This document shows, piece after piece, positions 1 through 64,000 of a DNA stretch of 64,000 bases (positions within the stretch are counted from its first letter, which is position 1; each line of letters starts with the position of its first letter). The translations under genes were made by a program, and so were the position numbers. Under the pieces are notes generated by a model. It was not told the DNA's origin. It did no database searches and saw nothing but the letters and a program-made list of their open reading frames with translations. Source of the stretch: Phycisphaeraceae bacterium (lineage in GTDB: Bacteria; Planctomycetota; Phycisphaerae; Phycisphaerales; Phycisphaeraceae); contig OY771506.1 in NCBI GenBank assembly GCA_963674705.1, forward strand, positions 1,856,001-1,920,000. The letters run 5' to 3'.

Positions 1-269
1 CAGGCAAGCAACTGATAACACCGACCGAATGAACGACCGAACTACACCTCTGGGTCACCATTGCACTCACCCCAAATTCACATCGTCGCAACAATCCGCC
101 AGTGTGCCCTTTTTGACCACAGAAGTATGCCCATCCAGTTTTGTCCAGCATGTCATGTCGAAATTAACACGCCAGTAATTTTACAGTAAATGCTGGAGTA
201 GGGGCTCGTTGGTAGCTACAATCGTGGCCATATCTATGAACTTTATTGTCAAATAATCGGGGTCAAACC

Positions 270-3200
270 ATGTGGGGAAACAAGGCAGGGGGACCAGTGC
301 TGGGTGTGGCTGGTGATAAACGTCAACATCTGGTTAAAAGCCATTTGTCAGCATCACGTAACTTGCAGGGGTTAGAGCCCCTTGAGCCTCGCGTGTTGCT
401 CAGCGGCTCTGGTGTTAGCGACGTTTTGATCGATCCCATTTCTGCTTCCGGTAAAGAGGTGCTCGCAAGTGTTGTGGGCAATAATGTCGTCCTGGAGCAG
501 ACACAGTACAACAACTTCTTCAAGCCGAACATCATCACGTTTGACTTCCCGATCGAACCGAGTGCGGTCAACGGCCGGATCGATATCACGGCTCTGTCTG
601 ACCTGGACGCGACGGGTGAGGTAGTCGCATTCGATATCGAAGGCATCGTCAGCGGCGAGCTTTGGACCGGAACCGACGACGGTGTACGCCCGTTCACCGC
701 GACGATCAATCTCACCGATGCTGATCTCGCAGCGATCGCCGCCGATGGTAACCTGCACATCGAATTCACCCCCAACAGCAACGTCGATGATTTTTACGAT
801 GTGGACGAGTATGTAACGGTCAGTCTCAGCTATGAAGGTACACCGGCGCCTATCACCCTCACACCGGTGACACCCCGCTTGATGGGCGCATACCAAGGCT
901 CGGTCAACGGCACATTCGAGAACTCTAGCGAAGTAAATGCTTACTCGGTAACACTGGAAGCCGGCCAGTCTCTCCGTCTCGAAGCCGTCCCCCATTTTGA
1001 TCAATCGTTAGTTTTACAGGTGTTGGACCCTACGGGTGCGGTGATCTATAGCGGTGGATCGGCATTCGCTGGCGGCCCGATCCTGCCCCAGTCCGTTGCC
1101 GTAAACAGCGATGGCAACTACACGATTATTGTCATGCCTGACGCCGGCAGCGCGGGGCCTTATGCCCTCAATGTTTTCGTGAACGAGTGGATCGAGTATG
1201 AATCTATCGGCGGTGCCCAAGGTGATTCACTGGATACCGCACAGGACGTAAATGATTACTTCCGCGATCTGGGGCACGGGATTGAACAGGCCGTCATCCG
1301 TGGGTCGATCCCGACCTATTCCGTTAAAGGCAACGCATCGGATTCATACACTTACACTGAGTCTTTCGAAAACGGAGTATTACCCGATTCATGGGAAGTC
1401 ACTGCCGGTGCCGGCACGATCGTATCCAGCGCCTACGGGGCGGCAGATGGTTCTTACGCGCTGCTGATGCACAGTCCGACTGTCAGTGATCGCTTAAATG
1501 AAGTAGTCTGGACAATCGATCTGGACCCAGGCCGCAAAACCACGCTTACGTTTGACTATGCCGAGTGGGCCGATAGCTTCGACCCGCTTCCGTACAGCTA
1601 TACCGGCAGTGCCAACGGGGACGGTGTATCGATCAGCCCGGATGGGATCACCTGGTACAGGGTTTTTGATGCCTGGAATACACCTTTGGGATCCTGGAAC
1701 AGCACCTACTCGATCTCGCTGAACAGTATTGCTCGATACAATGGTTTCAGCCTGGGGGCGGACACCAGGATCAAGTTCCAGCAATACGGCGGATTCGCTC
1801 TGCCTAACGACGGCAGGGGGTACGACAAGATCAGGATTGATGTGCGTTCTGATTTTGAGTTTTACAACTCAACCTCTGACTATTACAGCTTCACGTTAGA
1901 CGCCGGGGACCGGATAAGTCTGAACCTGGAGAACCTTGGCTCGGCCGGGGCGTCCTTCATGCTTTTTAATCCGAACGGTGAATCGGTAACGGATTCTATT
2001 ATCTACCGACAGGACGGCTATACCTGGCTTACCGACTTCCAAGCCCAGATAGCGGGAACCTACACCGTCTCTGTCATACACAGCTACAATTACCTGCTAT
2101 CCATCACCAAAAATGGCTCCGTCGAAGTACAGACCAATAACGCGTTGACAGGCGCGCAGCAGATGGGCCAAACTGACCGGGCGCTGGGCGCTTTGGACGA
2201 TGCCAACCCCTCGGATTTTTACATCATCCCGGTTCAAGCCGGTGATATCCTCACAATAGAAACAACAACACCTGGCGGCGGCATATCCGGCCTGAACAAC
2301 CTTGACCCCGGCTTGAGTCTGTACCTGCCCGATGAAACTCTCCTCATGGTCGATAGCAACGGCGCCGCCGACGGGCGCAACGCTCTGATCACACACACGG
2401 CTACAGAAACCGGTGAGTACTACATCCAGATCAGTCGTTCAACAGGCGAGGGCCAATACACCCTCTCCGTAGACGGCGCGACGGGCGTTGTAGACGAACC
2501 TTTAAAGATCCTGGCTGATACCGTTTCCATCGCTGATGATTCTGTCTTCACAACAAAGCCTTACCTGTTAACTTTCAAAGTAGACGGCCTGATCGCCGCT
2601 CAAAGTGTTGACCTGAGTGATTTATTGATCAACGGGGCGCCTACGGCAGAATCCGTAGTGATCAGAAACGACGGGCTTTGGTTCAGGATTCCTGAAACCG
2701 CTCTGCTACAGGGACAGAATACGCTCACCTTGGCGGCCGGTCAGATCAGCGACCTGCAAGGCAATGCCAACGAAGAACTGGGCATTAATTTTTACCTTGA
2801 TGACATCTTCCCCCGAATCATCGAATCTTCCATCCTGGCCGGCGACATACTGCCCGCGGGCGAAACGACAATCACCGTCAAGTTCAGCGAACCCGTATTG
2901 ATGCCGGAACTGCTCGCCGGCAGATTCGTCAACTACTACAGCAGTATTGGTATTGAGAGTACCATCGCATACAACCAAGACACATACGAATTCACAGCAA
3001 CCTTTTATAACCTCATCGAAGGGCAGTACTACTTCCGCATCAATGATAGTGTCGTCGGTTACATCACAGACCAGGTCGGCCTGCAACTGGATGGCGAACC
3101 AGCAACCGGCACGACGGTCCCCAGCGGCAATGGTCTTGAGGGTGGCGCTTTCAGCATCCCCTTCTATATTGAGGATGGTTCATCTGAGCCACTGATCCCG

Positions 3201-6200
3201 ACCGTCGACAATATCGAACACCTGGCGGACTTCGTCTATGAAGCCACATTCAGCGACTTGCCCGTATTTGTCGGCGACGAGAATAGATTCACCTTCAACC
3301 TGGTAAGCGGACAGAACCTGACGGTTACGATAGATGACAGGCCGGGGCTTTCTCGTGTGGACCTCGAAGTCTATGCCCCTGACGGTACGATGATCGCGTC
3401 CACGGTGGGCGGCGCTGCCGAGATCTACGACCTCGATATCACCGCATCGGGCACCTACACACTACTTACACGGTGTACCAGGCTGGGCCCCACCCCGACC
3501 TATTACCAATATTACAACGGCCGTATACGCGTCAACGCGGTCCACGAAGACGAATTACCTGACGACTGGACGAACGACGATATCGCCACCGCCGAGGATA
3601 TCAACCCATACTTCTTCACGCTCGACGATGGTGTCGATCAGGCTGTCGTCTTGGGTCAACTGCCCTACGATCCGTACAACGAATCATTTGAAACCGGTCA
3701 CTTCGGACCGAACTGGCAGAGCGTTGTCGTAGGTAACAGTGCGAATAGCCGTCTATTTCCTACCGATGATTTTGGTGGAGCAGACGGCGATTACGCGTTG
3801 GCAATGAGCACTACATCCTTCAATAATGGCTACCTCTTAAATGAAGCGATATGGACGGTTGATTTAACCGGCTTCAACGAGGCAGGCTTGAGCTTCTCAC
3901 ATAAAATGTGGCAAGACGATAGCGATGTCTTGCCGGAAGTTTTTGAAGGCCACTACAATGGAGACGGTGTAGCGATCAGCGCAGATGGGATTGTCTGGTA
4001 TACCCTGCTCAATGCACCCGATGAATTATCGAGCAACTGGTACGACTATGAGTTTGATCTGCTGGCCGCCTCCGCGGCGGCGGGTATCACCCCGGGGCAA
4101 GACTTTAAGATTAAGTTCCAACAATACGGCTATGCACCGATCTCGACTGGCGGACAGCTCTACGACGATATCCGCATCGTCACCTCGCCTTCCCCTGTCA
4201 AAGCGCATGACGTTTATCGTGTTGACCTTGCGGCCGGGCAGGAATTGAGCTCCGCGGTTTACGGTGGTAACGAGCCAATCGGGGTGGAAGTGCTTGATTC
4301 GCTCGGCAATCCGCTGGCTGCGGGTGAGGCCGACTGGTGGGACGAAGCCAAAGGCTCAATACGTGGTTTCATAGCTCCCACCGAAGGTTCATACTATCTG
4401 CGTATCACCGGCTATTGGGACCCATACACCCTCACTATTACCCGGGGTGCAACCTATGTACCCGAGCCCGCCCTCGCTAGCGACAGCATTTCCCTTGGAC
4501 CGAGCGGCAAGATGGTCAGTGCATTTTACGAGGCCGATGCAACGCAGACCGACAACTATCACTTCAATGTCAACGCGGGAGACGAGCTTTCAATCTGGAC
4601 CACAACGCCGGACTTCCTGCCGCTTTCTCCGGTAAATACGCTGAATACTTATTTACAACTCTACGGCCCGGATAACCAGTTGATCGTTGAATCCGGCAGC
4701 GGTGGAGCCGGACTCAATGCCGCGATCAATCACACCGCAACTCAGAGCGGGACCTACACCGTTAAGCTCAATGGCGTCAACACACTGCCCGATGAACCCG
4801 CCGGCCTGCAGGGCGGATACATCCTGCATGTCGTTGGCAACACCGGGTCGCCATCACCACTGCTGGCCGACACAACCGACTTTGAAGATGGGCAGCAATA
4901 TACAGATTTACCCACAGGCGTTACGGTTCAATTCTCCGAGCCGATCCGCTTGGATTCTCTGAGCCCGTCTGATCTAATTATCAACGGAGTGCCCGCTGAA
5001 TCCGTTGAAATAATCGACGGCAACACGGTCATTTTCAATTCCGAAACCGGCTTTGTACAAGGTGTAAACAGCCTCATTCTCGAAGACGGTTCCATCCTGG
5101 GATTGGACGGCAGGTCGGTCCTGGGTTTCAGCCGACAGTTCACGCTCGACTCGATCGCGCCGCGCATCATCAGTTCCACGATTACGGATGGCGACATGCT
5201 GGAGCCGGGACGTATCCTGATGTCCTTTACGTTTGATGACGCCTTGGATCTGTCCAATCTGAGTGTTTCCGGTGTCCAGATTTCAAGTAATCAATACTAC
5301 TATCCAAGGCCGACTATCGACTACTTCGAATACGATCCCGACACATCCATTTTGAGTATCGGATTTGATACCGAATACGAAGGCGAATTCATCCTTACTT
5401 TATATGACCACGGATTTACTGACCTGGCTGGCAACCAGCTCGATGGAGAAAATCCCGGCGCCGCCATCCCGCCCGGTGTTTCAGGCGACGGGACGGCGGG
5501 CGGTGACTTTGTTGTCGCTTTTGAGATCGACCGTGATACCTATGCAGGCATCAATGAGCCGGCGCCACTGGCGCCCAGCGGTTCACTTGCCTACGTAAGT
5601 CAGAACCATGGCGCGCTCAATGCCGGCGACGATGTTGATTTCTTTGAAGTGTTTGTTCAGGCGGGACAGACTGTAACCGCCAGACTCAGTGCGCTGTACA
5701 ACGACTCTTACCTGATGTACCTCACGGGCCCCGACGGGCAAACTGTGCAGGGTGAAGCGGGCGATCCCATCTTCTTTACCTATACAAACGATGGGCCGGA
5801 TACCACCGTTTCATTCGATGTTTATGGCGACGCCACTTATGAAGCATACAACTTCGATGTCTACATCAATACAGTGTCCGAATCCTCTCTGCCTTATCTG
5901 CCCGGAGGTTCTGATGCCGTGTATGACCTGTCCGGACTCTGGCAGAGTCAAACAGGTTTGTACGGCACCACGACCATCATCGGTACGAGTCAACCCGACT
6001 TCCGCTCTACCGTTACTGGTATTCAAGCTTCTATTACGCGGTACATCAGTTTGAGCTCGGCCGTCGCGCCGATTGGTGATGGCACCCTGACCATTACCGC
6101 AATGGGGGACCTCGAAGCTAGTGACAAATACCTGACGATCAACTTCGAAGATCAATTCACCGAGCAGGTCTTTGTTCTTGACGGGCTTGAAGGCATTCCG

Positions 6201-8336
6201 GCCACGACGACAATGACCATCCCGCAAGCTGCGCTCGAAGCCATGGCCGCCAACGGCTCGATACGCTTTGAGATTACACCCTCGGGGTCCGTCGCCAGCT
6301 ACCCGGACAGCTTCGTCACACTGGAACTGGATTACCCCGGTTTGCCCGGCCCGCGTTACGACACCTATGCGATCGAACTCGAAGCCGGCCAAACCTTCAA
6401 CGCCTATCTCGATCCCGATTATTACGGATTTGAGATGGCGTTGATCGATTCGGTCACGGGGCGGCCCGTTGAAGCAACACTCTCAGCAACGAATGACTAC
6501 GCGTTTCCGTTGGACTATACCGCCACAACTGCCGGACGATTCGACCTGCGGATTTACGCAAACTCAACTGAAGAATACCGCCTGACCATGCACCGTGGCG
6601 TCGCTTTCGACAGTTCCTTTATCGACACACCTGTGGCCGCCGCGATTAATCTCGACAATATCAGCAGCGCGTTGGGTTCTTTGCGATCCCCGGGCCCGGA
6701 ATCTTTGCTGGCCATCAGAGGTGTGCAGTCGTATGCCTCGACCTATACGATTGACACGCAGACATTTGAGTTTATCGAGCAGATCAATAACACCTTGATT
6801 AAAAGTCCGACGGGCCTCTTTCTTGCCCAGAATGTCACTTCCGATGGCGCATACATATTCGCACACAGTTCGCGCGGCCTGACGTATGTCATCGACCCGA
6901 ATTCAGGCGAAGTCATCGACAATATCAACATACAGTCTCAAAGCCTGCCGCGATACATCGGCTATTACAACGGCGAGCTGATCACCCTGGAAGTTGCCAA
7001 TGACGGTGCAAAGCACATCCTGTTTGTCAATCCGCAAACGGGCGAGGTGACACATCAACTCGACCTGCCTTCCAACTCCGACATCACTTATTACGATCTG
7101 GCGGGCGCCGCAACACGCGGCAGCATCTTTATCGTGGCGCGGGAAGTTGATAGCTACCACATCGAAGAATACGACGTCGCAACAGGACAACGCGTCAACC
7201 GCTTCGCACTGCTTTTTGATGGCCTAGCAACCCTGGCTTATGTCGATAACAAAGTCTTCAGCTTGAATTATCTGGAACGCACCATCCGGGCTTACGATCC
7301 CGATACCGGGCAGTTGCTTGCGTCACACACCTATTCTGAAGCTTCAATCGCCGATCGGGTCATGGCCATCGGCGGCGACGCACTCTTGCCCGTGATGCCG
7401 ACAGACCGCTATAGCCTTACGCTCAATGTAGGCGACTCGGCCACGCTCTGGACCGAAACGCCGTTCGACCATCCCTCGGGAATCCCGCTGAACGATCTGG
7501 ACCCCGCTATCCGGCTGCTTGACCCGCTCGGGAACATGGTTGCTTTCGACGATAACAGTGCCGCCGACGGCAATAACGCGTCCCTCAGCTTCACTGCAAC
7601 GATACCTGGCGTCTACACCATCGAGGTTCAGGCAACCGCCGGCTCCGGCGAATACCTGCTGCAAGTCGACGCCGATCGCGTCTTGCTTGGCGATCTTGAC
7701 GGCGACGGATTCGTCGGCCTTGCGGACCTGGACATCCTGCTTGGAAACTGGAACCTGACTGTTCCAGTTGGTGATCTTGCCTTGGGTGATGCATCCGGCG
7801 ATGGCTTCATCGGCCTGGACGATCTCGACCTGATACTAGGCAACTGGAATGCGTCCCTTCCGCCAACGCAAATCGAAGGCGATCTCGATATCGACGGCTA
7901 CGTGGGTCTGAACGATCTGGACATCGTGCTCGGAAATTGGAACACCGATGCCACGGCAGATCAACGGTCCGATCCGTCGGGCGACGGTTTCGTCGGCCTT
8001 GATGACCTTGATCTCGTGCTGAATAACTGGAACGAGGGAACGCCACCTGCTACTGAGATGCTTGTAGTGTCGGCTAGTGAATCGGTTGAATCCGCAAGCG
8101 CCGCGTCAACTTCCACACGTTCCGTAGCCAAAACAAACAAACGACCATGGCAGACACAGCACAGCAACGACGTTACTGCTCATCACCAACGCGACACACA
8201 CGCCCCGGCCGTTGCATCGTCATGGCTTTATATGAACCAGCATAGCCAACGTGCCAGCGATGAAGCATACCTGCCATGGACTATACAGCAGCAGGACCAG
8301 CCTGCGGTACTCGGCTTGTGGGAGGAACACGAGTAA
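270..8336 (+). CDS. Giant planctomycete extracellular/surface protein (LEPRxLL motif, repeated PPC-like and Ig-like modules, beta-propeller-like region, C-terminal dockerin-like repeats)
   Basis: 2696-aa ORF (TTG at 246, ATG at 270). N-terminal LEPLEPRVLLS motif. Duplicated ESFExG...LNExxWTxDL...NGDGVxISxDGIxWY...IKFQQYG module. PPC-like DxYxF/LxAG repeats and PRIIxSxI Ig-like repeats. Four GDxxGDG(F/Y)xGLxDLDxxLxNWN-type repeats. Confidence 0.85.
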   Translation: MWGNKAGGPVLGVAGDKRQHLVKSHLSASRNLQGLEPLEPRVLLSGSGVSDVLIDPISASGKEVLASVVGNNVVLEQTQYNNFFKPNIITFDFPIEPSAVNGRIDITALSDLDATGEVVAFDIEGIVSGELWTGTDDGVRPFTATINLTDADLAAIAADGNLHIEFTPNSNVDDFYDVDEYVTVSLSYEGTPAPITLTPVTPRLMGAYQGSVNGTFENSSEVNAYSVTLEAGQSLRLEAVPHFDQSLVLQVLDPTGAVIYSGGSAFAGGPILPQSVAVNSDGNYTIIVMPDAGSAGPYALNVFVNEWIEYESIGGAQGDSLDTAQDVNDYFRDLGHGIEQAVIRGSIPTYSVKGNASDSYTYTESFENGVLPDSWEVTAGAGTIVSSAYGAADGSYALLMHSPTVSDRLNEVVWTIDLDPGRKTTLTFDYAEWADSFDPLPYSYTGSANGDGVSISPDGITWYRVFDAWNTPLGSWNSTYSISLNSIARYNGFSLGADTRIKFQQYGGFALPNDGRGYDKIRIDVRSDFEFYNSTSDYYSFTLDAGDRISLNLENLGSAGASFMLFNPNGESVTDSIIYRQDGYTWLTDFQAQIAGTYTVSVIHSYNYLLSITKNGSVEVQTNNALTGAQQMGQTDRALGALDDANPSDFYIIPVQAGDILTIETTTPGGGISGLNNLDPGLSLYLPDETLLMVDSNGAADGRNALITHTATETGEYYIQISRSTGEGQYTLSVDGATGVVDEPLKILADTVSIADDSVFTTKPYLLTFKVDGLIAAQSVDLSDLLINGAPTAESVVIRNDGLWFRIPETALLQGQNTLTLAAGQISDLQGNANEELGINFYLDDIFPRIIESSILAGDILPAGETTITVKFSEPVLMPELLAGRFVNYYSSIGIESTIAYNQDTYEFTATFYNLIEGQYYFRINDSVVGYITDQVGLQLDGEPATGTTVPSGNGLEGGAFSIPFYIEDGSSEPLIPTVDNIEHLADFVYEATFSDLPVFVGDENRFTFNLVSGQNLTVTIDDRPGLSRVDLEVYAPDGTMIASTVGGAAEIYDLDITASGTYTLLTRCTRLGPTPTYYQYYNGRIRVNAVHEDELPDDWTNDDIATAEDINPYFFTLDDGVDQAVVLGQLPYDPYNESFETGHFGPNWQSVVVGNSANSRLFPTDDFGGADGDYALAMSTTSFNNGYLLNEAIWTVDLTGFNEAGLSFSHKMWQDDSDVLPEVFEGHYNGDGVAISADGIVWYTLLNAPDELSSNWYDYEFDLLAASAAAGITPGQDFKIKFQQYGYAPISTGGQLYDDIRIVTSPSPVKAHDVYRVDLAAGQELSSAVYGGNEPIGVEVLDSLGNPLAAGEADWWDEAKGSIRGFIAPTEGSYYLRITGYWDPYTLTITRGATYVPEPALASDSISLGPSGKMVSAFYEADATQTDNYHFNVNAGDELSIWTTTPDFLPLSPVNTLNTYLQLYGPDNQLIVESGSGGAGLNAAINHTATQSGTYTVKLNGVNTLPDEPAGLQGGYILHVVGNTGSPSPLLADTTDFEDGQQYTDLPTGVTVQFSEPIRLDSLSPSDLIINGVPAESVEIIDGNTVIFNSETGFVQGVNSLILEDGSILGLDGRSVLGFSRQFTLDSIAPRIISSTITDGDMLEPGRILMSFTFDDALDLSNLSVSGVQISSNQYYYPRPTIDYFEYDPDTSILSIGFDTEYEGEFILTLYDHGFTDLAGNQLDGENPGAAIPPGVSGDGTAGGDFVVAFEIDRDTYAGINEPAPLAPSGSLAYVSQNHGALNAGDDVDFFEVFVQAGQTVTARLSALYNDSYLMYLTGPDGQTVQGEAGDPIFFTYTNDGPDTTVSFDVYGDATYEAYNFDVYINTVSESSLPYLPGGSDAVYDLSGLWQSQTGLYGTTTIIGTSQPDFRSTVTGIQASITRYISLSSAVAPIGDGTLTITAMGDLEASDKYLTINFEDQFTEQVFVLDGLEGIPATTTMTIPQAALEAMAANGSIRFEITPSGSVASYPDSFVTLELDYPGLPGPRYDTYAIELEAGQTFNAYLDPDYYGFEMALIDSVTGRPVEATLSATNDYAFPLDYTATTAGRFDLRIYANSTEEYRLTMHRGVAFDSSFIDTPVAAAINLDNISSALGSLRSPGPESLLAIRGVQSYASTYTIDTQTFEFIEQINNTLIKSPTGLFLAQNVTSDGAYIFAHSSRGLTYVIDPNSGEVIDNINIQSQSLPRYIGYYNGELITLEVANDGAKHILFVNPQTGEVTHQLDLPSNSDITYYDLAGAATRGSIFIVAREVDSYHIEEYDVATGQRVNRFALLFDGLATLAYVDNKVFSLNYLERTIRAYDPDTGQLLASHTYSEASIADRVMAIGGDALLPVMPTDRYSLTLNVGDSATLWTETPFDHPSGIPLNDLDPAIRLLDPLGNMVAFDDNSAADGNNASLSFTATIPGVYTIEVQATAGSGEYLLQVDADRVLLGDLDGDGFVGLADLDILLGNWNLTVPVGDLALGDASGDGFIGLDDLDLILGNWNASLPPTQIEGDLDIDGYVGLNDLDIVLGNWNTDATADQRSDPSGDGFVGLDDLDLVLNNWNEGTPPATEMLVVSASESVESASAASTSTRSVAKTNKRPWQTQHSNDVTAHHQRDTHAPAVASSWLYMNQHSQRASDEAYLPWTIQQQDQPAVLGLWEEHE

Positions 8337-8745
8337 AACTTCGCGGTTCTCACTTATGATCGCCTTATGCCGAGACTTGGAGCATACGCAAGCCTAGTCA
8401 CCTTTGTTCAGAGGCTTTGCCATTGAAGTTGACGTTTGGGAGTTCGAGACATCGTAGGGGCTCCGATTCTCGCCTGTTGGCGATTGACGGGCACACACCA
8501 CGCGGGAATTGTATCACATCAAAGTGTTGCTCAATTCGCCAATTTATACAGGTTGTTCCGAAACCTCTAGGTGCGCGGTCTCTGTACCTTTGCTTCGCTA
8601 CGAGACCTCTTCGTATGGCAAAAAACCGTTGAAAATGCCTTGGCCATGCAGTCGCAAGCCGCTGGGCCGGTACAGCTGTTTAATCGATATCGCCAGACAA
8701 ATCACAGTTCGCGGGCAATACAGATCATGCTACTGCTCTGCCACT

Positions 8746-10299
8746 TCATCGTATTTGATCGGTCAAGCCCGTACGATTGTCGGTGCGGAATGGTGACGCA
8801 GGCAGCCCTTCGCGATTGATCAGATTCGCACGATTGGGGTTATCCGCCCAAGCGTAACGCACGGCGTCGATTTTAAAATTACCTGGTGCATGCAAAATCA
8901 CCTCGTCTCCTTGGATCATAGCCTCAGCCCAGACAAATGCTCCATCCACCGGCGCAACCGCAAAGCCCCGCAATGGTTCATCATCGCGCGTGGCGAGGCC
9001 AGATCCAACGTGATCGAATCTGACCACGGCTTCACTTCCTTTGATCTGTACATCCTCGACCAAGGGCCCACTGGGCACGACGTTCAGACGGTAGACGTCG
9101 TGCAACGCTGACAGAGCGAGGCGATGACCAACGGTCTTCTTGTCACGGGGGTGGATATCGTCCGCTTCGCCGACATCGATCGTGACAATTAGGCCGGTGT
9201 TCGGCACCTGCCGCAACGTAAGCAACTGACCTTCACGCAACTCAGACCAGGTACTGGGTTCAACCGCCTCGGCCTGTTCAGGTCCGAAGCCGGGCAATTG
9301 CACGATCAAAAATGGAAAATCGCCCTGCCCCCAATGGGTGCGCCAATCTTTAATAAGCAGCGGCAACTGCCAACGATATTGATACGCGCGATTGCGATTA
9401 GTCTCACCCTGGTACCACGCTACACCACGGATGCCGAAGGGTATCAACGGCTCAATCATCCCGTGAAACAACCCGGACGGACGATGCGGGTGATTGGGAC
9501 GGCCGAACGCCGGCTTCTTGGGCTTCTTCGATTCCGGATTTGGGTTGGCCGCTTGCGCCGCATCCCAATCGGCGACGGTTTGTTCCCAGTCCGCAATTTG
9601 TTGATCGAACGTCGCAGTCGCCTCGTCCCATCGTTCCACGATCGGCCGCGTCTCTTTATTCGACAGCATTACGTCACGCGTGGTCCATGCCTCGGCAGGC
9701 GTGCCGCCCCACGCTGACTGGATGACCCCGACCGGAACATCCAGTTCCTTGCGCAACTCGGAACCAAAAAAGTATCCGACGGCGCTGAACTGCCGCGCCG
9801 TCTGCGGCTGACACAACTGCCACGTGCCTTCAACAGAGAACACCGGCTGAAAAGACTGTTGACGTGCAACCTGGAACAACCGCAGATGCACGTCGCTGGC
9901 CTGCTCCACTTCAGATGTCGCATGCTGAGCCTTCTCGAGCTTGAATTCCATATTGGACTGCCCCGAACACAGCCAAACCTCGCCGACGAGGATATCGGTC
10001 AGTTCGATGGTGTTCTGACCTACAATGCGCATAGTAAGCGTTTTGTCTTGCGCCGTTGTCGCAGACAGCGGATCAAGCGTGATACACCATCGGCCTTCAT
10101 CGTCTGCGGAGATATCGTGTGTCTGCCCCGCGATGATGACTGTGACACGCTCCCCCGGGTCGGCCTCACCCCAGATCGGCAACGGCCGGTCGCGCTGCAG
10201 TACCATGTGATCGCTGATGATCGCCGGCATTCGCACTTCTGCGTACACGGGACTCAACGCGTGAAGCAAGAACAGCAATAGTATGAAGGTACGCATCAT
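8746..10299 (-). CDS. Sialate O-acetylesterase (SASA/SGNH family), secreted
   Basis: Signal peptide; motifs SDHMVLQR, GEVWLCSGQSNM, WGGTPAEAW, WYQGETN, DIHPRDK, VRYAW, PASPFRTD. Confidence 0.92.
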   Translation of the reverse strand: MMRTFILLLFLLHALSPVYAEVRMPAIISDHMVLQRDRPLPIWGEADPGERVTVIIAGQTHDISADDEGRWCITLDPLSATTAQDKTLTMRIVGQNTIELTDILVGEVWLCSGQSNMEFKLEKAQHATSEVEQASDVHLRLFQVARQQSFQPVFSVEGTWQLCQPQTARQFSAVGYFFGSELRKELDVPVGVIQSAWGGTPAEAWTTRDVMLSNKETRPIVERWDEATATFDQQIADWEQTVADWDAAQAANPNPESKKPKKPAFGRPNHPHRPSGLFHGMIEPLIPFGIRGVAWYQGETNRNRAYQYRWQLPLLIKDWRTHWGQGDFPFLIVQLPGFGPEQAEAVEPSTWSELREGQLLTLRQVPNTGLIVTIDVGEADDIHPRDKKTVGHRLALSALHDVYRLNVVPSGPLVEDVQIKGSEAVVRFDHVGSGLATRDDEPLRGFAVAPVDGAFVWAEAMIQGDEVILHAPGNFKIDAVRYAWADNPNRANLINREGLPASPFRTDNRTGLTDQIR

Positions 10300-10652
10300 C
10301 AGAATGAACCTTTAAAACGACTCTTCCTTATGGCCTTCACCCGGCTACAACGCCGGACCCGCTGCTACACTATGACGAAGAAGCCGCAAAGTGTGTTGAT
10401 TGTTCGAGGTCGTATACCATCCCCATATGTATCATAATGTGCTTATCCGCCTCAACTGGCTGCAGATTCTTGACATCTGCACCCACCAATCAAGAATAAA
10501 GTAGATAACCTAGCCCCCGGAAGCGTCCCCGTCGACTTCGCGTTGATGGAGGCGTTTTATTTTTAAGTTTTACATGCTCGAAATCTGCCGGCGGTGAAGA
10601 AGACGTAGATGGCATACCCCGACCACGCTCCGTGCTTTGTTAGAATAAGGTC

Positions 10653-10892
10653 ATGAAAGAGCAGATCACGATCCGCGTGTTTGAAGATCCTACGGTCCCC
10701 ACCGCCCGTGTCAGCGGACGCTACTTCCCCGAGCAGATCGAGGGCTGGGACGTGGACACCGGCGTTACCATCCCGCTGATCGAAGAAAACGCAGGGCGCC
10801 TCTTCGGCATCATAGACAAGGTTGATCCCCAGCCACATGAAGACGATCAGGGGCACCGCTACCGCACCGCAACGGTTTGGATCCAAGACTGA
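10653..10892 (+). CDS. Small hypothetical protein (79 aa)
   Basis: ATG after AAGG, GC3-rich host-like codon usage, lies directly upstream of the aldo/keto reductase; no recognised motif. Confidence 0.55.
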   Translation: MKEQITIRVFEDPTVPTARVSGRYFPEQIEGWDVDTGVTIPLIEENAGRLFGIIDKVDPQPHEDDQGHRYRTATVWIQD

Positions 10893-10944
10893 GTATCTTA
10901 CGCGTGAAAAGGTAAGTTATAGTAGGCGCAAAAGGAGTCGGCTC

Positions 10945-11937
10945 ATGGATCGACGCGAATTCCTCTTATCCCTGCTTGCCGCAAGTGTTTCAACCGAATT
11001 CATCCGCCCATCAGCTGTTCAAGCCTCGGATACCCTTGGCGGTGTACTGCCCCAGAGGATCTTGGGACGAACAGGAGAGTCTGTTACCGCACTAGGACTA
11101 GGCGGTTACCACATTGGTTGGACTACCGAAGAACTGGCCCAGGCAACGATTGAGAAAGCCCTTGAGGAGGGGGTTCGATTCTTCGATACCGCCGAGAGCT
11201 ATGGGCCGGGAACCAGCGAAGAGCGGTATGGCAGGTACCTGACACCGAAGTACCGCGATCTAATATTCTTGATGACCAAAACAACGGCTAAGGATGCAAA
11301 AACAGCGCGAGAACACCTCGAAGGTTCCCTAAGGCGTCTTAAAACCGACCGGCTTGACCTCTGGCAGTTTCACAGCCTCATGTCACCCTCGGATGTGGAT
11401 ACCCGTATCTCCGAGGGTGTGTTGGATGTTGTGAGTCAGGCAAAGCTGGAGGGTAAGGTTCGGCATATTGGCTTCACCGGCCATGCGAGCCCGGCCGCGC
11501 ATCGGCGTATGCTCGAAGTGGCGGGGGATGCGTTCGCTGTGTGTCAGATGCCGATCAACCCGGTCGATGCCGGCGCTGAGAACAGCTTCATCGAATCGGT
11601 TCTCCCCGGGTTGGTCGAACGACAATACGGGATGCTGGCCATGAAGACGCTGGCGGATGGTCGGTTCTTCGCGCAGAAAAAAATGAATGAACGGATGGTA
11701 TGGGAAAGCGATGACCCGGTTATCCCCAACCGACTGTCGGTCGCCGACTGTATTCACTTTGCACTATCTCTACCGATCTCTGTTCTGATTACCGGAGCTG
11801 AGAACCCGTCGTTGCTGGTTGAGAAAGCGAATCTGGTAAGGAAGTTCAAGGAACTGACCGATTCGGACCGCGTTGCTTTGGCCGAAAAAGTGTCCGCCGA
11901 CTCGAAGTCAGACAAGGTTGAGTATTACAAAACCTGA
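10945..11937 (+). CDS. Aldo/keto reductase with twin-arginine-type leader
   Basis: AAGGAG RBS before ATG 10945; MDRREFL leader; motifs LGLGGYH, FFDTAESYG, SEERYG, LEGSLRRLKTDRLDLWQFH, GKVRHIGFTGH. Confidence 0.9.
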   Translation: MDRREFLLSLLAASVSTEFIRPSAVQASDTLGGVLPQRILGRTGESVTALGLGGYHIGWTTEELAQATIEKALEEGVRFFDTAESYGPGTSEERYGRYLTPKYRDLIFLMTKTTAKDAKTAREHLEGSLRRLKTDRLDLWQFHSLMSPSDVDTRISEGVLDVVSQAKLEGKVRHIGFTGHASPAAHRRMLEVAGDAFAVCQMPINPVDAGAENSFIESVLPGLVERQYGMLAMKTLADGRFFAQKKMNERMVWESDDPVIPNRLSVADCIHFALSLPISVLITGAENPSLLVEKANLVRKFKELTDSDRVALAEKVSADSKSDKVEYYKT

Positions 11938-11968
11938 TTCCAGCTCACGCCGCCAAATATGCCGATAC

Positions 11969-12865
11969 CTACGTGTGCTCAATGATCCAGTCGAGCACAT
12001 CGTGTTGCGGCCTGTAGTTCAGAACACCTCTGGCCTTACTGTCGTTAAGCTGCCAGGAATACCAAGATAACGGCTGATCCTCAATCTCCCATCCGAGTTT
12101 GTTCGCCAGCCTCGTCGTCATCGTGTCAGATGAGTAAGCAGAAGGTCCCGCGAAAATGAAGTCATCGCCCCGCGCCACATCCTGTTCTATAGCAAGCATC
12201 ATTCCGTCGATGACATCATCGATGATGATGTCGTGCCGGACCAACGGCTGGTTATCACGGTCAAGTTTCCGCATGACCACCTTCCGAGACCGATCCACCC
12301 AACCTGCAAGATTCCCCGCAACCAGGGACTCGGTCCAGATCAAGGGAAAGCGTGTGATGACGACCGGCACACCATGCTCCAGGTAGTATTGACGGCTGAT
12401 TTCTTCCTCTGCGATCTTGAACAGCCCGTAGTATCCGTCGGCAGCATGCTTGGGATGATGTTCGTTGATCGGGCCCGGATGGTGCGTCTGGGTGTGACCG
12501 AAAACATTGTCAGCGCTACCCACGATAACCCGCTTCAGCGGTTTATCTTTGCAGGCTTCAAGTAGATTTACTGCTCCGCGCAGGCAGCAATTGAACCACT
12601 TCTCACATGGATCAGCCCCGGGCCCTGCTCCGCCACGGACCAAATGACAAACAGCGTCAACACCTTCCACAGCCTTGATCAGTGCGTCCTTGTCCAGGGT
12701 GTTGCCTTGAACAACTTCCAGACCGGCACGGGGTTCGACTGGGCTGTTGAATTGCAGGGCCCGGACCTCATAGCCGTCGTTCAGCAGACGGGGGATCAGT
12801 CGGCTGCCGATATTCCCGTTGGGTCCGATGATCAATACTTTGTCGATGTCAGGATGCTTGGGCAC
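11969..12865 (-). CDS. NAD-dependent epimerase/dehydratase (extended SDR)
   Basis: GPNGNIG Rossmann motif; YGLFK (YxxxK) catalytic motif. Confidence 0.88.
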   Translation of the reverse strand: MPKHPDIDKVLIIGPNGNIGSRLIPRLLNDGYEVRALQFNSPVEPRAGLEVVQGNTLDKDALIKAVEGVDAVCHLVRGGAGPGADPCEKWFNCCLRGAVNLLEACKDKPLKRVIVGSADNVFGHTQTHHPGPINEHHPKHAADGYYGLFKIAEEEISRQYYLEHGVPVVITRFPLIWTESLVAGNLAGWVDRSRKVVMRKLDRDNQPLVRHDIIIDDVIDGMMLAIEQDVARGDDFIFAGPSAYSSDTMTTRLANKLGWEIEDQPLSWYSWQLNDSKARGVLNYRPQHDVLDWIIEHT

Positions 12866-12988
12866 GATCAGGTTCCATAGAAATTGATTCAGGATCTTCG
12901 CTCAGAAGTACTACCTTAGACGGGCATAGAAAAGCCGCAACCTCACCCCCGCAATTTCGCAGTGAAGAGCGTACAGATTCCAATGAAT

Positions 12989-13021
12989 AAGCCCTCCGCA
13001 ACCTGTTGGTTGGGAGGGCTT
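12989..13021 (-). terminator. Hairpin terminator, probably the original tRNA-Gly terminator displaced by island integration
   Basis: AAGCCCTCC(G)CAACC-TGTT-GGTTGGGAGGGCTT stem immediately 3' (minus strand) of the duplicated tRNA 3' half. Confidence 0.65.
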
Positions 13022-13025
13022 TACA

Positions 13026-13071
13026 AAAGCGGGTGATGAGATTTGAACTCACGACATTCACGTTGGCAACG
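13026..13071. repeat. att direct repeat (displaced 3' half of tRNA-Gly), distal island boundary
   Basis: AAAGCGGGTGATGAGATTTGAACTCACGACATTCACGTTGGCAACG, identical to 28318-28363. Confidence 0.95.
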
Positions 13072-13314
13072 CCTTTCGCTTCCCTAGCTTCCGCGACGTA
13101 ATTCATTTACTAACAACATAATACCGTGCGTTACCCGGTGCAACATCCGTTGCATATCCAACAATTGTTGCGCGCCCGTAACGCGCCGTTCCGATCCTGG
13201 GGGCTATCCGGGATATCTCCGCGCATATCAGTTAACGAGCACTATTGAGCACTAACGAGCGAATTCTGAATCCGCCATCTAGGAACAGAGATCGTGTTCG
13301 GGCATGATGCATGA

Positions 13315-13623
13315 ATGACCGAGCCCGACACAAATACCGACCAGCTTCTGTCACTGGCTGAGGCAGCACAGCTATGTCCGGGGACACCTTCCAGAACAAC
13401 ACTCTGGCGTTGGTGCACACGTGGCGTGCAAGACGGAAGGGTGATCCTTGAACATAGACGGTTCGCCGGGCGATTATTTACCTCTCAACGATGGCTCGAT
13501 GAGTTCGGTAAAGAATCCGCAAATCTGTATATCGAGAATACATCGCATCGAAGTCAACAGATATCACAGCACAAAGAACGGTCAGAGCGAGCAAGTGAAG
13601 AAGCTATCAGATTATGTATTTGA
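13315..13623 (+). CDS. DUF1580-like excisionase/AlpA-type HTH protein
   Basis: LLSLAEAAQLCPGTPSRTTLWRWCTRGV...LEHRRFAGRLFTS matches the pattern of planctomycete island DUF1580 winged-HTH proteins; first gene inside the att site. Confidence 0.8.
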   Translation: MTEPDTNTDQLLSLAEAAQLCPGTPSRTTLWRWCTRGVQDGRVILEHRRFAGRLFTSQRWLDEFGKESANLYIENTSHRSQQISQHKERSERASEEAIRLCI

Positions 13624-13716
13624 TCGCAGTTGGTCCAATAATTGACAGTGGATCTGAACAATCAAATTCTTTGAATAAAATATAGATTGAAATGCCGCCC
13701 ATTGAAAGGAGATTGT

Positions 13717-13986
13717 ATGCACAATATGTACAAGAACGTTTATGAAATGGACACTCAGTATGCTCTTGAGTGCGTAGAATCCATATATCTAGCAATGTTA
13801 TTCAGAGTATCAATCAAAGGGATTGATCTGTGGTGTGGCCGCTATCGAATGCCATACGACATTGTTGATGGGAAGCGGATCCACAATATGGACGAAATTA
13901 AGTACTGGGCTTATGACAGGGGGAACTTACTGAGAGCAGCGTTGGGTACCCCACCAGGCGAGTTCTTCGCTTTTAATGACGACTAA
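13717..13986 (+). CDS. Hypothetical island protein
   Basis: AGGAGA RBS before ATG 13717; lies between the HTH gene and the primase. Confidence 0.5.
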   Translation: MHNMYKNVYEMDTQYALECVESIYLAMLFRVSIKGIDLWCGRYRMPYDIVDGKRIHNMDEIKYWAYDRGNLLRAALGTPPGEFFAFNDD

Positions 13987-14007
13987 TATCCAACCCGATT
14001 GAAACCA

Positions 14008-16029
14008 ATGAGTAGATTTCATAGATGGCCTGATCTTCCAGCCAAATTGGCCGAATTATTGAGTGCGCTTGATAATGTCACACCGTTCGGTGGCAACCGA
14101 TGGATGGCTAGTTCGCCGTTGCGTAGTGATTCTACGCCTAGCCTATCGATCAGCTTGTCTGAAGATGGTGACAGGATCTTACTTCATGACTTCGGTGCCG
14201 CATCTTCGAATGCCACCGAAGAGATTCTTGAATACCTAGGCATGAAGTTTGATGACCTCTTTATCAGATCGGACAAATCCGTGCGTCGTCATACAACTCC
14301 GCCAACCTCATATGACTCGAGCAGATCAATGTTGCCCAAAGCGGTACTGAAATACTACTTGGACTCGGTAAAATCGGGCCGACGGGGGAAACGCCATCTC
14401 TTTGCTTCGACGCTTGGCCTACCGGCAAAAGCCATTGGCACGTTTGAGTGGGGTTTCGATTCATACAGAAAGGCATTCACAATTCCCGAGCGCGATCACA
14501 CGGGCCAGATAATAGGTGTGCAGCGTCGCCTAATACAGGGTAGGAAGAAAGCAGTTAAAGGGTCAAAGCGAGGCTTAACTGGGCTTGAGACCTTAAGGTC
14601 TGACCGAAGTGGACGTCTACATGTTTGCGAAGGCTTCAGTGACGTAGTGGCTCTGTATTCTCTCGGATTCATGAATGTACTCGGAGTACCCAGTGCCGGG
14701 GTGGGGGGTGAATTGATTAGGTCAGTTATCCTTGATGGCCAATACTCAGATATCGTAATTGTGTCTGACCCTAAGCCGCAGGAGCGTGAGGCTGCACATA
14801 AACTTGGTAAATCAATATCTGATTTGATTCAATACAGAGTGATCATGCCTCCGGGTGGGGTGGACATGCGGGATTGGATTAACCAGAATAAGATCACCGC
14901 TAAAGATGTTGACTGTCTGATCAACAATACCCCATGCGCCATCTCGCGATTTCGCCTGTGGAGTTTGGAAGATGTCGAGCGCTTGCCTCCCAGGGAGCAT
15001 CTAGTCGAAGGGATTCTTGGTGTAGGGGAGTTTGGTGTTCTGTACGGCCCGCCCAAGTCCGGGAAGTCGCTCGTCGCTTTGGATATGTGTATGGCTGTAC
15101 AAGCGGGCCTGCCTTGGCGCTCCGGGCAGAAACGTGTCCGGCAAGGTCATGTGATTTATGTGGCCGCCGAGGGTAAAGCGGGCTATAAAGATAGAGTAAA
15201 AGTGTGTCGTCGTCGTTATAACCGTACACGAAGTCGATCTAAATCCGGGGTGGGTGACATTCGGTTCATCTTCGATCAGCCCGTCCTCAGCGGTGGAGAT
15301 GCAGTTGCCCTCGTGAACGCCATTAAGAATCAACGTTGCAATCCTGATTTGGTAGTAATAGACACACTGGCCCGTACAAATGGTGGTGACGAAAATAGTG
15401 CAGCCGACATGAGCGCGTACATTCGCGGCCTTGATGACCTGCGTAGAGAATTGAATTGTGCCGTACTAGTCCTACACCACCAACCACGCCACGATAATCG
15501 GATGCGAGGTTCGGTTGCTCTAGACGGGGCTTGTGATGTTGCCATAAGAACGACACGATCAGGTGATGTAATCACGCTTGAGTGTGAGTTCGCTAAAGAT
15601 GATCCACCATTCGACGCAATATACCTTCGTATGAAGCAAGTACCAGTCGATAAGGATCATTCCTCTATTCGAATTATCCGTGCGGGGCCACTAGAGGTTG
15701 TTGTAGCTAAAGATAAGAGAAATACCAAGGCTAATGCTTCTGTCACTAGGATAATGGAAGCCCTTTATCAACTATCATCAAAATGTAAGGACAGGTGGGT
15801 ACGTAGGGCGGCATGGTTGGACGCGATTGGCATGAACCAACACACATTCAACAACCATCTCAAGACTCTCCGTATTAGGGGGGAGATCATCGAACGTAGA
15901 GTTGGAAAGTACAAAGAATATCAACCAGTCCCAATCAATAACCAACAGATGTCAACAGTTGTGGCCGATGGTGATGTACAACTGTCAACTGTCACACCCC
16001 CTTTAGGGGGTGACAGTGGTAACAGTTGA
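14008..16029 (+). CDS. Primase-helicase fusion (degenerate CHC2-like N-domain, TOPRIM, AAA_25/RepA-type helicase)
   Basis: SPLRSDSTPSLSI...LLHDFG N-domain; VCEGFSD and IVSD TOPRIM motifs; Walker A GPPKSGKS; YVAAEG; Walker B VVIDT; LVLHH...MRGS. Confidence 0.88.
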   Translation: MSRFHRWPDLPAKLAELLSALDNVTPFGGNRWMASSPLRSDSTPSLSISLSEDGDRILLHDFGAASSNATEEILEYLGMKFDDLFIRSDKSVRRHTTPPTSYDSSRSMLPKAVLKYYLDSVKSGRRGKRHLFASTLGLPAKAIGTFEWGFDSYRKAFTIPERDHTGQIIGVQRRLIQGRKKAVKGSKRGLTGLETLRSDRSGRLHVCEGFSDVVALYSLGFMNVLGVPSAGVGGELIRSVILDGQYSDIVIVSDPKPQEREAAHKLGKSISDLIQYRVIMPPGGVDMRDWINQNKITAKDVDCLINNTPCAISRFRLWSLEDVERLPPREHLVEGILGVGEFGVLYGPPKSGKSLVALDMCMAVQAGLPWRSGQKRVRQGHVIYVAAEGKAGYKDRVKVCRRRYNRTRSRSKSGVGDIRFIFDQPVLSGGDAVALVNAIKNQRCNPDLVVIDTLARTNGGDENSAADMSAYIRGLDDLRRELNCAVLVLHHQPRHDNRMRGSVALDGACDVAIRTTRSGDVITLECEFAKDDPPFDAIYLRMKQVPVDKDHSSIRIIRAGPLEVVVAKDKRNTKANASVTRIMEALYQLSSKCKDRWVRRAAWLDAIGMNQHTFNNHLKTLRIRGEIIERRVGKYKEYQPVPINNQQMSTVVADGDVQLSTVTPPLGGDSGNS

Positions 16030-16123
16030 TATGGACATGAATGTTTGAACGAATCCAAATAATGACCTCAAGGGCTGACACCATTATCCGCGGATGCGAT
16101 GATACACAAAAACGAGGTGTATC

Positions 16124-16630
16124 ATGCCGAAACGAAACAGGAAATACAAGACCGATTCAAGCGGTTCTACCGGTGGGGCCAATAGACGGTCTAATGGGAC
16201 ATTCGGTCCGGGTAACAAAGCAAATCCCATGGGCAATCCGCAAATACGTCGGTTAGCTGAATATCAGGATGCGGTTCGCAATGCGGTATCTCCGAAGCGT
16301 TTGCACACAATACTAGTTCGGCTTACAAAGCTGGCCGAGGAAGGCGATGTGTTAGCGGCTAAGGTATTACTCGATCGTACACTTGGAAAGGTCAAGGCTG
16401 TTCCTGATATCGAAGCATTGGGCGCGGTAGAGATTCCAATGATCGAATGTGCTGCAGACGCCGTAAATGCCAGCAACGCCATCTTGACATCACTTAACGC
16501 CGGGAAGATATCAGCCGACGATGCCAATAGACTTTCAAATATTGTGGAGTTGGCGCGGCGCACCATCGAAACACATTCATTGGCTGAGCGTGTTGTTGCG
16601 CTCGAAAACGAACTGCTTTCGGGAGGGTAA
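16124..16630 (+). CDS. DUF5681-like protein (terminase small subunit-like)
   Basis: GTFGPGNKANPMGNP motif; LAEEGDVLAAKVLLDRTLGK; C-terminal helical GKISADDA...LAERVVALE; GAGG RBS. Confidence 0.7.
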   Translation: MPKRNRKYKTDSSGSTGGANRRSNGTFGPGNKANPMGNPQIRRLAEYQDAVRNAVSPKRLHTILVRLTKLAEEGDVLAAKVLLDRTLGKVKAVPDIEALGAVEIPMIECAADAVNASNAILTSLNAGKISADDANRLSNIVELARRTIETHSLAERVVALENELLSGG

Positions 16631-16734
16631 CTCAATGCCTGGATTCAGCAAGCTTAAAGGTGATCCGTGATCATGCAATGCCAAAATAGTACCCTAACTA
16701 GGCCGCGAGCAACATCTAATTATGGGGCACGATT

Positions 16735-16941
16735 ATGAGATCTTTACGCCGGCGTATTAGAGTTTTGGAGAGTAGAGGTTGGCATGGTGAAGCCTTAGTA
16801 AATGCCTATCGTGACTACCGTTTAAAAGGTGTTCTTCCATCTAACCCAAACCTTGCGAAGCACATTCGTGATATCGCGGATCGTATAGATGCAATCGTGA
16901 TTGTGAATGGTGAAGATATTTTTTGCGAACTTGACAAATAG
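16735..16941 (+). CDS. Small hypothetical protein
   Basis: MRSLRRRIRVLE start, co-oriented and downstream of the DUF5681-like gene. Confidence 0.5.
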   Translation: MRSLRRRIRVLESRGWHGEALVNAYRDYRLKGVLPSNPNLAKHIRDIADRIDAIVIVNGEDIFCELDK

Positions 16942-17020
16942 ATCCTTGCGCTTGGGGAAGGGTTGGCTTACATTGCTACACGTACCCAACCCAAACGCCC
17001 TAAGGGCAAGGAGACGCGAA

Positions 17021-17254
17021 ATGGCGATTGCAAAACGAAAAGGCGTGAAAGTAACAATTGAGAAAGGGTCGAATCTTAAAAAATCACTCCCGAAGAACGC
17101 TGACCTAACAGATGAGCAACGCAAGAAAATAATCGATGGGTTGATTGACGAGTTGCGTTCGGCACAGTTCCCCGGCAAGAAGAAACAACTCCGACGCTCA
17201 CTACGTGCCTTAGGACACAAGGGTGGCCTCAAGGCTCTCGAATCCAAAAAATAA
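17021..17254 (+). CDS. Small very basic protein (77 aa)
   Basis: AAGGAGA RBS before ATG 17021; Lys/Arg-rich; followed by a terminator. Confidence 0.6.
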   Translation: MAIAKRKGVKVTIEKGSNLKKSLPKNADLTDEQRKKIIDGLIDELRSAQFPGKKKQLRRSLRALGHKGGLKALESKK

Positions 17255-17284
17255 ACATCTCGAATATAGTGTGAATCATTTCAG

Positions 17285-17313
17285 TGTCCCCGCATGTCGT
17301 CGGGGACATTTTT
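17285..17313 (+). terminator. Rho-independent terminator closing the island replication operon
   Basis: TGTCCCCG-catgtcgt-CGGGGACA followed by a T-run. Confidence 0.7.
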
Positions 17314-17854
17314 AAGCGTTCTGAGGCGCCCTGAAGCGTCCCTAAGCGTCCAATTAATACAGATCGATTGATACGTCACGTTCATCACCCGGGACGTTAC
17401 GGGCGATTTCACGCGTCCGGACGATATCACATATCCCAATAGTCTTGTTTACATGATCAGGCCCATCAAGGATGCCATATAGTCCCGCTTAGTGACATAA
17501 GCAGGACAGTATGCATTTAGGGTGCAAACCCTGAGCCATAGCCTGTCTAGTTGCTGGTCTAATGCCAACATGGCATGACCCCCCCCGCCCCCCGCCATTT
17601 TGGCGCAACCAACTTGGCCCCAGTCACAATAGCTAGGAGCTAGTCATCGAGCTGGCTGAAATGAGTTTTGGTTAAGTAACTCGAGTGCCAACGTACTAAT
17701 CTTTTTCGAGATATGTTCTCTTGCGATGCTTCTCGGCTTCGACTATAGCTGCAAAGTCTTCATTAGGATTGTGACCCCATCTCATCGTGAGATAATGATA
17801 CTGTCTGGTTCTTCCGGAATAGTCCTGATCTGAGGCAACAGGTTCGAGCACAAG

Positions 17855-18814
17855 CTATGGTTCGATATCCTCATAAGGCCACTCTGGCATAGGCCAGTTC
17901 ATTTCTTCGGCCTCTTTTCGTATTGCCTCGATGGTTTCATCGGAGAGACCGTAGCTGTCCCGCACAGAGTTTTCTCCACGCTGACGCATTTGGTCACCCT
18001 TTTCGAAGATTACATCCAATGCTCGACCATGTTCATCTTCCGACATGGTCCGTTTTTTCTCACCCAGCTTTACCATCTCCCCGTGTTCCCATTTTGCACC
18101 CGCATACCCAACAAGTGCTAACTTTCGCCATATTGTGCGCCGCTGTTCATATGTCAGTCCGAAACGCTTCGTTTGCTTCTCGTTCACACGGCGATTATGG
18201 GCAGCGAGCCGTTTGTCGTAGATATTGATTATGGGACCGGGATTTCCCGGTCGTTTGGTCATGTCGGCAAACCATTCTGGTATTGCGGATTTCTGATGTT
18301 CGGCCGTTGAGAATAGACATACCGCTATAACCGTCGGTTCACTGTGGTATTTGAACTTGCGATATGTCCTAGCATTTTCATATGCCTTTTCCAACACCAA
18401 CCGAGCTTGATCCTCGGTCATCGGGTCATCCGATTGAATGTCCATCAAAACCATTGTCTTGCCATAATCTTCGGTGATTGTGGTGTCGAGTATTTGATAT
18501 GCCGGCAACGGCATAGATTCGCTCGTAGTTACTGGGGCTCTTGGCGGTTCTGTTGGGCTAGTCTGTTTTGTTTGAGGTTTTGTAGTACTGCGGGATGGGG
18601 CTGAGGTTCTAGTATTCGTTTCCAACTGAACAATATTGGCCCACACGTATACAACAACGACTAGTAGAATCAAAAGAACAACTGCGCTAGAACACGAACT
18701 TGTTCTCGTAGGTGGACATGGTTTCTTGCCATCGCAATTGGGACAACGGCGTGCATTGGGTGCAACAAGATTGCCACAGTACCGGCATGGTTTCGCTTTA
18801 ATCGATTTCGCCAT
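17855..18814 (-). CDS. Zinc-ribbon, single-TM membrane protein with Pro/Thr linker and C-terminal soluble domain
   Basis: GGAGG RBS before ATG 18814; CRYC...CPNC; hydrophobic AVVLLILLVVVVYVWA segment. Confidence 0.75.
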   Translation of the reverse strand: MAKSIKAKPCRYCGNLVAPNARRCPNCDGKKPCPPTRTSSCSSAVVLLILLVVVVYVWANIVQLETNTRTSAPSRSTTKPQTKQTSPTEPPRAPVTTSESMPLPAYQILDTTITEDYGKTMVLMDIQSDDPMTEDQARLVLEKAYENARTYRKFKYHSEPTVIAVCLFSTAEHQKSAIPEWFADMTKRPGNPGPIINIYDKRLAAHNRRVNEKQTKRFGLTYEQRRTIWRKLALVGYAGAKWEHGEMVKLGEKKRTMSEDEHGRALDVIFEKGDQMRQRGENSVRDSYGLSDETIEAIRKEAEEMNWPMPEWPYEDIEP

Positions 18815-18849
18815 ATGAACCTCCCAGAGATAGGGCGTTAAGATCAGGC

Positions 18850-19014
18850 GGCGTCCACAAAGAAAAGGGGGACGCCGATCCACAGTCGCCCGCAGGGCCT
18901 CCGCCAAGAGGCACACGAAACAACACATGGCCGACGCCCCCTTGCGGGGGCGCGGTGCCAGTGCTGCTTTCGTGAATCAAGGGCCTGGGGGCCCAGGTTG
19001 GCGGATTCCTGCGG
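18850..19014 (-). ncRNA. Candidate structured RNA/leader of unknown family
   Basis: Nested stems: 18890-18907 with 18998-19014, and 18914-18926 with 18961-18974. CGCCCCC-GCAA-GGGGGCG GNRA hairpin on the minus strand. CCTGGG/CCCAGG and GGCGTCC/GGACGCC hairpins. Confidence 0.5.
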
Positions 19015-19231
19015 TGCAGACTGATACTCGCGCATCAACTCGGTTGTCTACGGGGTTAATGACCCCGCCATAGTTCGAACTATCTCCCCTCATGATCGTC
19101 CATACTAGCCTCATGTCAATCTGATCTTCGATATAGACAATAACCGACATTATATAGCAACTACATGCCAATATTGACTTTACGTACTCGGCTAGGTTTG
19201 GTAACTTGTCTTTAGTCTATGGGGATAGCAG

Positions 19232-20188
19232 ATGAGCAGTCGTATTCGAGCAATAGATTTATTCAGCGGCGCTGGTGGTAGCAGTTGGGGGGCACGATCA
19301 GCAGGCGTCGAAATATGTGCTTCGTTTGACCTGTGGGAATTGGCTGGCAAAGTGCATCAAGACAATTTTCCTGAGTCAAAGTTCTTTAATGAACGACTGG
19401 AAACAATCAGCGATTGGCGTATCCGACAACTGGGGCACATTGATCTAATCTTAGCTTCTCCCGAATGTACCAATCACAGCCCGGCTAAGGGCAACAAGCC
19501 GCGATGCGAAAAGAGCCGTGAAACGGCTTTCCAAGTCCTGAGATATGCACGCATATTGAAACCTCGTTGGATAGTCATAGAAAACGTTGTAAGTATGCGA
19601 AACTGGCATCGTTATAACGACCTTATCTCTGGCTTGGAGGATCTTGGTTATTACGTAAATGCTCAGGTACTGAATTCTGCCGATTTTGGCGTACCGCAAC
19701 GCAGGCGTCGTTTATTCCTGCTCTGCGATCGTGAATCACCATCCCCTACACTTGAACCACGTGTCCGAAATGAACGATCAGCCAAGCAAATCATAGACAT
19801 GAATGGCGGATACAATTATACTTCGCTTCATTCGCCCAAACGGGCCCGGGCAACATTGCAGCGTGCAGAACGTGCTTTTGAGTCTATCGGCAAGAAACAG
19901 CCATTTCTGATTGTGTATTATGGCTCAGATCATGCCGGGGGCTGGCAGGAATTAAGTCAGCCACTTCGTACCATCACTACGCTTGATCGTTTTGCATTTG
20001 TACGGCCACGCGGGCATGGACATGAGATGAGAATGTTGCAGGTTCCAGAGTTGAAGGCTGCAATGGGAATGTCAAAATCCCACACACTCAACCATGGTTC
20101 TCGTCGAGACCAAATCAAGATGATTGGTAATGCTGTTTGCCCGCCAGTTATGCGGAGAGCAGTCACATCGTTGATTAACAACAGATGA
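19232..20188 (+). CDS. DNA (cytosine-5)-methyltransferase
   Basis: Motif I DLFSGAGG, IV SPEC, VI ENV, VIII PQRRRRLF, X IGNAVCP. Confidence 0.93.
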   Translation: MSSRIRAIDLFSGAGGSSWGARSAGVEICASFDLWELAGKVHQDNFPESKFFNERLETISDWRIRQLGHIDLILASPECTNHSPAKGNKPRCEKSRETAFQVLRYARILKPRWIVIENVVSMRNWHRYNDLISGLEDLGYYVNAQVLNSADFGVPQRRRRLFLLCDRESPSPTLEPRVRNERSAKQIIDMNGGYNYTSLHSPKRARATLQRAERAFESIGKKQPFLIVYYGSDHAGGWQELSQPLRTITTLDRFAFVRPRGHGHEMRMLQVPELKAAMGMSKSHTLNHGSRRDQIKMIGNAVCPPVMRRAVTSLINNR

Positions 20189-20195
20189 GCTATCC

Positions 20196-22316
20196 ATGAA
20201 TACACAAAATGAATTACCATCAAGCGGTCATGCGACAATGCGCCCTCGCGCACGATTGATTTCGCTCATCGGAGATGAACTGATAAGTGATGAGCCAGTA
20301 GCAGTAGTTGAACTTGTAAAGAACGCCTACGATGCAGATGCTACCAAGGTGAAAGTCTCTTTCGAAGGCGATAACCCACTCGATCCAGATACTTTAATCA
20401 TCGAAGACAATGGACATGGTATGGATCTGCCAGTCGTGTTATCTGGTTGGTTTGAACCCGGCACCATTCACAAGAAAGCTGGCCAACGAACACCAAATGG
20501 TAGGCCATATCAAGGTGCGAAAGGCATAGGTAGATTTGCCGCTGCTCGTCTCTCAGATTCCTTGTACATGGAAACGAAGCGTAAAGGGAAAATGGATGGT
20601 GTGACCGTTCTTCTTGATTGGGGGCTATTCAGTGACGACAGTTATCTTGACGAAGTATCAATCGTGTATGAAGTCGAAACACTGCCTCAACTTAAACACG
20701 GGACGATCCTCAGACTGGATAACCTGCGTAGTCGTCGGAGTTGGACTGAAAAAGACTTTGAGGAGTTACACAATCGATTATCACGTCTGATTTCTCCATT
20801 TCAGAATAGTTCCGGACAGGCCGAGGTGTCTGATTTTGAGATTGAACTCGATTTGCCTGGTTATCCAACACTGACTGGCAAGGTTGAACCCCACGAAATA
20901 ACAACAAAGCCTAAATATAAACTAAGCGGACGTGTTTCCGCGGAAGGTATTTTTACTGGACGGCTTGAGATTGATGGGAAACTGCATAAGAAATTTAGTG
21001 AAGAAGCCCTGGGGTCCAAAGGGGAAACCGTCATCTGTGGCTCTTTCGGTGTCGAAATACGCGCATGGGACAGAGATCTTCCCGGCCTAACTCCTTACAT
21101 GCTCGAATATAATCTGGGTGCACAGTCTATACGAGGTATTTTGAATAATTACTCCGGAGTTAGTATTTATCGAGATGGTTTTCGAGTTCATCCATACGGA
21201 GAGAAGGGTCTCGATTGGTTAAGCCTTGATACCCGTAGTCGCCAGAATCCAACTTTGCGTCTAGCAAATAACCAAATCATAGCTGCGTTGCAGATATCAC
21301 GCGATAATAATCCTGGTTTGCCCGATAGAGCAAATCGTGAAGGGCTTGTACACAACGATCAATATGCTGCCCTCAAAGAATGGTTCATTCGCATTCTAGC
21401 GCATCTTGAAGCAGAGCGATATGAAGTTCGACCGCGAGAAGAACCTAAACCCGAAGAGTTGTCTTCGTTGTTTGAACCGTTTGACATGGCTCTGGTGGTT
21501 AAAGAAACTAAAGACCAGCTCGGTGTTAAACATCCTGTCACAAAACTTGTTACACAAAAGGAAGGTGAAATTAGGGAAGGGGTCAAGCGCCTTCAAGAGC
21601 ACTACTCTCGTGTCCTACTGGCCGCTGGCTTGGGGCAATTAATTGATAGGGTAGTCCATGAGATAGGAGCTCCACTTGCCCATGTTAACCGTGCAGTTAA
21701 TGGGCTTGAAAAAGATCTCAAAGACATGCTGGGGGCGCATCGTGCCAACCAACTTAATGACCGCTTTATTAATATTCGGTCTTATTTAGAGCGAATTCAT
21801 GCTCATCGCGACTGGCTGCTCCCGCGAGCCGCGGGAAAGCGTGGGCGTACTGAAAGTTTTGTAGTACAAGATGAAATCCAAGGAAATCTCGATCTCTTTT
21901 CCAGCCTGATCGCCAAGCAAGGCATTGAAGTTGAGAGAAAGTGGCCGAAAGATCCACTGGTAGTACATATGTCACGTTCTAATCTTGGGCAGATCGTGGC
22001 TAATCTTCTCGATAACAGTATTTATTGGTTGACACATCATCATGGCGATGGGAAAGGCGGCAAGATTCAGATACGTTTATCACAGCTGAAACACGGGTTT
22101 CGTATTTTATTATCTGATGATGGGTCGGGAGTTCCCCCGGAAGACCGTGTCCGAATATTTGATCCTGAGTTTTCACGCAAACCCCATGGGATGGGCTTGG
22201 GGTTATTTATTGCTCGTCAAGTGATGGATATGTATGGCATGCTTCGCTATCGAGATGACGGCCCACTATCAGGCGCGTGTTTTGAAGCAACCTTTGAGCG
22301 TAAGGTAGGTCATTAG
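20196..22316 (+). CDS. MORC-type GHKL ATPase fused to a histidine kinase
   Basis: N-terminal ELVKNAYDADA, DNGHGM, GAKGIGRFA; middle GVSIYRDGFRVHPYG...NREG region; H-box VVHEIGAPL; second ATPase NLLDNS, DDGSGV, GMGLGLFI; no TM segment. Confidence 0.88.
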   Translation: MNTQNELPSSGHATMRPRARLISLIGDELISDEPVAVVELVKNAYDADATKVKVSFEGDNPLDPDTLIIEDNGHGMDLPVVLSGWFEPGTIHKKAGQRTPNGRPYQGAKGIGRFAAARLSDSLYMETKRKGKMDGVTVLLDWGLFSDDSYLDEVSIVYEVETLPQLKHGTILRLDNLRSRRSWTEKDFEELHNRLSRLISPFQNSSGQAEVSDFEIELDLPGYPTLTGKVEPHEITTKPKYKLSGRVSAEGIFTGRLEIDGKLHKKFSEEALGSKGETVICGSFGVEIRAWDRDLPGLTPYMLEYNLGAQSIRGILNNYSGVSIYRDGFRVHPYGEKGLDWLSLDTRSRQNPTLRLANNQIIAALQISRDNNPGLPDRANREGLVHNDQYAALKEWFIRILAHLEAERYEVRPREEPKPEELSSLFEPFDMALVVKETKDQLGVKHPVTKLVTQKEGEIREGVKRLQEHYSRVLLAAGLGQLIDRVVHEIGAPLAHVNRAVNGLEKDLKDMLGAHRANQLNDRFINIRSYLERIHAHRDWLLPRAAGKRGRTESFVVQDEIQGNLDLFSSLIAKQGIEVERKWPKDPLVVHMSRSNLGQIVANLLDNSIYWLTHHHGDGKGGKIQIRLSQLKHGFRILLSDDGSGVPPEDRVRIFDPEFSRKPHGMGLGLFIARQVMDMYGMLRYRDDGPLSGACFEATFERKVGH

Positions 22317-22326
22317 GGGGATATAC

Positions 22327-23457
22327 ATGGTTCTACAAGTCTTAATTGTCGATGATGATAAGGATTATCTGGCGGCACTAACGAGTGATCTTCAGGATTT
22401 CTTTAAGCAGAGTGGCACAAATGTCACAGCACATCCCTGTAGTAATTTTGATGAAGCATTAACACTCCTTAATGATCCATTACGTCGGTATGATCTTATT
22501 ATCTCTGATACATATGACGGATCACCTGCTAATGATGAAGCAAGAGTCATTCAGATGGTTCTACAGTATCGTGATACGGGACGCCGATTCTGCCCCATCA
22601 TTGTTTATAGCAGCGCGCCAAAACCCCCAGAACTACACACAACTGACTTTATAAAATGGGCTGACAAAAGTAAACCTAATGGAATTGAATTGGCGGTAGG
22701 GGATATCCTCCAAACTGGTGTGCCTCAGATTTCGCGAACTCTCCATGACGAACTTGATAAATTAGCAGGTTCGTTTCTATGGGAATTCTTGGAAGCCAAT
22801 TGGAAAAGGTTATCTGCAGACGGGGGGTTATCGTCAGACACACTCGAACGACTAATTAGGCGACGCGCGGCCATTCAAATCGGTGATATAACATCAGATG
22901 GCAAAGGTAATGTTCCGATTATGGAACGGGTGTCTTCTGAGTACTATATCTATCCAAGTATGATCAACCAAAACTACAACCTTGGTGATATACTCAGGAA
23001 TCGTGAGAATCAAGATGATTTTCGAGTAATTTTAACCCCTCATTGCCATTTGTTTAAACAACCAGGGAAAGAGCGACCTCGCGCCGATTTTGTTCTTACG
23101 CTAAAGACCGTTCCCGCTAAGGATATATTGGGTAATAAGATCACAGATACTGCAAATAAGCCTGAAGAAGCGGCACGCCACAAAAAACTCAAGGCATGGT
23201 CCAGATCACCTAGCCAGATCGATACAACGCCAGAAGGCCGTCACTGGTATCTTCCTGAATTTATGGATATTCCACATCTATACGGGGATTTTTTACAAGT
23301 TGAAAGCATACCAATTACGGCCATGAATAAATATGAAGTAATCGCCACACTTGTAGCTCCATACGCGGAAGCGATGCAGGCTTGTTTTGTAAGTTTTTAC
23401 GGATCTGTAGGCATTCCAGAGCTGAAGCCTGATAGTATCGTGAGCCTCCTTCGCTAA
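22327..23457 (+). CDS. Response-regulator receiver domain plus uncharacterised C-terminal effector domain
   Basis: VLIVDDD, DLIISD (phosphoacceptor), IIVYSS, DK; C-terminal YYIYP...LGDIL...VILTPHCHL domain; starts 10 nt after the kinase. Confidence 0.82.
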   Translation: MVLQVLIVDDDKDYLAALTSDLQDFFKQSGTNVTAHPCSNFDEALTLLNDPLRRYDLIISDTYDGSPANDEARVIQMVLQYRDTGRRFCPIIVYSSAPKPPELHTTDFIKWADKSKPNGIELAVGDILQTGVPQISRTLHDELDKLAGSFLWEFLEANWKRLSADGGLSSDTLERLIRRRAAIQIGDITSDGKGNVPIMERVSSEYYIYPSMINQNYNLGDILRNRENQDDFRVILTPHCHLFKQPGKERPRADFVLTLKTVPAKDILGNKITDTANKPEEAARHKKLKAWSRSPSQIDTTPEGRHWYLPEFMDIPHLYGDFLQVESIPITAMNKYEVIATLVAPYAEAMQACFVSFYGSVGIPELKPDSIVSLLR

Positions 23458-23948
23458 ACAATACGTGTTGATTTAGTCATGGACTTTACGCTGATAGGAA
23501 CATACCAAGCAGACATTCTTTTATCCCAACACCTCGCGCCCAAAAATTCAAGCCATGTAAACTCATGAATTGATTCTACTGTCATTTCTTTACCCAGACG
23601 GACTACTAGCAGGTATTCGAATAGTTGACGGTTGGGAGAATCAGGATCTGGATAGATTGTTCCAGTCTTTTTACCCTTCCAAATAGTCTTGATTGAGTAT
23701 CGATCTCCATTGCGCGACAAGGCATCGACATTCTTGGTGCCAGTTGGTGCGGCCTGTAGGTTGGGCAGGCCCGGCGTCTTCCTAAAATGTTCAATTGCAC
23801 CCTTTTCCCCAATATCTCCTACTGAGAAAGCAATGCCACGCTTACGCATTTCGACTTCTAATGCCGCCCTAAGAGCGATTAGTTCGTCATCTGAAAGAGT
23901 GGGCAGTTTGCCTTTGAACATGGGATGCTGGGTTGATGTGCTCTTCAT
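23454..23948 (-). CDS. Putative PD-(D/E)XK restriction-endonuclease-like protein
   Basis: GDIGE...VDALSRNGDRYSIK pattern; sits between the methyltransferase operon and vsr. Confidence 0.55.
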   Translation of the reverse strand: MKSTSTQHPMFKGKLPTLSDDELIALRAALEVEMRKRGIAFSVGDIGEKGAIEHFRKTPGLPNLQAAPTGTKNVDALSRNGDRYSIKTIWKGKKTGTIYPDPDSPNRQLFEYLLVVRLGKEMTVESIHEFTWLEFLGARCWDKRMSAWYVPISVKSMTKSTRIV

Positions 23949-23977
23949 ATTACGAGATTATAGTCACTGGTGGTGCA

Positions 23978-24394
23978 ATGAGTGATGTATTAACACGTGA
24001 GCAACGTAGTTATTGTATGTCGCAGATTCATGGCAAAGACACGAAACCAGAGATGGTGGTACGTCGTGTATTGCATGGGATGGGATACAGATATCGATTA
24101 CACGCTCCGGATCTACCAGGCAAACCTGATATAGTATTTCGTAGTAAGCGGAAGATCGTATTTGTTCATGGGTGCTACTGGCATAGACACACCTGCAAAT
24201 ATGGGAAAGTGGAACCGAGATCAAGGCAAGCATTCTGGCTTGATAAGTTCGCGGCTACGATTGAGCGCGATAGGGCAGTAATCCACAACCTTAGACGTGA
24301 TGGTTGGAAGGTTCTGGTTGTGTGGGAGTGCCAGACGAAAATCCAGAAGTTGGATGAGCTACAGCGTCGATTAGATCGCTTTCTCGGTGAGTAG
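23978..24394 (+). CDS. vsr: Very short patch repair endonuclease
   Basis: MSDVLTREQRSYCMSQIHGKDTKPE, LPGKPDIVF, FVHGCYWH, FWLDK, GWKVLVVWEC. Confidence 0.95.
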   Translation: MSDVLTREQRSYCMSQIHGKDTKPEMVVRRVLHGMGYRYRLHAPDLPGKPDIVFRSKRKIVFVHGCYWHRHTCKYGKVEPRSRQAFWLDKFAATIERDRAVIHNLRRDGWKVLVVWECQTKIQKLDELQRRLDRFLGE

Positions 24395-24427
24395 CTGAAC
24401 TGAACCTAGTTGATGGAGAAGGTGGTT

Positions 24428-24625
24428 TCAGTGTAGAGGAATGCTGAATAGTGCCACTCCAGACTCTAAGGCATCATTATCAGCATATTCACACACAACC
24501 TCATCTGACATGGCGACCACTACTCCATCGGTTCGTCGAAATACAACAAGCCATACGTCACCACCGCTCTGCCAGACGTCACCGCCCAATACATCTGCAA
24601 CTGCTTGTGCTTGATCCTCATCCAT
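24428..24625 (-). CDS. Small hypothetical protein
   Basis: 65-aa acidic ORF with protein-like composition (WQSGGDVWLV); no recognised motif. Confidence 0.5.
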   Translation of the reverse strand: MDEDQAQAVADVLGGDVWQSGGDVWLVVFRRTDGVVVAMSDEVVCEYADNDALESGVALFSIPLH

Positions 24626-24734
24626 ATCAAGGGCCTTTCACTTAATACGGAAGACTATACAGAATGTAATTGTGGTAATCAATGGAATGCAATATAACCT
24701 TTAGATGCGGCGACTGTGGACTTATCGTAGAGTT

Positions 24735-25343
24735 ATGAACACGAAACGCCGTTATCCAATTGAGGTGCTTACCCCCCAAGAATCATCGACCTTGATAAGC
24801 GCAGTCCGAGGTCACGGAGCATCTGCCATACGAAATCGTGCCCTGATCACGACCTTATACCGGTCTGGGCTGCGGATCAGTGAAGCATTGGACCTTGAGC
24901 CCAAGGATCTGGACGCCCAGCAGGGTTCGATTCGTGTCTGCCGCGGCAAGGGTGGAAAGACTCGCGTTGTGGGAGTTGATCCGGGAGCGGTCGCGATAAT
25001 AGAACGCTGGCTACAATGTCGTCATGAATACGGCATCACTGGCTCGGCGCCTTTGTTTTGCACCTTGTGTGGTGACACGCTATCAGCGTCCTACGTGCGT
25101 AAGATGATCAAGCGATATGCTAGTAAGGCGGGCATCGTCAAGCGTGTACACCCACACGGGCTGCGCCACACGCACGCGGCGGAATTGTGTGCCGAAGGCG
25201 TTCCGATCAATGTCATCAGCAAGCAGCTCGGACACAGCAATATCTCGACCACTAGTCAATACATCGATCACATTGCCCCAAGGCAGGTAATTGAGGCCAT
25301 GCAACAGCGTGCTTGGGTTTGTTTCTCTCAAGAGAAAATCTAA
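24735..25343 (+). CDS. Short tyrosine recombinase (catalytic domain only)
   Basis: RNRAL, SGLRISE (R), GKGGK (K), HPHGLRH, LGH, TSQY; ~200 aa with no N-terminal binding domain. Confidence 0.88.
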   Translation: MNTKRRYPIEVLTPQESSTLISAVRGHGASAIRNRALITTLYRSGLRISEALDLEPKDLDAQQGSIRVCRGKGGKTRVVGVDPGAVAIIERWLQCRHEYGITGSAPLFCTLCGDTLSASYVRKMIKRYASKAGIVKRVHPHGLRHTHAAELCAEGVPINVISKQLGHSNISTTSQYIDHIAPRQVIEAMQQRAWVCFSQEKI

Positions 25344-25357
25344 GAACACACAGATTT

Positions 25358-26233
25358 TCACTCACCATCTCCCTTGTTGTGCTTGATAAAGTCAATTCGC
25401 CCACCGGTTTCGGTAGGGGTCCAACAACAATCGCGCCCAACGCCAAGCCAACCAATGTCAAGACGATTTGTGGCATGTGGATTATGGCAAATAAGAATAT
25501 CTGTACCAAGCGATTCCGGGTGATTGTATGGGTCGGCATATGCGAATATGACGGCACTGATACCGCTATGCCGCTCTTCAAGAAATAACCTTGAGCTAAT
25601 CCTCGCCCCATAGGCCTTTACCATGTCACGCTGCTCTTGATAATCTTCCTTTACTACCTCCAAAGTTTCTCTATCAAGCGTAACCTGCGGCCACCCTCCC
25701 CCATACAGCACCTGAGCAATGCGTGGAATGTTGAGTTCAGTAAATTTGTTTGGAATGAAACCTGAATTAATGGCAATTATACATACTGAGTCTGTGGAAA
25801 CCCAGCCATTGGACCAGTAGTTTTCATACTTGCGATATTTCGTTTCAAATGCTGAAGTGTATCTCAGCTTGACTTCCTCATGGGGCACATTGTGGACCTT
25901 TCTATCATTTTTATAATCAGGCACGCTATCAGGGCCGCTACCCATCGTTGGTGCTATGGACTCGATCCACATATGTCCCCCCTCATGTTTAATACAGAAG
26001 TCAGGTCCAGCTTGTCGTGGCCGCGCCTGTTGTGGAATGACAGGAATACCCTGCTGAACCAAAACGGCGCCTAGATACATTTCTGCATACCGCTGTGCGT
26101 GATGTTCATGGTAATTCTTCAGGAAATCACGCTCTGCGTAAGGCTCATATAGCTGCCATAAGTATTCCACGTGCTGGCGATCACCTTTGCGGGTGTACAG
26201 ATCTGAAATCCGCTCATCAGAAAGCAAGGGCAT
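25358..26233 (-). CDS. Hypothetical protein with PD-(D/E)XK-like motif
   Basis: GGAG RBS before ATG 26233; YAEMYLG...GPDFCI...MWIESIAP...IIAIN pattern. Confidence 0.6.
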   Translation of the reverse strand: MPLLSDERISDLYTRKGDRQHVEYLWQLYEPYAERDFLKNYHEHHAQRYAEMYLGAVLVQQGIPVIPQQARPRQAGPDFCIKHEGGHMWIESIAPTMGSGPDSVPDYKNDRKVHNVPHEEVKLRYTSAFETKYRKYENYWSNGWVSTDSVCIIAINSGFIPNKFTELNIPRIAQVLYGGGWPQVTLDRETLEVVKEDYQEQRDMVKAYGARISSRLFLEERHSGISAVIFAYADPYNHPESLGTDILICHNPHATNRLDIGWLGVGRDCCWTPTETGGRIDFIKHNKGDGE

Positions 26234-26320
26234 GTTACAACTCCAATAAGCCACATTACATTGGGATACTGCTAAGTGTAATTACTAAAAAGTTCATGTC
26301 GATTGAGCTGGGTACATATA

Positions 26321-26860
26321 TTAATTGTCTTGAGGAAAGAATAATGTTGGGTCCGCATCTTGGTCATTATTTGGATTGATCGATATGACTTCATCGAGAT
26401 CAAAATAAAACACACGCTCTGATACAATCCGATGCTTAATCTTGAAGTTCTTCAGCATCTTCTTAAGCGTACGGACATCACAGTAGAACCAGTTTTTAGC
26501 GGCATGTCTGATGCTCACAGGGCGAGTAGATCTCTCTGGACAGGTAGACGCTCGATTCATATGGGCCACCTGGATACACCATTGCCCAAGGCTTTTTGCG
26601 GATTCGACACACTCTGAGCAAGAGAATCCTATGGGCATAGGCGGGGCTGTAATCGGATCACTTCCGAAGAACATTCGGTATATCTTGTGGGCCTCAATGA
26701 AGAGGTCTGCGCATTCCTTTGCTGCTTGGCGACGAATGCTTGCCTTGTCATTGTGGAGCCTTTCTAGGATGTGGGCCAACTCTGTCGCCATGAGTCTTGG
26801 CCGATCTCTTTTTCTTTGTATCAACAACCTGAAACCTTCTACGGTGAGCCCCTTAGGCAT
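26321..26860 (-). CDS. Protein with C-terminal Xis-like winged HTH, translationally coupled to the integrase
   Basis: TAATG overlap with the integrase stop; C-terminal VSIRHAAKNWFYCDVRTLKKML...VFYFDLDEV. Confidence 0.6.
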   Translation of the reverse strand: MPKGLTVEGFRLLIQRKRDRPRLMATELAHILERLHNDKASIRRQAAKECADLFIEAHKIYRMFFGSDPITAPPMPIGFSCSECVESAKSLGQWCIQVAHMNRASTCPERSTRPVSIRHAAKNWFYCDVRTLKKMLKNFKIKHRIVSERVFYFDLDEVISINPNNDQDADPTLFFPQDN

Positions 26861-28137
26861 TATCCATTCCTTTCTGCAAGTTCTATCGCTTGGTTTAGGT
26901 TCGTCTGGGCGTAAATCTGGGTGGTTTCTATCTTGCTGTGTCCAAGTAACACCGAAGCGGCTTCGACGCCATGACGCTGGCGTATGTCTGTGGCGAATGA
27001 GTGACGAAGCTGGTTCGGGTGCCAATGCTGAGGGGGCTTCCATCGGCTTAGTTCTTTTCGTTGGTCAGGTGTCAACTCCTTTCTTGGAATCTGGTTGAGC
27101 GTAGGGTGCGGGAAGACCGTGCGGATAGCTCGACGTATGGCCTGGGCATAGGACACTGTTGTGTACTGGCCATTGGGCTTTCGTCGCGGTTTCAATTTGG
27201 ATCGGTCTTGTTGTGACGGTTGGACTTTACTCTTGCGGCGCCGCCGTAGTTGTTTCTTACGTTCGACCTCTGCTTCGTGAGGGCTGAACAGGCATGCGTC
27301 TACATCACGACCAATTATGAATGGCTCAATGATCTCTTTGGCCTTGGGACCTAGGGGGATGAAGCGTTTCTTTCCACGATGTGCGTTCTTGTGATCCTTC
27401 GGATGATATATCCACACGGATCGGCTGCGGTCGATATCGATAGCACGCATTACAACGACTTCACCCGGACGCATGCCTGTCAGTCGTTGCAGCTCGATCA
27501 TAGCCCAGACTTGGCGGGACACATGACTACGGATCGCATCCACGTGCTCCTCGGGAACTGGTTTGATCGGTTCGGATTCAGGTGCCGAAGTGCGGCCCCG
27601 CTGAAGATGATCGATGTCCTCGATATCCGCCCAGACATGGGGTGGCACATACTTGTGCTTCTTACCCCAGCGAAACACCCTTAGTAGGCGATCCATGTTT
27701 TGGTTGATGTATCTGCGGGACCACGGCTTCCCTGTCCGGGCATGTCTTTGACGCACCAATGCTTGTTGGGTCACTTCAAAGCGTGACAACGTGAACTCAC
27801 CGACAGGTGTATGACCGTACAACTTTCGCAGAACACGTAATGCGGGTTTGAAGTTCGCAGGCGTTCGATAGCGCTCGCTCGATAGCGCATCTTGCATGAA
27901 CGCAACCGCAAGTTCAGTGATCGTGATTGTGTCTGATGGATCAACCCGGATGTGTTGTCGATCATTCACCAACCATTCGGCTATCAGGCGATCGTATTCG
28001 GATTTGGAACGCGGATCGTCCCAATGCCCCAAATACATTCGCCTGCCGTTTAGAACGGTATATGCACGATCAGGGCGATTTTTATGTCGCTGTCGTCGAA
28101 AACTTGGGATGCGGGTCTGTGTGTTTCGGTCAGTCAA
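26860..28137 (-). CDS. int: Island integrase (tyrosine recombinase)
   Basis: TGMRPGE, HKNAH, HPNQLRH, LLGH, TQIY; planctomycete-type N-terminal AYTVLNGRRMYLG; probable TTG start at 28137 after GGAG (ORF open to 28200); next to the tRNA att site. Confidence 0.93.
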   Translation of the reverse strand: MTDRNTQTRIPSFRRQRHKNRPDRAYTVLNGRRMYLGHWDDPRSKSEYDRLIAEWLVNDRQHIRVDPSDTITITELAVAFMQDALSSERYRTPANFKPALRVLRKLYGHTPVGEFTLSRFEVTQQALVRQRHARTGKPWSRRYINQNMDRLLRVFRWGKKHKYVPPHVWADIEDIDHLQRGRTSAPESEPIKPVPEEHVDAIRSHVSRQVWAMIELQRLTGMRPGEVVVMRAIDIDRSRSVWIYHPKDHKNAHRGKKRFIPLGPKAKEIIEPFIIGRDVDACLFSPHEAEVERKKQLRRRRKSKVQPSQQDRSKLKPRRKPNGQYTTVSYAQAIRRAIRTVFPHPTLNQIPRKELTPDQRKELSRWKPPQHWHPNQLRHSFATDIRQRHGVEAASVLLGHSKIETTQIYAQTNLNQAIELAERNG

Positions 28138-28319
28138 GGCGGCGCTCCAGGCCGACCAAACGTATCCATGGATACGTTCAGCGGGTCTTGTCGCGGCCAC
28201 CCGGGCTAACCGGATGCATCTGAGGTGATCGTCACACCGTCGAGAAGTGGCTCACTAAGTGATTGTCATTCCACCCTTTAACTCTTTGGCAGTGGGCTTC
28301 TGCACTTCATGTCAAACAA

Positions 28320-28391
28320 AGCGGGTGATGAGATTTGAACTCACGACATTCACGTTGGCAACGTGACGCTCTACCACTGAGCTACACCCGC
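28320..28391 (-). tRNA. tRNA-Gly(GCC)
   Basis: GCGGGTGTAGCTCAGTGGTAGAGCGTCACGTTGCCAACGTGAATGTCGTGAGTTCAAATCTCATCACCCGCT folds as a cloverleaf with anticodon GCC; CCA not encoded. Confidence 0.96.
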
Positions 28392-28664
28392 GTGGTGGGT
28401 TGAGTTACACATTCTATCGAGACTGACGAGCGGTTCAAGTCTGGGGCCGTGGTTCGCGCATTGGCTTCGAAAGATGTCAATATCAGCCCCGTTCTCATTA
28501 CTTCTCAGCGTTGGTCTAGCTGACAGGAATCATTCATTGATACTCCATATAGTCCATTTTTCACGAGTTATCCACCTCATATAGGGGTTTTCGGCGTGGA
28601 ATATGGATTTTGCACTTGTAGTTGTTGCTTTGCGGACAGGATGGTAGTAAGTTCTTAGGCAGAA

Positions 28665-28910
28665 CCCACAGGTGCGTGGTGGTCGGCAGAATAAGCTGCC
28701 GGGGCCACGTGAAAAGGGAAGTGGGGTGCTCGCAACCGGACTTTTGTTATCCCTGGTTGTGAAACTCCCCCGCGGACGCGCCGCCGTATTGGGTGGCCTG
28801 ACCTGAATCGTCGGGCCGGCGTCTTGCCGAATGAGCCACTGATGGGCCTGCAACGGGCCTGTTGGGAAGGCCGGCAAGATGTAAACCCTAAGCCGGAAGA
28901 CCTGCCTGAA
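28665..28910 (+). promoter_or_regulatory. Cobalamin (AdoCbl-class) riboswitch
   Basis: AGGTGC...AAAAGGGAAGTGGGGTG...AAACTCCCC...CGCCGCCGTA...GCCACTG...GGGAAGG...AAGCCGGAAGACCTGCC (B12 box); upstream of B12-binding-type genes. Confidence 0.9.
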
Positions 28911-29070
28911 AGGGTGCCGATGGTGTCCTCGCGAACGGGATGCTCGGGCAGCTTCCGCGACGTCGAGACCCCCTCGCCGACCCCGCCCATGCCCAAGCCA
29001 GCTTCGTGAGGACGGACATTCTTTTTGTTCGTCGAGGGGTGCCCTGCGCGAATCGGGGCGAGGAGACACG

Positions 29071-30120
29071 ATGTTGGTTAGATCACGGATGGTGTTCAGT
29101 TGGTTTGCCGCGGCCGGCGCCTGCACAGCGATGTGTGTTACGCCGGCAGATGCTGCGCGGTATGCGGATGTACTCGGCTACTTCGAGCCGGGGCAAAACG
29201 TGGATGTTGTCTACGGCTCAGACCCGCTTGAGTTGTATGACAATCCCCAAGCGGCGCTGGGCGGGCCGGGCGTAGAAGTTCCGTTATCGCAGGGCACGTT
29301 GACGCAGATCGTTTCGCTCGGTGGTTGGACGGACGATGCAAGCAGCGGCACAAATGGTCGCACGACCGGCCTGGTTGTGGGGTTCAGCACCGAAGTCTTG
29401 AACGGCGAAGGGGATGACCTGCTCATCGTCGGCAACGCACCCTACGACTTTGTTTTTTACGAGCCGGGCTTTGTTGAGGTGGCGATCGAATCGGATGGCG
29501 GCGGCGCGACAGCAGACGGCTGGCAGGATGAGACCTTCTACCTGCTTAAACCGGGCAATTACGATCTGATTGCAGACCCGCGCACTTCTTCAAACGCGAT
29601 CGGTATCACCACGAATCCCGACTTCAGCCTGAATTACGCTTCACCGTTTGATGATGACAAGAATCTGCCGGGCTACTTTGACATCACAAACGGCGGAGAT
29701 GTCTTCGATCTGGATGACGTGATCGATGCAGCGGGCAATGCGGTTTCGCTCGAAAGCATCGCTTATGTTCGTCTGCGCTCGGTGAGTGATTCGGATTTCC
29801 CGTTCGGATCGTACTTTGCACCGGAGGTGGATTACCTGGAAGTAATCGAGCAACAGGGTGATCTGGATGGCAATCGCTTTGTCGGGCTGAGTGATCTGGA
29901 TGTTGTCTTAGCATCGTGGAACCAGACCGTGCCGGTGGGATCGCTACTTAACGGCGAGTTGACACACGACGGCTTTGTCGGCTTGGATGACCTGGATGTT
30001 GTGTTGGCGAATTGGAATAGCAATACCTCGCCGACTTCCAGCACTGCTGTGCCAGAGCCCGCGGTTCTTACAGCCATGTTCCCGACTTTATTTGTTTTGA
30101 TCTCACGCCGCTCGAAGTGA
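29071..30120 (+). CDS. PEP-CTERM surface protein with BtuH-like (cell-surface B12-binding-type) domain and dockerin-like repeat
   Basis: Signal peptide; EPGQ...VSLGG...VVGF...NGEGDDLLIVGN...EPGFVEV...GDVFDL pattern; GDLDGNRFVGLSDLD repeat pair; VPEP+TM+RR tail. Confidence 0.75.
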   Translation: MLVRSRMVFSWFAAAGACTAMCVTPADAARYADVLGYFEPGQNVDVVYGSDPLELYDNPQAALGGPGVEVPLSQGTLTQIVSLGGWTDDASSGTNGRTTGLVVGFSTEVLNGEGDDLLIVGNAPYDFVFYEPGFVEVAIESDGGGATADGWQDETFYLLKPGNYDLIADPRTSSNAIGITTNPDFSLNYASPFDDDKNLPGYFDITNGGDVFDLDDVIDAAGNAVSLESIAYVRLRSVSDSDFPFGSYFAPEVDYLEVIEQQGDLDGNRFVGLSDLDVVLASWNQTVPVGSLLNGELTHDGFVGLDDLDVVLANWNSNTSPTSSTAVPEPAVLTAMFPTLFVLISRRSK

Positions 30121-30166
30121 TTGAGCGCGATGATAATTTTCTTATTCAATGTTGAGGAGAGATAAC

Positions 30167-30913
30167 GTGAAAACGATCATGATGTTGGCAGTTAGCGCCC
30201 TATTGACACAAAACGCGACCGCGACGGTTGTGGATTTCGACGAGTTGAATCCGGCGGATCGTCCTTTGTATGGCCCGGCCAACCCGGGTTTCGTATCCAA
30301 GGGCGTGACATTGGGTGGCGGATTTTACGGCGGCTGGACCTACTCCAATGACAGCGATACGACAACCGCTGGTTTCACCAACCAGTACGCTGCATACACA
30401 GGTACGGATGTCAGCGGTTCGGGGAATTACGGCATCGCATACAACACATCCATCATCGATCTTCCGGCCGGGCAGACACCCGCTTCCATCCAACTGACAA
30501 ACACAACTTATGCGGCACTGTCGATGCTCGATGGCGATAGCTACGCCAAGCAATTCGGCGGCGAAACAGGTGATGACCCGGATTACTTCGATGTCACATT
30601 CACCGGTTTTGCAGAAGCCGGTGCAACGGGATCTGAAACTGGGTCGGTGACCTTCTGTTTAGCGGATTACACCTTCACTGATAACTCGCTCGATTACGTC
30701 GTGGATACCTGGCAATTGCTGGATCTGTCGCCTCTAGGTAACGCGGCATCGATCTCTTTGAGTTGGGAATCAACAGATGTCGGCAGCTACGGGATTAACA
30801 CGCCGACGTATGTCGCGGTTGACGAATTGGTGTTGGTGCCCGAACCGATGGTGATGACATCGATGTTAGTTGCTACAGGTCTTATTGGGATGCGGCGCCG
30901 CCGCGTCGATTAA
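30167..30913 (+). CDS. DUF4465 (BtuJ-like) PEP-CTERM protein
   Basis: GAGGAG RBS before GTG 30167 (ORF open from 30149); GWTYSN..D.TTAGFTNQY, TNTTYAALSM.DGD.YAK.FGG, W..LDLS.LG, S.D.G.YG.NTP.Y.A.D; VPEP tail. Confidence 0.88.
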   Translation: MKTIMMLAVSALLTQNATATVVDFDELNPADRPLYGPANPGFVSKGVTLGGGFYGGWTYSNDSDTTTAGFTNQYAAYTGTDVSGSGNYGIAYNTSIIDLPAGQTPASIQLTNTTYAALSMLDGDSYAKQFGGETGDDPDYFDVTFTGFAEAGATGSETGSVTFCLADYTFTDNSLDYVVDTWQLLDLSPLGNAASISLSWESTDVGSYGINTPTYVAVDELVLVPEPMVMTSMLVATGLIGMRRRRVD

Positions 30914-30928
30914 CCGTTGAGGCACCCC

Positions 30929-30970
30929 GGTCGCGGTCGGGTTAGTGGGAACCCGACCGCGACCTTTTTT
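30929..30970 (+). terminator. Strong Rho-independent terminator
   Basis: Perfect 15-bp stem GGTCGCGGTCGGGTT/AACCCGACCGCGACC followed by T6. Confidence 0.85.
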
Positions 30971-30994
30971 GTACCGTTCATTTATGAGTGATTG

Positions 30995-31834
30995 ATGACA
31001 GGACAACATAACAACACGCAAGACAGTTGCACGCGAGCGTTCACGCTGATCGAACTGCTTGTCGTGATATCGATTGTTACGGTGTTGCTCGGGATTCTGT
31101 TGCCTGCTTTAGGTAGTGCGCGAGAGACCGGCCGGGGCGCGGTGTGCCTGTCGAACCTGAGGCAACTCGTCACGGCAAACGCTGCCTATGCACAGGATAA
31201 CGGTGGCTACTACGTCCCCGCCGCATTGGATATCTACACAAACAACCTCCAGCGCTGGCACGGCAGACGTAATACGGACGGCTCAGGCACGGACGAGGAC
31301 AAGACATTCGATCCGACACGCGGACCCTTGGTCGACTACGTGGGCTATCAGGGTGAAGTCCGCTATTGCCCTTCGTTTGAGGATCAACTCGATTACGATG
31401 CGCCCGGGTTCGAGGTCGGCACCGGCGGGTATGGCTACAACGGTTCATACATCGGTGGGCGCTGTGATTTGTATGGCACCAACGGCAAGTCCGCGCTCAA
31501 TACCGCACGAGTGGATGATGTCACGCTGCCAACCGAGACGGTTATGTTCACCGATGCAGCGTTTTATAAGATTGTTTCGGGACAGACGAACATCATCGAA
31601 TATTCATTCGCCGAAACGCCTTTCGTACAGCAATTCCCTACCGAGGTCTCGACTTGGAGGCATTCACCATCGATCCACTTCAGGCATCACACCAGCACAC
31701 ATGCTGCCTGGGGCGATGGGCACGTTGATTCACAAGCGATGGACTTCACGCACCCACTGTTCGAAGATTTTTATAAGAACCTGGGTTTTGGCTGGTTCGG
31801 ACCCGAATCGAATGAGCTGTTTGACCTGTATTGA
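30995..31834 (+). CDS. Prepilin-type N-terminal cleavage/methylation protein, DUF1559/H-X9-DG family
   Basis: [39 protein letters not shown]-terminal [12 protein letters not shown]. Confidence 0.92.
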
Positions 31835-32353
31835 TCAGTCCGACTCGGCGGCTTTCAGCTTTTCTTTCGGTGGGAGAGTGATCAGGTCACTATCCTCAAA
31901 CAAATGTACTGTGCCGTCCCCGGTGGTTTCTACACGCGGCCGTAAGCCGTGCAGCCACAAGTACAGCGTGCCGTCATGCTTGGTTGCTCTTTCACGGATC
32001 AGCACCGCATCGGGCTTGCCGTAGTTCTCGGGTAAATACTCGTAGTCGGGACCCAGTAAGCATTTATCAAAAGCCATCGCCCCGGTGTCGTGATTGATCA
32101 GTTCTTCCAAGCTCTGCGGTGGTCGACCCACTTCATTTTTAAATGCGATGATGTAGCCCAGTAAATTTCTTTGGTGATGAGCACAGTCGTACACATCCTG
32201 TACAGCACGCCCGCTCGCAGAGTCGCTTTCAAACAGGTTTAGTACATCCACCGGTGTCCAGAACAGGTAAAACTTCAACCCCACGAAAAACAGTACTACG
32301 ACAATAATGCTGCTCAGAGCAATACGGCCCCAGTATCGTTTTCGCTCGTGCAT
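31835..32353 (-). CDS. Membrane-anchored hypothetical protein with pseudopilin-like body
   Basis: N-terminal TM segment; CAHHQRNL...PPQSLEEL...C...YEY...KHDG resembles the body of DUF1559/GspG-type proteins but has no prepilin cleavage site. Confidence 0.6.
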   Translation of the reverse strand: MHERKRYWGRIALSSIIVVVLFFVGLKFYLFWTPVDVLNLFESDSASGRAVQDVYDCAHHQRNLLGYIIAFKNEVGRPPQSLEELINHDTGAMAFDKCLLGPDYEYLPENYGKPDAVLIRERATKHDGTLYLWLHGLRPRVETTGDGTVHLFEDSDLITLPPKEKLKAAESD

Positions 32354-32485
32354 GCCTAACCTTAGATCAAACAATGACCCGAAGCAATAGAGATGTATCT
32401 GTTTTGCGGTTTCCCTGGAATCAATGGATGGCATCAAAGTGAGGCGCCTGCTGCGCTTGGATTGAGAACGCTCTAATTGGTTTTA

Positions 32486-32941
32486 TCAATTTTCAATAGA
32501 TAAGAACGTGGCTTCAGCGTCGGCGAGCAGGTCATCATTAAAACGCAGTTCAGCCTTAAGCTGATGGCGTTTGCCATCGGTGTCCTCTAGCCACGCACGG
32601 ACTTGCAGTGCTTGATCGATTGGCACGGGTCGGCGGAAGCGTGTGTGAAGCACGGCGGTGACAGCCTTTGTGTTCTGTGCAAACAGACACTGCGTCATCG
32701 CGCCGTCCAGTAAGGCGCTGACGATCCCGCCGTGCAATTGACCTGTGAAGCCGGCCATCCAGGGCTTGGGCTCGAATCGTGAGCTGACGCCGCCGTGATC
32801 GTCTGCCTTGCAGTTGAGATTCAGGCTGAACGGGTTGGCAGGATCACAGACCACGCATGCGGGGTGCTGCGTCTGGCGATGATGATCCAGTGCTCGCTGG
32901 CGATCTTGCTTAGTGTCGGCAGTGTTTGTGCTCGTGTTCAT
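32486..32941 (-). CDS. PaaI-family hotdog-fold thioesterase
   Basis: CVVC..NPFSL, GFTGQLHGGIVSALLDGAM, TAVLHTRFRRPVP. Confidence 0.88.
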   Translation of the reverse strand: MNTSTNTADTKQDRQRALDHHRQTQHPACVVCDPANPFSLNLNCKADDHGGVSSRFEPKPWMAGFTGQLHGGIVSALLDGAMTQCLFAQNTKAVTAVLHTRFRRPVPIDQALQVRAWLEDTDGKRHQLKAELRFNDDLLADAEATFLSIEN

Positions 32942-33278
32942 GATCGGCACACGCGTTGGGGTGTTCTGCTTCGGGATTAGCCAGGTAATGGCGTACGGCA
33001 TCCTCGGGGGTTTTGCCCGAGTGTCCGGCCGAAACGGTGATGCCGTATTCCGACAGACGCTGTTGGGCTCCGCCACCGATCCCACCGGCGACGACACATT
33101 GTACGGCCATTTCATTCAGCCAGTTGGGCAGGCTTTCACAGCCGGAGGCGTTGCGTGGAACGATCCGTGGCCGTTCTATAGTCCCGGTTTCAGGATCAAC
33201 CTCGCACAGGAACACACTATCACACTTGCCGAAGTGAGTACAGAATTGGTCTTGGATTACGGGCGCAGCGATCAGCAT
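32910..33278 (-). CDS. NifB/NifX-family metal-cluster-binding protein with His-rich tail
   Basis: AAGGAA RBS; HFGKC, VVAGGIGGGA, LSEYGITV; tail CADHEHEHKHCRH. Confidence 0.85.
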   Translation of the reverse strand: MLIAAPVIQDQFCTHFGKCDSVFLCEVDPETGTIERPRIVPRNASGCESLPNWLNEMAVQCVVAGGIGGGAQQRLSEYGITVSAGHSGKTPEDAVRHYLANPEAEHPNACADHEHEHKHCRH

Positions 33279-33296
33279 GGCAAATTCCTTGGGGGG

Positions 33297-33323
33297 GATA
33301 CATCTATATATAAATAGTGTATC
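33297..33323. promoter_or_regulatory. Putative NikR-type operator upstream of the NifX-family gene
   Basis: GATACAT-N13-GTGTATC inverted repeat (6/7 match) with an AT-rich spacer. Confidence 0.5.
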
Positions 33324-33398
33324 AGTCTTAGATGGTCTCGGACGGGGCAGTTCTGCCCGACCTGCGATTGTCTCGCAGCGCAAGGCTGATGCCCCAAT

Positions 33399-33818
33399 TT
33401 ACTGCCGCAGTGACTTGCCGGTGGTTCCCGCTGAGAGTTTGGCAAGCAGCACACCTTTTTCCCGGCGGAGGCGATCCGCCAGGGCCTGGATCTGGTTCCC
33501 CTTGCCCTTGACCATAATCATTTCGGCACAGAGGTGCTCATCCAGGTGGACGTGCGTCGTCGCTAGGACCTTGCCGATGAAGTGGTGCTGGGAGTGGGTT
33601 AACCTGGCGCTGAGCCCGGGGGCATGGTGGTCGTAGATCAGCGTGATCGTGCCCAGCAGGACCTTGTTGGACTGCCACTCATCGTCGACCAGTTGATTGC
33701 GGATCAGGTCGCGGATGAATTCCGAACGGTTGCGGTAGTCACTTTTACCGACCGCTTTTTCCAGCTTATCGAATAACGATTGCTCGATAGAGACGGTGAA
33801 TCGCACCAACTCTGACAT
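33399..33818 (-). CDS. nikR: Nickel-responsive regulator NikR
   Basis: RHH domain LVRFTVSI...YRNRSEFIRDLIR; GTITLIYDHH; HVHLDEHLCAE Ni-binding site; AAGGAG RBS. Confidence 0.95.
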   Translation of the reverse strand: MSELVRFTVSIEQSLFDKLEKAVGKSDYRNRSEFIRDLIRNQLVDDEWQSNKVLLGTITLIYDHHAPGLSARLTHSQHHFIGKVLATTHVHLDEHLCAEMIMVKGKGNQIQALADRLRREKGVLLAKLSAGTTGKSLRQ

Positions 33819-34018
33819 CGCAGGCTCCTTATACCGGATGAGCGACATCGTAGGAGATAAGCAGCCCGCGTCAATACTAAGTTAAAGCTTTTCTAAACTA
33901 TGCGGGGGTTTTATGCCGGGCAAATGTATTTGAATGTTTCAAAAGTATTGGTGACGCACACCCGAGGTATGCCCTGCGCGAAGTAACAGATGAAGTAACA
34001 ATACTTTTTGGAGCCGTT

Positions 34019-34618
34019 CTAGATAATTGTCGCTTCCAGAAAGAACAGGTCTTCACGATCAATCCGTTGCACTTGCTGGAGACGGGCTTGCTCCAGCAGG
34101 GGACGCCATTCATCGCCGACCGGCAGCAGGTCGCCCTGCACTGGGCCCTCCATACCGGCATGGAAGCTGTTGATATGGTCGCTGCCTGCCAGGTGCATGA
34201 CGATGAGTCGGCCGTCACCCGTCAGAGCACGTGAGCAATTCCGTAACGCGGCCGCCTGATCCCTGAAGTGCGGGAAACTATGCAGGCACAAAATGGTGTC
34301 GAAGCAACGGATACCGGGCGGATCCAGGCAGATATCCATGCACTGAAAATCGGCATCGATCTGTTTATCCACCGCCTGGATGATCATTTTTGGAGAAAAA
34401 TCGATCGCGGTCACACGACCCGGGGCAACCTGGCTAGCCAACCAGCTAGTGGTTTTCCCTGTGCCGCAGCCGACCTCGAGCAGGTCCGTGTCGGGCTTCA
34501 GATTTAACAGTTTTCTTTGCTTGATCAGGCCTTCGGTCATCGAGTCCCTGGAAGGATGGATGCCGTCCCATCCCTCAGCAAGGCCGTCAAAAAACGCGAT
34601 GCGGGGGTCAGAATTCAT
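34019..34618 (-). CDS. Class I SAM-dependent methyltransferase
   Basis: FFDGLAEGWD, LEVGCGTG, IDFSPKM, SFPHF. Confidence 0.88.
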   Translation of the reverse strand: MNSDPRIAFFDGLAEGWDGIHPSRDSMTEGLIKQRKLLNLKPDTDLLEVGCGTGKTTSWLASQVAPGRVTAIDFSPKMIIQAVDKQIDADFQCMDICLDPPGIRCFDTILCLHSFPHFRDQAAALRNCSRALTGDGRLIVMHLAGSDHINSFHAGMEGPVQGDLLPVGDEWRPLLEQARLQQVQRIDREDLFFLEATII

Positions 34619-34674
34619 ACGATTTTGAAATTTGTAATACTGGAAGGATAACACTAATATACAGATCGTATGAT
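34614..34674. promoter_or_regulatory. Two tandem putative NikR operators in the divergent promoter
   Basis: TTCATAC-N13-GTAATAC (34614-34640) and ATAACAC-N13-GTATGAT (34648-34674); half-sites resemble GTATGA/GTGTTA NikR half-sites. Confidence 0.6.
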
Positions 34675-34740
34675 CTTTTATGTGCCCGGGCAAACCGTGT
34701 CGTTTTACCCGGGCACTTCACGCCCGGGAAGGAGAAACCG

Positions 34741-35985
34741 ATGCCCCGCTGGATGATTGCCATTCTTATATCTACCACCATCCTCAGCCAGTCTGTTATC
34801 GCTTTTGCGGATACGGTTTGGGACACGGTGCCTTACATCACCCACAGCGAATACCAGGCCGTCAACGCAGACGGAAGCGCCGCTTACGACGGCACATTCC
34901 CCGTTCGTCTGATTGGTGTTGTCTTGAACAATACCGAAGACTGGCTCGACCCGACGCCAGGCTATACCTCCAGCTACGTCGCTTTCGCCATGGGCGGCCA
35001 GGCGGAGGTTTACTTCCAGGCGGTTGATCTCGACGGAACCGCATGGGACACCGACACGACTTCCGCATTCAATGACCACGGCGGAACCGCCGCATGGATG
35101 GGGCAGAACTACGGCAACCGGCCTTTCATCGGCGACCCCGCGTTTAACTACACCGATGCGCAGTGGACCAGTGAGCTTGCGCGTCTCGGTTTGTATGGTG
35201 GTGACGGTGTGACCGAACCGCTGCGCGCCGGGGACTTGATCGAAGTACGCATCAGAGCCGGCCTGCACTACGCCGGCAAATACAACGTCAATGAACAACA
35301 CTCCATCGATCCGTCCGTCGACTTCGAGATCGTCGTGCTTCAGCAAGGCTACGGCCTGCCCGATGCGACACAGATCACGCTCAGCGATCTGAAGGACGCG
35401 AACGACTTGTTCATCTTCGACTCAACGCGTCAGAGCGGTGGCGAGTTGTACCAATCAACGTTGGTCGAACTGCAGGATGTCTGGATCCAATCAGCAGCAA
35501 CCTGGCAGACGGATAGCACGCTTGTCGTGACCGATGGCGTCCGGACCTTCGATGTTCAACTGTGCCTCAACGATAGCTTCGATGGCACGGAATTGTTCGC
35601 CGTGGGCGAGCACTTCAACGTCACCGGCATCCTCGATCAGTCAGCCAGCAGCGGTGTATACAGCACCGATGGTTACCAGTTGCTGGTTATGAACGCTGAC
35701 AGCTTCAGCGCCGCCGCTTTGAGCGGTGACTATAACGATGATGGTTTCGTAGGTCTCGGCGATCTGGACATTGTGCTAAGTCACTGGAATCAGACCGTTA
35801 CGCCGGGTGATGTGCTCGGTGGCGATAGTAGTGGTGACGGTTACGTCGGATTGGATGATCTGGATCCGGTGCTGGAAAACTGGAACGCCGGCACGCCACC
35901 AACTACAACAGTTGTACCGGAACCCGCGACAGCGTTGTTTTTGCTAGCAGCATCCATCGGTGCGCTGCGTCGACGCCGATCCTGA
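34741..35985 (+). CDS. PEP-CTERM surface protein with unknown N-terminal domain(s) and dockerin-like repeat
   Basis: AGGAGA RBS; signal peptide; GDYNDDGFVGLGDLD and GDSSGDGYVGLDDLD repeats; VPEPATALFLLAASIGALRRRRS. Confidence 0.85.
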   Translation: MPRWMIAILISTTILSQSVIAFADTVWDTVPYITHSEYQAVNADGSAAYDGTFPVRLIGVVLNNTEDWLDPTPGYTSSYVAFAMGGQAEVYFQAVDLDGTAWDTDTTSAFNDHGGTAAWMGQNYGNRPFIGDPAFNYTDAQWTSELARLGLYGGDGVTEPLRAGDLIEVRIRAGLHYAGKYNVNEQHSIDPSVDFEIVVLQQGYGLPDATQITLSDLKDANDLFIFDSTRQSGGELYQSTLVELQDVWIQSAATWQTDSTLVVTDGVRTFDVQLCLNDSFDGTELFAVGEHFNVTGILDQSASSGVYSTDGYQLLVMNADSFSAAALSGDYNDDGFVGLGDLDIVLSHWNQTVTPGDVLGGDSSGDGYVGLDDLDPVLENWNAGTPPTTTVVPEPATALFLLAASIGALRRRRS

Positions 35986-35999
35986 ATTGAGTTTATGCC

Positions 36000-36644
36000 A
36001 TGAAGCCCCGGCCCGCCCAACACGGCTTTACGCTCATCGAGCTGCTTGTGGTCATCTCGATTGTGGCGCTACTGATCAGCCTGTTGCTGCCCGCCTTATC
36101 CGGCGGGCGGCGGGCGGCGGTGCGTGTCCGGGCACACGCGGACCTGCGCTCGATCACCCAGGCGCTTGAGGTCTATCGCAACGATAACAAAGACGATCTG
36201 CCGCCAACCCGTTTTTCATGCAGTTCGCGGACCGCGTACGAGTTGCCGATCGAGCTGATGCAGTACCTGCCGGACAGGAAGCGGGACCTGGTTGATATCA
36301 TCGAGATGCCCGATGTGTACAGCGAAAAGGGTGAAAGCTACCGCTACCGTGCGGTGGGTGATGCGATCCTCAATGAGTACACCTGGCTGAAGAACAGGGC
36401 CTCGCTTTGGGTGCCGGACGGTTTCCCTTACGATGAGCAGGAGACCGGTCAGTATTACTATGACCCGCAGCAGAGCCCCGTGCGTTACGCGGTGTACAGC
36501 CCCGGGCCCGACCCGGGCTCGACGTTCTTCGATATCCCCGGCCGACTACCCGTACCCGAAAAGTACTGGTTGCGGAGCCAGTCTGATGCCGGTGTTGTGG
36601 TGCATATGGAAGACCAATACAGACAGATGCACCTGAGCCCGTAA
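36000..36644 (+). CDS. Type IV prepilin/GspG-like protein
   Basis: [33 protein letters not shown]...LP; YAVYSPGPD. Confidence 0.88.
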   Translation: MKPRPAQHGFTLIELLVVISIVALLISLLLPALSGGRRAAVRVRAHADLRSITQALEVYRNDNKDDLPPTRFSCSSRTAYELPIELMQYLPDRKRDLVDIIEMPDVYSEKGESYRYRAVGDAILNEYTWLKNRASLWVPDGFPYDEQETGQYYYDPQQSPVRYAVYSPGPDPGSTFFDIPGRLPVPEKYWLRSQSDAGVVVHMEDQYRQMHLSP

Positions 36645-36656
36645 GTAGAGATCGTT

Positions 36657-37478
36657 ATGTTCAGCGCCGGCCGTTTTCTTCTGTTACTCCTGTTTCTATG
36701 TTCATTGCTTGGCTGCGGTGACCAGGCTCGACAGCCCGCCACGGACTTTGTGGTGACCAGTTCCTATCTTGAATGTGCATTGAATGATGTGCTTGGTAAG
36801 CAGGCTGCTTGCCTCAGGCTCGCGGAGCCCGGCACGTGCCCGGGGCATTTTGATATGCGGCCGAGCCAGTTGCAGGCGATCCGCGAGGCGCGGTTGCTGC
36901 TGAGGCTGGACTTCCAGGCCTCGCTCGATCGTAAGCTGGCGGACCTGCCCGGCAGCGACCTGAAGATCGTCGCCGTTCATATCGATGGTGGCGTGTGTGA
37001 GCCCGCCAGTTATATGCAGGCATGCAAGCAGGTCGCCGATGCACTGGTCGATTGTGGTTTGCTGTCGGCTGAAGCGGCCGAGCATAGATTGATGGAGATC
37101 GAGCAACGTCTGGCGGAGCGTCAGGCTGATTGGCTGAAGCAGATGGAGCCGTTGCGTGGGACGCATATCGTGACCAGCACGCACCAGGAAAGGTTCTGCC
37201 GCTGGCTTGGATTGGAAGTTGTCGGCACGTTCAGCGCGATGGACAGTGCCCGCGTCGGAGAGGTCAACGACACCATCGTGGCCGGCGACCGTGAAGGGGT
37301 GAAGCTTGTCATCGCCAATCACCCGGAAGGCCGTACCGCCGCCGACGCCTTGGCACACCGCCTGGATGCGAAGGTTTGCGTCTTCAGCAACTTCCCGTTG
37401 ATGCGTGACGGGCAGGATACATTCGATGCGATGATCCAGGACAACATCACAGCTCTGTCCAAGGTAAGCCAGCCTTGA
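36657..37478 (+). CDS. Metal ABC transporter substrate-binding lipoprotein (ZnuA/TroA-like)
   Basis: Lipobox LLGC; CPGHFDMRP; STHQERF; first of three adjacent ABC genes. Confidence 0.8.
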   Translation: MFSAGRFLLLLLFLCSLLGCGDQARQPATDFVVTSSYLECALNDVLGKQAACLRLAEPGTCPGHFDMRPSQLQAIREARLLLRLDFQASLDRKLADLPGSDLKIVAVHIDGGVCEPASYMQACKQVADALVDCGLLSAEAAEHRLMEIEQRLAERQADWLKQMEPLRGTHIVTSTHQERFCRWLGLEVVGTFSAMDSARVGEVNDTIVAGDREGVKLVIANHPEGRTAADALAHRLDAKVCVFSNFPLMRDGQDTFDAMIQDNITALSKVSQP

Positions 37479-38287
37479 ATACGCCGGCCATTGATATCCA
37501 GGGTTTGCGTGTCCACGCGGGGCAACGGCCGATCCTTTCGATCGACAGACTCGAAGTCGATGCGGGCGAACTGATCGGCGTGCTCGGCCCCAACGGTGCA
37601 GGCAAGACGACGCTCTTGCGGAGCATCCTCGGCATGCAGCGACACATCGAAGGGGCTGTGGGCGTGAATGGTTCATCGATGGTTGATACACCCGAAAGTC
37701 TGCGGGCCAAGGTTCGCAGGCGCATCGGTTATGTCCCGCAGTTATTACCTGTCCCAAGTGAAACACCCTTGACCGTGCGCGATGTCATCCTGCTCGGTAG
37801 AAGTTCCGCCAAGGGCTTTTTCCGTACGACCGACAGGCAGGACAGGCTGGCGGTGGAAACGTGGATCGAACGTTTGAACCTGTCGTCGCTGGCGGATCGT
37901 GGTTACGGCGAAGTCTCCGGCGGTGAGCAACGCAAGACCTTGATCGCCCGCGCGATGGTGCGCGAACCCAGCCTGATGCTGCTGGATGAACCGACTGCCA
38001 ACCTCGACCTTGGCTGGCGTGAACAGATTGTTAACCTGATCGATCAACTGCATCACGAATACAACATCACGGTTCTGCTGGTCTGCCATGAGCTTGAAGT
38101 CTTGCCCGCCGGCTGCTCGCGTCTGATTCTGCTGGAGACTGGCGCGATAGCCGACGAGGGATTGCCGCAAACCGTGCTGACATCGCAGATGGTCGAACGA
38201 TTCTATGGGCCCGGCCTGGTGCTGCAGCAGCAGGGCAGGCGTTGGGCGGTGGTTCCGGATGCGAAAGTGGGGGCGTCGCATGCTTGA
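37475..38287 (+). CDS. Metal ABC transporter ATP-binding protein
   Basis: GPNGAGKT, IGYVPQ, VSGGE, LLDEPT, H-loop; TTGA overlap with the binding-protein gene. Confidence 0.92.
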   Translation: MNTPAIDIQGLRVHAGQRPILSIDRLEVDAGELIGVLGPNGAGKTTLLRSILGMQRHIEGAVGVNGSSMVDTPESLRAKVRRRIGYVPQLLPVPSETPLTVRDVILLGRSSAKGFFRTTDRQDRLAVETWIERLNLSSLADRGYGEVSGGEQRKTLIARAMVREPSLMLLDEPTANLDLGWREQIVNLIDQLHHEYNITVLLVCHELEVLPAGCSRLILLETGAIADEGLPQTVLTSQMVERFYGPGLVLQQQGRRWAVVPDAKVGASHA

Positions 38288-39098
38288 CCTCGTATTCTGG
38301 GCACCGGTGTTGGTTGCGGGGTTGGTTGCGGGGGCATCCAGTGGTTTATTGAGCGTGTACATCGTTGGGATGCGTGTTCCGTTTCTGGGGATCTGTATTT
38401 CACACGCTGCGCTGGCGGGCGCGGTGTTCGGCGCGTTGTTTGGATTGGAAGGGCAGGCGTTGATGCTGCCCGCATTAGGTGCATCTGTATTGACCGCGTT
38501 GGCGTTGGGGCTGGCGTCGCCGAACCGTGTGCGGATGGATGACAACATCGTGATGGGTTTGCTGCTCTCATTAACGATGGGGTTGGCGTTCCTGGGGTTT
38601 GGACTATTTAGCGTATTCGGGCGCAGTGATAATGAGGTACGCTCGCTATTGTGGGGCAGCCTGACGTTCTGCGGCTGGGATGATGTATTGTGGATGTGCA
38701 TCAGTGCTGGGGCATTGGTGTTCTTTGTGCTGCTGTTTGGTAAGGAGATGCGTGCGATCCTCTTTTCGAGAGTGGATGCCGAAGCGTGCGGCGTGCGCGT
38801 CGGATTCATCTGGCCCATCTTCCTGGTTCTTGCCGCCATGTTGCTGACGGTGAACTTCCAGACCGTCGGCGGGTTGATGATCTACAGCCTGATTACCAAC
38901 CCGGCCGCCGCGGCGTTCCAACTGACGCGCAGTGTAAACAGGGCGATGCTCCTTTCTATCGTACTGGGCGCAGTAAGTGGCCTTGGAGGTTTCTTGCTGT
39001 CGGCATGGACCGACCTGCCCAGCGGCGCGGTCATCGTGTTGCTTTCCTCGCTGCTCGTGGCGCTAGCGGCGGGTTGGCGATATCTGCGACGTAATTAG
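38280..39098 (+). CDS. Metal ABC transporter permease (ABC-3/ZnuB family)
   Basis: Multiple TM segments; ISHAALAG, LLWGS, AEACGV, VGGLMI..LITNPAAAA, DLPSGAVIV. Confidence 0.9.
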   Translation: MLDLVFWAPVLVAGLVAGASSGLLSVYIVGMRVPFLGICISHAALAGAVFGALFGLEGQALMLPALGASVLTALALGLASPNRVRMDDNIVMGLLLSLTMGLAFLGFGLFSVFGRSDNEVRSLLWGSLTFCGWDDVLWMCISAGALVFFVLLFGKEMRAILFSRVDAEACGVRVGFIWPIFLVLAAMLLTVNFQTVGGLMIYSLITNPAAAAFQLTRSVNRAMLLSIVLGAVSGLGGFLLSAWTDLPSGAVIVLLSSLLVALAAGWRYLRRN

Positions 39099-39195
39099 TC
39101 ATTATTTGCGAATCCAGGCGGGAATACTTTGTGGGTTTGTCTGGTTGTACGACCTGAACGAATGATCTGCTAATGACCTGCTACAATCCTCCGTT

Positions 39196-40230
39196 ATGAC
39201 AGACAACAACATCGAGAAAGTAACGATCATTGGTTCCGGCCCCGCCGGCTGGACCGCCGCCATCTACGCCGCCCGCGCCAACCTCAATCCCCTGATGTTC
39301 CCGGGTAGGGCCATGGGCAAGGATCTGATGCCCGGTGGCCAGCTTATGATGACCACGGAAGTCGAGAACTACCCCGGCTTCCCCAAAGGCATCGAAGGGC
39401 CCGACATGATGCAGGAGTTTGCCAAGCAGGCCCTGCGCTTCGGCACACGCGTGGTGACGGATGACGGCATCCAGGACAGCGAACAGGTCAATGCCGATGC
39501 TCCTTTGTATACACCTTTCCAGAACGTCAAGAGCGTGGACCTGTCCAAACGGCCTTTTACCATCACTGGTGACAACGGCATCGAGGTCAAGTCGCACGCA
39601 GTAATCATCGCGACCGGCGCCAAGGCCAATTGGTTAGGGCTGGAAAACGAACAACGGCTCGCACAGTCCGGCGGTGGTGTCAGTGCCTGTGCGGTATGCG
39701 ATGGCGCGTTGCCCGCCTTCCGTGACGCGGAACTGGCAGTGGTCGGCGGCGGGGACTCGGCTGTCGAGGAGGCAAGCTACCTGACGAAGTTCGCCAAGAA
39801 GGTGTACATGATCGTCAGGCGCGATGTCTTGCGTGCCAGCAAGATCATGGCCGAGCGCGCCGAGAAGAACCCCAAGATCGAATTCCTGTGGAACACGAAG
39901 GTTGTGGATGTGCTCGGCGAAAAGTTTATCAGCGGTGTTAAACTCGAAGACACCAAGACCGGCGAACAGCGCGAGATGCCGTTGGGCGGTTTATTCATGG
40001 CAATCGGGCACACACCTATCACCGAGTTCCTCGACGGCCAACTGGAAACTGATGAATCCGGCTACATCAAGCTGGCGGACCCATATCGCTCGACGACGAA
40101 GATCGAAGGCGTATTTGTGGCCGGCGACGTGGCGGACCACGTATACCGCCAGGCGATCACCGCCGCGGGCATGGGCTGCAAGGCTGCGATCGACGCCGAA
40201 CGCTGGCTTGCGGAGCAGGGCGTTGAGTAA
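39196..40230 (+). CDS. trxB: Thioredoxin-disulfide reductase
   Basis: IIGSGPAGWTAAIY, GGQLMMTTEVENYPGF, SACAVCDG, GGGDSAVEEA, AGDVAD, RQAITAAG. Confidence 0.96.
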   Translation: MTDNNIEKVTIIGSGPAGWTAAIYAARANLNPLMFPGRAMGKDLMPGGQLMMTTEVENYPGFPKGIEGPDMMQEFAKQALRFGTRVVTDDGIQDSEQVNADAPLYTPFQNVKSVDLSKRPFTITGDNGIEVKSHAVIIATGAKANWLGLENEQRLAQSGGGVSACAVCDGALPAFRDAELAVVGGGDSAVEEASYLTKFAKKVYMIVRRDVLRASKIMAERAEKNPKIEFLWNTKVVDVLGEKFISGVKLEDTKTGEQREMPLGGLFMAIGHTPITEFLDGQLETDESGYIKLADPYRSTTKIEGVFVAGDVADHVYRQAITAAGMGCKAAIDAERWLAEQGVE

Positions 40231-40784
40231 CGGCTCGGGTTTATTGATTTAATTCATCAAGACTTTTATTGCTGCGTTGGCGTTTTGGTGCGCGTGTCGC
40301 GGGTGTTTACTGCGCGGGGGGCTCGCGGGATTGCGCGCGCAGTGGGTGTGACCGTGTCCGCCTCCCCCGGGGAGTGTTTGGGCATTTGAGGAGTTATCTA
40401 CTTGTCAAAGAACGTTTTGCGGGTTGTCCGCTATTTGGGGGTAGGACGTCCGCCCCTTTGTTTTCAAGCTATGGATGCGGAGGGCGGACACAATCGTGTC
40501 CGGTCCTGCCAGTCTTGTGGTTGAGGTTGTGGGTGTATCGCGATCGTAACCAGCAACGATGTGACCGGCTCTGGCCGGGGGCCATTCTCTGGTGCAATGG
40601 ATGCACAATTTTCGGGTTTATGCGTGAGTCAACGATCATGACGCCTCCTATATAGGCGTGGTGCGACAGGTATGTGCGCAGAAAGGTGGCCCATATGCAG
40701 TTGGCGTGGATGTATGGGGTTGTAGATATATGGGCGAGTAAACTCGCCCGCTAAACGGGAAGCATGAAGCATGCATATCCTTTT

Positions 40785-40816
40785 CCAACCCCAACCCCAA
40801 CCCCAACCCCAACCCC
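40785..40816 (-). repeat. Hexanucleotide tandem repeat (GGGGTT)5GG, G-quadruplex-prone
   Basis: Plus strand (CCAACC)5CC, 13 nt beyond the ruvA stop codon. Confidence 0.9.
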
Positions 40817-40829
40817 TGAACACGAAAAA

Positions 40830-41492
40830 TCATCCCCCGCCCTTGATCCGGTATACCTCGGCGACGAGGGATTCGACATCGCTTGGTGCGTCGTCCATCG
40901 ACAGGATGCGGTCGATCCAGTTGACAGCCTGGGTGCGGTTTTCGCCGAATTGAAGCAGTACTTGCAGGGCGTCTCGGGCTAAGCTCCCTGCCCCCGGAAT
41001 GTGAGTCGGTTCGATATCCGTGCCGTCGTCGGCGACGGTTCGATTGCCGGTTGGGATGGCGTCGAGGAAGCGGTCGACCTTGCCTTTGAGGGTGACGGCG
41101 ATGGTTTCGGCGGTGCGTTTGCCGACCTCGGGCAGGCTTTGCAGCAAGGCGAGGTCGCGGTCGGCGATTGCGCCGGCGATCTGGGCGGTGGAGAGGGTCA
41201 TCGCCCGCAGTGCCCGGCGGTGGCCGATGCCTTTACAGGTGACGAACAGCTCGAAGAACTGCCGGTCGATCGCGCTGGTGAAGCCGGCGAGGCGGGGGTA
41301 GATCGTCGCCCCTTGGGCCTGGGATTCCAAGTAATGCAAGGTGTGAAGGGTCACGGTTTTACCGATCGAGCCGGTGAGTCTGGCGGCGGTGTAGGCCGGG
41401 AGCAGCACTTCGTAAGTTAGCCCGCTGGGCAGGCTGATATAGCCCCGATCGGCTTCTATGGATTGGAGGATTCCTTCGAGTTTTACAATCAT
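40830..41492 (-). CDS. ruvA: Holliday junction branch migration protein RuvA
   Basis: MIVKLEGIL, GLTYEV, LAGF, CKGIGHRRAL, LPEVGKRTAETI, ALQVLLQFGE. Confidence 0.93.
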   Translation of the reverse strand: MIVKLEGILQSIEADRGYISLPSGLTYEVLLPAYTAARLTGSIGKTVTLHTLHYLESQAQGATIYPRLAGFTSAIDRQFFELFVTCKGIGHRRALRAMTLSTAQIAGAIADRDLALLQSLPEVGKRTAETIAVTLKGKVDRFLDAIPTGNRTVADDGTDIEPTHIPGAGSLARDALQVLLQFGENRTQAVNWIDRILSMDDAPSDVESLVAEVYRIKGGG

Positions 41493-41595
41493 GCGCCCGA
41501 TAATACCCGCCCTGAGCGTCCGCGTCGCCGGGTGGTGTGAAACTTTGCGCTTTGGGTTGTCAACTATCGGTCCTGACCGGCCGATGCTGGAGGAT

Positions 41596-42690
41596 ATGCG
41601 TATAGCCGGATACATGCTGCTGTTGTTCCTGACAGCGGGCCTGCTCATCGGGCTCGGTCTGAAAGGGGCATGGACCCAACAACGGGCCTTGCAGTCTTTC
41701 ACATCCGTAAACGTATCGATCAATAAAAATGAAGTGCGCTCAAGCCGATTCGGCGGTTTCGAGCCGGATGTGTCGTTCAGCTATCGCGCGATGGGCAAGA
41801 CCTACCAAAGCAGTCAGGCCGCGCCGCTGCTTATCCATGGGTCGCGCGACTGGGCGGAGTCTATCCAGCGCCGCATCCAATCGGAAGAATTGACCGCGCG
41901 TGTGAACCCACTCGACCCGGCCGATGCGTATCTGCTTCCGATCGGGAGGTTCCGGCCGTATGGTTTGGTCCTGTTTGGTTTAGCGATACTGGGTTTAGGC
42001 CTGATCCCGATCCGCATCGGTGGCGTGTTGTCGCACGAGCCGACGGCGATCACGGGTGGGCCTTACGACTGGTACGACCTGACGCCGGGCGAAACACCCG
42101 CCAATCTCGTGTTGATGTGGTCCGGGATCGCGGTGGTGTGGTACCTGCTTGGTTTAATGACGGCAGGGCATTACTACATGACGGTGCCGCCGGTGTATGA
42201 AGTGAAAGCACTGGTGGGGACGTCGCTTTTCGCGGCCGCGGGTCTTTGGCCGATGAGCAGGGCGCTAAGCGCGATGGGTATCGCGTCGCACCTGGGAACC
42301 CCCAAGGTCCGCATGACACGGAAGACCATCAGTCTTGCGGAGCCGGTCTTTGTGAGGATCGAGCAGCCGTTCATGCGTGATACGATCGTGCGCGAGGTGC
42401 GTGTGGCGTTAACGTGCATCCAGCACAATGGCCTGAATTCGGTGCGTTACTTCACCGCTTCGAGTGTGGCGGTCGCGGACCGTGCGGTGCGCAGCGGTGA
42501 AAAAATCAGCGGCGAGTTCAGCTTTGAAGTGCCTGAAAAGAAACGCCACCCGAGTTCGCTTTTTTCGCGCTGGAGCTATCCCCGTACGGACTGGCGTATC
42601 GAGATCACGGTCCGGACGAAGAAGTCCAGCACGACGGCGACCTTCCCGGTGATCGCGGAGAACACGAAGCGTGTCGCGAAAGCGGCGTAA
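41596..42690 (+). CDS. DUF3592-like membrane protein
   Basis: GGAGG RBS before ATG 41596; TM, then PDVSFSY...G..Y...VNPLDPADAYL, further TMs and a beta-rich C-domain. Confidence 0.7.
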   Translation: MRIAGYMLLLFLTAGLLIGLGLKGAWTQQRALQSFTSVNVSINKNEVRSSRFGGFEPDVSFSYRAMGKTYQSSQAAPLLIHGSRDWAESIQRRIQSEELTARVNPLDPADAYLLPIGRFRPYGLVLFGLAILGLGLIPIRIGGVLSHEPTAITGGPYDWYDLTPGETPANLVLMWSGIAVVWYLLGLMTAGHYYMTVPPVYEVKALVGTSLFAAAGLWPMSRALSAMGIASHLGTPKVRMTRKTISLAEPVFVRIEQPFMRDTIVREVRVALTCIQHNGLNSVRYFTASSVAVADRAVRSGEKISGEFSFEVPEKKRHPSSLFSRWSYPRTDWRIEITVRTKKSSTTATFPVIAENTKRVAKAA

Positions 42691-42736
42691 CGGGTGTTGC
42701 TAAATGCGATCCGTTCTCAGTTGCGTTGATGAAATT

Positions 42737-42827
42737 AAGCCACCGATAAACACGGATTAACACAGATGAGTATCAAAGACCTTGCGTCTGTACTCAATCC
42801 GTGTCTATCTGTGTTAATCGGTGGCTT
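42737..42827. repeat. Long imperfect inverted repeat, REP-like, built from ACAC(A/G)GAT units
   Basis: AAGCCACCGATAAACACGGATTAACACAGATGAGTA ... TACTCAATCCGTGTCTATCTGTGTTAATCGGTGGCTT. Confidence 0.75.
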
Positions 42828-43050
42828 TCCTTATATAGTCTATTGATCGTTCTCCCTTGTGGTTTTGTGGTTACTTAAATACCGTGCGGGAGTCTGTCAT
42901 CCCGTTACATTGGTATTGCATTTCCGGGAATTTCGGGTTTCGATAATTCAATACAGGTTCTTGTCAAACATTGGCTTGTCCCGTATCGTAATACGCAAGA
43001 GAAATCATTCTCTATTGTGTACGTAACACCTTTACTTCAGGGGATATAGC

Positions 43051-44067
43051 ATGTCGAACGACGGCGGTCACGGGCCCGAAGCGGACCTGAAGGCGTTGTG
43101 GGATTCTTTTGATGCGCTGAGCGATCAGCTTCGGGAGGTGGTCGTCGGCCAGGAAGTGGCGATGCGTCAGCTCCTGACGGGCTTGCTGTGCGGCGGGCAC
43201 ATGGTCATGATCGGCGTGCCGGGGCTTGCTAAAACCCTGATGGTCCGGGCGCTGGCGGAGGCGCTGGGCTGGTCTTTCCATCGGATACAGTTCACCCCCG
43301 ACCTGATGCCCGCTGACATCACAGGCACCGAGATTTTGCAAAGCGATGAGGCGGGCCGGCGCCGTGAGTTGGTCTTCCATAAGGGACCGATTTTCGCGAA
43401 CCTGATTCTCGCAGATGAAATAAACCGTACGCCGCCGAAGACACAAGCGGCTCTGCTTGAAGCGATGCAGGAACAGGCGGTCACCGTCAATGGCCAGACC
43501 TTCACGCTGGATAAACCCTTCGTCGTGATCGCGACACAAAACCCGATCGAACAGGAAGGCACGTACCCGCTTCCCGAAGCGCAGCTCGATCGTTTTATGC
43601 TGAGCATTCATGTCGATTATCCGGGCGCTGAGTATGAACGTGACATCGCATCTCGTTCGCCACGCATGCAGTTGCCGAAGATGCAGCAGGTTGCGTCGCC
43701 CGAGCAGTTCTCTCGCTTCGTCGACATGGTTGATGCGGTGCCCGTGTCGGATCATGTTTTGAATTACGCGGTGTCGCTCGTGATGTCGAGCCGACCGAGC
43801 GATCCGTCTGCTGATGATTATGTACGCAAGTACGTAGGTTGGGGCGTTGGTCCGCGCGGTGCACAACACCTGGTGACGGCTGCGAAAGCCGCTGCGTTAT
43901 TAGACAAACGGCCGACGCCCGAGGTGCGCGATGTTCATGATATGGCGCTACCCGTGCTGCGTCACCGCCTGATTGCCAACTACAACGCGATGGGTGAGGG
44001 GCTTGATTCCAAGGACATCATCGAGCATCTATTAAAGAACGTGAATGAGCCGGCGGCTGTGGCATAG
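43051..44067 (+). CDS. moxR: MoxR-family AAA+ ATPase
   Basis: GVPGLAKT, RIQFTPDLMPADITG, LADEINRTPPKTQAALLEAM, ATQNPIEQEGTYPLPEAQLDRF. Confidence 0.95.
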   Translation: MSNDGGHGPEADLKALWDSFDALSDQLREVVVGQEVAMRQLLTGLLCGGHMVMIGVPGLAKTLMVRALAEALGWSFHRIQFTPDLMPADITGTEILQSDEAGRRRELVFHKGPIFANLILADEINRTPPKTQAALLEAMQEQAVTVNGQTFTLDKPFVVIATQNPIEQEGTYPLPEAQLDRFMLSIHVDYPGAEYERDIASRSPRMQLPKMQQVASPEQFSRFVDMVDAVPVSDHVLNYAVSLVMSSRPSDPSADDYVRKYVGWGVGPRGAQHLVTAAKAAALLDKRPTPEVRDVHDMALPVLRHRLIANYNAMGEGLDSKDIIEHLLKNVNEPAAVA

Positions 44068-44117
44068 ATCGGATATTGTGTGTTGGGGAATTTCGGGGAT
44101 ATCTGCAGGAAGTCGTG

Positions 44118-45026
44118 ATGGCCAAGTTTAACCACCCCTATCTGGATCTGGCGCGGATGGAGATGCTTCGGCGCGTGCGCCTGAAACCGCGTGGGATGGC
44201 GGAAGGCACGTTCTCCGGGCCGCACAAATCGCCGTACCGGGGCACAGCCGTCGAATTCGCCGACTTCCGAAGCTACACCGATGGCGACGACATCCGTCTG
44301 GTGGACTGGAAAGTCTTCGCCCGCACGGATAAGCATTACGTTCGCTTGTATGAAGCCGAGCGGAACCTGCTTTCGTATATCGTGATGGATACGAGCGGGT
44401 CGATGGAGTTTGCCGGCGTCGTCAGGCCAACCATGAGCAAGCTGGAATACGCGGGTCGGCTCGCCGCGGCGCTGGCGTACATGGTCGTGGATGCGGGCGA
44501 TGAAGTCGGATTATCGCTTGCCGACGAATCGGTTCATTTGCACCTGCCGCCACGATCGAGTTGGAGCCATCTTGCGACAATGGTCGGCTCGCTGGGCGAT
44601 GCGAAAGCGGAAGGCCGTACGGACCTGAGCGAATGTCTGATCGAAGCGTTTCAGCGGGCTACGCGCCGAGGTGTTTTGATTGTTCTCAGTGATTTTCTCG
44701 ATCATAGCTCCGACTTCTGGCAGCGGATCAACCTGTTTCGCAATTCGCGTTTCGATGTGATGCTGTTTCATGTTGTGCATCCGGAAGAGTTGGAGCTGCC
44801 TGACGTGCCGATGGCGCGGTTCATGGATAGTGAAGGCGGCAGCGGTTCTTTCCTCGCTGAACCCGAACAGGTGCGCAAGCTGTATCAGCAGCGGTTTAAC
44901 GAACACCTGAAAAAGATCGAGTCCGGCGCGAAGTATCGCGGCTGCGACTGGGTGCTGGCGCGTACGGATACGGACCCGTACCAGTTGCTTCAGAACAGTT
45001 TTCTTGAACGCGAACGGGGGCGCTAG
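44118..45026 (+). CDS. DUF58 protein (MoxR-associated)
   Basis: GPHKSPYRGTAVEFADFRSYTDGDDIRLVDWKVFAR, DTSGSM, LSDF. Confidence 0.92.
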   Translation: MAKFNHPYLDLARMEMLRRVRLKPRGMAEGTFSGPHKSPYRGTAVEFADFRSYTDGDDIRLVDWKVFARTDKHYVRLYEAERNLLSYIVMDTSGSMEFAGVVRPTMSKLEYAGRLAAALAYMVVDAGDEVGLSLADESVHLHLPPRSSWSHLATMVGSLGDAKAEGRTDLSECLIEAFQRATRRGVLIVLSDFLDHSSDFWQRINLFRNSRFDVMLFHVVHPEELELPDVPMARFMDSEGGSGSFLAEPEQVRKLYQQRFNEHLKKIESGAKYRGCDWVLARTDTDPYQLLQNSFLERERGR

Positions 45027-45028
45027 CG

Positions 45029-47149
45029 ATGATCGGTTTCACCAACGCGCTACTGCTTGCGGGACTGGTTGCGATCGGGCTGCCGGTCCTGATACACATG
45101 CTGACGCGCCCGCGTCCGAAGGTGATTAAGTACCCCACGTTCCACATGCTCGTCGAAGCGGGCAGTGGGCAGCAGGCATTGCAACGGTTGCGGACGATTC
45201 TAGTTTTGTTATTACGTTCATTATTGATCGCCGCGCTTGTGCTGGTATTCACGCGGCCGTTCTGGCAACGAGCTACGCATTCAAAAGTGGACGAAAACCC
45301 GAGTGTGGTGCTGCTCGTTGATGCGTCGATGAGCATGGGCGCAGCGCAGGGCGGCGTGTCATTATTTGATAACGCACGATCGCAGGCGGCGGATGTGCTC
45401 CGATCGCTGGACGACAACACGCAGGCGGCGGTCATTTTGATCGGCCGTAAACCACGCGCGCTACTCCCGGTCTTATCGCAGAACCATGCGGCACTTCACG
45501 AACACCTGATCGCTGCTAAACGCACATTTGAAATGGGCGATCCTGCCTCAGCGCTCGACTTGGCAGAACAGATGCTGGGTGAAACGGGTGGACGCGTGAT
45601 CATCTTGAGTGATTTTCAACGCACCAATTGGAGTGATGTTGCGCTTGCTGACCGCGCCGGGATTGAATGTGTGTTGATGCCGGTGTCTGACCAGGATGCG
45701 GAGAACGTCGGCGTAACCGCGATGAATGTCTCACCTGGTGTTCCTATCGTTGATGAAAAGATCAACCTGACGGTTACGTTATTCAACGCAACCCCCGCCA
45801 AACGCAGCGAGGTCGTTCGCTTGACGTTTGATGAATTGACGATGGACGCCGAGGTAGAGTTGAGGCCTTACAGTTCCGCCGACGCTTCGTTCAGTTTTTC
45901 GATGTCCACGCCGGGCTTCTATGGTGGGAAAGTCACATTGGTCGGCGATGGATTGCCTGATGACGATGCAAGATACGTCACGCTGCATGTGCGTGATGCG
46001 TTGCGTGCGCTTCTGATCAGCGATGCAGAGTCGACGGATTCCGACTACGCCGCATTTTATCTCGCGCGTGCACTGTCACCCTCTGAATACGCATCGACGG
46101 GGATCAAAGTCGCTACTCGTCGGCCCGCAGATCTGGATCGTGGTTCTTTAGAGACAGCCGATCTGTTCGTTCTCGCGCCACCGGTCCGGTTAACAGGTGA
46201 ATCGGTTGACGTTATTGCTCGTCGTGTGCGCGATGGTGCGGACCTGCTTTGTTTCATGGATGGCCCGCAGACCAGTGACGTGCTCAACGCATTGGCCGGA
46301 GCATCGCAAGGCCTGATCTCTCCGCCTTTCACATTGGCGCGACCGGTGCAGTCGCCTCGCGCAGACCTGACGTTTGCCAGCCGGCGCCTTGCCGATCCCG
46401 CATCGATGCGGCTTGGTTTAATTTCAGATACAGATTTTTCTTCATTGCACTTCAGCCGATACTTCATGACCGACAACGACCCGGCCAGGGAGCGCGAGTT
46501 GGTCATGTCTCATGCCGATGGCTCAGCTGCGCTTGCGATGTGGCCTTGCGAGCAGGGCGGTGTAGTGCTGATGAACTTCCCCGTCACACCCGATGCCGGG
46601 AACATCGCGGGCAATCCGCTGTTCCCCGTCCTGCTGCACGAAACATTGCGGGCGCTTCGCCAGGACACGGGCAGGGGTGAGGTTCGCCCGGGTAGCGCAT
46701 GGACCTTGGATGTGCCGGGCGGACAATCCGGATCAGATGGTGATGAGATTGCGTACCGCGTGATTGGCCCGGATGAAAAGCCCGTCGATGTTGATGTCAT
46801 CTCACGCGGCCGAACGGATAAGCTCTCGCTCGCGTCGGCAGAGTTACCCGGTCATTACCAGGTGCTGCGTGGTGACAAACCTGTCGATGCGGGTGTCGTG
46901 AACGTGCATCCCAAAGAAACGGACACGCGTCGGCTCAACCTGCAAACGTTGATCGAAGCGTCGGCCGGCGGCGTCAAACTTGCCGGACAAGCCGGCACGC
47001 GCATCACCACCAGCGATCAACAACCACTCTGGCCCAAGCTCTTAATACTTGCGGCACTGTGCATGACCACCGAGATGTTAATCCTTGCATGGTGGCCCAC
47101 AGCTTCGCGCTCGGTGCGTTTAAGTAACCAGCGGGGGGTGGCATCATGA
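45029..47149 (+). CDS. BatA-type N-terminal TM domain plus vWA domain protein
   Basis: LPVLIHML..P.P....YPT, LLLR..L..RP, DASMSM MIDAS, LSDFQ; C-terminal TM. Confidence 0.88.
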   Translation: MIGFTNALLLAGLVAIGLPVLIHMLTRPRPKVIKYPTFHMLVEAGSGQQALQRLRTILVLLLRSLLIAALVLVFTRPFWQRATHSKVDENPSVVLLVDASMSMGAAQGGVSLFDNARSQAADVLRSLDDNTQAAVILIGRKPRALLPVLSQNHAALHEHLIAAKRTFEMGDPASALDLAEQMLGETGGRVIILSDFQRTNWSDVALADRAGIECVLMPVSDQDAENVGVTAMNVSPGVPIVDEKINLTVTLFNATPAKRSEVVRLTFDELTMDAEVELRPYSSADASFSFSMSTPGFYGGKVTLVGDGLPDDDARYVTLHVRDALRALLISDAESTDSDYAAFYLARALSPSEYASTGIKVATRRPADLDRGSLETADLFVLAPPVRLTGESVDVIARRVRDGADLLCFMDGPQTSDVLNALAGASQGLISPPFTLARPVQSPRADLTFASRRLADPASMRLGLISDTDFSSLHFSRYFMTDNDPARERELVMSHADGSAALAMWPCEQGGVVLMNFPVTPDAGNIAGNPLFPVLLHETLRALRQDTGRGEVRPGSAWTLDVPGGQSGSDGDEIAYRVIGPDEKPVDVDVISRGRTDKLSLASAELPGHYQVLRGDKPVDAGVVNVHPKETDTRRLNLQTLIEASAGGVKLAGQAGTRITTSDQQPLWPKLLILAALCMTTEMLILAWWPTASRSVRLSNQRGVAS

Positions 47150-49380
47150 GTGAATGGCTCTTCCTGCCGCCGTGGTCGATGATTGCCATCGCGATCGGAT
47201 GTGTCGTGCTCGCGGTTTCAGCAGTGATCCGCACTATGCACGAACGCAAGCGCTTGTTTGTCAGGCGCTGGCCGCTATTACTCTTACTTCGCGCAGCGGC
47301 GATCTTTCTGCTTTTATGGATCGCACTGAATCCGACAGCGATCACACCTAAGGCGATGGAGGGCCGGCCGTCGTTGCTGGTCCTGCTCGATAGCTCCGCA
47401 AGCATGGCGACGCAGGATGTGGACGGCCAAAGCCGTTGGCTTGCCGCGGTCGATACGCTTATCGATCCGGATGTCCGCAGCGAACTGGAAGACCACTTTG
47501 AGCTGAAAATCATGTCTTTCGATAATGACCGGCTTGCGGTGGATGCAAACGGTTTGTCGCATGCAAACGCATCGGGGCGTGCAAGCGACCTATCCAGCGC
47601 ATTAACCGAAAGCATCATCGACCAGGCGGACAACAGCGCGCAGGCCGGCGTCTTATTGATAAGTGACGGCCGGTCGACGAACCCCGGTGCATTGGATGCC
47701 GCACGCCTCGGCCTGGCGCGAGCCGTACCGCTATGGACGTGGTGTCTCGGTGGCGACGTACCGCGGCGCGACCTCTGGGTCGAAACCCCGTCAACCGTCA
47801 CGCTCGCATTTTCCGATAGCGAAGTGCAGATCGGTGCGACCATTCACCAGATCGGCTTTGAGCACAGCACGTTTAATGTGCAGTTATTGCGGGATGATGA
47901 AGTCGTCGACACGTTTGAAGTCATCCCCGACGAAGCGGGTGTGCACATCAGCACGACGGTGACAGCCCCGAAAGAAGGCGAGCAACGCTACAGCTTCCGC
48001 GTAGTTGGCGCCTCGGGTGAAGCGGATACACAGAACAACCAGCGTTCGGTCTATGTCCGTTCGGTTGGCGACAAAGTACGCATTTTCCTTGCTGAAGGGC
48101 AGCCGCACTGGGATACGAAGTTCCTTGTCCAGTCATTGAAGCGCAATGACCGAATCGCGCTCACAGCCGTGTACCGCATGGGCCCGGACCGGCAGTTCGC
48201 TGTCTTTTCCGAGGGCGAACAGCAGCGACGAGAAGAGGGCGACTACTTCCCGCGCACGCTCGATGCATGGTCGGCCTACGACGTCGTCATCATGGGCCGG
48301 GGCTGTGAAGCCTTCTTCGACGATGATACCGAACAGATGTTGACGGAATACGTCTCCCGGCGGGGTGGCGGCCTGATCTTCAATCGAGGCAAAAGCTACA
48401 GCGGCCGTTTCCGTTCACTCGCCAAGTTCGAGCCGGTCGTCTGGAGTAACCAGACCACGCCCCTTGTCACGCTCGCCACAAACACGGTGCCCAAGACCGG
48501 GCCGCTTGTGGAACTGTCATCCGATGGCAATCTCGATGCGTTGATGGAAAGGCTGCCTACTTTTGACCAGACGCGACAGACAACGGGCGTCAAACCGTTG
48601 GCGGTGGTGATGGCGGGCGGGAAGCCGATCCAGTCGATCGATGCCGATCAACTCAATGATGATGACCATCTTGTCCTGCTGGCTTATCAACTTTACGGGC
48701 GCGGTCGGGTGCTGACCGTCAATGCGAGCGGGCTCTGGCGTTGGGCGTTCCGTGAACAGGGCGAACCGGAAGATGAATTCATCTACGATCGGCTGTGGGG
48801 CAGCCTGATCCGCTGGATCATCTCCGGCAGCGACTTTCTTGCAGGACATCAGACCGCCCTGCGCAGCGCTCAGAGATCGTACACCGATCAACAGCCCGTG
48901 CGTTTCATGATCAGTACTCGTGAGATCGATCCGCAAACCTATCAGCCACTTCTGACGATCGAAGGCGGCGACGAGCAATTGAAGCTCCAGCCCCGCCGTG
49001 AATCCGCGGACGGCTTACAAACCAGTTGGCTTGCTGAAGCCGGTCCATTGAAACCCGGCACGTACGAGGTCAAACTCACAAACAACATCGGCACACCCGA
49101 ATCGCTGACAACCACGATTGAAGTCATCAGCGGTTCGATCGAAGATCGTCAGCTCAGCGCTGATCCACAACTGATGCAGGAACTGGCCGACATCAGCGAA
49201 GGGCGTGTATTGAAAGCTTCAGAGCTGGCAAACTTCTCGGACATCTATAAACAGTGGCGTGCCGAGCAGCAGTTGGCGGATGATAAGCAGCCGATGTGGG
49301 ATCGCTGGTGGTTGTTCGCGATCATATTAGTATTGCTGGGAAGTGAATGGTATCTACGTCGGCAGGAGAACCTGCTATGA
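47146..49380 (+). CDS. Membrane vWA / GATase1-like domain protein
   Basis: ATGA overlap; DSSASM, LISDGR, EGQPHWD.KFL, GGGLI, YGRGRV, LWRW, WD.WW...EWYLRR. Confidence 0.85.
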   Translation: MSEWLFLPPWSMIAIAIGCVVLAVSAVIRTMHERKRLFVRRWPLLLLLRAAAIFLLLWIALNPTAITPKAMEGRPSLLVLLDSSASMATQDVDGQSRWLAAVDTLIDPDVRSELEDHFELKIMSFDNDRLAVDANGLSHANASGRASDLSSALTESIIDQADNSAQAGVLLISDGRSTNPGALDAARLGLARAVPLWTWCLGGDVPRRDLWVETPSTVTLAFSDSEVQIGATIHQIGFEHSTFNVQLLRDDEVVDTFEVIPDEAGVHISTTVTAPKEGEQRYSFRVVGASGEADTQNNQRSVYVRSVGDKVRIFLAEGQPHWDTKFLVQSLKRNDRIALTAVYRMGPDRQFAVFSEGEQQRREEGDYFPRTLDAWSAYDVVIMGRGCEAFFDDDTEQMLTEYVSRRGGGLIFNRGKSYSGRFRSLAKFEPVVWSNQTTPLVTLATNTVPKTGPLVELSSDGNLDALMERLPTFDQTRQTTGVKPLAVVMAGGKPIQSIDADQLNDDDHLVLLAYQLYGRGRVLTVNASGLWRWAFREQGEPEDEFIYDRLWGSLIRWIISGSDFLAGHQTALRSAQRSYTDQQPVRFMISTREIDPQTYQPLLTIEGGDEQLKLQPRRESADGLQTSWLAEAGPLKPGTYEVKLTNNIGTPESLTTTIEVISGSIEDRQLSADPQLMQELADISEGRVLKASELANFSDIYKQWRAEQQLADDKQPMWDRWWLFAIILVLLGSEWYLRRQENLL

Positions 49381-52115
49381 GCCGAACACAAAAGTCGAGA
49401 CACGTAATCGCACCGGTGTTAACGCGCTGGTACGCGCTGTTGACCTTCCGGACGTTGTTCTCGGTGTTGGCTTGTTCGGGATTAGCGTTGTTGCTGCTTG
49501 TGTTGCTGGATGTGGTATTCATTCTCCCGCAGGATGTGCGTGGATTAACAGTTGCGCTGTTGTTGTGCGCCGGGTTGTTGTCGGTTTTGGTCGGTGTGAT
49601 CGCCATGATCCGTCTAAACCCGATCCGTGTTGCACGGCAGATGGAAACACGCACCACCGACCTCGGAACGAGCCTGACCAATGCGGTGCAGTTAAGTGAA
49701 ACGCAGGACATCGCACCGATCACGGACTATCTGCGAGATGAAGCGGTCCGCCTTGGTCGATCGCGTGCCGAGTCGGCAACTGTTTGGCCCGTATTGAAAC
49801 GCAGCACGCTCGGTTTTGGCGCTGCGACTGTTGTTGTCGGCTTGCTTTGGCTGATCGGCATCGGCATATTCAATGATGTATTCGATGCGGTCTTCCCGCG
49901 ACTGTTTGACCCGACAGGCGATCACCCGCCATACAGCCGACTCTCGCTTGAAGTAGACCCGGGCTCTACTCATGTCATCTATGGCGGACAGATCGACATC
50001 CACGCCACCGCTCATGGCGCACCGGTCGACAAGCTCTATCTCGAATCTGAAACCGAGCAGGGCGTCACCCGCTCGGTCATGTTCCGCCGTCCGGACGGCT
50101 CATACCTGCAAACACTGACCAACCTGCGGCAGCCTACGCGCTATTGGGTGACCGACGGCCGGGCTCGCAGCCTTCGCTACCCGATCGATGTGGTTCTCAC
50201 ACCACGCATCGAACTCATCGAATACACAACTGAATTCCCGCAATACACCGGGCTCGCTTCGGTGAAGCGTGACCTCGATTCGCCCGAGATGAAACTGCCT
50301 AAACGCACGACGATCGATTGGCGTATCGCAAGCAACCGCCCGTTGGCTTCCGGCCAAATCAGTTTGACACCGCTATTGGGTGGTGATGTAAAGACCATCG
50401 AGCTTAAAGCGGATGCGGAGAATTCCAAGGTGGTGACCGGTTCGTTCGAGGTGGACGAAGCTTTGGCGTATGCGATCCGCGTGAAGGATGTCGATGGGAT
50501 CGAAAACGCTGAGCCTTATCTCGGCAGAGTCACGATCAAGCCGGACCGCAGCCCGCGCATCTATATATTAGAGCCCGGCCGACAAGCGGTCGCGACGCCT
50601 GAAAGCATCATACCCGTGCACGTTCGCGCTGAAGACGATTACAAGGTCCAGCAGGTGATCTGGTTCCGCGGCTTCAACGAATCCATCGAACGCCCGTCGC
50701 AAATGACGATTCAGCTATCTGAAAAACCCGGACTGGCCCATACCCAGGGCGAGTTTAACCTGGCCGACCTCGGCGTCAGGCCGGGCGACCGTGTGGAATA
50801 CTTCTTCGAAGCCGAAGACAACGACCCCGACGGCCCGAACATCGCGACCAGCCGATTGTACTCGCTCGATATCATTTCAAAGGCGCAGTATGAACAGGTC
50901 ATGCGCCGGATGATGGCGCAGCGCGGCCTACTCGAACGCTACATGACACTCAGCGACCATCTGCGGCGTCTGGCAGAACAAGCGCAGACGGCTGCCAGCG
51001 ATGTCAGTCAGGGTAATTCATCGACGCAAGACGCGGCCGAGTCTTTGCAGGATGCACTCGATAAGTATTCAGAGGCGTTAGAGAAAACACTCGCGGCGCC
51101 GGAGATGTTCGATGTTGAAGCGGCGTTTAATGAGCAATTGAAAGCGCAGCGTGCGCAACTTCGAGACTTGAAACAGCGCACCGCCTCTGCAGGTGAGTCC
51201 GGATCATCGTCGCAACAGCAGTTCGACCAGATCGCCGTAGACCTCGCCGAGATGGCGGGTATGACGAATGAAAACGTCGGCGAACCGGCCCGGCAGATCG
51301 TCGAAGTCGTGCGGCTGATGCGACTATCAGAGGAATACATTACACTCACGCGCCAACAGGGCGAACTCGCCAAACTCACCCGTCGCTTTGAAGATATTGA
51401 AGGCGAACTCAGCCGTTCGCAGCAGATGGCCTTGCGCGAGCTGGCCAGCGCGCAGCAGCGCATCCGCGATCGGTTGAATGAATGGATGGTCGAGGTTGAC
51501 GAAGCTGCCGACGATTTGCCGGACGATCCCGCGTTCAATTCGATGCGGCAGCAGGCACAAGCCTTTATACAGGCAGTTCAGGAATTGCAAATCCCGGAAA
51601 CGCTGACCATCGCAAACGGCGCCTTTGCCGATTCGGACGGCCCGAATGCTTACAACCATGCGCTGGTGGCTCACGAGTTAATGGATTCACTCATCACGCG
51701 CAGCCAGGGGATGCAAGGTGAAGGATCACAATGTTTGAACTTTAATCCCGCTTTACAGGAATCGCTGGGCAACTCGCTCGATCAGATCATGGCCGCACTG
51801 AATAATGACGGCAGTGGTTCATCCGGTTCTGCCAATGGATACGGCTTGTTTGGCGAAAGCGTGAATCTCTACGGCCCCGGCATCGAACTGCCTGAACCGC
51901 CTGAAAGCGGTGGCATGGCCGACGCGCTGGCCGCGGAGACATCGGGCTCCACGGATGCAGCAGTCGGCAGCGCCGATGATCCGCAGCTTCCGACAGATAC
52001 CAGGCCGACACGCGTCTCCATCCAGGAAGATGTGCCGTTCCCACTTTCGTACCGAGATCTGGTAGGCGAATACTTCCGCGTCGTGGCGGAGGATGAAACA
52101 GAAGAAGGGCAGTAG
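49377..52115 (+). CDS. DUF4175-like membrane-anchored Ig plus coiled-coil protein
   Basis: ATGA overlap; three N-terminal TMs; P.YTG, DRSP.I, AEDDY, EAEDN; long Q/E-rich helices; C-terminal PLSYRDLVGEYF. Confidence 0.8.
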   Translation: MSRTQKSRHVIAPVLTRWYALLTFRTLFSVLACSGLALLLLVLLDVVFILPQDVRGLTVALLLCAGLLSVLVGVIAMIRLNPIRVARQMETRTTDLGTSLTNAVQLSETQDIAPITDYLRDEAVRLGRSRAESATVWPVLKRSTLGFGAATVVVGLLWLIGIGIFNDVFDAVFPRLFDPTGDHPPYSRLSLEVDPGSTHVIYGGQIDIHATAHGAPVDKLYLESETEQGVTRSVMFRRPDGSYLQTLTNLRQPTRYWVTDGRARSLRYPIDVVLTPRIELIEYTTEFPQYTGLASVKRDLDSPEMKLPKRTTIDWRIASNRPLASGQISLTPLLGGDVKTIELKADAENSKVVTGSFEVDEALAYAIRVKDVDGIENAEPYLGRVTIKPDRSPRIYILEPGRQAVATPESIIPVHVRAEDDYKVQQVIWFRGFNESIERPSQMTIQLSEKPGLAHTQGEFNLADLGVRPGDRVEYFFEAEDNDPDGPNIATSRLYSLDIISKAQYEQVMRRMMAQRGLLERYMTLSDHLRRLAEQAQTAASDVSQGNSSTQDAAESLQDALDKYSEALEKTLAAPEMFDVEAAFNEQLKAQRAQLRDLKQRTASAGESGSSSQQQFDQIAVDLAEMAGMTNENVGEPARQIVEVVRLMRLSEEYITLTRQQGELAKLTRRFEDIEGELSRSQQMALRELASAQQRIRDRLNEWMVEVDEAADDLPDDPAFNSMRQQAQAFIQAVQELQIPETLTIANGAFADSDGPNAYNHALVAHELMDSLITRSQGMQGEGSQCLNFNPALQESLGNSLDQIMAALNNDGSGSSGSANGYGLFGESVNLYGPGIELPEPPESGGMADALAAETSGSTDAAVGSADDPQLPTDTRPTRVSIQEDVPFPLSYRDLVGEYFRVVAEDETEEGQ

Positions 52116-52116
52116 C

Positions 52117-52815
52117 ATGAAAGCAAGTAAAAAATGGATTGGTTTATTTGCCCTGGTCTTGTTGGCGGTAATGATCGGCATGTCTGTCACCGCCGGCGGA
52201 GAGGACGCGGAAGAAGCGCCCGATACCTCGTCAGAAGGCGACGCCGTCCAATGCGCCAATCTGATCTATGCCGGCACGCGCAGCAGCGTCTGCTTCAGCG
52301 ATAAGTTTCTGTCGATGCTTGCACGCGACACAACCATCAACACAGCCCGCAAATTCAAACCCGTCAAAGCAGCGGACTCGGAAGTCTTCGGCTTTCCCTT
52401 CATCGTGATGACTGGCGAAGGCGCTTTCACACTCACGGATGAGGAACGCGACAACCTCCGCCGTTATTTAGAGCGAGGCGGCTTCCTGCTTGCTAGTGCC
52501 GGCTGCAGTTCCAAGCCTTGGGATACTTCGTTCCGCCGCGAGTTGAAGACGATCTTCCCCGAGCGTGAACTTGAAGATATCCCCAAAGACAGCGTGATCT
52601 TCCGGACTGTTTACGAAATCACTTCGCTGAAGACCAAGGGTGCCGAGGCGACGCTTCAAGGCTTGACGATCGGCGGTAAGATCGTCGTGATCTATTCATC
52701 CGATGGCCTGAATGATACGTCGACAATGCACGGCTGCTGCTGTTGTGGGGGTAATGAAATCCAGAACGCGGCAAAAGTCAACGCCAACGTTTTAGCTTAC
52801 GCACTGCTTCAGTAG
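52117..52815 (+). CDS. DUF4159 protein with CCCC motif
   Basis: Signal peptide/TM; FPFIVMTG.G.F.L...E..NLRRYLERGGFLLA; C-terminal HGCCCCGGNEI. Confidence 0.85.
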   Translation: MKASKKWIGLFALVLLAVMIGMSVTAGGEDAEEAPDTSSEGDAVQCANLIYAGTRSSVCFSDKFLSMLARDTTINTARKFKPVKAADSEVFGFPFIVMTGEGAFTLTDEERDNLRRYLERGGFLLASAGCSSKPWDTSFRRELKTIFPERELEDIPKDSVIFRTVYEITSLKTKGAEATLQGLTIGGKIVVIYSSDGLNDTSTMHGCCCCGGNEIQNAAKVNANVLAYALLQ

Positions 52816-52846
52816 ATCCGCCTGAGAAAAGGAGTCTTTCAAGCAA

Positions 52847-54181
52847 ATGTCCCGGTCATGTAAGCTCAATCCGGTATTCGCTCTGCTCGTAGTAGCTATT
52901 GCGCTATTACTGCAAGGCTGTGCGGACGAGCCCGGCCAGGTGCGCATCCTGTTCACCGGGGAAACGATGGGCGAACTGGAGCCATGCAACTGTGCATCGC
53001 AGATGGCGGGTGGTTTGCCCGCACGTGCTGGCTATATTGCAAGGCAGACCGATGAGTTCCTCTTGCTCGATACGGGTTGCGTCTCGCGCGGCGCTCGTGA
53101 GTTCGAACGCTTGCGTGGCGAAGCAACCCTGCGAGCGATGAAAGCCATGGGCTACGATGCGGTCAACATCGGCGAGCATGAACTGTGGCTCAAGCCCGAT
53201 GAGTTAGCCGTCTTCGATAGAGTCGGTGTCCCGTTTGTCAGCGCGAATGCAACTATCTCCGATCAACCGGAGCTGATCCAAACCTATATCAAGCTACAAT
53301 GCGCTGGCAGGACTTTCACAGTCACAGGTGTTGTGGACGACACCTATACGCAAGTGGAGCCCACCTACCAGGTCGATCCACCAAGCGAAGCGATCGGCCG
53401 ATTATTGTCCGGGCTGCCTGAAGGTGCGGGGAAGATCATCGTACTCGCCGATCTGACAGAGCCGCAGGTGCGTGACCTGGCGCGTGAGTATCCCGAACTG
53501 GATGTGATCTTGTTCCGCGGCCGTGGCGATAGCCTTGCTCCGACGACGGTAAACCGCACGATCATCGCATCGGTGTATGGCGAATCGCGATACCTTGCGG
53601 ATATCAAACTTATACCCAATCCGCAGGCCGGATTTAGCGCGCAAGGCGAAGCCGTCCTGTTGGTAAACGATTACGCCGTTGCTTCGAACGTTAATGCCGT
53701 TTCCATCGATTGGTACAAACAACAGATCAACGGCCGAGAGTTCGACCTATCCGAAGCACGCCCGGGCTCCGCACTGATCAGGCCGATCCAGGCAGAACCC
53801 GGCAACGGCTACGTCGGTTCGGCCGCATGTGCCAAATGTCACAAATATGCCCATAACAAATGGTCGTCGCATCTGCATTCGGTGGCGATGAAGTCGTTAC
53901 AGGAATCAGGCTATGACTATTCGCCCGAGTGCGTGGTGTGCCATGTCGTTGCTTACGGCGCGAACGACGGCTATGTCTCGATGCAATCAACGCCTAAACT
54001 CGGGCACGTCGGTTGTGAATCCTGTCACGGCCCGGGCAAGCTGCTGCTAGACGGCAACTGCAATGGCATCGCCCGCCGCGGATCAGAGTCTGACTGTAAG
54101 CAGTGTCATTATGGCAAGCACGATCCCGGCTTCTCGTTTGAAAATGACTGGGCCCTTATCGATCACACGGAGCAACCATGA
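52847..54181 (+). CDS. Lipoprotein: metallophosphoesterase(UshA)-like domain fused to tetraheme c554-like cytochrome
   Basis: Lipobox LQGC; GELEPCNC...GGL..R, DTG, GYDAVNIGEHEL; heme motifs CAKCH, CVVCH, CESCH(GPG), CKQCH. Confidence 0.85.
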   Translation: MSRSCKLNPVFALLVVAIALLLQGCADEPGQVRILFTGETMGELEPCNCASQMAGGLPARAGYIARQTDEFLLLDTGCVSRGAREFERLRGEATLRAMKAMGYDAVNIGEHELWLKPDELAVFDRVGVPFVSANATISDQPELIQTYIKLQCAGRTFTVTGVVDDTYTQVEPTYQVDPPSEAIGRLLSGLPEGAGKIIVLADLTEPQVRDLAREYPELDVILFRGRGDSLAPTTVNRTIIASVYGESRYLADIKLIPNPQAGFSAQGEAVLLVNDYAVASNVNAVSIDWYKQQINGREFDLSEARPGSALIRPIQAEPGNGYVGSAACAKCHKYAHNKWSSHLHSVAMKSLQESGYDYSPECVVCHVVAYGANDGYVSMQSTPKLGHVGCESCHGPGKLLLDGNCNGIARRGSESDCKQCHYGKHDPGFSFENDWALIDHTEQP

Positions 54182-57100
54182 ATAAGCTGGCCGCGTCCAT
54201 GTCGATCATGTGTCTGGTGTCCGCGACGTTTGCTGCGCCGCCGGCGCCGCCCACCTCGTCCACTCAGATTGATCCGATGGCGCAGCAGTTGCACTACAGC
54301 CTCGATACCGCATGTGAATCTGCCACGCAGGATGATTCACTCGTCCTGGTCGTGTTCTTTTCAATTACAGATATTAACTCCGCGCAACTCAGCCAGCAGG
54401 TCGTCTGGAATCGGCAGGTCCGACAGCAGGTCGGTGTGCTGCATACCTTTGAAATCGATATCAATCTGGGCTTCGAGGCCGGCAGGCAATTTGAATTACA
54501 ACAAGTGCCCACACTGGTCTTGATGACGCCGCAGCGCAAGATCGTCGCCCGCCACGATGGTCCTTTGGACGCTGCAGCTTTTCTTGAATGGATCAAGACC
54601 GGAAGGCAACGTGTGGCCGATGGCGTCTGGCTTGGCTTGCCTTTAAGGGCAAATGACAACCGCCGACAACAGAACTACATCAGCGATGCGATCGAACAGC
54701 TAAAGAATCGTGATCCTGAAGTTCGGCGTCGAGGCAAGGGGATATTGATCGACAGCCGAGAGGCTGCGGTTGAACCCCTGATCAAGACGCTTGATGATGA
54801 ATATCTCGGCTCGCGCATCGCTGCTTACGAAACACTCAAGGAGATGGCGCCCCATGTGCCCGAATACGAGCCTTGGCTCCAACAGGTAAGCCGAAACGAA
54901 CAGGCAGTAGCTATTCAGCAGTGGTGGTCGACCGAGGGCAGGCTTCCGGTCGAGACGCAGGTCCGCAAACTCTCCGCGGTGGAACTGCGAACGCTAAGCG
55001 ACACGATCGAGAACGTTTTCTACGGTTCGCCAGTGCGTCGAACCCGTGCGATGACTAACCTTGTGGATACAGGTTCCGCTGCGCTGCCCGCCATTCGCCA
55101 GGCGATCTTGCGGGCCGAGCGGGAAGACGATCTGGATGCGGTCCTGTTATTCGAAGATATCCGCTGGGCGATCCTCGTGCCTGATGCGGTGGAATCCGCA
55201 AAATCGGTCAGGCACGATCTGGCGCGAGGTACAAGTGAAAAACGTCAGGCCGCGGTTAAACGTCTCGGTGGGGCGGGTGTCGACGCTTTGCCGGCCCTTC
55301 GTGAATTGATTGATGACGGTGACTCGCTTGTCCGTGAAAGCGCGATACATGCACTATCTGAAGTCGGCGGGCAAGGCGCATTAGCGGCGACCGCCACGAT
55401 GCTTGAAGCGCAAGACCCCAACCTGCGCATGATCGCGGCGCAGGAGTTGGGTGGGTCCGGATCGCCTGAGGCGGGTAAATACTTGACCAAAGCAATCGAC
55501 GATACAGACGAGGTCGTCGCGATTGCCGCCATCGCTGCGATGGAGCAGGCCAAGGCGACAAGTCAGAGCGGCGCGTTGATCAAAGCATTGGATGATCCAC
55601 GCTGGCGCGTCCGCGCAGCCGCTGCGGAGTGTCTGGGTAAATTGGAAGTCAGTAAAGCCAAGCCCCATCTGGAAGACCTTTTGTCAGATGAAGACCCGTT
55701 TGTCGTCAAGGCGGCGCTGACCGCCTTACAGGAGATAGGCGTTAAACCTGATGCTGAGAAGTTGTACGACCTGGTGACACGTTACGAAGCGATGCGTCCA
55801 ATCGTCATCGAATTTCTGTTGGATGATGGTGACGCTGCAGCGATCGGCCACCTCATCGAACTATACCGCAACAGCGACGACGCCCAGAAGCAGCAGATCC
55901 TCTCGCTCATTGCAGCAAAAAACACTTACCATCGTAGTGATGATGCACAGTACCGCCCGTTGATCAACGATGCGATCGCATCTGAAAACCCAGCTATCAG
56001 ACGTATTGTGGTTTCTGTATTGAAAGCACGTGCATATCCGTTGGCGATTGAATATGTAGAAAAACTTCTCGCAGATACGGATGATCAAGTCCGCTCCGCT
56101 GCGACCGGCCTGGTTATTCCGTTGGTTGCTTTCCATTACGGTCTGACCGATTATGGCCGGGACCTGGCTGGTTATGGTGAACTGGCGGATAATAGTCAAC
56201 TGCAATCGCTGGGATCAGGACCCGCCCTTATCCCCTCTGTACAGGGCGACATGATGGGCGGTGGTTATGGTTACGGCGGGACGCTGCCTGAAAAAGCAGT
56301 ATCAAATACGGATGATGATTCGAAGCAGAAGAAAACGCTGCAACTCCATCAAACCTGGCACAAGCTTCTGAGCGAGAATCCCCCGAAAGAGGAGAATATC
56401 AGCTATCGTTTTGCTCTATTCATCACTGCATCCGGACAGGATCGGATCGATTTGCTTCCGGATTTGCCTGGCATGGAGCAATTATTAAAAGATAACTCGG
56501 AAACTAATTCAGATGTTATCGCAAGGTTACTGCTTACATGTACGCCCATGCCCGAAGGTGAAAAGCTGGTCCATGACTTGTTCAATCAGCCCGATGTGTA
56601 TGGTTTATTCCTGGCTCAGCGGGCACGGATGAACCCGGAACTCAAGAAGGTGCTGCTGGCGCCCGAACGTATGCTGCTGGCGCTGGAAGTCATCCCTGAT
56701 AATCAGCGGGATGACCTGGTCTATTCGCTTGTCGGCAGATACAGCGAACCGGGCGTTATCTCCAGCTTGGATACAGAACAAGCGAAAATATTCGTACAAC
56801 AACTGACCAATTCGGAGAAGCCACTACCACGCGCGGTTGGTTTTTTCCTTGCTGCAACTCGCCAGGATCTACTCAACAGCGATCAAATCATCGCCGGGCT
56901 TGCTGATGCCGATCAGTGGGTCCGCCGCGCCGCGGTTCAGGCTTACATTGCATCAGATCCTAGTATGGACGAGATCGAGTCGACGATAGGCCCGATGATT
57001 GCGGATGCTTCCTACGAGGTGGCTGCGGTGGCGGCTTCCACGATATTAACGCAACCGTTGCGTGATGCTGCCGAGTTACCTCCCCCAGATGCATACTTCA

Positions 57101-57525
57101 AGTACGAATCAACCAGTGTCAGCCGATCTTGGTCCCGCAATCGTCAATCGCGTCCTCCCGGTGTGATTGAACGCGAGCCGGTATTCCTGCCCGCGCTGCA
57201 ACAGCTTTCTACTCGTCGCGCGGATGATGAAGAAAGCGCGAACATCATCGCTTTGACACTGGCTCAGTACGGCGACTTTACCGCGTTGCATAAGCGGTTG
57301 GAAACATGGGAGGCCGGTTCACGCCAACAGGTCCCAGGCATTTTGTTGGTTGGCCTGGCGCTGACCAATGACGACCGCTACCTGGAGCCGTTGCGCGTCC
57401 GCGTTCAGCAATCCACTTCTTCCTATGACTTGCGGGAACAACTCCAGTGGTTGCGCGGCACGCGCAGCGATGAGGCTCGAGAGTTACGCCGAGAAATCAA
57501 CAAACGTATGCGGGAATTGAATTAA
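54178..57525 (+). CDS. Secreted thioredoxin-like plus HEAT-repeat protein
   Basis: ATGA overlap; N-terminal Trx-fold-like region (LVLVVF...VPTLVL) without CxxC; many L.D.D..VR..A repeats. Confidence 0.82.
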   Translation: MNKLAASMSIMCLVSATFAAPPAPPTSSTQIDPMAQQLHYSLDTACESATQDDSLVLVVFFSITDINSAQLSQQVVWNRQVRQQVGVLHTFEIDINLGFEAGRQFELQQVPTLVLMTPQRKIVARHDGPLDAAAFLEWIKTGRQRVADGVWLGLPLRANDNRRQQNYISDAIEQLKNRDPEVRRRGKGILIDSREAAVEPLIKTLDDEYLGSRIAAYETLKEMAPHVPEYEPWLQQVSRNEQAVAIQQWWSTEGRLPVETQVRKLSAVELRTLSDTIENVFYGSPVRRTRAMTNLVDTGSAALPAIRQAILRAEREDDLDAVLLFEDIRWAILVPDAVESAKSVRHDLARGTSEKRQAAVKRLGGAGVDALPALRELIDDGDSLVRESAIHALSEVGGQGALAATATMLEAQDPNLRMIAAQELGGSGSPEAGKYLTKAIDDTDEVVAIAAIAAMEQAKATSQSGALIKALDDPRWRVRAAAAECLGKLEVSKAKPHLEDLLSDEDPFVVKAALTALQEIGVKPDAEKLYDLVTRYEAMRPIVIEFLLDDGDAAAIGHLIELYRNSDDAQKQQILSLIAAKNTYHRSDDAQYRPLINDAIASENPAIRRIVVSVLKARAYPLAIEYVEKLLADTDDQVRSAATGLVIPLVAFHYGLTDYGRDLAGYGELADNSQLQSLGSGPALIPSVQGDMMGGGYGYGGTLPEKAVSNTDDDSKQKKTLQLHQTWHKLLSENPPKEENISYRFALFITASGQDRIDLLPDLPGMEQLLKDNSETNSDVIARLLLTCTPMPEGEKLVHDLFNQPDVYGLFLAQRARMNPELKKVLLAPERMLLALEVIPDNQRDDLVYSLVGRYSEPGVISSLDTEQAKIFVQQLTNSEKPLPRAVGFFLAATRQDLLNSDQIIAGLADADQWVRRAAVQAYIASDPSMDEIESTIGPMIADASYEVAAVAASTILTQPLRDAAELPPPDAYFKYESTSVSRSWSRNRQSRPPGVIEREPVFLPALQQLSTRRADDEESANIIALTLAQYGDFTALHKRLETWEAGSRQQVPGILLVGLALTNDDRYLEPLRVRVQQSTSSYDLREQLQWLRGTRSDEARELRREINKRMRELN

Positions 57526-57535
57526 CGCTATCACA

Positions 57536-59188
57536 ATGTCCGCTGAAAGGATTATTCCAATGTTATTCAGAAGATCATCCGCCATAATGATGCTCCTGTT
57601 GTTGGCGGGTCTGTTATTAACAGGATGCACCCGGGTCGAAGACCATCTTACGATCAATGCCGACGGCAGCGGCACCATCGTGATCAAGACAATTCAAAGC
57701 GAACACATGCCGCCACAGCTATTCATGCAGCGAGGGATGATGGCGAATCAAGCGCCTATCCGCATCTACCCACCCATGAACAGCGAGGAAGCCGAAGTCT
57801 TGTTTCCCGGCGATGATTTTACGATAGAAGAATCGGCTGATGAAGATGGACCGGTTCAAACAATCAGCATCTCGTTTAAGAATGTCAATGATCTGCTAGC
57901 CAGCCCTTATGCCGACATCCGTGCGCTTTCTATCAGCGCCGATGCCGAATCAGGCAAACTGGTTGTTCAATCACGAGGCGGGCTCCACGCCATCGGCTCG
58001 ATAGTGTCCGCGCTAACGGAAGAGTATGCGGATCAGGCGATGAGCAGCATGGAGCTTGGTAAGGAAAAAATCGACGAGATCGAATCCGAGTTTTCCGCCA
58101 GTTTCACAATCACGCTGCCTAACGACGTAACTGCAGAAGATGGTGAAGCAGATGGCAACACTGTTGTCTGGACCGTGGCGCGTGCTGACTACGAATCACG
58201 TGATGCATTTTCTAAAGATCTTCAGCGTGTCATGGTTGCCAGTTGCAGCCTGAATAACATCACTTTTAAGCCGGATTCCCCTATGCGGATGAACCTGCAT
58301 AACTTCGATTCGCTCAAAGAAGGCGGTGTCGGTGAAGGTGATAAGGTCTCGATCGATACTGAAAAAGTGCTATCGCAAGCCGAAGTCAAGCCCTTGGTCG
58401 TGATGCACAGCCGGACCAGCAATTACACCGGCGAGAGCTGGGGTAATGAAAACGCCGGCTGGGTTGTGGCTTACGTAACGTTGCCTAAAGAGTTCAAGCC
58501 GCTGCGTTGGAGTGAATTTCAGGTCGACAAGATAGTGGACGACCAGGGTAACGATCTAATGCAGCAGATCGATGAGGATCGCATGGGCTACGGGGTTTAT
58601 GGCATAGGTTATGACCTGAATCAAGAGCAGGGCATGTTTGGCCCAAGCACGCCCAAAGATACCACTCAAGCCGTACGTTACTTTTATATTCCATTTAACA
58701 CACCCGAACCCACCGCCAAGAACCTTACGACCATAGAAGGTTCTATCAAGGCTATGTACGGCGGCCAGCCGATGCTTATCAAGCTGCCAGGCGTGATTGA
58801 ATCCATTGGCGACAGTAATGATTTTAACATGATTGATGATGAAGCCGGTATTGACAACCCCTCATTGAAGCAGGCGAATCTTAATCTGCAGGTCAGGTAT
58901 ATATCCAACGACGGTCCGATGGTGTCGATCATGCTGACCGCTGAATCGGACGAAACACTCATCAAGAACGTTCAGGTATTTGATTCAAAAGGTCAACCAT
59001 TCCCAACCTACAACGCGTCCGGCTACGGCATGGGAGACGATGACGATCTGCACTTGATGGTGGTGGGCCAGCCTGAGCCGCCGTTGTCTTTGGCGCTGCT
59101 GGTCGATGCGGCCAGCATGTCCGTGCAGGTCCCGGTCAGGTTCACCGATCTGCCCCTGCATCAGACCAAGGAAGGGGGGGGTGAATAA
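57536..59188 (+). CDS. Lipoprotein, LppM-like N-domain (paralog 1)
   Basis: Lipobox LLTGC; HLTINADGSG; ITLP.DV...G....NTVVW; VDDQGNDL...PEPTAKNL..IEG. Confidence 0.75.
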   Translation: MSAERIIPMLFRRSSAIMMLLLLAGLLLTGCTRVEDHLTINADGSGTIVIKTIQSEHMPPQLFMQRGMMANQAPIRIYPPMNSEEAEVLFPGDDFTIEESADEDGPVQTISISFKNVNDLLASPYADIRALSISADAESGKLVVQSRGGLHAIGSIVSALTEEYADQAMSSMELGKEKIDEIESEFSASFTITLPNDVTAEDGEADGNTVVWTVARADYESRDAFSKDLQRVMVASCSLNNITFKPDSPMRMNLHNFDSLKEGGVGEGDKVSIDTEKVLSQAEVKPLVVMHSRTSNYTGESWGNENAGWVVAYVTLPKEFKPLRWSEFQVDKIVDDQGNDLMQQIDEDRMGYGVYGIGYDLNQEQGMFGPSTPKDTTQAVRYFYIPFNTPEPTAKNLTTIEGSIKAMYGGQPMLIKLPGVIESIGDSNDFNMIDDEAGIDNPSLKQANLNLQVRYISNDGPMVSIMLTAESDETLIKNVQVFDSKGQPFPTYNASGYGMGDDDDLHLMVVGQPEPPLSLALLVDAASMSVQVPVRFTDLPLHQTKEGGGE

Positions 59189-60930
59189 TGACAATCCAAA
59201 GTATGAAGGAAACAATCATGCTTAAGGCTATATTTAAACTGCCTGTCCTCTTCGCGCTATTTCTATGCTGTTTTGTGCTGGCGGGTTGCACCAAGGAGTA
59301 CCACCTGACGATCACGATCAACGATGATGGTTCAGCCGATGTGCAAACACGTTACACCATGGATCGTGCCCAGATCGAACAGATGATCAGTTGGGATACG
59401 CGTGATGAGTCTGACATGTATATGCCCGACAACAACCAGCCCGGCTGGGAAGAAGTGGTCGAAGAAGGTGTTGTCATTGAGGATAAACCCGAGCCTGAAG
59501 TTGCTGAGCCGACCGAGCCGCAGCCGCTTACCGATGAACAGATTATTCAAGGCTTCACCAAGCTGTCTGAAGAAAACAGTCCTTTGAAAGATCATGAAGG
59601 TGTCAGCCAGGAGATGATATCGGTCACGGTGGATGAAGAATATCTGCATGCCGAAGGCAAGGCACACTTCGACAGCCTTGAATTACTTGTTAAGCACGGC
59701 GCCTACTACTGGGAACGTGCGGGTATCGATCAGTTCCGTATCGAGAAGAATGATGCCGGCAATATCGTGGCGGTAGCCACTCCCGACGAGAATTTTTCGG
59801 GCCGTGACCGGCAACTGCGCCGCGTCCTCTCAAGCCAGAAGTTCAAAGGCTCGTTCCGGTTGATCATGCCGGGCACAATTGTCTCCAGTCCGCTACCCAA
59901 TACGCAGGACAACGAAACCTGGCTGGATGTTAACGCAGAGGATTCCACCTCGCTCGATCAGCTTCTTGAGATGATGTCACAGGCGCTACAGATAGAAGCC
60001 GAACCGGGCACGATCGATCTCTCGGTCTTGCCTTTGGATTCTGAAGAGTTGTATGAGCCCCCGGTCTATTCCGAATCAGGTGTTGATCAATATTACAAGA
60101 GCCTTGAAGCCGTCGACGCGCCGGACGGCTACTACGCCGAAGCAATCAACCTGACCATCAACACCATGGTGTTGATGCCGGGCGCCAAGGAGCAACTCGG
60201 AGACCGCCTGGAATATCTGGGACGAGGCGAAAGTAACACCGCTAACATCCGCGCAAAACTGTTTGCTCCCGTCGGACAGAAACTGCTTGCGTTGTCTAAG
60301 GTTGAAGTTGAAGGGGCGGTAGACGATTTGGGTAATCAGATCGAATTGAATAAGAAAGAAAGTCCATATGGCATGTATGGCTACATGAGACACTATGGTG
60401 GCGATGAAGAAGCGAATGAAGCGCTGGACTTCAATGTGACGCTTGGCCTGCCCGATCCTGAAGCACAAGCGATCGAAGAAGTGTCCGGCATGCTGGAGGT
60501 GGTCGCGTTTGACGATTGGGCTGAGCACAAAATCGAAAATGTACGCGCGAACCCGGATCGTGAACATGATCTCTCTGACATACTCCCCGGAGCGATCTTG
60601 AAGATTAATCGCTACAGGCGACAGATCGAAACCGAAGGAGGCCACAGCAATGTCCAGGGTTATCTGGCGATTGAAATCCGGGGGGGGGGCGAGGTCCAGA
60701 CTATCCAGATAGAGGTTGTCATCCCCGGTTCCGATCGTGTTTCCAGTTATACAAACATGGATCAATCCAATACGAAACTTGATGTGACCACACGCACCTT
60801 ATTATTGAATTATCATGAATGGATGGATGGTGTACTGGACCCGGACTCGATTGTGCTTGTGATCCGTTATCCGAAAGGTATCCGTCGAGAGCGCGTGCCG
60901 CTATTCCTAGAAGCGCTGGATATGTATTAA
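59188..60930 (+). CDS. Lipoprotein, LppM-like N-domain (paralog 2)
   Basis: TAATG overlap (alternative ATG at 59218); lipobox LAGC; ITINDDGSA; MPGTIVSS; VDDLGNQI...PDPEAQAI.EVSG. Confidence 0.75.
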   Translation: MTIQSMKETIMLKAIFKLPVLFALFLCCFVLAGCTKEYHLTITINDDGSADVQTRYTMDRAQIEQMISWDTRDESDMYMPDNNQPGWEEVVEEGVVIEDKPEPEVAEPTEPQPLTDEQIIQGFTKLSEENSPLKDHEGVSQEMISVTVDEEYLHAEGKAHFDSLELLVKHGAYYWERAGIDQFRIEKNDAGNIVAVATPDENFSGRDRQLRRVLSSQKFKGSFRLIMPGTIVSSPLPNTQDNETWLDVNAEDSTSLDQLLEMMSQALQIEAEPGTIDLSVLPLDSEELYEPPVYSESGVDQYYKSLEAVDAPDGYYAEAINLTINTMVLMPGAKEQLGDRLEYLGRGESNTANIRAKLFAPVGQKLLALSKVEVEGAVDDLGNQIELNKKESPYGMYGYMRHYGGDEEANEALDFNVTLGLPDPEAQAIEEVSGMLEVVAFDDWAEHKIENVRANPDREHDLSDILPGAILKINRYRRQIETEGGHSNVQGYLAIEIRGGGEVQTIQIEVVIPGSDRVSSYTNMDQSNTKLDVTTRTLLLNYHEWMDGVLDPDSIVLVIRYPKGIRRERVPLFLEALDMY

Positions 60931-60952
60931 GGCCTGTATACCGAGAATTAAA

Positions 60953-61004
60953 AATCGGGGCGCTGCCTTTGATTCGTGAATCGACCAAACGCGGCGCCCC
61001 GATT
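60953..61004. terminator. Hairpin between convergent genes, probable bidirectional terminator
   Basis: AATCGGGGCGCTGC ... GCGGCGCCCCGATT. Confidence 0.55.
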
Positions 61005-61045
61005 GCTTTCGATTTGTATATTGATCGCTACTTACCGGGGGTGAT

Positions 61046-62698
61046 TTATGCCCAGGTTTTGCCGGCCTTATCCGTGCCGCAAAGTGTGACCTTCATGCCC
61101 ATCGCCTGCGCCATCGCCGCCTTGGTCAGCATCGCCTGGTCTGCCGACTTCGCATCCTTGGCATACGCGCAATGGATGTGGTTTGCCTGGTGACGCGCCA
61201 TCATCTGGTCGCGGCTCACGCCGTACGTTACACCGTGCATGATCGGCCACTGCACCGATGTTTCATTCCATCGTCGTTCGGTTTCCTGCTTCGGTAGCTT
61301 GACTACGCCGCCACGGCCAAGGTCCATGCACAATTGCCCGCCGGACTTCGAGCCGTTAATCCAGATGCGGGACCAGACAATCTCGCCCGGCTTGGCGATG
61401 CCACGCAGTGTCGAGCCACCGCCGGGGAAGTACATCGCCGGCTGACGGTGTCCGTCGCTGCCACGCCACCCACCGATATGATGGGCCGGCGGGGCGCTAC
61501 CCGAAATCAGGAACACCCAGACATACTCATCGGTCGTGCAGGACTTGTCGAAGTCGCCCCAGCGTAAGTCGTGCAACGTGTTTTCGACCGGCTGCTTTAG
61601 CGCCTTGTGCACGCGATACGTCATCAACGCGTCCAGACCGGCACACTCATCCACCTCATTAAAGTGCGGCACCGGTTGACCGCGATACAACTCGCGCTTG
61701 CCGTCTCGCGACTTCACGGGCGGCCGGCTCGTGTTATTGAGCATCCCTTCCACAAGATCGCTTGCGGGTAACAGGTCTTTGAGCCCCTGTTGATACTGGA
61801 TGCCGATGCAGTCGCAGCCGAAGTCGTCCGCGATCCGAACCGCGGCGATGTACATCTTGCATTGTTCGAGTATCTGGGATTCCGTCAGTTCGGTCTTAGG
61901 ATTCTTGCCGGTGTGGAAGGTCATGCCTTTGTCTGCGAGCCACTTGCGAACTGTTTTAGCCTCACTGTCTTTCACGCACGTCGTTTCGTAATACAGCGCC
62001 GACTGGCTGAGGCGTTCTTTATATACGCCCGTCGGATTCAGCAGGTGGTCGGGGATGATCGCGTTGAACATACCCATACAGCCTTCATCGAACACGCCCA
62101 TGATGGCTTTCTTCTCGGCAAGTTCACTGGCAAGTGACTTGCCAAGCTTGCTCGCATTCGATGGGACCTTCACTTTACCAAGCGGCTTTGTATGTTTGGT
62201 TTTGTGCTTGCACGAGCCGGTTTCGAGCCAGTCGCGGAGGCGCTTGATGAAGTATTTGTCATTGAAGTCCTCGCTCCAGAGCGTGGAATACTTCACGCCG
62301 GCTTTGGTCAGTGAGCCGTTAAGGTTCAGCATGCCGACCAACCCGGGCCAGGTTCCCGACCAGTTGGCGACAGTCAGGATTGGACCGCGATGGCTGGCTA
62401 AACCCGAAAGCACGTGATGCGAATACTGCCAGACCGCCTCGGCAACGATCAACGGCTGATGCGGATCGATCTTCGCGAAGACCTCCATGCCTTCCTTTTG
62501 CGAACCAATAAAGCCATGCTTCTCATCCTTCTTATAAGGATGCGCCCGGCGAACGGTATAACCCTCTGCGCGGATCCGTTCGCATAACGCCTGCTCCATC
62601 TCGTTTTGAGCTTTCCAGCAGGCGCGGTTGGCGGATAAACGCAAGTCACCACTGGCGATCAGTGCGATAGGTTGTTTTTTACGGTTCTTTTTTGGCAT
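61046..62698 (-). CDS. L-fucose/arabinose isomerase-like protein
   Basis: GGAG RBS before ATG 62698; [52 protein letters not shown]. Confidence 0.8.
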
Positions 62699-62882
62699 GA
62701 TACGTCTCCATCTTGAGCGGCCACGGAAAACACGACCTTCTTTAGCCCGTGTTATACCTTTAAACGGCTCGCGTATCACATCATAAACATCTGGAAATAC
62801 CACGATAGCAAAATCCTGCCTATAGCAGGATAATGCTATAGTTTGGGATTAGAGCCGATAGGTGTGACCTGCCTTGGGTGAG

Positions 62883-64000
62883 TTATTCCTCTAAGACTCG
62901 TCTATCCAGCAGTCTGACATCGAAAATCCCGCCCGCCATCGAGCCCGGCCTTGCCTGGAAGCGGATGGTCAGCATACCATTTTTTGACTTATTCACAAAG
63001 GTGGCGGGGATGGGGTAACGCACATCCACAAATTCGCCCGGCTGCGGCGCACTGAGCGATACTGACTCCAGCCGCACACCATTAATCAGTATTTCAAACG
63101 CGCGTCGGTCTGACCCGAAGTAAGTCACCATCAAGTCCAGCTTGTCATTACCATTTGAATTTAGATCGTAGCTGAACCAACCATGGGCATGGCGGAAACG
63201 TCGGTCCTGCCAGATACCCGCTTCGGAGTTTTCACCCTTGAAGTTGTGTTCGGTTTCAGGCTGTTGCTCGCCCGGCACCACGCGATCGACCGTCGCCCGA
63301 TCCAGACGCAATCGCTGCTGTTCAACTTCTGCGAGTTGCTTTACCACTTCCTGATACGCTTGCGGGTCCACGCTGCGCCAATACATCATGTAACGATGGT
63401 CATGCAGCCGGAAGAACGGCTCCAGTTTTAACGAATCAAACGTATCCGGCTCGATCGCCTCGCTTGCATCGAAAGTCAACGATTCACCCGCAACCGGTTT
63501 AACCAGCACGAGTAATTGATCCACCTCGGCAACAAACATCGGCGCTTGATCCAATGCCCGCAAAGGCCCGTGTGCTACGTGATCCATCCGCCCGGACCCA
63601 GCCAGCAAACCCGTCATATCTTCCCTGCTCGTCGGCGCCGCAAGCATCACCGGGCCGTACATCAACGCGACGTACTCATCCATGTAAGGCAATGGCTCGA
63701 CGCTGATTTGCATCGGTAACTGAACATCCACGACATCGCCATCATGCCACTCACGATCAACCGCAACATAAGAGCCCGGCCGTGCATCGATCTGAACCGT
63801 CTCGCCCCTAATCGAAATACTGAATCCGTCTGCTGACGCCCACGATGGATGTCGAATTTTCAGCGCAAACTGTCTCGGCTCTTCCAGATTCAATACCAGC
63901 TTTGTACTCGGTTCATCCGGAAAGCGTGTTTGCTGCGTAAGTGTCAGCCCTTTGTCCTTCCAAGTTAATTCAGACGCTACGAACAGGTTTACCCACAGGC
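62883..64000 (-). CDS. GH127/GH146-like beta-L-arabinofuranosidase, C-terminal part (5' end outside window)
   Basis: Frame open to the window end; IRHPSWA, R.W.DGD.V...LPM, YGPVMLA, L.PFF.LHD.RY..YW, PGEQQPE.EH, GWFSY. Confidence 0.85.
   Translation of the reverse strand, partial: LWVNLFVASELTWKDKGLTLTQQTRFPDEPSTKLVLNLEEPRQFALKIRHPSWASADGFSISIRGETVQIDARPGSYVAVDREWHDGDVVDVQLPMQISVEPLPYMDEYVALMYGPVMLAAPTSREDMTGLLAGSGRMDHVAHGPLRALDQAPMFVAEVDQLLVLVKPVAGESLTFDASEAIEPDTFDSLKLEPFFRLHDHRYMMYWRSVDPQAYQEVVKQLAEVEQQRLRLDRATVDRVVPGEQQPETEHNFKGENSEAGIWQDRRFRHAHGWFSYDLNSNGNDKLDLMVTYFGSDRRAFEILINGVRLESVSLSAPQPGEFVDVRYPIPATFVNKSKNGMLTIRFQARPGSMAGGIFDVRLLDRRVLEE

Follow-up and report, generated by a model that had tools for sequence, protein, structure and literature searches.

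Two neighbouring operons in a 64,000-nt stretch of DNA from a Phycisphaeraceae bacterium (contig OY771506.1; the whole stretch is called the window below), each linked to a nutrient sensor, encode one or more predicted surface binders together with a pilin-like protein of their own, and hold no gene for a TonB-dependent receptor. We strongly infer that these cassettes serve uptake, and it is likely that this bacterium and many of its relatives collect scarce nutrients along a route, so far undescribed, in which a pilus would take part. Planctomycetes have few TonB receptors and carry tens to hundreds of prepilin-like genes without assigned function, and the accessible text of PMC11131199 invokes an unknown mechanism for their import of large molecules. 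With two single-copy pilins, each having a predicted substrate and a known switch, the question can be tested free of redundant paralogues. If the route proposed here is true, it would be a new one across the outer membrane, with a substrate range readable from the pilin subfamilies, and it would explain both the huge DUF1559/H-X9-DG families and the planctomycete uptake route.

Two sensor-led cassettes in one window

Both cassettes lie at the place and in the order that the initial annotation had claimed, namely sensor, PEP-CTERM protein and prepilin. Cassette 1 leads from a cobalamin riboswitch through a BtuH-like and a BtuJ-family (DUF4465) PEP-CTERM protein to an H-X9-DG prepilin; cassette 2 leads from a NikR-type operator through a two-OB-fold PEP-CTERM protein and a GspG-like prepilin to a metal ABC importer.

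28655..28923, plus strand: cobalamin riboswitch (Rfam RF00174, 59.9 bits)
29071..30120, plus strand: BtuH-like predicted B12-binding protein, with signal peptide, BtuH-like domain, dockerin-like repeat and PEP-CTERM (family profile A5 matches to PDB)
30149..30913, plus strand: DUF4465 (BtuJ family) predicted B12-binding protein, PEP-CTERM (PF14717, E 7e-47)
30929..30970, plus strand: terminator-like hairpin in the gap between binders and pilin 1 (15 bp with T-run, 30929-30964)
30992..31834, plus strand: B12-linked prepilin (pilin 1), DUF1559/H-X9-DG type, single-copy subfamily (PF07963)
33399..about 33818, minus strand: NikR repressor (NF003381, 144.5 bits, above cut-off; start codon inferred, longest ORF extends to 33848)
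34019..about 34618, minus strand: SAM-dependent methyltransferase, divergent from cassette 2 (start codon inferred)
34614..34640, unstranded: NikR-type operator, 27-bp imperfect palindrome (29.3 bits)
34648..34674, unstranded: weaker second NikR-type site (14.8 bits)
34741..35985, plus strand: secreted two-OB-fold-like protein with dockerin-like repeat and PEP-CTERM, predicted nickel or nickel-chelate binder
36000..36644, plus strand: nickel-linked prepilin (pilin 2), GspG-like pseudopilin fold, invariant Cys
36657..37478, plus strand: ZnuA-family solute-binding protein, conserved CPGHFD motif (PF01297)
37475..38287, plus strand: ABC ATPase (PF00005)
38280..39098, plus strand: ABC-3 permease (PF00950; start codon inferred, longest ORF from 38205)

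Details of the initial annotation have to be amended. One binder per cassette is right for cassette 2, but cassette 1 has two PEP-CTERM proteins, of which only the first carries a dockerin-like repeat and the second is the DUF4465 protein; a sensor does stand ahead of cassette 2 in the form of the palindrome directly upstream, although nikR itself is on the minus strand with the methyltransferase gene in between. Its statement that cassette 2 runs on into a metal ABC importer is borne out by the three genes after pilin 2, which make up an importer of the ZnuA/ABC-3 type, neither a peptide-family ABC nor CbiMNQO. The cassettes carry no pilus assembly genes, a point against the explanation we favour.

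In cassette 1 the riboswitch is the sole RF00174 match of the genome. The BtuH-like protein had no match in a Pfam search, and single-sequence PDB searches with it or with the nickel binder gave nothing below E 0.1; its family profile A5, on the other hand, matches PDB 8blw_B (E 7e-13) and 7biz_A (E 3e-5). Its N95 and E104 align to the metal-site Asn and Glu of BtuH2, and the equivalents of BtuH N399 and E406 are invariant (54/54), while the F401 equivalent is Pro in the window's protein and D522, S582 and E584 fall in poorly aligned parts. The DUF4465 protein scores 160.5 bits with PF14717 (cut-off 25), matches PDB 9hmu (E 4.5e-18), and has the HI-loop motif NTPAY, with its B12-binding Tyr, as NTPTY from residue 217. 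B12 binding has been demonstrated for DUF4465 homologues including a Mucisphaera member (PMC13398666, where the words 'pilin' and 'PEP-CTERM' do not occur). Both proteins are predicted from sequence to bind B12, the demonstrated binding being that of relatives. A BtuF/FecCD-like pair is encoded elsewhere in the genome, away from this cassette.

In cassette 2 the operator at 34614-34640 is the best NikR-type site of the genome (29.3 bits against 20.9 for the next), as scored by a matrix built without the window locus and used in place of a narrow motif pattern, which matched only 8 of 39 nickel loci. Its form matches the delta-proteobacterial NikR consensus (PMC545781). The NikR gene and the 27-bp inverted repeat fit a NikR regulon, and we predict that NikR controls the cassette. 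The secreted two-OB-fold protein would bind nickel or a nickel chelate: H161, E159 and D86 are invariant in its family, and its model (pLDDT 96.3) has OB-fold structure matches with Z up to 9.9 (rmsd 2.6, 90 aligned). A nucleic-acid-binding role of these OB folds was considered and set aside, because the matches are at fold level only, sharing a fold is no evidence of function, and the gene context is nickel. An atlas search with this binder found DUF5689 on 13-22% of members, which at low recognition serves as a lead only. The protein passes TIGR02595 narrowly (16.5, cut-off 16), and the PEP-CTERM motif (PEP, membrane helix, basic tail) is directly visible in all three binders.

The two pilins exceed the PF07963 cut-off and share a class III signal, a G/A-F cleavage site, Glu5 and a hydrophobic helix. 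Each is single-copy and they belong to distinct subfamilies (237 bits against 49 for the next match, and 171.5 against 12.7). Pilin 1 resembles the DUF1559 (PF07596) family and carries the H-X9-DG motif, which pilin 2 does not have. The pilin 2 model (pLDDT 94.7) gave 8 structure matches with Z of at least 5, all of them pilins and the best being EpsG (Z 7.7, rmsd 2.4, 95 aligned); Foldseek returned no match below E 0.001.

The initial annotation had also proposed complex modelling, and for the nickel pair the binder-pilin model scored 0.69 against 0.01 for the best control; the mark applied was reached by 116/157 solved pairs and 2/215 mismatched pairs. Three model runs share at least 85% of contacts, with partner pLDDT of at least 86. 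The tightest predicted contacts sit in poorly conserved loops, which speaks against the favoured explanation. The modelling supports direct contact between nickel binder and pilin. Such a complex fits import and export alike.

The terminator-like hairpin that parts the binders from pilin 1 counts against the explanation we favour. As a design feature of binder-pilin pairs the hairpin was rejected, both in this genome (12/25 own pairs, 32/109 and 37/207 controls) and across relatives (21/77 B12 loci and 9/46 nickel loci, with a T-run in 2 and 1).

Conservation of the sensor-pilin link among relatives

Across Phycisphaerae, a pilin adjoins the DUF4465 gene in 47 of 51 loci counted by hand (44 on the same strand, 3 divergent); the remaining 4 comprise 2 cut by contig ends and 2 without a pilin. 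The same hand count gave a riboswitch at 46/51, with all 5 misses at contig ends. When pilins were selected by sequence alone in 60 DUF4465-negative genomes of the class, a same-strand riboswitch lay within 6 kb upstream of 54 of the 62 B12-pilin matches, and when riboswitches were selected first, in genomes initially without a pilin-profile match, 34/40 loci led to a prepilin. Most genomes of these three differently selected sets have one riboswitch match. The riboswitch-linked pilins fall almost entirely (107/111) in one clade with FastTree support 0.78, which takes in none of the 60 other pilins of this genome. The binders are exchangeable: of the 86 pilin loci, 3 duplicate fetches included, 73 have a BtuH-like protein, 46 a DUF4465 protein and some a beta-propeller. 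At 5 loci, moreover, the gene that comes first after the riboswitch is that of the pilin. On both grounds the pilin follows the nutrient rather than one client protein. A BtuF/FecCD-type importer gene stands directly 3' of the pilin in locus L015 and probably in L060. Counting against the favoured explanation, two loci (L179, L193) have riboswitch and BtuH-like binder with no pilin within about 7 kb.

The nickel cassette is kept in a similar manner: 62 of 63 binder matches have a pilin within 1.6 kb downstream, and a NikR-type site lies upstream in 37/45 loci as against 2/225 shuffles. Among 49 related loci nikR is present in 20 and the divergent SAM-dependent methyltransferase in 13. The downstream importer is swapped from locus to locus between ZnuABC-like, CbiMQO, FecBCD-like and a LarB/LarE-like cluster, a ZnuABC-like permease being the commonest (29/49) and CbiM occurring in 4 related loci. 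Each pilin family probably goes back to a single inherited lineage, and these counts therefore show conservation and not many independent origins.

Within this genome a PEP-CTERM gene directly precedes 24 of 94 motif-defined prepilins and 75 of 2391 other genes; since the order is common genome-wide, two such pairs in one window mean little alone. What goes beyond chance is the existence of single-copy pilin subfamilies whose sensor link is kept class-wide. The pilins track their nutrient sensor far more closely than copy number accounts for, and the claim of the initial annotation thereby survives the first of the refuting conditions set for it. The idea of a micronutrient design holds for the B12 and nickel sensors, but the same layout also stands behind sugar regulators (LacI/GntR/XylR) at 10 of the genome's 18 other loci, so the design is not special to micronutrients and the idea had to be widened. 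The check proposed in the initial annotation also named Fur and Zur sites; when this genome was scanned with Fur, Zur and ModE consensus sequences, none of the sites ahead of pilin genes was convincing. An Rfam search of 11 other own-genome loci gave no match, and the one TPP riboswitch candidate of the genome, below the gathering score, precedes thiC and not a pilin.

Proposed passage through the outer membrane

As the initial annotation had it, the TonB-dependent receptor is missing from its usual slot: with coordinates compared by eye, no match was found inside any fetched locus, including 51 B12-related ones. The genome has a single PF00593 match, 2.5 Mb from the B12 cassette and beside a sensor-type gene cluster. 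The anticorrelation at genome level for which it proposed a test was not seen, as at least one TonB-receptor match occurs in 29/50 and 40/63 cassette genomes and in 34/80 comparison genomes. Two genomes with a riboswitch before a TonB receptor have no BtuH-like match, and their pilin-profile matches are weak, with none at the riboswitch; one genome (G088), by contrast, has the pilin cassette and also another riboswitch, which lies 5.9 kb ahead of a TonB-receptor gene.

The explanation that we favour, with chances evenly balanced, is that each pilin joins a common retractable type IV filament as its subunit for one particular substrate, and that this filament ferries B12 or nickel through the outer membrane. 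A shortage of either nutrient would switch on the operon through the riboswitch or NikR, the elements of which are found; binders sorted by exosortase or tagged by dockerin would capture the nutrient, the nickel binding being predicted; the processed pilin would join the filament of a PilB/PilT/secretin machine and dock the binder, as modelled for the nickel pair; the filament would then retract through the secretin and draw its cargo into the periplasm, a step modelled on DNA uptake; and an inner-membrane importer would finish uptake, for nickel one of several exchangeable types encoded next to the pilin and for B12 a BtuF/FecCD-like pair encoded elsewhere in this genome. In this genome 5 PilT-family ATPases score above cut-off, and 5 secretins and 3 exosortases are encoded as well; the ATPases and secretins, like the predicted binder-pilin complex, fit the pilus idea. 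A related pulG-like pseudopilin in an alginate cluster of Verrucomicrobiota, reported in PMC13274419 to be among the alginate-induced genes, also speaks for it. The recurrence of the layout behind sugar regulators suggests that the large prepilin family provides a general uptake system with its specificities. Somewhat short of an even chance is the wider proposal that Phycisphaerae, and probably other PVC bacteria, import independently of TonB, with dozens of interchangeable prepilins, each under a nutrient sensor of its own and partnered by surface binders, loading B12, nickel or glycans onto a shared retractile filament that draws them into the periplasm.

The main rival, which we consider unlikely, makes the pseudopilin a client-specific export adaptor, which passes its PEP-CTERM partner on to machinery resembling type II secretion for display at the surface, with the nutrient entering by an unlinked route. 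The GspG-like fold of pilin 2, the predicted direct contact of this pilin with the secreted binder, and the PEP-CTERM gene before 24/94 prepilins speak for it. So does the suggestion in PMC13274419 that the Verrucomicrobiota strain with the alginate cluster exports alginases by type II secretion. However, one B12 pilin lineage goes with several unrelated binders and comes first in 5 loci, only about 25 of the 365 PEP-CTERM genes recognised by motif are directly followed by a pilin gene, and B12 entry would be left unexplained in the 21/50 B12-cassette genomes without any TonB-receptor match.

Rather less probable again is a static capture scaffold at the surface or in the periplasm, with no retraction and with the nutrient entering via porins or an unrecognised channel. 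Hydrated Ni2+ could pass porins, and OprB-type porins occur in 6 nickel loci (103 of 123 neighbours scanned), but this genome, 96.6% complete, has no OprB match, B12 exceeds the size that ordinary porins let through, and the genes downstream of B12 pilins that were clustered and scanned include no recurrent channel gene. In keeping with a scaffold, many nickel binders have a dockerin-like tail in place of PEP-CTERM, and BtuJ acts as an extracellular reservoir in Bacteroides (PMC13616437).

It is improbable that the pilin serves sensing or adhesion, co-regulated with uptake for attachment to B12 producers or metal-bearing particles and taking no part in transport. Type IV pili of Fimbriiglobus aid biopolymer adhesion (PMC11131199) and Akkermansia MUL2 is interpreted as attachment (PMC13174399), each in the part of the source available; against this stand the near one-to-one inheritance with the binder (62/63), a pilin gene placed after that of the binder and before those of the importer, and the model in which binder and pilin touch directly. 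That two high-copy families merely pair by chance, for which the 94 prepilins and 365 PEP-CTERM genes might be cited, can practically be dismissed, as subfamily-specific linkage recurs in three differently selected genome sets and the pilin-only and riboswitch-first tests refute it.

Relation to known systems

Our literature search, which covered main texts from largely open-access journals, gave no account of riboswitch- or NikR-controlled prepilin cassettes. The Btu relay of Bacteroides thetaiotaomicron (BtuJ/BtuH/BtuK/BtuG to BtuB to BtuFCD) shares with cassette 1 the cobalamin riboswitch and the BtuJ (DUF4465) and BtuH-like domains, as well as the BtuF/FecCD-type importer at L015 and probably L060; its binders, however, are lipoproteins whereas ours have PEP-CTERM or dockerin-like tails, and its operon includes BtuB, whereas here no BtuB is at the locus and a prepilin takes its slot. 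SusC/SusD polysaccharide utilization loci are alike in sensor, surface binder, outer-envelope element, enzymes and inner-membrane importer, but the prepilin here has the SusC position. Neisseria ComP, the substrate-binding minor pilin of type IV pilus DNA uptake, resembles the proposed system in its specific minor pilin, shared retractile filament and cargo passing through a secretin; here, however, a metal or cofactor would be the cargo, captured by a binder protein distinct from the pilin and taken on by an ABC/ECF importer, and there would be one pilin per nutrient and dozens per genome. Pilin 1 agrees with the DUF1559 (PF07596)/H-X9-DG family including its motif, unlike pilin 2. Cassette 2 has NikR, the 27-bp operator of delta-proteobacterial form and, in some loci, a CbiMQO-type importer in common with E. 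coli nikABCDE and delta-proteobacterial nikMNQO (PMC545781), but its lead genes encode a previously undescribed two-OB-fold secreted protein and a pseudopilin, and its commonest importer is ZnuABC-like with a Cys/His motif. Akkermansia MUL1/MUL2 offers a PVC-superphylum uptake dependent on pili genes (accessible parts of PMC12418764 and PMC13174399), where MUL2, as far as that text describes it, differs in having PilM and an archaeal-like pilin, mucin as substrate, and no sensor-binder-prepilin cassette.

Layout and sensors of the two cassettes

The two plus-strand cassettes, which are separated in the window by five minus-strand genes, have the following layout.

Elements of the cassettes
Cassette 1 (B12), 28655-31834, +
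28655-28923, +: cobalamin riboswitch, which starts the cassette
first gene, +: 349-aa protein with a dockerin-like repeat and PEP-CTERM
second gene, +: DUF4465 protein with PEP-CTERM
third gene, +: prepilin bearing an H-X9-DG motif
Cassette 2 (nickel), 34614-39098
first gene, +: 414-aa dockerin-like/PEP-CTERM protein
second gene, +: prepilin distinct from that of cassette 1
remainder, +: ZnuA/ATPase/ABC-3 importer

The riboswitch is the sole match in the genome (5.54 Mb searched), and both binders of cassette 1 are, judged from sequence, members of B12-binding families. The DUF4465 protein matches structure 9hmu, in which B12 is bound. For the 349-aa protein Pfam gives no match, but the 54-sequence profile of its family matches 8blw_B and 7biz_A, which, from the Asn/Glu spacing, we take to be BtuH-domain proteins. 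The invariant Asn and Glu of this family are spaced as are the metal-site residues of BtuH2 in the available part of PMC13616437. According to PMC13398666, eight DUF4465 members bind B12, one of them from Mucisphaera, and the terms pilin and PEP-CTERM are absent from that paper.

In cassette 2, nikR lies on the opposite strand, beyond a methyltransferase gene. Regulation by NikR is suggested by a 27-bp palindrome 5' of the nickel binder, whose form agrees with the NikR consensus in the available part of PMC545781; its score reaches 10 bits or more at 37 of 45 loci vs 2 of 225 shuffles (leave-one-out scoring, six loci without anchor motif dropped), and the window copy is the best-scoring site of the genome. 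The sites ranked second and third lie at G000:C1:4139135 and 4148810 of this genome, the former about 3 kb from a His-rich LarC-like gene, and two NiFe-hydrogenase-type large subunits are encoded. The NikR-type site shares bases with the inferred start codon of the SAM methyltransferase gene (34019-34618, -); this gene, transcribed away from the nickel binder at 13 of 49 related loci, might serve in nickel chelator synthesis or modification. Downstream of nikR stand NifB/NifX-family and thioesterase genes (32486-33383, -), found also near the cassette in the related locus L067.

The neighbouring 13028-28341, a stretch of about 15 kb with lower GC (47.5% over 20196-28200), ends at tRNA-Gly(GCC), is flanked by a repeated piece, 22 bases or longer, of the tRNA 3' end, and holds two tyrosine recombinases with a restriction/Vsr-type-looking set; it is probably integrated DNA with no relation to the cassettes.

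Conservation of the B12 cassette

Motif searches count 94 prepilins and 365 PEP-CTERM genes in this genome, and a PEP-CTERM gene lies immediately 5' of 24/94 prepilins vs 75/2391 other genes, so that the pairing is generic in the genome. Despite this, both window pilins are single-copy subfamilies. The initial annotation regarded the cassettes as one design used twice.

The host clusters with Phycisphaeraceae MAGs (matches of 71% and 92% identity), and L002 has both cassettes in window order. In a first selection, DUF4465 is present in 48/301 genomes of the class Phycisphaerae and 6/301 of the phylum, with a riboswitch in all 50 non-own genomes; by hand count of 51 DUF4465 loci, the riboswitch is upstream in 46, the five misses being contig ends, and the pilin adjoins in 47. 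In a second selection, the pilin-body profile matches 179/301 genomes at E 1e-18, a tally counting one unpublished genome, G555, which enters no other claim. When published genomes that lack DUF4465 are ranked by score, the top 60 give 62 pilin matches; of these, 54 follow a riboswitch on the same strand at no more than 6 kb, and five of the other eight are about 3 kb or less from a contig end. In a third selection (80 of the 122 genomes without a pilin-profile hit), 72 have a riboswitch match, which precedes a TonB receptor in two genomes; these two were excluded from a count of 40 loci chosen across genera. Here 34 riboswitches are followed by a prepilin in second or third place among the protein genes, one by a pilin-body match without the N-terminal motif, two by a BtuH-like gene with no pilin and two by other genes, while one locus is cut by a contig end.

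In a tree, 107 of 111 riboswitch-linked pilins form one clade, separate from 60 other pilins of the genome, and the remaining four belong to three genomes that are not members of the class. The B12-linked pilins are thus grouped as what is likely one old lineage, and the counts cannot be taken as independent events.

Several loci show other arrangements. L062, L063 and L064, from two genomes outside the class, have DUF4465 and another prepilin lineage in divergent orientation on either side of one or two cobalamin riboswitches, which suggests that a pilin was recruited to B12 a second time. At several loci, L192 and L193 among them, the BtuH-like gene is separated from the pilin by dockerin-tailed beta-propeller proteins of the PQQ type, possible further B12 binders. 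L095 (G496:C32) has, in order, a cobalamin riboswitch, a PEP-CTERM gene, a corrinoid adenosyltransferase, a BtuH-like gene and a B12-type pilin, and then the entire nickel cassette with a porin, so both cassettes are consecutive on one strand.

The nickel cassette and its modelled contact

The nickel binder occurs in 64/301 and the nickel pilin in 70/301 class genomes; the pilin is present in 63/63 non-own binder genomes and adjoins the binder in 62. The initial proposal survives its copy-number test, the window's pilin subfamilies following their nutrient sensors far more often than copy number would explain. Among 49 fetched loci, nikR is found in 20, the methyltransferase in 13 and an ABC permease in 29. 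A scan of 103 of 123 neighbours shows CbiM(QO) in 4 loci and FecB/FecCD-like genes in 2 as alternatives or additions, together with a presumably LarB/LarE-like cluster that combines AIRC and PP-loop domains.

The binder is predicted to have two OB-like domains and the pilin a GspG-like pseudopilin fold; the binder tail differs among relatives, with PEP-CTERM or dockerin-like ends. Modelling of the binder-pilin complex, for which the initial annotation had called, scored 0.69 for the nickel pair vs 0.01 for the best control (paired 44-row alignments), the runs sharing at least 85% of contacts with partner pLDDT of at least 86; the mark is reached by 116/157 solved and 2/215 mismatched pairs, only a rough guide for our own alignments. 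The modelled interface takes in the binder's invariant His161 and pilin Cys39 (modelled-piece numbering), possibly a shared metal site, but the tightest modelled contacts are in variable loops.

Transport readings and known systems

In typical diderm uptake operons, as the initial annotation noted, a TonB-dependent receptor occupies this slot. No such receptor was seen in the fetched B12 or nickel loci (coordinates compared by eye), but receptors occur elsewhere in 29/50 B12-cassette and 40/63 nickel-cassette genomes, so replacement is supported at the locus level only. This genome has one TonB receptor, one BtuF-like/FecCD pair, five PilT-family ATPases, five secretins and three exosortases.

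We favour, with about even confidence, the reading that a retractile filament, of which the pilin would be part, imports the nutrient, because the B12 pilin tracks the riboswitch rather than any single binder, and because many of these genomes otherwise seem to lack the outer-membrane route that B12 requires. Direct observation covers the elements, their order and conservation and the lack of TonB receptors at the loci; regulation, ligand binding, filament incorporation and transport direction are what we infer here.

In the available part of PMC13274419, a pulG-like pseudopilin with 67 homologues lies inside an alginate-induced cluster, and export of alginases by type II secretion is suggested. 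Of 18 further PEP-to-pilin regions in this genome, 10 have a LacI, GntR or XylR-type regulator immediately ahead of the cassette, with glycoside hydrolases often nearby and sodium-solute symporters in three; the scan covered 66 of the 168 proteins. Such a regulator lies within 6 kb of 23/71 family pilins vs 7.9% of random positions, and a pilin stands equally near 25/42 of these regulators, figures biased upward because the regulator set was seeded from the same loci. At L159:8101-8904 (G000:C1 near 1523400), the gene after a PEP-CTERM/prepilin cassette encodes a ModA-like solute-binding protein, which may point to molybdate or may be there by chance.

That the pilin is instead an export adaptor is less probable than import, and a static scaffold, with nutrient entry by another channel, is less probable still; OprB porins stand at 6 nickel loci (103 of 123 neighbours scanned), and OprB has no match in this genome.

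The component parts are from known families, and no description of such cassettes was found in the literature searched. The cassette system belongs neither to the Btu relay nor to the nikABCDE or nikMNQO systems.
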